Shown in pieces: positions 1-64,000 of a DNA stretch of 64,000 bases. The notes beneath the pieces were generated by a model, which was given only the letters and a program-made list of their open reading frames with translations, was not told the origin of the DNA and searched no databases. This stretch comes from Macrostomum hystrix (taxonomy: Eukaryota; Animalia; Platyhelminthes). The stretch's first letter is position 1. The number at the start of each line of letters is the position of its first letter. The position numbers and the translations under genes were made by a program. The DNA lies in NCBI GenBank assembly GCA_950097015.1, contig CATNEN010000011.1, forward strand, positions 868,001 to 932,000, in the 5' to 3' direction.

Positions 1-595
1 GGCTCGTAATATCGCTATGTAGCTCGTATAACATATTTTATTCATGAACACAATGGTTTATACTCGTATATTCACATCGATAAACAGAAAAAAGACCATA
101 TTTATAATTAGACTGTCTGCTTTATTAAATGCTTTTTGCACTCTTTATTTGCACATTTTATAGTTATAGTTTAATATTAAAACTGTTAGTTCATACTTTT
201 ACTTTGCCGTGAAATCTGATGTGAATAATTTTAACAAAACATAAAGTTAAAGATTGTCTTTAATTCAAAATGACACAATAATTACTTCACCAAAGTGGCC
301 TATTGCTTTGTAAATTCTTGATCAAATTAGTAGATAGTCTCACCTATCTTTCAGTAAGAAATTGCTTAAAATACTTAAAATGTAGGTTTTTGTTACTCGT
401 ATATTTAACATCATGACTTATTTAAAATGCATGGTTTCAATGTTTGCCTAACAGTGCGTTTCTAATTGTCAACAATTGAATAAATGGCAAGTATGGACGC
501 TTTGTGAAAGCCGAGACTTTTTCTAACGTTTGAATCTTGAGCTGTTTTTGTACTAATTTATGTTCCTTTAGAACGGGTCGACAAGCTTCGACGAA

Positions 596-1045
596 TCTCT
601 CCCCAGTCTTGTCTCTCTGCCAGTCTCATCTCTCCCCTGTGTCATCACTCCACTATCTTGTCTCTCTCTTGTCTTACCTCTCCCCTGTATCATCTCGCCC
701 CTGTCTCATCTCTCCCCAGTCTCGTCTCTCTTATGTCTCATCTCTCCCCAGTCTCGTCTCTCTTATGTCTCATCTCTCCCCAGTCTCGTCTCTCTTATGT
801 CTCATCTCTCCCCAGTCTCGTCTCTCTTATGTCTCATCTCTCCCCAGTCTCGTCTCTCTTATGTCTCATCTCTCCCCAGTCTCGTCTCTCTTATGTCTCA
901 TCTCTCCCCAGTCTCGTCTATCTTATGTCTTATCTCTCCCCAGTCTCGTCTCTCTTATGTCTCATCTCTCCCCAGTCTCGTCTCTCTTATGTCTCATCTC
1001 TCCCCAGTCTCGTCTCTCTTATGTCTCATCTCTCCCCTGTCTTGC
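596..1045. repeat. 32-bp (2x16) minisatellite CCCCAGTCTCGTCTCTCTTATGTCTCATCTCT
   Basis: About 13 tandem units; reverse complement related to GAGACAGGGGAGAGAT. Confidence 0.95.
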
Positions 1046-1777
1046 CTCATAAGTTTTTTAAAATGATTATTTTGTGCCGAAATAGAAACGAGTGAAGTTT
1101 GTTGACGTCCGATTTAATTGCACCCAATTAAGGGCGAATAATTGGAGAGATAAGCTGAGCTGATAGGTGCTAATTAGCAGGGAACATTTTTTAGTGGCTG
1201 TCAACCTAGTCGACTCGATTAGATTTGATTTCAATCTCCAATTAATTAACCTTTTAATATGAAAGAAGTTATATATAATGATTGTGAAGAGTTCTTTTAA
1301 TTACAACGATCCGTTAATGTCAAAAGTTTCGTCGAAACTTCGATATGCTAAAACCTAGCAAAGCAAGTACACCGACGGACAGTATAAACAAGAACAAGTT
1401 GTCTTTTTTATAAGTTATAATAAAGTCGTCGAGATTGCTGAAGAGTTCAGTAGAGAATGCCCCTCCCTATATGTACACTATACCTGAAGAATAAATATAT
1501 GCAGCCTAAGCCAAAGAGCAGTAACAGAAACAGTTGGCAATGGGCAGACATAAAGCTCTGACTGCGGTTGCTATGCTAATGCTGCAGTGTCTAATGCCGA
1601 TAATAGACGAAAAGTATGAAAGCAGAATAAGGGTAGGACAAAGTGGGCTGGCTTTGAATGCAAATTATTGTGGTGAATAGCTGAGAAAAAAAGTGTGTCA
1701 AAGCAGACAAAACTAAAACCAACTATGATGAATTTTGTAGCTACTTTATATTATATTCAGTAAAAAAGCACTGCACT

Positions 1778-2052
1778 ACAGGTAACACTACTATCTAACA
1801 GGTGACACTCCTATCTAACAGGTGACACTCCTATCCAACAGGTGACACTCCTATCTAACAGGTGACACTACTATCTAACAGGTGACACTACTATCTAACA
1901 GGTGACACTCCTATCTAACAGGTGACACTCCTATCCAAGAGGTGACACTCCTATCCAACAGGTGACACTCCTATCCAACAGGTGACACTCCTATCTAACA
2001 GGTGACTCTACTATCTAACAGGCGACATTTCTATCTTAGAGGCGACACTCCT
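1778..2052. repeat. 20-bp minisatellite ACAGGTGACACTCCTATCTA
   Basis: About 13 tandem units. Confidence 0.95.
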
Positions 2053-3189
2053 GTATTTAGGGATCTAGGGATAAATTCACAATAATCTGCGTATCTGGCT
2101 TTGAGATAACCAGGACAAAGGTAGGAGACAAAGAGGAACATTGCGAGTACTTTTTTATTAGAAACCATTGTGAGATGGTGTGTGAGTGTGAGAGAGAAAT
2201 AATCTGTAACATGACAACTAGCTGTAAAAACGGCTAGCGTAACACTTCGTGAGCCATTGACGAGAGCCAGCGAGCAATTGATGTCGGGTTGAATAGCTGC
2301 AGAGCAAACAGACAGCCAATGAGCTATGAGGAAAGAAATCTGATAGGAGGATAAAAACTACAGGAGTAAAATCCCCCATTGTCGTTTCTTAAAGTTGACT
2401 CTAGAAACGTAAGACTAAGATGTCTTTCGCACCTGTAAATTAAAATCTATTTACAAACCCGTCTAACAGATGAAAAAGGATTTTTCTAGGAAATGCAGAC
2501 ACAATCGCAAAGAAGAATCGGGCCATGACCTTTGCACGAGTCTTCTCAGCACGTTTTCCAAGATTTGAGAAGTGGGCTTTTCCTTCACACCTGAAAAATC
2601 CCCATTCGCTATTTCTAGTCGACTCAACTTTCTTGGCGCATAAGTGACGCCTAGGCCAGGGCAGGGACAATTCTCCCTTTTCCTTCTCCAGAATAAACTT
2701 CCCAATATGAGTTGGCGCCCTCGCGATGTCACATTCGCGTCCTGGTAACTAGAATTGCCCATCAAGGAAAGTGGGAGTGGAATGAGAGTTTGGACAAAGT
2801 GATGCTGAAATAGCAGGTCGGATGTTTGCTAAGGTCCGATACAAAACAAAATAGCGTGGAGCGCTTTTAACGTTTGCACTTTGTAAGCGATTAGCTAAAT
2901 GTCAGTGTCAGTCATTTTAGTCTGACAATTCTGTCACTCAATTAAAATATAGACTAGTGGAAAATATTTTCTAATATAGATTTTTTGAGCGATCGATCGT
3001 ATTTCGTAGAAAAATTAACCGACAGAAGTCAATGTATATACGACTTGAAACTATATTTTACGTTATAAAATCAGTAAAATCAGAGTAATCAATTGCTAAA
3101 ATTATCGACTTAGTAATCTGAAGACTGAGTATTATCGATTAGTTGAGTTACTGATTAATATAGCTCGTAGTTATAGATCAATTGTGCTA

Positions 3190-3706
3190 ATGATTGGTAG
3201 AATTATCGATTTTTTGAGTTACTGATTGGTAGAATTATCGATTCTTTGAGTCACTGATTGGTAGAATTATCGATTCTTTGAGTCACTGATTGGTAGAATT
3301 ATCGATTCTTTGAGTCACTGATGGGTAGAATTATCGATTCTTTGAGTCACTGATTGGTAGAATTATCGATTCTTTGAGTCACTGATTGGTAGAATTATCG
3401 ATTCTTTGAGTCACTGATTGGTAGAATTATCGATTCTTTGAGTCACTGATTGGTAGAATTATCGATTCTTTGAGTCACTGATTAGTAGAATTATCGATTC
3501 TTTGAGTCACTGATTGTTAGAATTATCGATTCTTTGAGTCACTGATTGGTAGAATTATCGATTCTTTGAGTCACTGATTGTTAGAATTATCGATTCTTTG
3601 AGTCACTGATTGGTAGAATTATCGATTCTTTGAGTCACTGATTGGTAGAATTATCGATTCTTTGAGTCACTGATTGGTAGAATTATCGATTCTTTGAGTC
3701 ACTGAT
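3190..3706. repeat. 32-bp minisatellite GATTGGTAGAATTATCGATTCTTTGAGTCACT
   Basis: About 16 tandem units. Confidence 0.95.
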
Positions 3707-4569
3707 TAGAAAAGTTACGAGTAGAATTCAAAATTCATTTATTTATTGATAAGATTATTATAATCCGAATTTACATTACTAGTAATCACCTATACTTATT
3801 ATTCGTGAAAGGGTTCCAATCTCTCTCTTGATAGTCAGTTTTAGCAAGTAGTCAAATGTCTTCTAGCAACTCTTTCTCAGGCCGCCTACCGAAATTAGCT
3901 ACAAGAAGCAGCCGATTTAGGATTCATCAACGGAATTCTTAGCCTAAAAAGCAACCAAAAAATATAGCGCCTCAGTCTTTCATCGCAAAAGAGCTTTAAG
4001 TTCATACAGGCAACTACACTGAAAGCGCTACTTTTACGATTGCATGGAGTTTGTAGGTTGTTTGCACAAATGAAACATTACTTCTATAATAATGTGAAAT
4101 ATTACCCTAATAATGTAAAGTTCTTAACCCGAGCAGTGTTTTTCGTCACTTATTTTTTAAAGCTAATTAAAAAACACCAAAGAAAAACGAATATGAATAT
4201 CTGAAATCTACAGTGTTTGTAATCAGCAAACGCAGGGGGGTTACTTTGCACCTGAGAACCTTACTGCATAGCTGCGGGATAATTTGAATTTAAATAACAA
4301 AGCAGGTGAAAATCAGTGGCACAGGAAGTTTGTCAACTGTGCCTGATTATGCAGTCAAAATTGCCCACATGGAAATGCTTGGATTTGCATGGAATTTGCA
4401 TTGCTCATAGACTCAACGTTGAAAGTGACCAAAGTATAACAAACTCAATAGTAGTGTACTATCTAGCCTACTAGAAAACAGATCTGAAGTAAATAAAAAA
4501 ATGCTCCCGAAGAGTGTGACATAACATGCAGATCAGAAGGACTGGCTGTTCAAGCCGACGATCTGGAAG

Positions 4570-4940
4570 AGTAGCGGTAAGGGTTTGAGGATCCGAGGGA
4601 GTAGCGGTAAGTATTTGAGAATCTGGGAGAATAGCGGTAAGGGTTTGAGGATCTGGGAGAGTAGCGGTAAGGGTTTGAGGATCTGGGAGAGTAGCGGTAA
4701 GGGTTTGAGGATTGGGAGAGTAGCGGTAAGGGTTTGAGGATTGGGAGAGTAGCGGTAAGGGTTTGAGGATTGGGAGAGTAGCGGTAAGGGTTTGAGGATT
4801 GGGAGAGTAGCGGTAAGGGTTTGAGGATCTGGGAGAGTAGCGGTAAGGGTTTCAGGATCTGGGAGAGTAGCGGTAAGGGTTTCAGGATTTGAGTGAGTAA
4901 ACGTAGGGATTTGAGTATCTGGGAGGTAACGGTAGGGATT
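4570..4940. repeat. 29/30-bp minisatellite GAGAGTAGCGGTAAGGGTTTGAGGATCTGG
   Basis: About 12 tandem units. Confidence 0.95.
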
Positions 4941-5551
4941 TATTATAGCAATAATTGACGCCTAAGTAATAGAGGTGTGTGATAATTCACTTTGAATTGA
5001 CAAGAAAGCAAAAAAGAAACAAAAAATTAATTATTCTACATTAATGCTCATTAATGTGGAAGAGCAGTGACAATTTATAAGCACCGAAGTTATAAGTTTG
5101 TTTATTATGTTTACAAAATTAAAAATATTATGAATGTATTGCGCTAATTAAATCATCACGAAATCCAAAATAAATTATGTAAAACAGTTTTTCCACCACT
5201 AAAAATCCAGGAATTCGATATTCACGTTCACAAAAGACCACATTCTTTCATTTTGCTGTTTTATTTAGCTGCCATAATGAAATTCATTTTTTTATACCAA
5301 TACGGCCAAAACAAACAAATGGACAAATAAAATAAATAAAAACAGCTTCTCATCATTTTCGAATTGAATATTAATGTATTATAAGCTACCATTTTAGTTT
5401 TTCATGTTAAACTGTCTTTAAATGCTAAATTGATAGAGCAAAATATTACGAAACAAAAAGCCATGTATTTACACCGTTTAAAATAAATAGTGTAGATATT
5501 CATTTTTACTTACTATTAGTAGGTAAGTCAGCTAGCATTGGAAAAGAAAAG

Positions 5552-8500
5552 CTAGACAAGTTCATACAGCAGTAGGTAGGCAGCAGATGCAACACCGGGG
5601 CTAATTAGAAATCTTTCAATATTGCCGCAATCTGTAACGCTGTGATCGTCGCAATTGTACCAGCGACCTTGGCAACGGCACAGAGCTGTGTAATGACCGC
5701 TGTTAGTACTGCCACTGCCCTCATGCAGAATCAGTCCGCTTAACTCGTACACAGCAGCAGCAGCAGCAGCATCCAGATCAGACGAATTCCTGCTTAGCAA
5801 CAGACTGGAGCAGTCTAATCTGAGCGGGATCTTCACCTATGGGAGAATTTGTGTGTGTAGATACGATTGTTTTATCCTCTTTGAAAAATCTACGGTCTTA
5901 AACACGGGTCGGCAACTTTGTGTATCCCACGTACAAAGAAATGATGTACATCACTGCAGCAGGTCACGGGAAATGTAAAGATATGAGACGGGGTTAGAGA
6001 CACTAGGCAGAGAGATGGGACAGAAGAGGAGAGATATTAGACAAGGAAGATAAGACACGGGAGAGATAAAACAGAGGGAGATGAGACAGAGGAGAGATAA
6101 GACACGGGGAGAGATGAGACAGAGGAGAGATGAGACACGGGGAGAGATGAGACAGAGGAGAGATGAGACAAGGTGGAGATAAGACACGGGGGAGATAAGA
6201 CACGGGGGAGATAAGACACAGGGAGAGATGAGACACGGGGAGAGATGAGACACGGGGAGAGATGAGACACGGGGAGAGACGGGGAGAGAGAAAGTGCACT
6301 TCAGAATCTACGATTGGTTCTATAGGCTGAGATTCGAACTCCCGACGTATTGGTTAGAATTCAGAAGCTCCACCAACTAGGCTAAAAGCCTATAGTTACA
6401 AATGCTTTTATAACAAATAATTGCCAACCTGTCGCTCATTCTTGGTGAGGCTTAGGTGAGAATTGCCGCCACTGGCGGGAACGCATCGCATTAGCTGCAG
6501 AGCTAATAGTCGGGGCAGTTTTCCAAACAGCTGGCACTTCTGGTAGGGCTGGCCTCGACGAATCGGCGTAGCGGCGTGGTAGGGACTGGACGAGCCAGCA
6601 GCCACCGGCGTGGAGGTCATGGTCATGCGGCGCTGCACGTGCTGCAGCTGGCGATGATTGTTGTTCAGGCGCCATTCCGGATCCTCAGCAGCAGCAATTG
6701 GCGAATCCGCCGCGGAGGCGGCGCAGAAACTGCAGCGAAGACCGCCGAGACTTTCTAGCTGGCCGACACTGTTCGATAGGCAGTCTGTCAGGCTGACGGG
6801 CTGCAGGAGTCAGTTGGTAAGAGGACTTTTGGCGATGGGATAAGGAACAGTTGGGATCAGAAGTGAGAATTTGGGATCAGAAGCATGGATTTTGGATCAG
6901 AAGTATGGATTTTGGATCAGTAGTATGGATTTTGGATCAGAAGTATGGATTTTGGATCAGAAGTATGGATTTTGGATCAGAAGTATGGATTTTGGATCAG
7001 AAGTATGGATTTTGGATCAGAAGTATGGATTTTGGATCAGAAGTATGGATTTTGGATCAGAAGTATGGATTTTGGATCAGAAGTATGGATTTTGGATCAG
7101 AAGTATGGATTTTGGATCGGAAGTATGGATTTTGGATCAGAAGTATGGATTTTGGATCAGAAGTATGGATTTTGGATCGGAAGTATGGATTTTGGATCAG
7201 AAGTATGGATTTTGGATCGGAAGTAAGAATTTGGGATCAGAACTAAGCCTTTGGGCTTCAATTTAATAGGTTGAATGCGGTATCAGAAATCCCAATTCGG
7301 GACAAGAATGATAAATTTGGATAAAAATTTGGAATCTTGGAAAAAAACTTGCGTTCAGAAATCTGAATTCGAGGGGGGTCGGTGGCAGAGCGGTTAACGC
7401 GTTTGCCTCTCGCACCAAAGTCCCTAAGTTCGATTCCACGGCTAGGCCACATTCATTTGGGGCGCAGCCGTGGAGAGAAGGCTTGATGGCTTGTGGTGAA
7501 ATTTACGTCCTTGAGGACCAACCTCCAAGGCGCAGTGAGTGTACACTGCCTGACGATGAGGAAGTCAGGGCAGATGTACACACCTGTGTGAGCGTTTGCA
7601 TGCGTGCGGAATCTGTGAGCGTGTGTGCTCAGGAGTCAGTGAAATGGGCAGAATTGCCTCCTCGCAGTTTGCAGGTATTTTGTCACTAAATGGTGTGCCA
7701 TTGCCCGCAGCCCTCCTGCAATTATTATTATTATATTATTACTATTATTAATTTGAATTCGAGATTAGACATCTGAAATTGATAGAAATCAAGATGTGCG
7801 ATTAGAAACTGAGGATTAGGGGATTTCAGAAGATCAGTAATTAGAGGATTAACAACACCCCAAGAGAAAGTTCTGGGCTACTCACACAAGGATCAATTCT
7901 GGCTACTCACACAAGGATCAATTCTGGCTACTCACACAAGGATCAGTTCTGGCTACTCACACAAGGATCAGTTCTGGCTACTCACACAAGGATCAATTCT
8001 GGCTACTCACACAAGGATCAGTTCTGGCTACTCACACAAGGATCAGTTCTGGCTACTCACACAAGGATCAGTTCTGGCTACTCACACAAGGATCAGTTCT
8101 GGGCTACTCACACAAGGATCAGTTCTGGCTACTCACACAAGGATCAGTTCTGGCTACTCACACAAGGATCAGTTCTGGCTACTCACACAAGGATCAGTTC
8201 TGGGCTACTCACACAAGGATCAGTTCTGGCTACTCACACAAGGATCAGTTCTGGGCTACTCACACAAGGATCAGTTCTGGCTACTCACACAAGGATCAGT
8301 TCTGGCTACTCACACAAGGATCAGTTCTGGCTACTCACACAAGGATCAGTTCTGGGCTACTCACACAAGGATCAGTTCTGGCTACTCACACAAGGATCAG
8401 TTCTGGGCTACTCACACAAGGATCAGTTCTGGCTACTCACACAAGGATCAGTTCTGGCTACTCACACAAGGATCAGTTCTGGGCTACTCACACAAGGATC

Positions 8501-11131
8501 AGTTCTGGCTACTCACACAAGGATCAGTTCCGCCAACCGGTTCCAACGGCAGCGGCACAGGCAGGGCCAGCACGGCCTGACACTTGGCGCTAAGCCGATG
8601 GCAAGCTTCGCACAGGATCAGGTCAACCATCTGGCCTTCCATCGCCGCACCCAGCGGGCTGCGGCACTCGCCTAGTCGGCGCTCCAGCCAGTGCAGATCA
8701 GCCAGCCGGACTAGGGAGGCCGAGCAGGCGCGGTTAGCCAGGCCGGATGGAATGTCAGCCGGCTGATGGGCGAAGGTCACCTCTAAGCTGGCCGAATCCA
8801 GCAGCCTTAGCCGCGCGTCCGATGAACGAATCATGTCCACATCCGGGTAGGCGCGGCTCAGCCTTTCTAAAGTCGGCGTCCAGATTGTCGCATCGAAGCC
8901 GTTGGAGACGACGGAGTTTCTGCTGGCTTCAAGCAGGGCGTCCAATAGTAAAGTGAAGAATTCAACTGCGTCCTGCTGCTGCTGCGGCAGGCCGAGTGGT
9001 TGAACCAGCGGGCAAAGCTGGGCGAGAGCTCGTCGAAGCTGCTGAGTATCTAGGAGATCAAGACGGTGATGCTGCTTCCGCGAGGCGAAATGATGGTCAT
9101 CTAGGTGATCTTGTTGACTGGCCAGTCGACTTTGTTGTTGGATTCGATGACGACTGTAAAATAATTATATGACGAGTCTTATGAACACAATCTGTGCATA
9201 TCTAGTGTCCGACTAAGCTTAATTGGAGGGGGTGAGTGGCAGAGCGACCTAAAGCGATTGCCTCTAGCACCAAGATCCCACCTACATGACACAACCTACA
9301 AGGCACAGTGAGAGTGTACACTGCCTGGAGATAAGAACGTCGGGGCAGATGTACACACCTGTGAGCGTGGGCACTCAGGAGTTAGCGAAATGGGCGGAAG
9401 AATTGCCTCCTTGCTGGCTACGGGTCTACTTTCATTAAATGATGTGCCATTGCCTGCAGCTCTCCTGCAATTTTGGTATGCTTAATTGAATGACAGTTGT
9501 CCAATACTCTTTTTGTGAAGTTCCAACTGCATTAATAGAGACAGACATACGCTAAATCTGCTCATAAAGCTAGTTATAGGATATGAAGATTTAGTATACT
9601 AGACTAGCAAAACAACCCCCATAGAATTAAATCTCGGATGCCGATTACTCACCGATCAGCCAAAGCTTGCATGGCATCCAGTACAGCTTCGTGAGTAACA
9701 GAAGCGGATCGATTTCTACCGCAAGACCGCAGAGCTGACACAAAGCGATCATTGTTAAGTAGTAACTGCAGGCAGGCATTCATGAAGCACGAGTTGCTGC
9801 CAAGATTCACAAAGCCTACTGGTCTCAGGAGCTCTACGACCAACTGCTGTTGATCCTGCAACGGTGGCTGGCCAACAAAGCGACGACACAGGTTGCTAAT
9901 CACGCTACCGCCAGTGCCTGCGTTAGGCGATGGTTGCCATGCCAACGCCTGTGTTGATGAAAGGGTTCCTGCAGCCGCTGCATTTATTATACGATTATTG
10001 TAACCAATCTGTGGCGTAGCGCAAGTTCCAGATTGAGCTCCAGGTGCTAGGTAGTTGGCACTGCCACCGCTGTAACCATAGCCTTGCTGCCATGCCTGCG
10101 GTTCTGGCCACTGCTGCAGATTTTTTAAAGAAAGATTGATATCTAGTGTGCGCGAGTGAAGCGAAGTGGGATTTAAGCCTAGTAGCTTAGTAGCTCGGAC
10201 TTTCGAGTTGAAGGTCAAGGGTTCGATTCCCGGCTCCAATGGAACAAATTGAATCCTTTAGCAAGACAAATTACTCTGTTTTGCTTCCGTTCACTCAGCT
10301 GTTAAATGGGTAACAGTATTGGCCGTGGTAATTGAGGGTGGGTGTGGCGCCCCCCAGTCCATGGACTGAACAACGGTAAACAGCCTTCTGAAGCGCCGCA
10401 CAGTAGCTGAGGCTGTGCTGTCGGCTGCACCTCTGGCCAAATTAGGAGCTAACTAATTTTTGTAGCGAATATACATAGCAATGACACCTAGCCAAGCAGG
10501 ACCAGATGTACAGCCAGTGACAGTCGCAGCTATGTACAGCTTTTCAGTCTGTGGACTAGGGAGGCTGTCACATCAACCTGAATTTCTACGCCACAACTAA
10601 TGCTGATAATAATAATAATTACAGGAGGGGTGTGGGCACCGGCGTATGGCAGTTTACGCTTAAACTGGTTTAATAAGTTGCGTGAAATTCCACTAATTTT
10701 TCTCTCTGCGGCTGTTGAACCCAAAATCGAGTTCAGGGCTTATAGGAACCCCGTCGTTTTATAAGGGCTGAGATTCGAACTCACGACCTTTCCGTAAATC
10801 TTGACTTCGTGGCTACAGCCCGGGTTTGTTTAAACCGACCAATACAAAACAAACTAAATATTACCTGCAGCCGGCGCGATCGCCACAGACACCAGAGACG
10901 ATGCAAGTAAAATCCAACGGCCAGAAACGCGGCAGCTATTCGGCGCGCCAGCGCAACAATTTCTTGCTGGCCTAGCCACACTCTCATCAGGCCGTAAGCC
11001 ACGTTGCAGGCCGATAGTGTCCACAGTAGCATCGGACTTATGTTTAAGGTGTAGCGAATAGAACCAGCTACGACTGCCAGAAGGCTGCCTTCGACTAGGA
11101 AGTAGTGCCAGGTTGTAGCACCTGGGATCAT
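5552..11131 (-). CDS. Ubiquitin-specific protease (peptidase C19), USP30-like, 5 exons, about 666 aa
   Basis: Exons 11131-10865, 10113-9653, 9153-8538, 6800-6429, 5836-5552 join with GT-AG ends and matching phases (0,2,0,0). Cys box GFVNLGSNSCFMNACLQLL, QQQDAVEFF motif, CEAC and CSFC Zn pairs, GKLPRLLALQLMR, His box HEGSGSTNSGHYTA and WYNCDD. A hydrophobic N-terminal exon and a K..L.GKLP..L...L.R segment resemble USP30; orthology not tested. Confidence 0.88.
5983..6290. repeat. 16-bp minisatellite GAGACACGGGGAGAGAT-type, in the USP intron
   Basis: Degenerate tandem units of the same family as 57140-57868. Confidence 0.9.
6851..7243. repeat. 20-bp minisatellite TTGGATCAGAAGTATGGATT
   Basis: About 19 units, intronic. 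Confidence 0.95.
7372..7750 (+). mobile_element. tRNA-derived SINE, family A
   Basis: A box TGGCAGAGCGG, B box GTTCGATTC, body shared with 9225-9475 and 31076-31415, 3' end CCCTCCTGCAAT(TAT)n. Confidence 0.85.
7870..8530. repeat. 25/26-bp minisatellite GTTCTGGCTACTCACACAAGGATCA
   Basis: About 26 units, starting a few bp inside the intron donor at 8537. Confidence 0.95.
9225..9475 (+). mobile_element. tRNA-derived SINE, family A, internally deleted
   Basis: Same head, GTGTACACTGCC...GGCAGATGTACAC hairpin and CTCCTGCAAT end as 7372-7750. Confidence 0.8.
10165..10445 (+). mobile_element. tRNA-derived SINE, family B
   Basis: GGTTCGATTCC B box, CCTTTAGCAAGAC..CAGCTGTTAAATGGGTA and CAGTCCATGGA shared with 15405-15610. 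Confidence 0.8.
10606..10795 (-). mobile_element. tRNA-derived SINE, family C
   Basis: The minus strand reads GGTCGTGAGTTCGAATCTCAGCC (B box) to CCCCTCCTGTAATTATTATTATT; a similar head occurs at 6325-6390 (-). Confidence 0.6.
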
Positions 11132-11219
11132 TCTGGAGCGATAAATAACATTGTAATTATGTAAAATAGTACCGAGACAAGACAGCAAATATTGATTTTA
11201 TACCCCTGGCAATTCTTTG

Positions 11220-12096
11220 GGAATAGGGAGATTCTCTGTAGATTGGGGATTCTTTGTGGGTTGGGGAGATTCTCTGCGGATTAGGGAGATTCTCTGTGGA
11301 TTAGGGAGATTCTCTGTAGATCGGGGAGATTCTCTATGGATTAGGGAGATTGTCTGTGGATTAGGGAGATTCTCTGTGGATTGGGGAGATTTTCTGTGGA
11401 TTGGGAGATTCTCTGTGGATTGGGGAGATTTTCTGTGGATTGGGAGATTCTCTGTGGATTAGGGAGATTCTCTGTGGATTAGGGAGATTGTCTGTGGATC
11501 GGGGAGATTCGCTGTGGATTAGGGAGATTCTCTGTGGATTTGGGAGATTCTCTGCGGATTAGGGAGATTCTCTGTGGATTAGGGAGATTCTCTGTGGATC
11601 GGGGAGATTCTCTGTGGATTAGGGAGATTGTCTGTGGATCGGGGAGATTCTCTGTGGATTAGGGAGATTCTCTGTGGATTAGGGAGATTCTCTGTGGATT
11701 AGGGAGATTTTCTGTGGATTGGGAGATTCTCTGTGGATTAGGGAGATTCTCTGTGGATTAGGGAGATTCTCTGTGGATTAGGGAGATTCTGTGGATTAGG
11801 GACATTGTCTGTGGATCGGGGAGATTCTCTGTGGATTAGGGAGATTCTCTGTGGATTAGGGAGATTCTCTGTGGATTAGGGAGATTTTCTGTGGATTGGG
11901 AGATTCTCTGTGGATTAGAGAGATTCTCTGTGGATTAGGGAGATTGTCTGTGGATCGGGGAGATTCTCTGTGGATTAGGGAGATTCTCTGTGGATTAGGG
12001 AGATTTTCTGTGGATTGGGAGATTCTCTGTGGATTGGGGAGATTTTCTGTGGATTGGGAGATTCTCTGTGGATTAGGGAGATTCTCTGTGGATTAG
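11220..12096. repeat. 19/20-bp minisatellite GATTAGGGAGATTCTCTGTG
   Basis: More than 40 units between PUS1 and the USP gene. Confidence 0.95.
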
Positions 12097-12726
12097 ACGC
12101 AGTTTTCTGTTCTTCAGTTGAATCTAGGCCGATTGCCTAATACAGTCGAGACTTAAATTGGAAAAGCAGTTATTAAAAATAAACTTACGCCTCATGCTGA
12201 AGCAGCACTTTAAATACACAGTCGATAGCTAGGAAGAAAATGTACTGCAGCGCAGCGTACAGGATGCTTTGAGCAGCATAGTGCAGCAGCCAATAAAACG
12301 GCTCAAACAGAAGGGAATACAGCATCTGGAAGGTTAAAAAAATCAATCATGCAGGATTTCACGCCCTTAATTACATTATATTATAATCGGTGATAATAGT
12401 TTCTCTCTTTCTATTTTCCACCCACAATTCTATTCTGCAAAGTCCTATCATTGAAGAACTAGCATTAGTTGACTTAATTAGTAAAATTACAAAATATAAA
12501 TGATGAAAAAGGCTTGGAATTTCCAATACTCCAAAAATCTGGCAGCCACCATAGCGTTTAAAAGAGCTAACACGAATTCAGCAAAATGTTTATAATTACA
12601 GCTTAATGACCGATCAGGGTCTGAATTTAGTTACTTGATAGTTAATAAACAATTTAAAGCAATGCAATAAAATGCACATCGCCATTAAGAAGCCAATTTA
12701 TAGGCAGTTTTTTATTGTTTTTAAGA

Positions 12727-15700
12727 CTAGGTGACAACACTAGCAGTCGCTTCTGGAGCATCCTCAGAAACAGGGGCTGAAGAAGATTCTGCAACAGCAT
12801 CTTGCTGCTGCTGCTGCTTAGTCGCTACCGCAGCCGGCGGTCCATCGGGTCTTTTAAAATCATAGGAGTGCATGACGAGAGTCTTGAGCCAGTCTAGCAT
12901 GCTGCGGTCGTGAACTTCGCCGCGATAAATCTCTGGCATGATGTGGCTGGATCTGAATTCGATCCTAACGGAGACGGTTTAAAATTTATAAATTATAAAT
13001 TAGATTGCTTGCAGAATAAGCAATACCGACTGAATCTAACAGGCAATGAGATCTAGATTAGGATTTGGAATCTAGCCTTGGGATATGAATTCTAGACAAG
13101 GATATGGAATCTAGACTTGGGATTTGGAATCGAGATTAGGATATGGAATCTAGATTGGGATTTGGAATCTAGACTTGGGATATGAATTCCAGACAAGGAT
13201 ATGGAATCTAGATTGGGATTTGGAATCTAGATTTGGGATATGAAATCTAGATTGGGATTTGGAAACTAGATTTGGGATTTGGAATCTAGATTGGGATTTG
13301 GAATCTAGACAAGGATATGGAATCTAGATTGGGATTTGGAATCTAGATTTGGGATATGGAATCTAGATTTGGGATATGGAATCTAGATTGGGATTTGGAA
13401 TCTAGATTTGGGATTTGGAATCTAGATTTGGGATATGGAATCTAGATTTGGGATATGGAATCTAGATTTAGGATATGGAATCTATATTGGGGTTTGGAAT
13501 CTAGATTGGGATTTGGAATCTAGACAAGGATATGAAATCTAGATTGGGATTTGGAATCTAGACAAGGATATGAAATCTAGATTGGGATTTGGAATCTAGA
13601 CAATGATATGGAATCTAGATAGGGATTTGGAATCTAGATTTGGGATATGGAATCTAGATTGGGATTTGGAATCTAGATTTGGGATATGGAATCTAGATTG
13701 GGGTTTGGAATCTAGATTGGGATTTGGAATCTAGATTTGGGATATGGAATCTAGATTGGGATTTGGAATCTAGATTTGGGATATGGAATTTAGACAAGGA
13801 TATGGAATCTAGACAAGGATATGGAATCTAGATAGGGATTTGGAATCTAGATTTGGGATATGGAATCTAGATTGGGATTTGGAATCTAGATTTGGGATAT
13901 GGAATCTAGATTGGGGTTTGGAATCTAGATTGGGATTTGGCATCTAGACAAGGATATGGAATCTAGATTGGGATTTGAAATCTAGACAAGGATATGGAAT
14001 CTAGATTGGGATTTGAAATCTAGACAAGGATATGGAATCTAGATAGGGATTTGGAATCTAGATTTGGGATATGGAATCTAGATTGGGATTTGGAATCTAG
14101 ATTTGGGATATGGAATTTAGACAAGGATATGGAATCTAGACTTTGGATTTGGAATCTAGATTAGGATAAGAAATCTTGATTAGGATCTGGAATCAAGAAT
14201 CTAGATTTGGGATATGGAATCTAGACAAGGATATGGAATCTAGACTTGGATATGGAATCTAGATTTGGGATATGGAATCAAGAATCTAGATTTGGGATAT
14301 GGAATCAAGATTAAGATCTGGAATCAAGAATCTAGATTTTGGATATGGAATCTAGATTGGGATAAGAATGATAGTGGGATGAATCTATGAGATCTATGGG
14401 ATCTAATGGCAAAACAAACTAACAAGCCATATCTGTTACCTTTCAGCTTCGAATCGATCCCAATCGATGGTGGGATAGCCTAGAGGAACGGCATACTTCT
14501 CATTGTAGGCTCCGTAGTGAATGCGATTCAGAAGCAAGCCCAAGCCGGGCGCTTTGGGTACGTCCATTCGCCTGAAATTCAGAGATAAATAATAATAATA
14601 ATAGCTATAATTGATTATACCTGCCCTAATTGGACTAATTGCCCTAATTGTGGGAAGCCACACCCATCAGCTGAGTGAACGGAAGCCATGTAGAGTTAAG
14701 TGTCTTGCTAAAAGACACAAATTGAAGGTCAGTGAAGTCGAGAAGCGAACATCCGACCTTCGTGAAATACTAAATAAATTATTATATACTTCTGATTACA
14801 AACTAAACTCACTTAAACGTAAACACGGCGTCCATAGCGTTTAGCTCGCAATAACCCTTCACAATGGCTACAGCTAGGCCGACCATTTTGCGTATCTGAT
14901 GCAGCATAAAGCTTTGGCCGCGAACGCGCAATTCAACAAATTCAACGTCCTGATGAATGAACGGCTCGCCGACCGTGAACTCGATGACGTAACGATTGCA
15001 AGAGGCGTCGCCAACAGGCCGGCCAGAAGTGAAATTATAATAGTTCTTGGTGCCCTTGTAGCGCGAAAGGCAGTTGCGCAACGACTCCAACTGCTCGGTG
15101 TTGATGCGATAAGAATTGTCTATGGGCCGACTCTTGGACGCGAAAGTGTAGCTTGGACATATGTAGGCGTATTCGCGATGATTAACCCGACCTTTGCATT
15201 GGAAATGCTTTGTAGTTCGAAATAAGTCGAGCAGTTTAATTTCAGCTGGGAGTCGATTGCTCAGGTCTGCTTTCAAGGCGTCAACATCGCTGAGGTCTAG
15301 TCTCATCGACACCACCTTAAACAAAGGAAAATTGAAGGATTTGGTTTAGAAAATTTGGCTACTATAACTTGCAAAATTGTATTTTGAAGGGGGTTCTAGC
15401 CAATGAAGTTGTAGCCTAGTGGTTAGAGCGTCGAACTCACGACCTAAAGGTCGGGAGTTTGATTCCTGACTTTACTTTAACAACTTGTATCCTTTAGCAA
15501 GACACTTAACTCTGCATTGCTTCAGTTCACCCAGCTGTTAAATGAGTAACAGCATTTTCTGGGGTAATTTAGGGTCGGTGTGGCGTCCCCACAGTCCATG
15601 GACAAAGGTGCAATTTCTGTCAATAGCTAACTGCACTTAGTAAACAAGCTAGGAAGACAAGTGGAAAGCAATTCTCACCTGCGCCAAAGCTGAGACACCT

Positions 15701-16092
15701 TTGTCAGTCTTGGATGCCCGTTGAAACTGTAGTTTGCCAGGCGCTGCATACTCGTCATGGCTGATGTGACCGCCAGCCAGTAGGCAGTCAAAAAGTACAC
15801 CTTCAATAGTGCTAAAGCCCATGTTGCGCTGCATACCATAGTAGCCAGAGCCTGAGTACATTAGCATGAGCACAGCCTTCTTCATTTGTTTTCTTCTGAG
15901 AGCAATAGAAGCCTGAGAACTTTCAGGGGCAGTGTCACTGCTCTTGGCAGCTGTGGCTGCATTATCAACTGGTAATACTGATGACTCCAATTTAGCTTGT
16001 TTCAATTCAGGCTCATCAGCAGGTGTATCATTGGCAGTCATTGGGTCAGGTTCAATTGATGAAGAATTTTCTACTTCAACTGATCGCTTCAT
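12727..16092 (-). CDS. PUS1: tRNA/mRNA pseudouridine synthase 1 (TruA family), 4 exons, 428 aa
   Basis: Exons 16092-15679, 15315-14813, 14571-14440, 12964-12727 with phases 0,2,2. Motifs YSGSGYYGMQ, KTDKGVSA (catalytic Asp), REYAY, YKGTKNYYNFT, GQSFMLHQIRKMVG, PKAPGLGL. Confidence 0.92.
13045..14400. repeat. 19/20-bp minisatellite GGAATCTAGATT(T)GGGAT(T/A)T
   Basis: Fills most of PUS1 intron 3. Confidence 0.95.
15405..15610 (+). mobile_element. tRNA-derived SINE, family B (CORE-like central domain)
   Basis: A box TAGCCTAGTGG, B-box variant GTTTGATTC, then CCTTTAGCAAGACACTTAACTCTGCATTGCTTCAGTTCACCCAGCTGTTAAATG and CAGTCCATGGA. Confidence 0.8.
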
Positions 16093-18549
16093 TTTGTTTA
16101 ACTAAAGTTGATTAGTCACAGTTATTTACTGCTTTTGTAAATTTATTATCATAAATTGTACTTGAATTAATTCATAAATTCCCTTGAAATAAACATGTAA
16201 TTTACACAATATATGATATTTTTATCTATGCCGATGTACCTAAGAAGTAAAATTAAAAGCTCAATAAATAAATAGCTTTTTTATTGAAGCATCACACAGA
16301 CAACCAATCTCTATAGCAATTATCAGCAAAAGAGCTCTATAATGCAGATTGCCATATTTATTTAGCTATTTAGTATACATAAAATCTGAATTATCATTTA
16401 TTGTATAGAGGGGCACTGGCATAATTAAAACTGGTACCTGGACACTTTTGTCATCTTACAACTTCCTCATCCAGATGACAATCTGTCCAATATCTTAGAG
16501 GGTGGATGACGAAGAGACTTAGACTTGTGTTTTATCATTTATAAAACAAAAGTTTTCAAAGTTAGAACAGAAACACCCCTCCTCACATTGTGTTGGCACC
16601 TATCTTTCAACTCATAATGAAATCAGTTTTTTACACATATTTTTGACAATTCAGAGTGTGAAGTGTGTTCACACCTCTGCCCCACCACCCTACCCTCACT
16701 TTATTGATGACGAACTTGATTACTTGTTATTAGTAGATAACAAACTGACCAAACTTTGAAGCATGCCAATTGGCTAGATGACGAAGTGTCCTACCTTCCA
16801 AGTGGATAACAAAGTTGTAAGATGACAAAGTGTCTAGGATCTGCTTGAACGTTGCCGGTAGTGTCTGTAAAGACGGTCAAATATTGTGTCAATCCAATAT
16901 ACTAAAACTCCTTTTAAATTATACTACTATATTGCACAAGTATACTATGTTGTGGAACGCGCAAACTTGTTTGTTTTTTGTTTTATTGAATATTGCTTTT
17001 TTCGATGCATATATATCTCGAGCATTTTTGTTGAAATTGATTGTTTGCAGGAATATAATTTAGGAATTGAACTTCTTACCTACCATGCCTAGAGTACCTT
17101 ACAAAAATACATGTAGCGCTGTGCAATTACTTTATATACATGTATGTTAGTGTATCCAACATAGACAATCTCGGATCCACAACACAGTATATACTTGTGA
17201 GTTTTAGTATATTGTAAAAGAAATATCAACACAATATTTGACCGACTTTACGGACACTACCGGCAACATTTGAGCTTACCTTATGTACATGTATCAAATC
17301 ATGTTGCATTTAAAGCCCATTGTTCAGAGACAACCACCGTGCCCCTAGGCATATGAGTGGTAGATTACTAGGAACACAGCCACCATGTCCCCATGCACAG
17401 AGCTAGGGACACGGCGGCCATGCCGCAAGTCCACACAGCTAAAGAGACAGCTGCCGTGGCTCTAGGCACAGAGTAGTGTGGTAGCTTAGACATAGAGTTA
17501 GAGGCACTGCCGCCATGTCCCTAGTCATGGCAAATAAAAAAAGTGGCAGGACTAAATTTTTATCTTTTAACAAATCTAGACTCTAACTTAAAGCCTCATT
17601 GGGATTTTGGATTTAAAATTATTTACCAGATTAAATAGAAAAATAATATTGAAAATAAAACAGTAGCCTAGATCTAGGACTAGGCCTAGGTGTAGCAATG
17701 TTTTTAGGTACAATATTGTTGAAGCCAAGAACACAACACAGGGATCATGTATGAATTTTTTGTTTAACTTTGTAAATATTATAATCTTAAACCTCTGCGT
17801 TTGCATTTTTGTAAGCAAAAATTAAGTGCAAGGCAAGCTAGCTAGGCCTGTACACATAAATCAGCATGGCACAGAGCTGACTTGGCTTGGGCTCTTTACT
17901 TTTATCTTGTTCTGAGTAAGTTAAGCTAAAAATATATAACTGCACTCATAGCTAGGGAAATATTCAGACTAATAAGTTATAAATTATTTAATTTTTTATA
18001 TTGAAATTTTCTTTTAGAAAAACTGCCTTTTTAGAGAAGACAACAGCTCTAAAATTAAATATTAAAGTACATACATTTCAAAATAAGCTCTTTTCTTCAA
18101 AACATGCGCAATGAACACTATAAAAATAGGTCTTTAGGAATGGGAAGAATGATTTTTCTCCTAGTAGGGCCTAGTCCTTGCCTTTTTCTAGTGGTTGTTC
18201 TCCTTGAACACGCCGCGCAAGATACGTTTCGTAGAAAGCAGAGAGCCATGTTACTTTTTAAAGAAATGGGTCATTTGGTTTAACACAGTTTCAAAATTAA
18301 TTAAAAGTTATGTCTAAGGAACTTGCAATTTACTATCTAGGAATTAAAATAAAATTATTATAATTTATTACTAGCTTTTGACTTTCCAACGTTTATTTTT
18401 TAAGCGGCCAATCAAATCAGGTCCAATCCTGTTCCCGCTCGGGTGGACCTCCTCCTCCGCTATTTATATTCCCTATAGCCTATACCAACACTAGGGTATC
18501 TGGTCCGCCAGCATTAAAATTCTAAGCCTAAAAATCTAAGTAAAAAATC
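16093..18549. promoter_or_regulatory. Divergent (head-to-head) intergenic region of PUS1 and PFKFB
   Basis: Start codons face away from each other 2.46 kb apart; tandem CCAAT motifs at about 18408-18428. Confidence 0.4.
16437..16838. mobile_element. MITE-like element with about 28-bp imperfect TIRs
   Basis: CCTGGACACTTTTGTCATCTTACAACTT versus AAGTTGTAAGATGACAAAGTGTCTAGG, plus internal GATGACRAA repeats; no clear TSD. Confidence 0.65.
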
Positions 18550-25858
<7,309 letters not shown>

Positions 25859-27129
25859 ACTCTCTTGATTTGTTATAGTTAAGTTCGTTTTACAGACTCC
25901 TTATATGGTGATCATTTGTTTTACCTCTGCCCTAAACTGCACGCTTTTGTTATATCTGCGGCCTCCCCTGTCGCGCGTAGACAATAGAGTCGAAATTATT
26001 TTAGTCTTACTACTCGCACGGTAAGTAGAATTGGTAGCGCACGCTAGACTATTTGCTGTTTACTATTTGTTATTAACTTTTATTGTTCATTGCGCTTTAC
26101 GGATTGACGTAGTTTTTGGCTTTCAATAGAGAATCTGTCGTATCTGTCTGTCTCTATTAAGAGGGCAGAAGTTCGAATTTTGGTTATATTTAAGTGTGTA
26201 TAACTGGGCCCCTTCGAATTCATAGAATGAAGAGCTGTACGCAGATTAATTATTGTGCACAGCATGTTAATTTGACCCAACAATTAATTAGTACCTATGA
26301 ATTAGTAGTTTCTATGTTTATCGTATCTTTTCGATCAGTAAAAATCTAACTTGCGCAAAACCCACAGTTTCACATGTAACTTGTCTGTGATTCAATGTGA
26401 TAAACAAAGAATTTTTATTTTCAATTAGTTTATTCTTTTCGTTTCTGATATAAGTTTTAACATTGAAATTGGCTAAGCAAAACCTGGCTTTAAATCATAT
26501 TTTATCCTTTTTTATAATAAAATTTCCTGTAAAACTCCTGCTCTTGCTTGCTGCTAGTAGTATATATGTGTGTGTGTTTTTTATTCCAATTTTTAGTCAG
26601 AAAGCAGTGCTTCACTTTTGCTCTTGACCTGTAATATTATTAGTATTCTACTATTGGACAGTAATCTGTTAATCCAATTAGCAACACAATTTGAAGCATT
26701 TTGCTTACAAAATCACGTTCTTTAATTTGCTCTTTAATTGGTTTATTTCTGCAAGCATAGTAGTTGCACACTTGAAATTTTATTCAATAAATATTTATCT
26801 ATGCGTTTAGAAAAATGATTCTAACTGTTCTTCATTGCTGAGTTGTTCTCTACTTGAGGCCATCCAACGTTTTTATTTATAGTAAGCGTTTATTAACTAT
26901 AAAATCTTGTTGTTTTATTCAAAATCAGTGCGTATTCTATTACAAAGTCGCGTTCCTTAAATTTCGAACAAATAGACTACTCGGGAACCAATAATGAGCT
27001 GAGTTTTAATTCGAATTATTGCTCCCTATCAAACAGAAAGGAACATCGTGTGTTCAGGTGTTCTTTGTTCCTGCTTTCGTTGATGGCACAAAGTCTCGGC
27101 CTGTCTATCTTTTAAGCAGGGAGAGTTTC

Positions 27130-30100
27130 CTCCACCCCAAATCCATGGTACTGTTACCCCCCACCACAAATCAATGGTGGCATTCCCCCCACCACAAATC
27201 AATGGTGCCGTTCCCCCCACCACAAATCAATGGTGGCATTCCCCCACCACAAATCAATGGTGGCGTTCCCTCCCCCACAAATCAATGGTGGCGTTCCCCC
27301 ACCACAAATCAATGGTGGCGTTCCCCCCACCACAAATCAATGGTGGCGTTCCCCCCACCACAAATCAATGGTGGCGTTCCCCCCACCACAAATCAATGGC
27401 AGCGTTCCCCCCACCACAAATCAATGGTGGCGTTCCCCCCACCACAAATCAATGGTAGCGTTCCCTCCCCCACAAATCAATGGTAGCGCTTCCTCCCCCA
27501 CAAATCAATGGTAGCGTTCCCCCCACCACAAATCAATGGTGGCGTTCCCCCCACCACAAATCAATGGTAGCGTTCCCTCCCCCACAAATCAATGGTAGCG
27601 CTTCCTCCCCCACAAATCAATGGTAGCGTTCCCCCCACCACAAATCAATGGTGGCATTCCCCCCACCACAAATCAATGGTGTCGTTCCCCCCACCACAAA
27701 TCAATGGTGTCGTTCCCCCCACCACAAATCAATGGTGGCGTTCCCCCCACCACAAATCAATGGTAGCGTTCCCTCCCCCACAAATCAATGGTAGCGCTTC
27801 CTCCCCCACAAATCAATGGTAGCGCTTCCTCCCCCAAAAATCCATGGTAGCGTTTCCTCCACCACAAATCCATTGTAGCGTTCCCTCCACCACAAATCCA
27901 TTGTAGCGTTCCCTCCACCACAAATCAATGGTAGCGTTCCCTCCACTACACACCCATCGTAGCGTTTCCTCCACCACAAATCCATTGTAGCGTTCCCGCC
28001 ACCACAAATCAATGGCAGCGTTCCCGCCACCACAAATCAATGGTAGCGTTCCCGCCACCACAAATCCATGGTAGCTTTGCCTCCACCGCAAATCAATGGT
28101 AGCTTTGCCTCCACCACAAATCAATGGTAGTTTTGCCTCGACCACAGATCAATGGTAGCTTTGCCTCCACCACAAATCAATGGTAGCTTTGCCTCCACCA
28201 CAAATCAATGGTAGCTTTGCCGCCACCTCAAATCAATGGTAGCGTTCCCTCCACCTCAAATCAATGGTAGCTTTGCCTCCACCTCAAATCAATGGTAGCT
28301 TTGCCTCCACCTCAAATCAATGGTAGCTTTGCCGCCACCTCAAATCAATGGTAGCTTTGCCTCCACCACAAATCAATGGTAGCTTTGCCTCCACCTCAAA
28401 TCAATGGTAGCGTTCCCTCCACCTCAAATCAATGGTAGCTTTGCCTCCACCTCAAATCAATGGTAGCTTTGCCTCCACCTCAAATCAATGGTAGCTTTGC
28501 CGCCACCTCAAATCAATGGTAGCTTTGCCTCCACCTCAAATCAATGGTAGCTTTGCCTCCACCTCAAATCAATGGTAGCTTTGCCTCCACCTCAAATCAA
28601 TGGTGGCATTCCCCCCACCACAAATCAATGGTGGCATTCCCCCACCACAAATCAATGGTGGCGTTCCCCCCACCACAAATCAATGGTGGCGTTCCCCCCA
28701 CCACAAATCAATGGTGGCGTTCCCCCCACCACAAATCAATGGTGGCGTTCCCCCCACCACAAATCAATGGTGGCGTTCCCCCCACCACAAATCAATGGTA
28801 GCGTTCCCTCCCCCACAAATCAATGGTAGCGCTTCCTCCCCCCAAATCAATGGTAGCGTTCCCCCCACCACAAATCAATGGTGTCGTTCCCCCCACCACA
28901 AATCAATGGTGTCGTTCCCCCCACCACAAATCAATGGTGGCGTTCCCCCCACCACAAATCAATGGTAGCGTTCCCTCCCCCACAAATCAATGGTAGCGCT
29001 TCCTCCCCCACAAATCAATGGTAGCGCTTCCTCCCCCACAAATCCATGGTAGCGTTTCCTCCACCACAAATCCATTGTAGCGTTCCCTCCACCACAAATC
29101 CATTGTAGCGTTCCCTCCACCACAAATCAATGGTAGCGTTCCCTCCACTACACACCCATCGTAGCGTTTCCTCCACCACAAATCCATTGTAGCGTTCCCG
29201 CCACCACAAATCAATGGCAGCGTTCCCGCCACCACAAATCAATGGTAGCGTTCCCGCCACCACAAATCCATGGTAGCTTTGCCTCCACCGCAAATCAATG
29301 GTAGCTTTGCCTCCACCACAAATCAATGGTAGTTTTGCCTCCACCACAGATCAATGGTAGCTTTGCCTCCACCACAAATCAATGGTAGCTTTGCCTCCAC
29401 CACAAATCAATGGTAGCTTTGCCGCCACCTCAAATCAATGGTAGCTTTGCCTCCACCTCAAATCAATGGTAGCGTTCCCTCCACCTCAAATCAATGGTAG
29501 CTTTGCCTCCACCACAAATCAATGGTAGCTTTGCCTCCACCACAAATCAATGGTAGCTTTGCCTCCACCACAAATCAATGGTAGCTTTGCCTCCACCACA
29601 AATCAATGGTAGCGTTCCCTCCACCTCAAATCAATGGTAGCTTTGCGTCCACCACAAATCAATGGTAGCTTTGCCGCCACCTCAAATCAATGGTAGCTTT
29701 GCCGCCACCTCAAATCAATGGTAGCTTTGCCTCCACCACAAATCAATGGTAGCTTTGCCGCCACCTCAAATCAATGGTAGCTTTGCCTCCACCACAAATC
29801 AATGGTAGCTTTGCCTCCACCTCAAATCAATGGTAGCTTTGCCTCCACCACAAATCAATGGTAGCTTTGCCTCCACCACAAATCAATGGTAGCTTTGCCG
29901 CCACCTCAAATCAATGGTAGCTTTGCCTCCACCTCAAATCAATGGTAGCTTTGCCTCCACCACAAATCAATGGTAGCTTTGCCTCCACCACAAATCAATG
30001 GTGGCTTTGCCGCCACCTCAAATCAATGGTAGCTTTGCCTCCACCACAAATCAATGGTAGCTTTGCCGCCACCTCAAATCAATGGTAGCTTTGCCTCCAC

Positions 30101-30380
30101 CACAAATCAATGGTAGCTTTGCCTCCACCTCAAATCAATGGTAGCTTTGCCTCCACCACAAATCAATGGTAGCTTTGCCTCCACCACAAATCAATGGTAG
30201 CTTTGCCGCCACCTCAAATCAATGGTAGCTTTGCCTCCACCACAAATCAATGGTAGCTTTGCCTCCACCACAAATCAATGGTAGCTTTGCCTCCACCACA
30301 AATCAATGGTAGTTTTGCCTCCACCACAAATCAATGGTAGCTTTGCCTCCACCTCAAATCAATGGTAGCGTTCCCTCCCC
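27130..30380. repeat. 28-bp satellite CCACCACAAATCAATGGTAGCTTTGCCT with a higher-order duplication
   Basis: More than 110 units; a block of variant units recurs at a 1202-bp offset. Confidence 0.97.
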
Positions 30381-31019
30381 TGCGAATCCTTGTTGGCGAA
30401 CGCCTTCCAATCTGAATTGTAGTAGAAGTCTCTGTTACATTTGCACTATTTATTAAGACGAAATTAACACGAACACACAATATTCTTGCCGTAAAACAAT
30501 AGCACGTGGATTTTCTGATATAGTTAATTCGGAAAGAAGGCCACTAGATATGATTCTGAATAAATATCCGATATAACTGGCACTCTACTACATGACTGGT
30601 GTACCAAATCACAAATCATGCAAGTCAAGCAAGACATTGTGGAAATGAATAGTTAATTCTATAATCGGAATCGTCGGAAGAATTGTCGGAATCTGTTGAG
30701 TCTAGCACTGAAGTGCATGAGCATAGTAGCTGTAGCTAGTTGGCAGCTAAAGCAAAAGAATATTTATGCAGTTGGGATTTCCGATAAGGACCGTTTACCT
30801 TCTCAAATAACCCGCGAGATCTTCAGCGCGTTCGTGAGTAGCAATCGCGTGTGAATTGAGGATAAATATGTGGGCACTGGCAACTTGTTATTCTAATTGC
30901 TGTTATTGGACCAATCAGAATGGGACGTCTGGCATCCCAGCCAATATATTTAACTGCTCTGGAGAGGGATTGCGAACTGTGCTGAAACACGTGAATTGCA
31001 TGCGCTCAAGACTACTGTG

Positions 31020-32499
31020 ATGGCTTCTGCAGGTTTCGGCGTCAAGGTATTTTAAACTCGACAGTTCGTACTATTTGGGGTCAGTGGCATAGCGAGTCTA
31101 ACACGTTTGCCTCTCGCACCAAGGTCCCTGAGCTCGAGTCCGTGGCGACGCCGCATTTATTTGAGGCGCAGCCGCGGAGAGAAGGCTTGGGGGCTCGTCT
31201 TGCAATTTGCGCCCTTGAGGGCCAACCTCCAAAGCATAGTGAGACTGTACACTGCCTGACGATGAGAAAGTCAGGGCAGATGTACGCACCTGTGTGAGCG
31301 TGTGCCTGTGTGCTCAGGAGTCAGCGAAATTGTCAGAATTGCCTCTTCGCTGGCTGGGGGTCTAGTGTCAACAAATGATGTGCCATTTCCCGCAGCCCTC
31401 CTGCAATAAATTTTTTTTCGTGTTCTAGTGCAAGATGGGGGTCACATGGGGGGCTGCAGTGGCCGCCCTGCAACGCATGTTTTGGCGACAGTCGACAAGC
31501 AGCAATTGCGATATAATGGGCCCATCCCACTGACACCTGAGGACACACTCACGCACGGTAGGTACGTATACACTCTGTACACTCTTACAGTGCCCTTGGG
31601 GTGGGTAGCGGAGGTGGCCCTAATATGTGTAAATTGCACAAGAAATTAATGTGGCCTTGCCGCGGACTCAAGCTCTAGATCTTTGATGCGAGTGAAGGAT
31701 ATGCCAATCAACCAGCAGGCCCTAAACATTTTACTAGCCTCAACAAGCCTCGCTGCTGCTGCTGCTGCTGCTCAATCCACAATGGTCAACGGAGGCCTGC
31801 CCAGCCGGCTTCTACAGCACAATGGACCGCTGCCTGCTGTTCAACGGGACCGCCAGGGTCAACTGGTGCGGCGCCAATCGAGCCTGCGCCAATCTCGGCG
31901 CCGAGCTGCTCACCAGTTGGGCATTGCTCCAGAGTCTGAGCAGTATCATACCAAACACCTTCGCCTGGGTGGGAGTCAGCGACCTGGCTGACGAGCGCGG
32001 CAAAAGCAACTCAGGCTGGCAGCTGGTGAACGGGCGGGGCAGCCTGCCAGCCAGCTCGAGTCTGTGGATTCACGGAGATCCTAACAATTCTGGCGGCGAT
32101 CAGGACTGCATGATGCTCAGCCACGACTCCAGCCACAATGCCATGATTGACAAGCAGTGTGACTACAATGGGGCCGGCTACGTGTGCGAAATTGCAGACG
32201 GACCGATCGGCTCCAACACCTGCGGCGGCGGCGGCAGTGGCGGCGGCGGTCAAGTTCGTTGGAGGCCGGCACCACCTCCTACGTCCAACGCCGTCAACAG
32301 TCCCAGCCAGTACTGCTTCACCGAGCTGACCAACCTTGCCACCCTGCGCGACTGCGCCATGCAGGCCGGTTTCCGACCACACAGCCGGAGCTTCTTCTAC
32401 AACAAGGCCAATGGAACCTGTCACGTGATTGAGTTCACCGACTCGCAGACTCAGCTGGCTCTGGAGCCGGCAATCTGGGTCAAGTATATAAAAGGCTAG
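31020..32499 (+). CDS. Secreted C-type lectin domain protein with a C-terminal PAN/Apple-like domain, 2 exons, 262 aa
   Basis: Exon 1 31020-31046 (MASAGFGVK, GT follows) joins in phase 0 to exon 2 31738-32499. This gives the signal peptide ...PQQASLLLLLLLNPQWSTEA, then CPAGF..DRCLLF, WVGVSD, GDPNNSGGDQDC and YVCE. The C-terminal C..C..RSFFYNKANGTC pattern is PAN-like. CCAAT motifs lie upstream (30909-30946). Confidence 0.8.
31076..31415 (+). mobile_element. tRNA-derived SINE, family A, in the lectin gene intron
   Basis: Colinear with 7372-7750 over about 330 bp. Confidence 0.85.
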
Positions 32500-32509
32500 G
32501 GCGTCTGTC

Positions 32510-32645
32510 TCACAGCTTGAAGATCGGGGGTTCGATTCCTGACTCTGCCGAAACAGTTTTTGTCCTTAAATATGCAGTATGGCTTTAGTTCGCACCAGCT
32601 TTTCAATTGGTACCTGAGTTAGCAGGGGTAATTAATGGCCAGACC
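32510..32645 (+). mobile_element. Degenerate SINE family B fragment directly after the lectin stop codon
   Basis: GGTTCGATTCCTGACT B box and a decayed core. Confidence 0.5.
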
Positions 32646-34859
32646 CATGCACCTGCACCTGCATGGCCAGATATGGAAAAGTGTAAAACGGTTTCTTTTT
32701 AAATAAAGCCACTATAAGAACACCATAAATTCCTTGTGAAGGATGTGTACTTCGTCATCAGGACGTAACCAAAAGTTTAGTTACAAGAATGAAATCTAAT
32801 GGGCAATTTTTTAGATTTTCTGGTTTTTTATCACCAAGCAACGACTGTATAAAATCTAAGAAAGTGTCGCGCGCTGTACATGGAGTGTACAAATTTGTGA
32901 GACTTTTGACTATTCTTCTTCAATAGTCCAAACCTGACAATAGCTTGGTGAGTTAAACTGAAGTTTATTGTCTTAAAAAAGAGCAAGTCACTGCTAAATT
33001 ATTGACTGCAAGCAGTTTAGGCCCCTTTTGCTGTCATCTCGAATCGTCGTCTTGGCTTGACTGTCCAATACTGACAAGGTGCAGCTGTTTGAATAATTTT
33101 CAAGGCTTCTTAAGTGTCCTTGTAAGCATGCATACAATGGGGCAAACGATCCTTTTGCTAAGTGAGTTTCCTCCGGTCGTTAAGTTTAGTATAAGCTTTT
33201 TTGTAATACTGATAGTCGTACAGTTTTCAATTTAAGCAGTTGTTCGACTATATACATGTAGTTATATACTATAAAGTTATAATGAAAATTTGCTTGCTAT
33301 ATTCCTCTAATTGCATATTCTATATTACTTTCCTGCATCTATCGAATTTACGTAATGATAAAGTTTAGCTGTTTTACCCGTTTAATGAAACGGATATTTA
33401 TTATGAAGCATGAACTATGGTTCCGTATTTGTGACTGCAATACGAGAGTATGCAACTATAATATATTTTTGCAGTTAAAATCTGCATTCTTTGGTTTCGT
33501 AACCTTGATGAGAAAAGTACAGAGTTGATAATAACAAATAGAAATTCACCTATTTTAAGTCCATATTCCTTACATACTCAGGTACGTAACCTAGATTGGT
33601 TTTAGAAGCCAGTAACGAATAACTATAATTACTGAGATTAGTGTAGCGGTAATATCGTCTAATTATATTAGATATATGTATATCCGGGGGCACGGATGCA
33701 GGAGCAGAAAAAAACACGCTTTCAAAAGGACTGATTATTCCTAGAATGATACAATATAACAATAATTAGTAGACATGCTTAGCATATAAATAATATAATA
33801 ATCTTCTCAGCAACTTGTAACGTAGCAATTACTTTAAAATAGATAAATAATTGAACGAACCAGGGTTACACCGCCAGAAAAGATAAGATCGATTGATAAT
33901 ACTAAAACCTGTTTTTTATTTCTGCTTGTTTCTTAGGTTGCGGCAGTTTATGAGGCATCTATAGTTAGTTATGCAGCTCAATTAACCAATTCCCACTTCA
34001 TTGGCAAACTATACACTTCCCAATTTAATACACCCTCAAAATTAGTCCGATTGCTCTCGAAAATTGGTTAACTATCTCCCCACTTCTCACCTTTAATTCA
34101 TCATTAAAGCAGTTTTGCAATAATTTCATTGAAGAAATCCACCATTAGGATTAAAAAAATCTGCTATAGATTTATTTTAAACTCATTTTAGGCTTTGCGA
34201 TAATTTTATTATATTCACACAAAATCTAGCCCACTGAAGTTTTTCAATAGACTTTTCGTATATATAGGGACGCTTGTTTAGCAGGCCGCGGCATTAGCAA
34301 AACGGTTATTCCGATCGAAAAAAGATTAGAATATTAAAATTTAAAATATGTACTCGCAGATTTAAGTACAATTGCAATCCTTAAAAAACTATTTGGCTTA
34401 TTCTTACTTGAATTTTCTGGATGGGGAGGCGGACGATTAATACAACCAGAGGGAGCTTCTCCCGGGGATCCGTCGTCGGTCTCGCCTCCACCTCCGCACA
34501 AGCGATTTGTCTTTTTTCTCTTCTTTCTTCACACAGCTGTGTCGTCTTTCAGTGTTATTGTCTTTGATAAGCAATTCAAATTCAAATTCAACTTGACAGC
34601 GATGCAGGCTTTTCAACGTCTTAACGATCTCGAAGGTGAAAAGCTATAGACAGCTGTTTGGCTCTACATGGTACAGGGTAGCTCTAGTACAACATTTACA
34701 AGTAGCAAAAGTGCTCTTCGGTCGCTATGCTGCCAAACGGGCGAGAATTGACTAAAGTGGATTGCAGCTATACGAGCTAAAATAAAAGCTACGTGTAGCG
34801 AGCAAAAATGTGTTGAATGAATTTTGCCGTGCTAAAATACCTGTCAGCTTCGATGCCAC

Positions 34860-36400
34860 ATACTTGGTGAGTGCGTGTGTGCGTGTGTTTTCTTTGATTT
34901 AAAAAGCGCCTTTGACATGGTTCACCACCCAACCCTGGTCACACGATTAAAGCAGTTGGGCGTGAACCCAGCAATAATAAGCACCATTGAGAGTATGTAC
35001 TCAAGCGCGAAATTTCACCTCAAGGTGTCAGAAGGCACAGCTACTGAGGCGTGTCGAATCACTAATGGCGTCAGGCAAGGATGCCCCTTATCTCCACTGC
35101 TATTCTCCCTATACATCGACCCGCTAAGCACAATCCTTAAAAACTCCTTTCAAAGCCATACCTCCATATTGAATGAAGACGTAAACAACCTGCTTTATTG
35201 TGACGATTTAGTCATTTTTGGTGAAGACCTGACAGAATTACAAAAAGGCCTCGACAAAGTAGCAGATTTTTGCAATACTCATAAATTAGAAATAAACACT
35301 GAGAAGACAAAGCTTCTGAGCTGCAATCTCCACTCAAGGGCAACACATAGACTGTTTTTACATGGTCAACTGGTTGAACCCGTACAGCAGTGGAAATATC
35401 TTGGGTTTCACATGAACGTGAAGGGTACAATAGATACTCATGCCATAGAACTAGGTAAAAAAGTGGATATCCAATAATGCTTCTGAGAAAGTTGGCGGGA
35501 TTTCAGAGAGTAAAACACAAACAGCTCATCCTGTTTAGCACAACTATGATTGAAAGCATAGTTCTCTATGCATCAGAGGCCTGGGGAGCCTTTGTCTCCT
35601 GGAAACTGGGTACTTGGGATCGGAACCTTATAGAGAGAATTAATTTTAGAATCTGCAAGTCGATTCTGCAAGTTAGTCCAAACACTGACAGCAATGGTGC
35701 TCGGTCCGAATTAGGAAGACTACCACTATTATATAGTATTCAAAAAAGAAGCCTTCAATACAGGTCCTCAGTTCGGAGCCGACCAGACTCCATCATCGCG
35801 AAATTGGTGGCAGATACAGAATACAGCGATGTTGGCATTGGGGAAAAAATGAATAGTGAAGTAATGCGGAATTGTCAACAGACTAGAAAAACAAAGTCCA
35901 TCAAAACGCACAGAGAGAACTTTGAGTCAGAGTTTCGAAGCCACTGGACTCAGAGGATGGGAAAATCAGCCAAGCTCAGCCACTTCTATTACACGTTTAA
36001 GAAAGATTTCTCCCGAGAAAACCTAACAATAATCTCTAACCCAGGACAAAGGCGCACAATGTCCCGATTTCGTCTAGGAAACCACAAACTGGCCTGTGAG
36101 ACATTGCGCACTGTAAGACCGAAAATCGCCTATGAAAACAGAACATGCCCAAAATGTAGAGTCGAGGTAGAGAACGAAACTCATATTCTCTTTAGATGCG
36201 ATTGGTCCGTTTATGTTCCAATTAGAAATAAATTCATAGAGAAAGTAGCAGGTTCGAAATTTCGAAAGCCTAACAGTTGATGACAAAATTGTGTATTTAA
36301 TGACACAGAAAAGCACAGAATTAACAGAAAGTTTTGTGGACTTCATAGAAAGCATAATTAAAGCTAGATAAAAAGCCACTGCCCTGAGGCCCATAGTTAG
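34860..36400 (+). mobile_element. 5'-truncated non-LTR retrotransposon (L2/CR1-like), decayed
   Basis: RT motifs FFDLKSAFDMV, GVRQGCPLSPLLFSLYI, LLYCDDLV, WKYLG; break at about 35470; C-terminal FRLGNHKL..E and the CCHC knuckle CPKC..VENETHILFRC. Confidence 0.85.
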
Positions 36401-37268
36401 AATGCGAAAACACAATAGCTATTCTCCTTTCGGTCAGTTTTTAATTTTCTCTTTAAATGTCAATATTTCATTTTTTGTTTTAATGCCTTTGTTTATTTCA
36501 AAAATTTGTTTTTTTAAAAATATTTTATTAACCTAAAATTACGCATGCTACTGTTTTCCTATCGCCTTCTCTTTAAAAATATCGATTTGTTTAACCTCAA
36601 ACATAAAATAAACAAAAATAATCAGCACCCAATCGGCGTGCGCACCTCAATAATAATAATAATAATAATAGTACAGTGGAATTGTTTTTGCAAAAAAATG
36701 AATTGCGCAATGCGCAATTTTATTTCTCAAGTACATAGTAGCTTTAAGCCAGCAAGGAAGCTAAGGCATCTCATGTCTCTATTTCCGTATTTCCTCGAAA
36801 AGGTTCTTAAGTTCTAAATTGTTTTTACGCTTTCAAAAGCTCTTGTGCTCTTTTGCTCTTTTTCATTCCTCAAAATCCACAAAAGTCCCAAGTAATGGCC
36901 TTTACAATCAGTGGCGCAACCAGGGGGGGGCGGGGGTGGCGGCCGCCTCCCCCTTCGGCCCGGGGGGGCAATGTATGCAAAGGGCAAGCCAAGACGCTTC
37001 TTAATTTATTACCTTATCTCATTCCCTGTCCCCCGAGTCCAAGACCATTGGTCATATATTAATTTTCAAGCTTTCATTATAATCTGTCTATGGTCCGATT
37101 AGCTGCGCTCCCTTGACCCTGCTCACTGCCGAGCCAATATCTATGGCACGAAGACACTGCAGCGTTACTTAATGGCGTGGCTTAATGGCGTTACATAATG
37201 ATCAACCGAAAACGCTAGTCTATATGATAATGCGCTTATGTCTATGGTTTCAGAATTAAATAATGTAA

Positions 37269-37448
37269 TATACCTTTTCAACTTCGGATTCGTCAAAAGT
37301 GAGTTCGAATTCGTCAGCCTATATAAAACTATAGAGCGCTCAAGGGAATGAGAAGGGGTGTCTATGGTAATTTCTTTCTAGAAAGTGACTTTATATAGGC
37401 TGACGAATTCGAAGTCACTTTTGACGAATCCGAAGTTGAAAAGGTATA
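37269..37448. mobile_element. MITE-like palindromic element with about 60-bp terminal inverted repeats
   Basis: TATACCTTTTCAACTTCGGATTCGTCAAAAGTGA..TCGAATTCGTCAGCCTATATAAA at 37269-37328 is nearly the reverse complement of 37390-37448. Confidence 0.8.
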
Positions 37449-37995
37449 CTATAGCATGGTTTCCGAGGTCTTTAATGTCATGGCCGAGGGCGCGAAGCGC
37501 CTCGAGGCCATAGACATTAAAGACCGAGGAAACCGTGCTATAGGGTCATTGTAGTACGATAATAGTATATTATTACCCAGGCTTTCAGGGCGATAATGGG
37601 AAAGCCAGAGGGCGCCGAAGGCGCCCGAGGGATTTCTCATTATCGCCCGCAAAGCCTGGGTAATACTGTGATTGTACCATAGACTATGTGGCTTATAGTA
37701 TGTGGCTATACGTTAAAATACACAAAAATAATCCATTATCGGCCCAACTTTTCGGGCCAAAATGACATCGTCTATGGCAATAATCGAATATCAGCCCGCC
37801 CGATAGCCACGTAGTCATGGTACAATAGTTTCCCCATCTATTTTAAAGATTTCTCTAAAAATGGATCAGCCCAAGGACGCGAAAGACAGCCTGACTGGGG
37901 AAACACCCATTAAAGACCGATGTCTATATTTCTTATGTCTATGGCCGAATATAGTGAGGTAAACTCTGGATCTTCTGGATCGAAAACAAAGCCTG

Positions 37996-39165
37996 ATGGA
38001 AGGAGATAGATCCTACCCTAGCGGTCTGCTACATATTGAATACGGAGACATAGTTGGACTGACGAAGGACGAGATAGCCGCACGCATGGAAGCTGACAAC
38101 GCTCTATTTGCTCTAGAAATGGACGCAGATAGAATAAAAGAGATGGCGGCTGCATTCGCTGCGAGAATTGATGATAATACGCTTGCCGAACTGCTAGATG
38201 CAAAAGAGCCTCGAAACGAAGATATCGAGGCTCTAATACAAGATCTTGATTTGGTTGAGAAAAAACTGAACCACCAAGTGCGAGTCACCAAGAAAAATGG
38301 GCTCTGGAAAAATTTTATTCGACCACGGAGTCCCTTCAACTTGAAGTCGACATTAAGACCTGCGCAGAGGAGCGATTGGCGGCCTGTATCCGGATTGCGT
38401 ATGGAACTATCAAGCGCTCTGACGGTGGGTACTATGCACCTGCTACTTTGCGCTGTTTCCGGGCCGGTTTGTATCGCTGGCTGCTTCGGATGCGTGGAGT
38501 GGATGTCATATCTAACCAGATGTTCAAAAAGCGAACAATACGTTAAAAGTTGCTGCTAAACTGTTTCTGGAGAACGGCGGAGAAGTAAAGAGATTCAGCT
38601 CCATAGAAGACAATAATCTAGCTAAGCTTCGAAAGTATTTCGATCGGAGCACACCAGCAAAGTTACAGCATGAGTTCTATTACAATATGATGACTCATTT
38701 TGGGCTGCGTGCGAGAGAGTGGTTTCGACGCCTAACAGTTGAGTCGTTCGAAGAGATCATCACTGCATCTGGGCAAGAGGCTATCAAGTTGCGGCCGATG
38801 GCTACAAAGACTGATGGAGGACACTTGGAAAATGCAGCAAAAAATACTAAACAGGTGCTGATGGTTTCTACCGGCTTACCTGACTGCCCTGTGGGCTGCT
38901 TCAAAGACTACATGGAAAGGATCGCGAATGCTAAGAACCGAGAAGGTGTCGTGAACAGCATCGTCTTCCTTCGGCCGAGGGCTAAGCCTAACGCAGACTC
39001 GTGGTATTTTGCCAAGCAGCCGGTTGGACACAATACGCTGGGATCAATGATGCAGACAATATCTGAGAAGGCTGGACTGTCTAGAAAGTATATGCGCCTC
39101 ATTGCATCAGAGCAACGGTCGTGACGGAGCTGCACAACGCAGTATACACCCTTGAGGGCTAACCT
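37996..39165 (+). mobile_element. Crypton-type tyrosine recombinase (DUF3504-like) pseudogene
   Basis: Reading across three frameshifts (about 38320, 38530, 39095) gives KRSDGGYYAPATLRCFRAGLYRWL, LRKYFDRSTPAKLQ, HFGLRARE, CPVGCFKDY, WYFAKQPVGHNTL..MM..IS..AGL and HCIRATVVTEL. Confidence 0.8.
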
Positions 39166-42100
39166 CCGCACGTATACATGTATCAGGGCGGTATAGCTAA
39201 CTTGCAGTGATCGTCCAATTGTCCAAGGTCCCATTGTCAATTTAAATTCCAGTCACGGAGTTGTACGGTAGGAACTACTTAGAGTAGTTTTGCCGCAACC
39301 GCTTTTGCTTTTAAAAGTGCAATAAATGGCAGTTAGAGCAACAAAACAATTCTGGGCATCGATATTTTGTGTGTTCTGGTCAGTTGGAGTTTTAGAGAGA
39401 ATTAAATAGCGATATCAATTTAACTTCCATTATAGGCTCGAAGCAAAAGTATTTATTGGAAAAAAAATTGGTTGGGTTTAATTTTTGGGGACAATTACCG
39501 CATTAAGCACGTGAGCCATTAATTCAAAAGACCTGCTGACCCAACTAGATGTGCAAAACCATGTGCAAAACCTGCCGCACTCTGATTGGCTCGACGTCGT
39601 ACAGTAGACTGACGTTGACTGGTGTTGATTGCACATATTTGCGGCTACTCTCGCGCTAAGTGAACCCAAACAAAGTGAAAATTTTCAAAAAAAGCAAACG
39701 AGCAGTAAGTCATGCCAAGGTAGAAGTGGAAAACGATTTCCACTTCTTTTAAAATTGTATGTTTCGCATGGAATGGATATGGTACCGCCATTTCAACTTA
39801 AAAATGTGACTTCGAAAAATTCTGGCGAAAAAAAAGCAATAAAGTAAACATATTGTCATATTTCTTATTGCGACGTGGTTCCAAAGTTTATATAAAAAGC
39901 AATTTTTAGGGAAAAGTTGGTTGAATAAGCAAAGTGCAAACATATCAATAATAGCCATCAAATGTCGCTAAGAGCCATTAAAAACAATCCCGGTGTCAGT
40001 TGCTTAAATAACGAACAATTTAGCTTATGTTTATTTATATCTTTTGTAAAAAAAATTATTTTTGAACATTTTGAAGCAGTGTATTTCTCAGCTGATAACT
40101 GCTACGTACAGATACTTTGATTAAACTAACTGAGTCTTTTTTAAAACCAATTTATTTTCCTTGATTTTTTCAGGAAAGTAAGTTACATACAAAAGCATAT
40201 GTTTCTGTAATCGATATGTAATGCTATAAAAATTGAACTGAAACATGTTTGTGTTGTGCAATCGCAAAATGTATTTAATTAGTTTTTTATTGCTTACTAT
40301 ACGCTTGGCTACAATTATTGCCTCTTAACATAACAAACCGTTGCTTGCTTAAAACTAGTCTTGGCCTCACCTTACTGTTACTAAAACTAGTATGCTTACT
40401 GTATGTACTGTATGTATGTTTACTAAAATTAGTTTTAGAGTAATAGAAATACATTTTTTCTTATGATTCTTTTAATGTCTTGTACAAGTTTTAGTAAAAT
40501 AAAAACATTTTGTAGGCCTATGCCTCCTCTGGTCCTCTTCTAAGTAAAGTAATTCTTTAAAATCGCTAACTACATACTAGGCCCTAGCCTATTTAACACT
40601 AGCCAATGTATTATTTTTTGTCAAAATTATAGGCCAAAATATTTCGTTTTCAAGCAGTAAAATTAGGCCTACATTTTCTTGCTTCCCACACTTGTTTGAG
40701 TCAGTTTTCATTGACATGTTATTTTGACTTTCCCTATTGGAATAAGTTGACAAATCACATCCAACTGTCCAATGCATTTTCAGATTTATTTGGTTTTGCA
40801 TCGCGATGCAAGGCATTGCTCTGCAAAAGAGAAAAAGAGAGCAAATGAGAGCAAACTAAGTCGTAAATAGAGCAATGAAATGAACTAAGTCGCAAATGAG
40901 AGCAAAAACTAAGTCGCATGGCCGGCTAAGATTTGGGAGGTTGCGCATGTATGCCTTGACTTCACTATGATCGGACACCAAAAAATTCAGAAAATGCCAT
41001 TTATCCACTTTTTTCTAATAGTGACAAAAATAATATATATTAAAAAATAAAAATTCTTTAAAGTTTTTTACAATTAATAGCAATCGCTAGCTAGAGAAAA
41101 GTTAAATCTTTATCATCAACCAAATAGTGTATCATTTATACCAAACATGAATGCTCATATACTACCCATTCCTATGTATAAATAAGACAAACTAAAATGC
41201 TTAGAAGACCACTATAACTACAAATAAGAGCTTTAATTCAAATGAGATTTTAATTCTGACAAAAATTCTCAATGAGTAAATATATTACTAATAATATGCC
41301 CTAAAACGATTTCACTAACTGTTCAGATCTAGTTTCTCCAATATTTATATTTTTTCCTGCTTGCAGCTTGTAGAAAAAGTCATAAAACTCTTTTATTATT
41401 TGACAAATTTACAAACCAAGCATGTCTTTTGAATCAGAACAAAGTTATACTATAATTTTACAAAATAAGCTTCTAGAAAAGGCTTTAATCTAAAGCTACC
41501 CCAATAAAAACTCTGGTTGATAGTGCTAATTTACAGATTTTTTCAGTTTCCAAATAATTTATTTTGTGATCATACAACATTGAAACAAAGCAAAAAAAAG
41601 AGACAATGACAAAGTAATAACAAATAATTGTCTTTGAGGCTAGTTTGTAGCATTTTTATGTTTGAAGGCTACAGACACAAAGTAATTAGGTATATTACTA
41701 TTAGTTTTTTACCTAATTTTTTTAAATAACCTTATTTCCACAAATAATTGATTGAACAAGATTTTTTTATTTAAAATAAACAAATGTTTTTAGAAATTTA
41801 ACTTTAATGAAAGCTAAAAAAGACTGATAAAATGTTGAAGAATTAGCACTTACTATTTTAGAATGCTAAATATATTTGTTTACAAACTGCATTATATAAT
41901 TAAACAATTATATCAACCTATAACTAATGAAAATAAAAAAATACTGATTTTTCTGAATACTAATTCAAAATACTAAATATCTTATTTGCTTTTGTGCTGT
42001 TAAAATTACTAGATTTTAACTGATTTTAGTGCTACTATAAATTATAAAATAACAACTAATAAACTAAAAAAACTTAACTAATAAAAACTCTAAATTAATT

Positions 42101-44429
42101 TGATTTCAGAATAATTGTTAATGATAAACATGTAATGGATGAAGGACCACTTCCTGAAGTTGCAGCATATTTAATTGTAAGTTTTAATGGCATCATTTTT
42201 CTATATTTTTTTCTTTCCTTAGTTTACTTGGAATTACTTATCTATTAGCACTTTTACATGGAGCTTATACATTGTTGTTGTGTTTTTGAATATTTTTTAG
42301 ATTGTTTTCATGTAGATTCCTTTTTACGAGCCTAACCAAATAGTGCTAATTGCAATAAAAGATACAAAACAAATTTAATGAATATTTTAGGCATTACTTG
42401 GACTTGGATTGTTATTAATTCTGCTAGTAAGATCAGTAAGTCTAATCGACACTTTAGTTTATGTATGTAAATGCTAATTTAACATATAACGAGAATTTAA
42501 TTAGAACATACTAAAGCATAATCTATCCAAACATCAAGCCGTACAAGTGTAATTTAAAACTTCATCATAGTTGGCTGTGATTAACAAGTGTTCTTGGCAT
42601 TGCTCTGGGCAATAAAAATACATATATTTCTGTCTTTAGAATAATTTAGTAAATGGCTACACTAATATTAGCCACTGATTTAATAATTCTTTTGATTGAA
42701 GCTCCCTAGTGCTCCCTAGAAGCTAGTGCATGTTTTCGTGAAATTCTGTCAGGCTCGTTATTATATTTTTTATTAAAACCATTTTACTTCAAGATTGAAC
42801 ATCTGTGCAGCATGTATTTGCTCTTAATAAAGTAACAATTTGTATATTTATGTGTACCTGTGTTCCTACACATAACTTTTTTGCAGTCTAAAATTGTTAC
42901 ATAATATGTTGAAATAGTAAGCTCCAACGCTAATACCATGATTATTTTTGTTGTTTATTTAGCTATTTTGACTTTTATAATTTGGCTCTACGTTTGGCTT
43001 CTAATTAAACTGAAAATGGTAAATTTAGCTAAATACTAGGGTGAAATCTCATCAACCGAACAAGAAAATGTCATTTTCGACCATTCCAAGTTTCATAACA
43101 AAAAAACTAAACAAGATAAGAAAATAAAATTTACGGGTAGTTGTAAAAAACAATTTTATCTTTCAAATGAAAGTCTAGTCATCTAAATCGGTTCACTACA
43201 AAAAAAGTTGTGGCTATTTTTGTTTCAATTCCGAACAATGAATTTCCTATTTCATCAAACCGAACGATGTTTCTGATGTTCGGTTTTTTTTTTATTTGCC
43301 AAAAAAATTGACTTCTGCTCAATAAAAAGTTATAACAAAACAGTGTAAAAGAAAGAAAAAATCATGCTGCATCGATCTAAGTAAAGTTCAATAGTCCGAT
43401 TTGATAATAAGAGGGTTATTTTTAGCATCAAAGTATGTACCTCCCATCCGAGTCAAATCGTGCAATTTTTTTTCCATCTTGAGTTTTCCTGCTTCAGGCA
43501 CACTAAACAGCGAAACAAACAGCGAAAAAGTTATGTGCTGTCTTTGCTCATGAGTTTCCTATGGTTCGTGGAGTTTATAGTATTTTGCAACGAAGCCTTT
43601 AGTGACAAACTCACCCTCATTTCATAATTGTAGGCCTGGCGGTACTTGCGATATCTCAGACCTTAAGTCGCTACAGCTTTATTATGCAAACAGAGATGCT
43701 TGGTAAAACTTAAAAATAAATGAAAACCATGCAAAACTTCAAAGTAAAATCGGTTTCTCCCAGTTTAAAAGCGTTTACGCTGTACTAATGAGAATTAATG
43801 TAACTCACTTGCACAAAAAATGTCCACTTTTTCGAAATCTTTTAAACTTTTTTCTGAACGTGTTTTTCTACTGCTAGACTACTAGTCCTACTGGCAGTAG
43901 TCTGTTGCGGAAATTAAAAAAGCTAAAGCAAATGATCCCAGCTCTTAGGAAAAAAGATTGAAGGTCCAATAAAGGCTAGGCTACACAACTGGGCCTCCTT
44001 GGCAGACAGGGCAGAGAAGGAGACAAAGGCGGGAGAGAGCCGAACAGAGACCATTGCGTGATCTCCATGGCAACCGAGTTGCACATATGACAATTGTTGG
44101 CAACGATGAATGACAGGGCGAGGCCTAGCCAAAGGTATGAAGAAGCAATCTGGACTGGAAGCCGACCCCCTGACTCAACTTGTTGGAGGCCACTTAAATT
44201 TCCCCATCAATACACAGCAGATAGACAAAGTAGCATTAGGCCTATAGGCCTAGCACGTAAAGAAAGGTCATAAATGAAAGCAAGTACTTGGGGCCAAAAT
44301 TCTAGGCTGAAAATTTACTCTGTAACTTGATATTTAACAAAAAAGGATGCAGTCACAATGCAGGGAGATAAAAAGAAGATGAGGAAGAGAGCTGAAAGTA
44401 TATAGCGGCTAGGCGTGAAAGAGGAGAGA

Positions 44430-44760
44430 GAAGAAGGGTAAGAGAGAGAAGGAGAGGGGGAGAGAGAAAAGGAAAGGGGGAGACAGAGAAGGAGAGGGGA
44501 AGACAGAGAAGGAGAGGGGAAGACAGAGAAGGAGAGGGGAAGACAGAGAAGGAGAGGGGAAGACAGAGAAGGAGAGGGGAAGACAGAGAAGGAGAGGGGA
44601 AGACAGAGAAGGAGAGGGGAAGACAGAGAAGGAGAGTGGAAGACATAGAAGGAGATGGGGAGGACAGAGGAGGAGAGGGGAAGACAGAGAAGGAGAGGGG
44701 AAGACAGAGAAGGAGAGGGGAAGAGGAAGAAGGAGAGATAAGAAGAGAGGGAGAGCGGGA
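44430..44760. repeat. 20-bp purine-rich minisatellite GAAGGAGAGGGGAAGACAGA
   Basis: Tandem units visible. Confidence 0.9.
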
Positions 44761-45172
44761 GAGGTGGAGAACAGAGGTAGGGGGCGAGGTAGAGGAAGAA
44801 AGAGTTTGCTCTTGTCACCAATATTCTCAGCCCCAGTCAGCTGCCCCCTCAGCCAAATTGCATGCGGGTTGAAGCTAGCCAATAGCCAATACCGCACATA
44901 AATTCATGAGCCAATCAAAATGCTCGAAAACCGAAACCCCTGCACCGGGGTTCAATTTTGGGGTCATTCCATTACCACTCAGCCAGAGGCTGGGCCATAG
45001 ATTTTAGGCTTACTTAGAAGAGATGGAATTAATGCATAATACAAGAGCACATTTTAGAGACAAACCAGTAAACAGCCAATTATCGCATTTTATATTCTTT
45101 GCTGGGAGCTGCGAATGCAAATGGAATCCCAATCACACAAAAAGACGACACCAAAAGATGGCTAATAGACTA

Positions 45173-47935
45173 ATAGAGAGCCAGAAAGAAGAGGGCGGGA
45201 GTGAGGAAGCTGAGAGCCAGAAAGAAAAGGGCGGGAGTGAGGATCCTGAGAGCCAGGGGGCGGGAGTGAGGATGCTGAGAGCCAGAAAGAAGAGGGCGGG
45301 AGTGAGGATCCTGAGAGCCAGAGGGCGGGAGTGAGGATCCTGAGAGCCAGGGGGCGGGAGTGAGGATGCTGAGAGCCAGAAAGAAGAGGGCGGGAGTGAG
45401 GATCCTGAGAGCCAGAGGGCGGGAGTGAGGAAGCTGAGAGCCAGAAAGAAGAGGGCGGGAATGAGGAAGCTGAGAGCCAGAAAGAAGAGGGCGGGAGTGA
45501 GGAAGCTGAGAGCCAGAAAGAAGAGGGCGGGAGTGAGGAAGCTGAGAGCCAGAAAGAAGAGGGCGGGAGTGAGGAAGCTGAGAGCCAGAAAGAAGAGGGC
45601 AGGAGTGAGGAAGCTGAGAGCCAGAAAGAAGAGGGCGGGAGTGAGGAAGCTGAGAGCCAGAAAGAAGAGGGCGGGAGTGAGGAAGCTGAGAGCCAGAAAG
45701 AAGAGGGCGGGAGTGAGGAAGCTGAGAGCCAGAAAGAAGAGGGCGGGAGTGAGGAAGCTGAGAGCCAGAAAGAAGAGGGCGGGAGTGAGGAAGCTGAGAG
45801 CCAGAAAGAAGAGGGCGGGAGTGAGGAAGCTGAGAGCCAGAAAGAAGAGGGCGGGAGTGAGGATGCTGAGAGCCAGAGGGCGGGAGTGAGGAAGCTGAGA
45901 GCCAGAAAGAAGAGGGCGGGAGTGAGGAAGCTGAGAGCCAGAAAGAAGAGGGCGGAAGTGAGGAAGCTGAGAGCCAGAAAGAAGAGGGCGGGAGTGAGGA
46001 AGCTGAGAGCCAGAAAGAAGAGGGCGGAAGTGAGGAAGCTGAGAGCCAGAAAGAAGAGGGCGGGAGTGAGGAAGCTGAGAGCCAGAAAGAAGAGGGCGAG
46101 AGTGAGGAAGCTGAGAGCCAGAAAGAAGAGGGCGGGAGTGAGGATGCTGAGAGCCAGAGGGCGGGAGTGAGGAAGCTGAGAGCCAGAAAGAAGAGGGCGG
46201 GAGTGAGGAAGCTGAGAGCCAGAAAGAAGAGGGCGGGAGTGAGGAAGCTGAGAGCCAGAAAGAAGAGGGCGGAAGTGAGGAAGCTGAGAGCCAGAAAGAA
46301 GAGGGCGGGAGTGAGGAAGCTGAGAGCCAGAAAGAAGAGGGCGGAAGTGAGGAAGCTGAGAGCCAGAAAGAAGAGGGCGGGAGTGAGGAAGCTGAGAGCC
46401 AGAAAGAAGAGGGCGAGAGTGAGGAAGCTGAGAGCCAGAAAGAAGAGGGCGGGAGTGAGGATGCTGAGAGCCAGAGGGCGGGAGTGAGGAAGCTGAGAGC
46501 CAGAAAGAAGAGGGCGGGAGTGAGGAAGCTGAGAGCCAGAAAGAAGAGGGCGGAAGTGAGGAAGCTGAGAGCCAGAAAGAAGAGGGCGGGAGTGAGGAAG
46601 CTGAGAGCCAGAAAGAAGAGGGCGGAAGTGAGGAAGCTGAGAGCCAGAAAGAAGAGGGTGGAAGTGAGGAAGCTGAGAGCCAGAAAGAAGAGGGCGGGAG
46701 TGAGGAAGCTGAGAGCCAGAAAGCAGAGGTTAGGAGTGAGGAAGCTGAGAGCCAGAAAGAAGAGGGCGGGAGTGAGGAAGCTGAGAGCCAGAAAGAAGAG
46801 GGCGGAAGTGAGGAAGCTGAGAGCCAGAAAGAAGAGGGCGGGAGTGAGGAAGCTGAGAGCCAGAAAGAAGAGGCCGGGAGTGAGGAAGCTGAGAGCCAGA
46901 AAGAAGAGGGCGGAAGTGAGGAAGCTGAGAGCCAGAAAGAAGAGGGCGGGAGTGAGGAAGCTGAGAGCCAGAAAGATGATGGCGGGAGTGAGGAAGCTGA
47001 GAGCCAGAAAGAAGAGGGCGGGAGTGAGGAAGCTGAGAGCCAGAAAGAAGAGGGCGGGAGTGAGGAATCTGAGAGCCAGAAAGATGATGGCGGGAGTGAG
47101 GAAGCTGAGAGCCAGAAAGAAGAGGGCGGGAGTGAGGAAGCTGAGAGCCAGAAAGAAGAGGGCGGAAGTGAGGAAGCTGAGAGCCAGAAAGAAGAGGGCG
47201 GAAGTGAGGAAGCTGAGAGCCAGAAAGTAGAGGTTAGGAGTGAGGAAGCTGAGAGCCAGAAAGAAGAGGGCGGGAGTGAGGAAGCTGAGAGCCAGAAAGA
47301 AGAGGGCGGAAGTGAGGAAGCTGAGAGCCAGAAAGAAGAGGGCGGAAGTGAGGAAGCTGAGAGCCAGAAAGAAGAGGGCGGGAGTGAGGAATCTGAGAGC
47401 CAGAAAGATGATGGCGGGAGTGAGGAAGCTGAGAGCCAGAAAGAAGAGGGCGAGAGTGAGGAAGCTGAGAGCCAGAAAGAAGAGGGCGGGAGTGAGGAAT
47501 CTGAGAGCCAGAAAGATGATGGCGGGAGTGAGGAAGCTGAGAGCCAGAAAGAAGAGGGCGGGAATGAGGAAGCTGAGAGCCAGAAAGAAGAGGGTGGAAG
47601 TGAGGAAGCTGAGAGCCAGAAAGAAGAGGGCGGGAGTGAGGAAGCTGAGAGCCAGAAAGTAGAGGTTAGGAGTGAGGAAGCTGAGAGCCAGAAAGAAGAG
47701 GGCGGGAGTGAGGAAGCTGAGAGCCAGAAAGAAGAGGGCGGAAGTGAGGAAGCTGAGAGCCAGAAAGAAGAGGGCGGAAGTGAGGAAGCTGAGAGCCAGA
47801 AAGTAGAGGTTAGGAGTGAGGAAGCTGAGAGCCATAAAGAAGAGGGCGGGAGTGAGGAAGCTGAGAGCCAGAAAGAAGAGGGCGGAAGTGAGGAAGCTGA
47901 GAGCCAGAAAGAAGAGGGCGGGAGTGAGGAAGCTG
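45173..47935. repeat. 36-bp satellite AGCCAGAAAGAAGAGGGCGGGAGTGAGGAAGCTGAG
   Basis: About 75 units, with 26-bp deletion variants. Confidence 0.97.
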
Positions 47936-48939
47936 CAGGGTGGCAACCATGCACAGCAACGATTTTTTGTTTTTTTATGTTCAAGATGGAAGCTAGGCCT
48001 TTTGACATTGATAGCTTCCAGAAAAAACTCAATTCCTTCTCGTGGTGACTCGGAAGCAAGGACTCATTTGTCTTCTGCTAGGCTAATAATTTGGTATTTG
48101 GTACTGCATTTTTATATAATTGATATGTTTGATTTGATTCCATTGACATTCAGAAATATAAGCCTGTTGCCTGCAGTGTGTGTTGATTTGCTTTCAAATC
48201 AAATCAATTTGTATTGAGTCCGCTTCCTTTCTTGGTTTGGTCGTCAGGGGTTTTTGTTAACCGAGAAGGAGGCCCTTCCCTGCCGCAGCAGCAAGCAAAA
48301 CTTTTTGTATTTAACGAAAAGGTAAATTTTATTATAATCAATATTTTTCTACCTTGACAAAAAATAAAAATCGTTTAAATACGAGTGTACATTCTTTCTA
48401 GCAGATTCTTGTTTATGTATTATTTCTTGATTCAATTTTAAGTTGCTTGCCGCTGAAAACCAAGTTAAAGCCACTAAGTAAAGCACAATTATACACATGA
48501 AAGAGTTCATAAGCAATTTTTTTTGGTTTTTTAGTTTTTTTTTGGTTTTTTAGATTTTTTGTTTTTTTTAGATTTTTTGTTTTTGATGTGCGCTTCTGTA
48601 ATATAAAGGTGCAGATAATAGCAAGGCAATGTTTGACAAGCAGGCAGACAAAATGATTGTCGATACGAGTGCAGCAATGAGCATTTGTTAAGCATTTTGT
48701 GAATAAGGAGGATTATGCAAGCATATTTGAATGAAAGCAAAGTAAAATAAAAATGAGCATTTCGCATTGAGCAGCACAAATGACTATATAGCCTAATGCG
48801 GCAGTTTTATTTGTTAGATTAGAAACCGTAAGCTTGAAAGTGTGATATTTTAGATTAAAATATAGTTATGTTCAAATAGATACAATTAAATAGCGTATCT
48901 ATATGAGATGGCTTAAAAAGAATGATTTCCTCATGCTGC

Positions 48940-50072
48940 TCAGTGCCTAATGCGGCTGCGGGCATTCATGAGTTCATCTCGAGCCCAGATGAACCCACGA
49001 CTCCGACTGCCTTTTGCAAACTGGGGATTCGGCAACACAGCGACTTCACTCACCAGTGCAGGGAACTCATCGCTCTGGTCCGGGAAGACGAACGGCTTCT
49101 GTCCTCCGACCATCCAGCTCGAGATCGACTGGGTGCAAGCAGAGACGATGACTTGGTTCTCACCCAGGAGATGAATAACTCGACTCGGGTAATGCTGCCA
49201 GGTGTTCACACGTCCTCTGCACGTTGTCCGCACGGCGGCCAGCACCCAGCAGTTGAGGCTCAGTTCCGGTAGAGGCAGCGGCAATAGCGGCATGTAATGC
49301 ACCTCCGGGATGTGCGCCAGCTTGATCGGCTGAACACCTTGCATGCACCCATCCGGCAGGACCTCGGTTGGACAAGTGCTTTCGGGCTGGTAGATGTGAA
49401 TCGGCCTGCTAAGAAAATATGCTAATACAACGATTATTGGGTGATCGGCATATGTGCTGGGAAGCCTCATTTTTGTTAAATAAGTTTCAAGCGGCTTATC
49501 AAGAAAATTAACGATACTCTCACCATTGGATGCGAGTACTAGGCCATGCTTCTCCAAGTAGTCGCAGGTGTCTAGCCGAAGCTGGACTCCATCAGCTTCA
49601 GTGCCCTCAGACCGCAGAATCTGCTGAATTGAGTCAAAAAAGCAATTGCCGAATGAATCAGCCTTACCAATTGAGCAATTCAGTGACTTCGCCTTCGCAT
49701 CAAGCATCCGAAGTGCATCGTCGATACTGAGGGCGGCTGGGGTAGAAGCGGCTGCAGGCTGCTGCTCTGCGGGACTCGCGACTCGCATGGGCACTCGCCG
49801 TGGAACCGGAATCGGCTTCCTCTTTTGCAGCCGAGCAGCTTGCCGGGCACTCTTCGCGTTTAGGGCAGCTTGACGCTTCTGCGCTCTGGCTCTGAAAAAG
49901 GCTAGAGTGGAGCGGCTTGTTAAGTTAGGATGTGGTATGTCCTGGTAGACGGATGTTTTTCTTCTTTTAATAGGAATCGCAGGAGCCTGGCCATGCCGCT
50001 TCGTTGGAAACGCGATTTCCTGAGCAGTTTCCTTGGCAGCCGCTGACACGGATGACACCGGGCAGAATGCAC
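48940..50072 (-). CDS. Exon 3 of pogo transposase-OTU fusion: basic linker, OTU-like cysteine protease, unknown C-terminal domain
   Basis: Acceptor TTTTTCCTGCAG|GT is in frame with ORF 48940-50058. OTU motifs FGNCFFDSI, LRLDTCDYL, TYADHPII..LA..L.RPIHIY and EVHY. Confidence 0.82.
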
Positions 50073-50364
50073 CTGCAGGAAAAAAGGAAATGATAAAATA
50101 TATTTAATTGCAAAACGGCCAACAAGGCATTCAAAATTTAATGAATAGATTCTTTCGTCTTTTTTGACTTAAGGTTAGTGCATTAAGCCGTAAGCAAAAA
50201 GGCTCATAAACCCCAAGGCTCAATTAGACCAAATGGCTGAAAAACCCCGATAGATCAATAGAATCAACTGACAGAGTTCATTTGATCGGTGAATGCACTT
50301 CACAACTTAAGAGTGAGTCAAAGGAGTAAATAAATATATATATCATAATTTTATAATTTCTTAC

Positions 50365-51655
50365 CTGGCTGCTCCTCGTCACTTGATTCCGCATTGACCG
50401 CCGGAGCTGTTTCCTGTTCTTCATCCGCTGGCATTGGACTGCTCTCAAACAGGTTGTTGCAGCTGTCTGAGCTCTGCGGGTCAGAGGAGGGGTCGCCTTC
50501 GGAGCTGACGTGCTCGTCATCAGGCTGCTCGCAGCAGAAATTGCCAGTCAGTCGGAACAGCAGCTGCTGCAGTGTGCGATCTGCATCAGTCTGAGCCGGC
50601 TCGGTCTGCAGCCGTTCAAGGTAAGCAGCCCCCAGAACGTCCTCAAAGCAGCGCTCAACAGAGCCGGCGACCGTCTGGCACTTTCTTGAAATCTTGAAAA
50701 TTTTCGCTTCTGGCTGGCTAGATTGGCTCCCGCCAATGCTGCAGGCAACGTCCTGGATCACGGGTGCAGGTGCAGGGTCCTGGCGCTTGCAGAGCTTGTC
50801 GTAGGCCAGAGCATCCGGATTCCGCGGATAGATGCCGCTCTTCCTGAAGCCAGCGCTGATGTTCTTAGGAGTCGCCCGCTCCATCAGGACCTCCCGCAGC
50901 ATGCTGACGAAGCTCAATCTGCTGATCATGCTGCCAAATGCCACTTTCCGAGACCGGTCCGCCAGAAGCTCTCGCCAGCCAGCTTTCACCGAACGAAAGA
51001 CGGCAAGATCAAGCGGCTGAATGACATGCGTGGCATTCGGAACGAGGCCGTAGAGCACGACCTTTTGTTGCCGCAGGTAGTCAAGAACCTCCAGGGAGAA
51101 TCTAGAGTCATGCAGATCTGTGAAAAGGACAACTGGGCGACGGATATTGTGTTGTTCCAAGAATGGAACAAATGTTTCCTTTGCGAAAGCCTCAAATGCA
51201 TTGGCTGTCATCCAACCATTGGGTGAAAATGCATAGTGGCAATCACTAGGATAGTCAATCATTTGCTGTTGCTTTTTTCCTGGAAACAGAAAGCGTGGCG
51301 GTAAAATTGCACCAGCGCATTGCACGGTAATTAAAACGGTCGTGTGCTTGCGATCACTGCCGTGAACCTTCTGCACAACATTCACCATGCCCTTCTCAGC
51401 TAAAACTGAGTGGGATTTCATTGCCTGAGGCACTGCAATTTCGTCACAGTTGAACATGCGGGCCGGGTCCTGCAGAGCTCCATCGAGAAGGCCGTCGCTC
51501 TCGAAGTCCGATAGCTCTGTAAACCAGTTGCGGATCCGCCCTTCGGTGACAAGCGTCCGGGCTGGATTGACAGCCTGGGGTGTCCGGCGAGAAATGTCCG
51601 GGTGCCGCTCCAGGAAGCGATTTATCCAGCCATCGGACAAACCAGACTGCTTGAG
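50365..51655 (-). CDS. Exon 2 of pogo transposase-OTU fusion: DDE_1 catalytic domain, DD35D
   Basis: Acceptor TCTCTTAG|CTC; SDGWINRFLERHP, FNCDE, GWMT, LFTDLH, HVIQPLDLAVF, with 35 residues between the second and third Asp; donor CCAG|GTAAGA, phase 1. Confidence 0.9.
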
Positions 51656-51723
51656 CTAAGAGAGAATAATATTAATGCAGCAAAAAGTTATTAAAAATTT
51701 AAAATGCGTGACATAATTAAATT

Positions 51724-52197
51724 CAGGGATGGAGAGATGAAGGGATGGAGAGATGAAGGGATGGAGAGATGAAGGGATGGAGAGATAAAGGGATGGAGAG
51801 ATGAAGGGATGGAGAGATGAAGGATGGAGAGATGAAGGGATGGGGAGATGAAGGGATGGAGAGATAAAGGGATGGAGAGATGAAGGGATGAAGAGATGAA
51901 GGGATGGAGAGATGAAGGGATGGAGAGATGAAGGGATGGAGAGATGAAGGGATGAAGAGATGAAGGGATGGAGAGATGAAGGGATGGAGAGATGAAGGGA
52001 TGAAGAGATGAAGGGATGGAGAGATAAAGGGATGGAGAGATGAAGGGATGAAGAGATGAAGGGATGGAGAGATGAAGGGATGGAGAGATAAAGGGATGAA
52101 GAGATGAAGGGATGAAGAGATGAAGGGATGGAGAGATGAAGGGATGAAGAGATGAAGGGATGGAGAGATGAAGGGATGGAGAGATGAAGAGATGAGG
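51724..52197. repeat. 16-bp minisatellite GAAGGGATGGAGAGAT in transposase intron 1
   Basis: About 29 units. Confidence 0.95.
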
Positions 52198-52459
52198 AAA
52201 TTTCTTATGCTCATCCTTATACGTTTATAGGGGATATCTCAAAAGTCTGTCTGCATAACTTATTCAAATTTTTATCATAATACGATCTCATACTATAATG
52301 ATGGCCCTCTGATTATATTTCGGTGGGACTGCCATGCACCATACTGGGGCGCCGTGAAAGCGGAACAGTGAAGGTTTCCAGGGCGCCGTCTTTAGGGCGA
52401 GGCCAGATTTAAGTGAAATATATATATTGGGGAAGAAGAGAAACAAGCAACGAAGGAAA

Positions 52460-52840
52460 AAGCGGGTGAAGAGAATCTAGAGAGGAAGCGGTGAAGAGAA
52501 TCTAGAGAGGAAGCGGTGAAGAGAATCTAGAGAGGAAGAAGCGGGTGAAGAGAATCTAGAGAGGAAGCGGTGAAGAGAATCTAGAGAGGAAGCGGTGAAG
52601 AGAATCTAGAGAGGAAGCGGTGAAGAGAATCTAGAGAGGAAGCGGTGAAGAGAATCTAGAGAGGAAGAAGCGGGTGAAGAGAATCTAGAGAGGAAGCGGT
52701 GAAGAGAATCTAGAGAGGAAGCGGTGAAGAGAATCTAGAGAGGAAGAAGCGGTGAAGAGAATCTAGAGAGGAAGCGGTGAAGAGAATCTAGAGAGGAAGA
52801 AGCGGTGAAGAGAATCTAGAGAGGAAGCGGTGAAGAGAAC
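52460..52840. repeat. 25-bp minisatellite GAGAATCTAGAGAGGAAGCGGTGAA in transposase intron 1
   Basis: About 14 units. Confidence 0.95.
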
Positions 52841-52947
52841 CTATAGGGGAAGGGGATGAAGACGCTTCTTTTCAGGAACAAAAAATGAAGATGTGGGTCC
52901 TAAACGCATTCGATAGAAATTTGAAAAATTTTCGGCCTGTTCCCTAC

Positions 52948-53310
52948 CTTGGTTGCAGGTCGCAGGCCGCTGCGGTCCTCGCTCGCTTCGCTCAACTTCA
53001 CGACTGTTTGGGTCGCCTGTTGCTGCAGCTGCTTCCGAGTGATAGGAATTTGCTGCCGGGCAGCTTCCTTTATTGACTCGCTGAGCAGCTGCTCTTCGGC
53101 TTGGGTGAAGTACCGCTTGCATGTGTTCTTATTGCGCGGCCGCTGCCCATTCAGTACCTTGCGGACTCTGTCATAAAGTGTAGTGGTGGGTACAGAATAT
53201 TGATTAGCAGCATCTCGATAATTTATTGATTTGCCACTTCGGATTTGTGCTATCACATAATCAGTTGCTTCCTGGATTCGAACCTTCTTACTCTTCTGTC
53301 CTACGGCCAT
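52948..53310 (-). CDS. Exon 1 of pogo transposase-OTU fusion: psq-type HTH plus start of Tc5/CENP-B HTH
   Basis: YRDAANQYSVPTTTLYDRV and FTQAEEQLL..I.EAARQQIPIT; donor AAG|GTAGGG, phase 0. Confidence 0.85.
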
Positions 53311-53849
53311 TGTCTATGGTAATTATAAGTTATATAAATTGAAATTCTAATAAAATGTAGTTAATTTACTGTCTGGTGAAAATTAAATTGAGTAGGCCTA
53401 AAGCAAAATGAAAGCAACTATATAGGCTAGGCTAGGCTAGGTATAATAAGTAGGCTAGGCTATGGCACTATGTAATTATAAATGTATGTAAGCAAAATGA
53501 TGAGAAATAATGCAAATGCAAGATAAATTAAAAAAGCAAAAGTGTCACGATAGCTGATCAGATGTCTCCGAATGCAGAAGCAGAGTGCGCACAAAGAGCT
53601 TGAGAGTTGTTTGAGTGTAGTTCATCTTAGTATGCTAATCCTTGACTTATATTTTGAGGGGCTTGAAGCAATGAAGCAGCTTGGTGTCCAATGACAACGA
53701 GTCTTGGTCGGGGCAAGCGCATCCAATCACAAGCCGGCCAGGTTAGAAGCTGCGCGGCACCCCAAACTAAATTTGCGTGCACCCATCTCCATTGTTTCTT
53801 TCGCCATCTCCATCTGTCTGCTTGGCTTCTCCCGCTGCCCCGGCCTTAA

Positions 53850-54146
53850 CGCCCTCTGCCCACTCTGCCCACTCTGCCCACTCTGCCTAGGCCTACTCTA
53901 CCCATCCTCTGCCCACTCTACCCACTCTACCCATCCTCTGCCCACTCTGCCCACTCTGCCCACTCTACCCATCCTCTGCCCACTCTGCCCACTCTACCCA
54001 TCCTCTGCCCACTCTGCCCACTCTGCCCACTCTACCCATCCTCTGCCCACTCTGCCCACTCTGCCCACTCTACCCATCCTCTGCCCACTCTGCCCACTCT
54101 GCCCACTCTACCCATCCTCTGCCCACTCTGCCCACTCTACCCATCT
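53850..54146. repeat. 9-bp-based repeat CCACTCTGC/CCACTCTAC/CCATCCTCTGC
   Basis: Tandem mixed units. Confidence 0.9.
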
Positions 54147-56191
54147 TCTGCCCTCTTCCCCGATAGGATAAATTAATTTGCACCCTGTGCAATTTATTTA
54201 TTTATGAAAACTTATGTGCATCTTTTGTGCATTTTTAGACTTGTCAAGTTTCATTATTCATATTACTGAAGTGCAGTCAAGCAGGATTTCTATTATTTAC
54301 AACAGAAACAAAATGGGCCTTTGGAGTCTCAGAGTCAGCGTCAGAAGGCGCGGTGCTTCAGGTGCTGCAGGTGCAAGGCCTCCACCTGTATCCGCGGGGC
54401 GTCGGCGTTATTTGATTAAAAAATTAGAACTGAAAAAATAATCTAATTATTACTTAATTATTTATTACTTAATTTATTACCTAATTATTTATTACTAAAA
54501 ATGTACTAATCAACTATCGAATAATGTTGCCGGAATGAAGATGAAGTGCAGATAGATCTATTTGAGCATGTATGAGATTTTGGCCTACCGCATTAAATAA
54601 TACGAGTCGTATTCGACACTATTTTCGTTACAGATCGATTTCTGGAGGAAAGACTGTGGACGCATCTATACATGTAGTCGCAATGAAGTATAGCGGGCCT
54701 AGTCAAACTGTCGGATTCCCGAATCCTCCATTACAAAGTACGCAATCATATCACTAGGCATATATTCATTTTCACTATGGTTCACTACGTTTGAACCATA
54801 GACAATCCAAGCTTCCACTGTACTCTATAACTCGTATTATCAATAAAGCAAGCGCGGGGCTAGAAGAAAAAATTCTGTTACCATGCACAGCAGCAGCAGC
54901 ATATCTGTTTATTGTCACTGCCTGACACAAACCCTCAACTGTAGATGTACATGTACAAGTGTATTCTATATACACATCTCTATGAACATAAGAATCACAT
55001 CTAAACACATGTATAGTAAATGTCACAGGCCGTAACGCAACCGCTGCAGTGCTGCAATACTGCATGCGGCAGCCTCGCCCGGTCCGAAAATTCTTCATGG
55101 TCTGGTCGCAGGCATGACCGCTATAATTCTGCAGGTACAAAATGAAATAAAATGAAATGTACAAAAAATTGAAAAGAAATTATTTTGTTAAAAAAATTCC
55201 CGTTTAGGCGCACTTAAAAAAGAGAATATATATTTAGGGCCTACTGATTTCCACTTCACAGTTCCGAGAAAATAATTTGAAGCGCTTCTTCGCTTAAAAT
55301 AGATTGGTTGTGCATGTAATATTTCATAGTTTCATTTCCAGCTCGTATTTCCTGTATAGGCCTATACATTTTCGCGTGTACGATGATGTTTTTCGCAGTG
55401 CAGACAGCAATCCGCAACAATTAGGCCTAGGCCTAGTAAGCCTTAGGCTAGCAACAGTTTAACACTTTCCCTTGCATGCACCCTTTTTGCAGGGATGATT
55501 TTTTCTCATAATCCTGCGTCCCCAAGTGTGGAACAATGCATGTGCAGACCTGTCGCCTGTCTATATATATATATGGGATGTGCTAAAATGCAATCGTCCC
55601 TAAAATATTGTCGCAATTGGTATGCGTAGGCCCCATGCGACTCATATATTATGCATATCGGCCGTAGCCTTATTTGTCCCAACATTGCCTGGGGGAAGAA
55701 AAGGCCGATGGTTAAGTGGACAAGGCAAAGTAAAATCGGTTCAGGGTGCGAAAATGGAATCATTTTTATTCCGGCTTTTATTAAAGCCTCAACTTAATAC
55801 ACGCAATATTATACAGTGAATAAGCTCGTGGATGTCATCTCGGGCCTCATAATGTTTCGGCTCTCCGCATAATCTCGCGGTTTCAAATCCTTCGATTGTG
55901 CAACAGCTGTTATCATTGTGACTGTATGACTGAATAGGACTCACGGAAAACCATAATCCACATCCACGACCACGAGTGGAATCACAGCGGGAGGAAAATG
56001 GGAAAAGCAAACAACAAACTGAAAGAATCTGAAGGCTAAACTCTAAAAGTGAAAAAATTCGAACACAAAAAGACTTACTGCTTTATGCATATGTATCGAG
56101 TCAAGGTGTGAAAAGCGGTGGCGTTGCGCAAGAAAATTAGAAGCCATTGCTCTTCGCGACCCTTGGGGAGGCCCTGGCCTGTCTCCCAGGG

Positions 56192-56995
56192 CCTCACGTT
56201 CACTCATGGGGCCCTCCCGTTCACTCATGGGGCCCTTCCGTTCACTCATGTGGCCCTCCCGTTCACTCATGTGGCCCTCCCGTTCACTCATGTGGCCCTC
56301 CCGTTCACTCATGTGGCCCTCCCGTTCACTCATGGGGCCCTCCCGTTCACTCATGTGGCCCTCCCGTTCACTCATGGGGCCCTCCCGTTCACTCATGTGG
56401 CCCTCCCGTTCACTCATGGGGCCCTCCCGTTCACTCATGTGGCCCTCCCGTTCACTCATGGGGCCCTCCCGTTCACTCATGTGGCCCTCCCGTTCACTCA
56501 TGGGGCCCTCCCGTTCACTCATGGGGCCCTCCCGTTCACTCATGGGGCCCTCCCGTTCACTCATGGGGCCCTCCCGTTCACTCATTGCGCCCTCCCGTTC
56601 ACTCATGTGGCCCTCCCGTTCACTCATGTGGCCCTCCCGTTCACTCATGTGGCCCTCCCGTTCACTCATGTGGCCCTCCCGTTCACTCATGGGGCCCTCC
56701 CGTTCACTCATGGGGCCCTCCCGTTCACTCATGGGGCCCTCCCGTTCACTCATGGGGCCCTCCCGTTCACTCATTGCGCCCTCCCGTTCACTCATGTGGC
56801 CCTCCCGTTCACTCATGTGGCCCTCCCGTTCACTCATGTGGCCCTCCCGTTCACTCATGTGGCCCTCCCGTTCACTCATGGGGCCCTCCCGTTCACTCAT
56901 TGCGCCCTCCCGTTCACTCATGTGGCCCTCCCGTTCACTCATTGCGCCCTCCCGTTCACTCTATCACTCACTCAAATGGGGCTCCCCGTTCACTC
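56192..56995. repeat. 21-bp minisatellite CCCTCCCGTTCACTCATG(T/G)GG
   Basis: About 37 units. Confidence 0.95.
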
Positions 56996-57058
56996 ATTCA
57001 TTGATTTGATTCCAGTAGGCCTAGGCTCATCGTTTTTGCAATGCATGTACAACTAAAC

Positions 57059-57955
57059 CAGGGGTCGGCAAACTTATTAGCTAGCGGGCCAAAGAGAGAA
57101 CCTAAAATATCATATTGGGCCGCATTGACTGTAGAAATATGAGACAGGGGAGAGACACGAGGCAGGCGAGAGATGAGACATGGGAGAGACAAGACAATGG
57201 AGAGATAAGAAACGGGAGCGATAAGACATGGAAGAGATGAGACAGGGGAGAGACGAGACAGGGGATAAATAAGACAGGGGATAGATGAAACAAGGGAGAG
57301 ATGAGACAGGGGAGAGATGAGACAGGGGAGAGATAAGAAACGGGAGAGATAAGGAACGGGAGAGATAAGACAGGGAAGAGACGAGACAGGGGAAAAATAA
57401 GACAGGGGATAGATGAAACAGGGGAGAGATGAGACAGGGGAGAGATGAGACAGGGGAGAGACGAGACAGGGGAGAGATGAGACAGGGGAGAGATGAGACA
57501 GGGGAGAGACGAGACAGGGGAGAGATAAGACAGGGGATAGATGAAACAGGGGAGAGATGAGACAGGGGAGAAATAAGACAGGGATAGATGAAACAGGGGA
57601 GAGATGAGACAGGGGAGAAATAAGACAGGGATAGATGAAACAGGGGAGAGATGAGACAGGGGAGAAATAAGACAGGGGATAGATGAAACAGGGGAGAGAT
57701 GAGACAGGCGAGAAATAAGACAGGGATAGATGAAACAGGGGAGAGATGAGACAGGGGAGAAATAAGACAGGGGAGAGATGAGACAGGGGAGAGACGAGAC
57801 AGGGGAGAGATAAGACAGGGGAGAGATAAGACAGGGGAGAGATAAGACAGGGGAGAGATGAGACAGGATACTAGGTGTCGGAAGGGGGCAACGGGCCGGA
57901 TTTGGGAGCTTCGAGGGCCGCATCTGGCCCGCGGGCTGGAGTTTGCCGACCCCTG
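57059..57955. mobile_element. Non-autonomous hAT (Charlie-like) MITE with an internal 16-bp minisatellite
   Basis: Perfect 16-bp TIR CAGGGGTCGGCAAACT / AGTTTGCCGACCCCTG, 8-bp TSD AACTAAAC at 57051-57058 and 57956-57963, subterminal GCGGGCC-type motifs. Confidence 0.95.
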
Positions 57956-58371
57956 AACTAAACTGTATGGATATGGATGAAGGTAGAAAGATAAGGGCCT
58001 AACTGCATGTGTTACATTTAATAAAGAACCAATTAGGTGCACAGGGGGGTTTGTATGACGCCAGAATGAGAAATGACGCATGAGATATATGCGTAAAAAC
58101 CAAGATCCATGCTTGCGTAAAAGCTGAATTAAAAAAATAGTGTATATTTAAGCACTGCAAAACAAAGACAGAATTTAAGTTCTAACCGCAAAAAGCAGAA
58201 CAAAATCTGAAAAACTACTGCCAATTGTCTTGGTACATATCTTTTTAATTGTACCAACTAACAATAACTTTTTAATCTTAAAATCAAAATACTAACACAC
58301 TAAAAGTGTGGGTAAAGATGTGAAAAAGCTGTATATACATGTAAGACTGCGAATGAGGCCATAAATGTAAA

Positions 58372-58735
58372 CGTGAGTGAGGCTGTGAATGTGAGTGAGG
58401 CTGTAAATGTGAGTGAGGCTGTGAATGTGAGTGAGGCTGTAAATGTGAGTGAGGCTGTAAATGTGAGTGAGGCTGTGAATGTGAGTGAGGCTGTAAATGT
58501 GAGTGAGGCTGTGAATGTGAGTGAGGCTGTAAATGTGAGTGAGGCTGTGAATGTAAGTGAGGCTGTGAATGTGAGTGAGGCTGTGAATGTGAGTGAGGCT
58601 GTAAATGTGAGTGAGGCTGTGAATGTGAGTGAGGCTGTAAATGTGAGTGAGGCTGTGAATGTGAGTGAGGCTGTGAATAAAGTTGTGAGTGTGAATGAGG
58701 CTGTGAATAAGGCTGTGAATGAGGCTGTGAATGAT
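58372..58735. repeat. 18-bp minisatellite GTGAGTGAGGCTGT(G/A)AAT
   Basis: About 19 units. Confidence 0.95.
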
Positions 58736-58750
58736 TTCACAGCGCTTAAG

Positions 58751-59087
58751 ATTTGCAGCATGTCTGTGTCATTTTGAATAGCTGTATATCCCTCCCATTG
58801 TGTGTCACTTCTTTGTTATCCACTGCTTACTGTATATTGACAGCAGCGGATCTCACAGTGTTTATCATTTGCAGCATGTCTGTGTCATTTTGAATAGCTG
58901 TATATCCCTCCCATTGTGTGTCACTTCTTTGTTATCCACTGCTTACTGTATATTGACAGCAGCGGATCTCACAGTGTTTATCATTTGCAGCATGTCTGTG
59001 TCATTTTGAATAGCTGTATATCCCTCCCATTGTGTGTCACTTCTTTGTTATCCACTGCTTACTGTATATTGACAGCAGCGGATCTCA
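58751..59087 (+). repeat. 116-bp tandem repeat, about 2.9 copies
   Basis: Identical blocks at 58800, 58916 and 59032. Confidence 0.95.
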
Positions 59088-59719
59088 AGAAGGCGCCGCT
59101 TCAAGACAGTTAGAAACTGCTGAAAAAGCAGGCCGCATGCGTCATCTGTGCAGCTGTGTATACCTGCCCCATCTAGTGTCATTTCTGAGTCTTCTATTAG
59201 ATTCTGTATATAGAAGGCGCCGCTTCAAGACAGTTAGAAACTGCTGAAAAGGCAGGCCGCATGCGTCATCTGTGCAGCTGTGTATACCTGCCCCATCTAG
59301 TGTCATTTCTGAGTCTTCTATTAGATTCTGTATATAGAAGGCGCCGCTTCAAGACAGTTAGAAACTGCTGAAAAAGCAGGCCGCATGCGTCATCTGTGCA
59401 GCTGTGTATACCTGCCCCATCTAGTGTCATTTCTGAGTCTTCTATTTGATTCTGTATATAGAAGGCGCCGCTTCAAGACAGTTAGAAACTGCTGAAAAAG
59501 CAGGCCGCATGCGTCATCTGTGCAGCTGTGTATACCTGCCCCATCTAGTGTCATTTCTGAGTCTTCTATTTGATTCTGTATATAGAAGGCGCCGCTTCAA
59601 GACAGTTAGAAACTGCTGAAAAAGCAGGCCGCATGCGTCATCTGTGCAGCTGTGTATATCTGTCCCATCTAGTGTCATTTCTGAGTCTTCTATTTGATTC
59701 TGTATATAGAAGGCGCCGC
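59088..59719 (+). repeat. 124-bp satellite, 5 copies, forward orientation
   Basis: Unit starts AGAAGGCGCCGCT at 59088, 59212, 59336, 59460, 59584 and (partial) 59708. Confidence 0.97.
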
Positions 59720-60389
59720 TATGATGCTTATGAGGATCGAATTGTTAGTGATAAAGTTTACGATTTGCAATATTTGTTTGGTTGTATGGCGCAATTTTTT
59801 TGGTGACGAAACTATTTTTTCTTTTATTTGATATCCTGGTGCCATGGATACCATGGGTGCCATGGATACCATGGGTCCTATGGAGCCATGATGCACGGTT
59901 GTTTTGTGCGGTGTGAGATTTGCGGTTTTTCTATCTCTCGACAGTTTTTTGAGTTGAGTAATAGATAATATATACTTCGCGGCTTTTTAAAAAGTTGTTC
60001 ACGAAGTACGTTTTATCAATATGGTCGAGTTTGCGCAACTTGAACACTCAAATAGACTCGAGTGTTTAGAGGTGGTGAATGATAGACGGTGACACCTATG
60101 TGAGGAGCATTTTTGTTGCACTAAATTTATGATTGCGCAATTTTAAATCGGAGGCAAAGCAGTGCTTCCAATTCCAATTCCAATTTCCAATTTGAAATTT
60201 GAATGAGACTTGTTATGTTTTTGCAAAGTCTGTCGAAAGCCAAAACCAATGATATGCTATCTATATTTTTATTGGCCGATGACTGACTTCATCCCCACCT
60301 TTGAGCACAGGCATCGTATTTAAGTCATGACTCTAGATACATTTTTAATCATATAATCCTATTTTAAGTATATTTTTCGGTTTCAAAAA

Positions 60390-62146
60390 ATGGAAAAATC
60401 CTTCATTGAAAAACTTCTTCAATGGGAGAAATGGACCTCCAGCAAAGTCCAGCAGCCCGCCACCGTCCAGCAGCCCGCCACCGTCCAGCAGCCCGCCACC
60501 GTCCAGCAGCCCGCCACCGTCCAGCAGCCCGCCACCGTCCAGCAGCCCGCCACCGTCCAACAGCCCGCCACCGTCCAACAGCCCGCCACCGTCCAACAGC
60601 CCGCCACCGTCCAACAGCCTGCCGCCGTTGAGCCGAAGAAGATGCGGGCCGGGCAAGAGTACATCTGCCCTTTCGGCAATTGCTTGCCAATAAAAAAGTC
60701 CCGCTTCAGCGAGCACCTAAAAAGATCCCACGTGACTGTGCTAGAGAGCACAAAGCAGCAGCTAGCAGCAACCGGAATTTCATCTGAAGCTGCGCTTCAA
60801 AAAGAGGCCTTGAAAGCTGTGCGTGCGGCAGTTAAGCTGCACACCCATCAGCTGACTGCCAGCCCGATGCCGGAGATGGCCACATCTGCGGCGAGTGGCG
60901 GAATAATCCGAATCTATTATCCAGCCACTTGCGCAACAGCCATCCTGTCGCTGTCAGAGCGGCAAAACAACAAAAGCTGGCTGACGCCAGGTTAAAAGTG
61001 CCGGCCAGAGCGGTGGTGGCCGAGCATCCTTCAGCCGCTGATGTTGAGGCCCTGTGCGTCTTCCTAGCGAGCTCGCTCGGCGGACGCAGAAAACCGGCTA
61101 CGGTCCGGGAAATCCGGTGCTATCTGAAACGGCTGATGCAGCGCCTCGACATAGTCAGCTTTGAGCAGCTGATCGGCGAGGATCGGCGTGGCGCGGTAAG
61201 CGCCTACTTGGACAGCCTGACATACCTAATGCTGAAGCAGACAGTTTCCGCCCTTGAGAAGGTCGGAAACTTTCTGATTTCGGCGCGCTACCAGCGCATC
61301 TTCGATGGTGGGCTGCAGCAGCAGCTCACCTCGTACCGGCAGGCCACCAAAAATTGGACGGCGAGCTCGAGCTCGTCGGCTGCTGCTAGCGCCGACCTGC
61401 CTGCTGCTGGCGCCGACATGCCTACTGCTGGCGCCCACCTGTCTGCTGCTGGCGCCGACCTGCCTGCTGCTGGCGCCGACATGCCTACTGCTGGCGCCGA
61501 CCTGCCTGCTGCTGGCGCCGACATGCCTACTGCTGGCGCCGACCTGCCTGCTGCTGGCGCCGACATGCCTACTGCTGGCGCCGACCTGCCTGCTACTGGC
61601 GCCGACCTGTCTGCTGCTGGCGCCGACCTGTCTGCTGCTGGCGCCGACCTGTCTGCTGCTGGCGCCGACCTGTCTGCTGCTGGCGCCGACCTGTCTGCTG
61701 CTGGCGCCGACCTGCCTGCTGCTGGCGCTAAAGTCGACTCCGCCAAGCCGCCGGGTAACCGCTTGGCTCGAAAGCGACGTCCAGAGTTCAGCGCCAGCAC
61801 CAGCGCCGCTAGTCCAGCGAGCAAGCGGCCAGAAGTTGAGCGGCAAGAAGTTCAGCCAGGCTGCCTTGTTCTCGGCTACTGGCCAACGGACGGAGAGAAC
61901 TGGTGGCCGGCAATGGTTTGCCTACCCAGCCACGGTTCGAGCTGCACAAAAGGCATTTGCACTCTAAAAATTCATGTGCAATTTTTCGATAAACCGCCGT
62001 CGAGTGCCTGGCTCCACCGGTGGCAGCTTGTAAGCGGAGCAGAGCCGACTCCAAACAATGCCTCCAAAAAGCTCCGCCAAGCCTACGAGCAAATGGCGAA
62101 GGCCAGCAAACTCGAAATTGAGTCTCGCTTAGACAATTTTTTATAA
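60390..62146 (+). CDS. Zinc finger(s) + tyrosine-recombinase core-binding-like helical domain + PWWP domain protein, split by one frameshift at about 60836-60856
   Basis: ORF1 has YICPFGNC..FSEHLKRSH. The second frame is open from 60836 and reads CQPDAGDGHICGEW..LSSHLRNSH, then FLASSLGGRRKPATVREIRCYLKRL, then PWWP (GCLVLGYW..NWWPAMVC..HVQFFDKPPSSAW). Confidence 0.65.
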
Positions 62147-62321
62147 AGAATCAACTGTTTGCTCTTATCTATTATTTGCACGAAACTTTTTAATCTTTAA
62201 CTTTATACTTGTCATTGCTCTTGTAATATACTTGTAATAACTGCGTAAAAATGTATAAAACTTGCACCATAATTCAAAAACACATTTTCGCTGCGCTATT
62301 TCAATGCTAGACAAAATACTG

Positions 62322-64000
62322 AGAAATGACACTAGATGGGGCAGATATACACAGCTGCACAGATGACGCATGCGGCCTGCTTTTTCAGCAGTTTCTAACT
62401 GTCTTGAAGCGGCGCCTTCTATATACAGAATCTAATAGAAGACTCAGAAATGACACTAGATGGGGCAGATAGACACAGCTGCACAGATGACGCATGCGGC
62501 CTGCCTTTTCAGCAGTTTCTAACTGTCTTGAAGCGGCGCCTTCTATATACAGAATCTAATAGAAGACTCAGAAATGACACTAGATGGGGCAGATATACAC
62601 AGCTGCACAGATGACGCATGCGGCCTGCTTTTTCAGCAGTTTCTAACTGTCTTGAAGCGGCGCCTTCTATATACAGAATCTAATAGAAGACTCAGAAATG
62701 ACACTAGATGGGGCAGATATACACAGCTGCACAGATGACGCATGCGGCCTGCTTTTTCAGCAGTTTCTAACTGTCTTGAAGCGGCGCCTTCTATATACAG
62801 AATCTAATAGAAGACTCAGAAATGACACTAGATGGGGCAGATAGACACAGCTGCACAGATGACGCATGCGGCCTGCTTTTTCAGCAGTTTCTAACTGTCT
62901 TGAAGCGGCGCCTTCTATATACAGAATCAAATAGAAGACTCAGAAATGACACTAGATGGGGCAGATATACACAGCTGCACAGATGACGCATGCGGCCTGC
63001 TTTTTCAGCAGTTTCTAACTGTCTTGAAGCGGCGCCTTCTATATACAGAATCTAATAGAAGACTCAGAAATGACACTAGATGGGGCAGATAGACACAGCT
63101 GCACAGATGACGCATGCGGCCTGCTTTTTCAGCAGTTTCTAACTGTCTTGAAGCGGCGCCTTCTATATACAGAATCAAATAGAAGACTCAGAAATGACAC
63201 TAGATGGGGCAGATAGACACAGCTGCACAGATGACGCATGCGGCCTGCTTTTTCAGCAGTTTCTAACTGTCTTGAAGCGGCGCCTTCTATATACAGAATC
63301 AAATAGAAGACTCAGAAATGACACTAGATGGGGCAGATAGACACAGCTGCACAGATGACGCATGCGGCCTGCTTTTTCAGCAGTTTCTAACTGTCTTGAA
63401 GCGGCGCCTTCTATATACAGAATCAAATAGAAGACTCAGAAATGACACTAGATGGGACAGGTATACACAGCTGCACAGATGACGCATGCGGCCTGCCTTT
63501 TCAGCAGTTTCTAACTGTCTTGAAGCGGCGCCTTCTATATACAGAATCTAATAGAAGACTCAGAAATGACACTAGATGGGACAGGTATACACAGCTGCAC
63601 AGATGACGCATGCGGCCTGCTTTTTCAGCAGTTTCTAACTGTCTTGAAGCGGCGCCTTCTATATACAGAATCTAATAGAAGACTCAGAAATGACACTAGA
63701 TGGGACAGGTATACACAGCTGCACAGATGACGCATGCGGCCTGCCTTTTCAGCAGTTTCTAACTGTCTTGAAGCGGCGCCTTCTATATACAGAATCAAAT
63801 AGAAGACTCAGAAATGACACTAGATGGGGCAGGTATACACAGCTGCACAGATGACGCATGCGGCCTGCTTTTTCAGCAGTTTCTAACTGTCTTGAAGCGG
63901 CGCCTTCTATATACAGAATCAAATAGAAGACTCAGAAATGACACTAGATGGGACAGGTATACACAGCTGCACAGATGACGCATGCGGCCTGCTTTTTCAG
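62322..64000 (-). repeat. The same 124-bp satellite, at least 13.5 copies, inverted orientation, running off the window
   Basis: AGAAATGACACTAGATGG recurs every 124 bp and is the reverse complement of the 59088-59719 unit. Confidence 0.97.

What the first reader, a model, noticed from the sequence alone, without database searches (positions are those of the whole stretch)
48940..53310. Spliced pogo/Tigger DD35D transposase fused in frame to an OTU deubiquitinase-like domain
Seen: three ORFs listed separately join through strong GT-AG sites with exactly matching phases (RPATK|LKQSGLSDGW, phase 0; EEQP-G|G-AFCPVSSV, phase 1). The result is one stop-free 928-aa protein: psq HTH, Tc5 HTH, DDE_1 with all three Asp, an acidic then basic (KRRK) linker, OTU, and an unknown ~100-aa tail. 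Established: OTU domains are known as cargo of Ginger1, Helentron and IS3EU/vertnin-type elements, but I do not recall one on a pogo transposase, where PHD or zinc-knuckle tails are usual. Inference: either an active transposon that removes ubiquitin marks from chromatin or from itself, or a domesticated chromatin gene. OTU Cys and His are present (GNC, HY), but the usual DGNC Asp is Phe and the residue after HY is Met, so activity is uncertain.
Basis: partly seen in the sequence, partly recalled or inferred. Interest (0 to 1): 0.8.

Follow-up and report, generated by a model that had tools for sequence, protein, structure and literature searches.

The report
Giant pogo transposon with OTU protease
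The three ORFs are one spliced gene for a pogo-type transposase fused to an OTU ubiquitin-protease-like domain and a Tudor-like tail, and it sits inside a real jumping gene about 25 kb long, which I found described in no paper.

Summary
Three minus-strand exons (53310-52948, 51655-50365, 50072-48940) join into a 928-codon frame with one stop. Read exon by exon, it carries HTH_psq, an HTH_Tnp_Tc5 domain split by intron 1, DDE_1 with a DD35D triad, and OTU.

One contig of a public run from a related organism skips intron 1 exactly and intron 2 less 3 nt.

The "unknown tail" folds with high confidence as a Tudor/Royal-type beta-barrel.

- The gene lies in a TIR-bounded element. A 25-nt terminus flanked by TA starts at window 43039. 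Its perfect inverted partner lies 4.6 kb beyond the window end, giving about 25.6 kb including a 9.35-kb nested segment.
- The genome holds five such inverted pairs of 12-26 kb, one 285-bp MITE, and solo ends.
- The MITE's reconstructed empty site, with a single TA, occurs 22 times elsewhere. TA is therefore a true target-site duplication.

A second, diverged subfamily also has an intact gene, matching ends and the same introns.

Two other pogo+OTU proteins exist in unannotated public data. I found none among annotated relatives and none in the literature searched.

OTU keeps its Cys and His but lacks the usual Asp, and its activity is untested.

This scan had already noted the same fusion on another piece of this genome (s1-392118).

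The parts
43037..43038 (.). TA target-site duplication at the element's left end, which is 3' of the gene
   Evidence: TA abuts 10 of 12 termini examined. The MITE's empty site with a single TA occurs 22 times in the genome, against 0 for the control.
43039..43063 (+). Left terminal inverted repeat, 25 nt, starting GGGTGAAATC. A TCATCAACCGAACA motif lies inside it.
   Evidence: The perfect inverted partner is at C11:936598-936619, window-equivalent about 68598-68621 and outside the window. The pattern occurs 15 times forward and 8 times reverse in the genome, against 0 and 1 for the control.
43039..64000 (-). The in-window part of the TIR-bounded pogo-type element. The whole element is C11:911039-936621, about 25.6 kb.
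   Evidence: The element is colinear with the C1:2.42 Mb copy over 43039-47938 and 52140-58048. It is colinear again over the last 1.23 kb before the right TIR, at 97% identity.
45176..47935 (.). 36-nt satellite array (78 copies) internal to the element
   Evidence: Tandem Repeats Finder. The array is shared by the C2 and C1:2.42 Mb copies.
47958..48375 (.). Unrelated MITE-like repeat nested between the satellite and the gene
   Evidence: 17-nt inverted arms. Its pieces recur at many loci.
48940..50072 (-). Exon 3: basic linker, OTU domain, Tudor-like tail, and the stop codon TGA at 48942-48940
48943..49266 (-). Tudor/Royal-type beta-barrel tail (residues 821-928)
   Evidence: AF2 model with pLDDT 88.6 and pTM 0.81. 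The best structural matches are the PHF19 Tudor domain (Z 6.9, rmsd 1.8 over 55 residues), then TDRD3, MTF2, 53BP1, SGF29 and SAWADEE.
49276..49728 (-). OTU domain. The Cys695 codon is 49644-49642 and the His810 codon is 49299-49297.
   Evidence: Pfam OTU 1.3e-8. OTUD5 matches at 4e-9 by sequence. OTUD3 matches by fold with TM 0.76. Cys and His are invariant in all paralogs.
50073..50364 (-). Intron 2 (phase 1, GT..AG). The run X5 contig skips 50076-50364.
   Evidence: Position and phase are kept in the C39 and C1:19.44 Mb paralogs.
50365..51655 (-). Exon 2: end of HTH_Tnp_Tc5, DDE_1 core, a Cys-rich patch and an acidic linker. The Asp codons are 51445-51443, 51118-51116 and 51010-51008.
51656..52947 (-). 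Intron 1 (phase 0, GT..AG), holding two tandem arrays
   Evidence: The run X5 contig skips it exactly.
52948..53310 (-). Exon 1: ATG, HTH_psq and the first half of HTH_Tnp_Tc5
58049..64000 (.). The in-window part of a 9.35-kb nested foldback-like segment that interrupts this copy. It is not part of the family's common structure.
   Evidence: Homology with the C1:2.42 Mb copy stops at 58048 and resumes at window-equivalent 67394. Positions 57164-59720 are repeated in inverted orientation at L066:770-3387.

Best explanation
This is the transposase gene of an autonomous cut-and-paste DNA transposon of the pogo superfamily.

Shown:
- The gene has three exons and encodes 928 residues: two N-terminal helix-turn-helix DNA-binding domains, a DD35D catalytic core, an acidic then basic linker, an OTU cysteine-protease domain and a Tudor-like barrel.
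- The element ends in 25-nt inverted repeats and duplicates a TA on insertion.
- The family has moved to unrelated sites and has spawned gene-less copies and a MITE.
- All four protein modules have been kept by purifying selection across subfamilies whose synonymous sites are saturated.

Inferred:
- The HTH domains bind the repeated TCATCAA(A)CCGAACA motifs in the ends, and the DDD core cuts and pastes at TA.
- The basic stretch (KRRK) imports the protein into the nucleus.
- The OTU and Tudor-like pair act in cis on ubiquitin or a ubiquitin-like modifier. The barrel would dock on a methylated partner. The protease would protect the transposase or locally alter chromatin or repair signalling.
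- Because the usual Asp is missing, the OTU may work as a Cys-His dyad or only as a binding module.
For: Gene model and domains.

Splicing:
- A contig of run X5 skips both introns.
- A relative's contig, L031, carries all three exon homologues contiguously.
- Intron positions and phases are conserved in the C39 and C1:19.44 Mb paralogs.

Transposon status:
- The terminal motif occurs in inverted pairs on C11 (25.6 kb), C39 (15.9 kb), C1:2.42 Mb (13.3 kb), C1:5.18 Mb (15.4 kb), C3 (12.3 kb) and C33 (a 285-bp MITE).
- The flanks outside TA all differ.
- The MITE's empty site with one TA occurs 22 times, against 0 for the control.
- The same terminus lies downstream of the gene in three subfamilies.

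Decay of copies: C2 is 5'-truncated and frameshifted, C1:14.14 Mb is truncated, C1:2.42 Mb has lost 47939-52139, and C1:19.44 Mb has an in-frame TAG.

Selection: across subfamilies pS is 0.72-0.83 against pN 0.22-0.39 in the HTH, DDE, OTU and tail modules. dN/dS is about 0.5 between the intact copy and broken copies, and 1.24 between two broken copies.

Folds.
Against: - No transposition event is dated. Copies are about 89-94% alike outside exons, so current activity is unproven.
- Run X5 is only guessed to be DNA or RNA. Its intron-less contig could be a processed copy rather than mRNA.
- The OTU lacks the Asp of the D-G-x-C motif, and the residue two after the His is Met.
- The Tudor-like match is middling (Z under 8), and I did not examine whether it has an aromatic cage.
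- The right TIR of this copy lies outside the window.
- This copy carries a 9.35-kb nested segment, which may impair mobility.
Confidence: 0.8

Rival explanations
1. The C11 (window) gene is a domesticated host gene. It would be derived from a transposon but now kept for a chromatin or centromere function, and no longer mobile.
For: - The frame is intact under purifying selection.
- The introns are long and conserved.
- A near-identical, apparently spliced copy exists in another organism's run.
- The element is bloated by satellites and a 9.35-kb nested segment.
- Pogo transposases have been domesticated many times (PMC7386202, PMC4231638).
Against: - The 27 terminal nt (TA plus the 25-nt TIR) match perfectly at both ends, with TA flanks.
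- Several copies are broken or gene-less, and there is a MITE.
- A second intact subfamily has its own matching ends.
- The DDD triad and the DNA-binding domains are intact.
Confidence: 0.12
2. The OTU domain is a catalytically dead pseudo-protease. It would be kept only as a ubiquitin-binding or scaffolding module of the transposase.
For: The Asp of the D-G-x-C motif is Phe, Leu or Tyr in every member of this genome's family, while the distant fusion P0036 keeps D-G-D-C. The residue two after the His is Met or Leu.
Against: Cys and His are invariant in subfamilies that are only 39-43% identical, and the segments around them are the best-conserved blocks. An invariant Glu two residues before the His, and an invariant Asp-His pair, could take the Asp's role. 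That last point is inference.
Confidence: 0.3
3. The join is an artefact: the OTU and tail exon belongs to a separate gene that merely lies downstream of the transposase.
For: Exon 2 can be read through to a stop at 50351, only 4 codons past the donor site.
Against: - The same order, phases and in-frame continuity are found in at least four diverged lineages.
- A single 644-residue ORF spans DDE_1 and OTU in P0001.
- The X5 contig joins exons 2 and 3.
- P0036 is one ORF carrying psq, Tc5, DDE_1 and OTU.
Confidence: 0.03

Closest known systems
pogo superfamily transposons, especially the Passer, Tigger and Fot-like families (Gao et al. 2020, PMC7386202)
   Same: The transposase has psq/CENP-B-type HTH domains, HTH_Tnp_Tc5 and DDE_1. 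The spacing is DD35D, which that paper gives as typical of Passer and Fot. The element has short TIRs and a TA target-site duplication.
   Different: That paper reports elements of 1.2-5.2 kb and no protease or reader domain on the transposon-encoded transposases. This family is 12-26 kb, carries internal satellites, has two introns, and encodes a transposase of 928-1121 residues with OTU and a Tudor-like tail. The paper's 2-kb flank test for TIRs would class this family as domesticated.
Ginger1 DNA transposons (Bao et al. 2010, PMC2836005)
   Same: A DDE-type transposase carries a C-terminal OTU (or Ulp1) protease domain. Copies are few and contain introns, and they occur in marine invertebrates.
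   Different: The Ginger1 catalytic core is a Gypsy-integrase type, not pogo DDE_1. Its TIRs and TSDs differ, and no Tudor-like tail is reported.
Helitron and Helentron elements with OTU or VTD deubiquitinase domains (PMC4224331, PMC9741609)
   Same: A transposon protein carries a deubiquitinase-type domain. Transposon VTD domains were shown to be active. Transposon OTU domains have never been assayed (PMC9741609).
   Different: These are rolling-circle RepHel elements without TIRs or a TA duplication.
Chimeric domesticated pogo genes (CENP-B, POGK, POGZ)
   Same: A pogo transposase is fused to extra functional domains, and some of these proteins act on chromatin.
   Different: Those genes have lost their TIRs and TSDs and are single-copy host genes. 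Here the TIRs, the TA duplication, a MITE and decayed copies are all present.
OTUD5/DUBA and OTUD3 (PDB 3pfy, 3tmp, 4bou)
   Same: These are the best sequence and fold matches of the OTU domain. Cys and His align.
   Different: The Asp three residues before the Cys is replaced by Phe. Identity is only about 20%.

Membership tests
pogo superfamily (IS630-Tc1-mariner group) transposon | DDE_1-type catalytic core with a complete DDD triad | tested here: met
   DDE_1 hits at 8.5e-11. The triad is D192, D301, D337 with spacing 35.
pogo superfamily (IS630-Tc1-mariner group) transposon | N-terminal paired HTH DNA-binding domains (psq/CENP-B type plus HTH_Tnp_Tc5) | tested here: met
   HTH_psq hits at 8e-5, above the Pfam cut-off. 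HTH_Tnp_Tc5 is split across exons 1 and 2, and each half is below the cut-off on its own.
pogo superfamily (IS630-Tc1-mariner group) transposon | Terminal inverted repeats | tested here: met
   The 25-nt ends match perfectly in the C11 pair. There are six inverted pairs genome-wide, and the control pattern is almost absent.
pogo superfamily (IS630-Tc1-mariner group) transposon | TA target-site duplication | tested here: met
   TA flanks 10 of 12 ends. The paralogous empty site of the C33 MITE, with a single TA, is found 22 times.
pogo superfamily (IS630-Tc1-mariner group) transposon | Placement inside a named pogo family by phylogeny | tested here: inconclusive
   I made only a quick tree of the nearest hits, with no named reference families in it. 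The nearest named relatives are arthropod "Tigger-derived-like" and "CENPB-type" proteins at 35-38% identity.
OTU deubiquitinases | OTU fold and sequence family | tested here: met
   Pfam OTU hits at 1.3e-8. OTUD5 matches at 4e-9. OTUD3 matches by fold with TM 0.76.
OTU deubiquitinases | Catalytic Cys and His | tested here: met
   Both are invariant in all aligned paralogs and in P0001.
OTU deubiquitinases | Third, acidic catalytic residue (the Asp of D-G-x-C in OTUD-type enzymes) | tested here: not met
   The position aligned to the OTUD5 Asp is Phe, Leu or Tyr. The distant fusion P0036 keeps the Asp.
OTU deubiquitinases | Isopeptidase activity on ubiquitin or a ubiquitin-like modifier | not testable with these tools
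   This needs an enzyme assay.
Tudor/Royal-family reader domains | Five-stranded SH3-like barrel | tested here: met
   The model has pLDDT 88.6. The top structural matches are consistently Tudor, chromo-barrel, PWWP and SAWADEE domains, with Z 5-6.9. That Z range is only middling.
Tudor/Royal-family reader domains | Aromatic cage that binds methyl-lysine or methyl-arginine | not tested
   Conserved aromatic residues exist (Y26, W51, F59, F61, F68 and W94 of the tail). I could not inspect their geometry.
Tudor/Royal-family reader domains | Sequence-family (Pfam) match | tested here: not met
   No Pfam family hit the tail.
Domesticated pogo-derived host genes | Loss of TIRs and TSDs, and a single fixed locus | tested here: not met
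   TIRs and the TA duplication are present, and several copies are dispersed, decayed or gene-less.

The most novel reading that the evidence does not exclude
The OTU and Tudor-like pair is a built-in counter-silencing or targeting device. The barrel would dock the transposase on methylated histone tails or on methyl-arginine proteins of the silencing machinery. The protease would strip ubiquitin or a ubiquitin-like mark there, letting a cut-and-paste element operate in, or escape from, repressed chromatin. It would be an active enzyme despite a non-canonical catalytic centre.
Probability: 0.18. Interest if true: 0.85.

Novelty: new variant of a known kind. Interest (0 to 1): 0.6.

Why it matters
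Deubiquitinase-type domains recur on unrelated transposons such as Ginger1, Helitrons and Mutator-like elements. This suggests that mobile DNA repeatedly needs to act on ubiquitin signalling. According to PMC9741609, no transposon OTU has ever been assayed.

This family adds the pogo superfamily to that list. It offers a compact, intact test case in which the DNA-binding, catalytic, protease and reader modules sit in one protein with defined ends.

It also shows that pogo elements can be five times larger than the reported range and can carry satellite arrays around the genome. The usual screen, which looks for TIRs within 2 kb of the gene, would mislabel such elements as domesticated genes.

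Tried and rejected
- Inverted-repeat scans near the gene found nothing convincing. I scanned 6.5 kb and 20 kb around the window gene and 10 kb around three paralogs. This first made the family look domesticated, or spread by segmental duplication.
- I briefly considered a Helitron reading of the left boundary (a CTAG end with a small hairpin). I dropped it once inverted partners and TA duplications appeared.
- A candidate 17-nt repeat around the L014 paralog has no TA flanks and is probably chance.
- The two JGI contigs that carry P0115 are the same locus at 99.97% identity, so they gave no independent ends.
- Profile comparison of the tail with the C-termini of P0036, P0115, P0165 and P0162 found nothing.
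- The feature search of the protein atlas gave no usable hit.
- The reconstructed empty site for the C11 insertion has no match in the genome, as expected for unique flanks.
- I could not identify the host organism. Run and organism names are coded, and a findings search by words returned nothing.
- The joined 928-residue model was never sent to a search or fold tool. All searches were exon by exon, by reference. The join was used only in a local script to count the frame and to classify substitutions.
Full report
**The gene.**
The minus strand between 53310 and 48940 carries three ORFs. Read directly, the sequence gives the following model:
- Exon 1 is 53310..52948 and ends AAG|GTAGGG.
- Intron 1 is 1292 nt (52947..51656) and ends TTAG. 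It holds a 25-nt and a 16-nt tandem array.
- Exon 2 is 51655..50365 and ends CCAG|GTAAGA.
- Intron 2 is 292 nt (50364..50073) and ends TGCAG.
- Exon 3 is 50072..48940.

A local script that only counted frame and stops gives 2787 nt, 928 codons and the terminal TGA. The joined protein was never sent to a search or fold tool.

**Domains.**
Pfam results:
- Exon 1: HTH_psq and positions 3-34 of HTH_Tnp_Tc5.
- Exon 2: positions 48-65 of the same HTH_Tnp_Tc5 profile, and DDE_1.
- Exon 3: OTU.

A domain split neatly by intron 1 is itself evidence for the splice. The catalytic residues are D192, D301 and D337, with 35 residues between the last two.

**Evidence for splicing.**
I laid four public runs on 48700-53500.
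- One 2328-nt contig of run X5 comes from a differently labelled organism and is about 98% identical. It lies on 49953-50075, 50365-51655 and 52948-53500 and beyond.
- It therefore skips intron 1 exactly. It skips 289 nt of intron 2, three fewer than predicted, which stays in frame.
- The run's kind is only guessed. The contig is either mRNA or a processed copy, and either way splicing at these sites has happened.
- Runs of the window's own organism label give short unspliced pieces across the borders.
- The listed X5 differences are 19 synonymous and 17 non-synonymous. Many agree with this genome's C2 copy.

The only close relative in 5.8 billion proteins is P0001. It is a single ORF spanning DDE_1 and OTU. 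Its 3.2-kb contig carries all three exon homologues without introns.

**Copies and paralogs.**
The 220-Mb genome holds near copies and diverged paralogs.
- Near copies: C2 (97%) is cut off inside exon 1 and frameshifted at its end. C1:14.14 Mb is cut off inside exon 2. C1:2.42 Mb has an exon 1 remnant and has lost 47939-52139.
- Diverged paralogs lie on C39, C1:19.44 Mb and C1:13.46 Mb (39-62% protein identity). All keep the same order of transposase, OTU and tail.
- I rebuilt two of the paralogs. C39 is intact at 1121 codons, with an in-frame Pro/Ser-rich expansion in the linker. C1:19.44 Mb has one in-frame TAG.
- Both rebuilt paralogs keep the two introns at the same positions and phases.

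Selection:
- Between these subfamilies synonymous sites are saturated (pS 0.72-0.83). Non-synonymous differences are 0.22-0.39 in the HTH, DDE, OTU and tail modules. All four modules have therefore been under long-term purifying selection.
- Among the near copies, dN/dS is about 0.5 when the intact copy is involved and 1.24 between two broken copies.

**Transposon or domesticated gene.**
Local scans found no inverted repeats. The near copies also share more than 10 kb of flanking DNA, including a 36-nt satellite. At first this looked like segmental duplication.

The turning point was the left boundary. Homology with C2 and C1:2.42 Mb starts at the same base, about 43037, and so do two further copies. 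The first 25-30 nt recur in the same relative position downstream of the gene in the C39 and C1:19.44 Mb paralogs. They also recur in inverted orientation at the far end of the C1:2.42 Mb copy.

A genome-wide pattern search then gave 15 forward and 8 reverse matches, against 0 and 1 for the control. They fall in properly inverted pairs:

| Locus | Span | Content |
|---|---|---|
| C11:911041 / 936619 | 25.6 kb | this copy, intact gene |
| C39:17758854 / 17774742 | 15.9 kb | intact diverged paralog; its own variant of the motif at both ends |
| C1:2418172 / 2431493 | 13.3 kb | gene mostly deleted |
| C1:5177802 / 5193218 | 15.4 kb | no gene found |
| C3:240314 / 252596 | 12.3 kb | no gene found |
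| C33:4460904 / 4461188 | 285 bp | MITE |

There are also solo ends.

I fetched the ends.
- The C11 pair matches perfectly for the 27 terminal nt, that is TA plus the 25-nt TIR.
- TA abuts 10 of 12 ends.
- The DNA outside TA differs at every locus, so these are independent insertions.
- The 5' end carries a second copy of the TCATCAA(A)CCGAACA motif.

The MITE sits inside another repeat family. Its reconstructed empty site, with one TA, occurs 22 times in the genome (2 exact), and the control occurs 0 times. This proves that TA is duplicated on insertion and fixes the termini.

The right end of this copy lies 4.6 kb beyond the window. The last 1.23 kb before it is 97% identical to the C1:2.42 Mb copy. 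This copy therefore carries a 9.35-kb nested foldback-like segment between 58049 and window-equivalent 67393.

**The extra domains.**
- OTU: a profile of exon 3 finds OTUD5 (4e-9) and OTUD3 among solved structures. The model superposes on OTUD3 with TM 0.76.
- Cys695 and His810 are invariant in all paralogs, but the Asp three residues before the Cys is Phe, Leu or Tyr.
- Tail: the last 108 residues model with pLDDT 88.6. An exhaustive structural comparison puts Tudor and related Royal-family barrels on top: PHF19 (Z 6.9, rmsd 1.8 over 55 residues), then TDRD3, MTF2, 53BP1, SGF29 and SAWADEE. Z is middling, but the list is consistent.
- The ESM Atlas shape search finds the same barrel in arthropod clusters of pogo-type transposases that lack OTU (TM 0.62-0.67). 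This is a lead suggesting that the barrel is the older C-terminal module and that OTU was inserted before it.

**How widespread, and is it known.**
- An exhaustive profile search of 1.84 billion representatives found only P0001 as close kin.
- Among weaker OTU matches, two are pogo fusions. P0036 (838 residues, a Logan contig) has psq, Tc5, DDE_1 and OTU with a canonical D-G-D-C. P0115 (831 residues, JGI metagenomes) has DDE_1 and OTU.
- Their transposase cores are 33-34% identical to this one.
- In a quick tree of the cores, the six OTU-bearing proteins fall on one side of a branch with weak support (SH-aLRT 84).
- Among 49 relatives of P0036 of comparable length, many from annotated arthropod genomes, none but P0036 itself carries OTU.
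- Four full-text searches found no paper linking pogo and OTU.
- Known precedents are Ginger1 and Helitrons (PMC2836005). PMC9741609 states that transposon OTU domains have never been assayed.
- Gao et al. give 1.2-5.2 kb and 300-977 residues for pogo elements, and they class genes without TIRs in 2-kb flanks as domesticated (PMC7386202).

**Earlier notes of this scan.**
Another agent had already reported the same fusion, with a "Tudor-like tail", on another piece of this genome (s1-392118). I tested both points independently on this copy.

**Limits.**
- The organism is not identified.
- Current activity, OTU catalysis and the tail's ligand are untested.

Noticed in passing
window 58049-64000, continuing to L066:1-3393: This copy is interrupted by a 9.35-kb foldback-like segment. 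Positions 57164-59720 recur in inverted orientation at L066:770-3387 (86%). The arms enclose satellite arrays and a 405-codon ORF (60929-62146, + strand) with a PWWP domain (Pfam 4.5e-6). This is the unit of note s1-337251.
   Followed up: partly
window 45176-47935 (also 44427-44760, 53853-54153, 56192-56961, 57139-57867): Long satellite arrays are internal parts of the transposon. They are shared by its copies on C2 and C1, so the element spreads satellites through the genome.
   Followed up: partly
window 47958-48375: An unrelated MITE-like repeat with 17-nt inverted arms is nested in the element. It is shared by the C11 and C2 copies, and its pieces occur at dozens of loci.
   Followed up: partly
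window about 50520-50700 (exon 2, residues about 320-380 of exon 2): A Cys-rich patch between the DDE core and the acidic linker is conserved in the intact paralogs. It reads C-Q-T-V-x-G-S-V-E-x-C, then C-x4-5-C-x-E-H, and may be a small metal-binding module. It is partly visible in P0036.
   Followed up: no
window about 49915-49965 (exon 3 residues 40-56): The motif S-V-Y-Q-D/E-I-P-H/N-x-N-L-T-S-R/K-S-T-L, just after the KRRK stretch, is nearly invariant in all paralogs and in P0001. Its function is unknown.
   Followed up: no
L029:5486-7336 (C39 paralog, exon 2): An in-frame Pro/Ser-rich tandem repeat of about 220 residues expands the linker of the intact C39 transposase to give 1121 residues.
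   Followed up: no
genome hits (C5:4557661, C33:470158, C34:5357855, C39:6782872, C7:3254076, C38:28896139): Further variants of the terminal motif point to additional subfamilies or solo ends that I did not examine.
   Followed up: no
one search hit list (P0004, P0038, P0029): OTU domains of the same sequence neighbourhood are also fused to protein kinases and to an rve integrase (Ginger-like) in public data.
   Followed up: no
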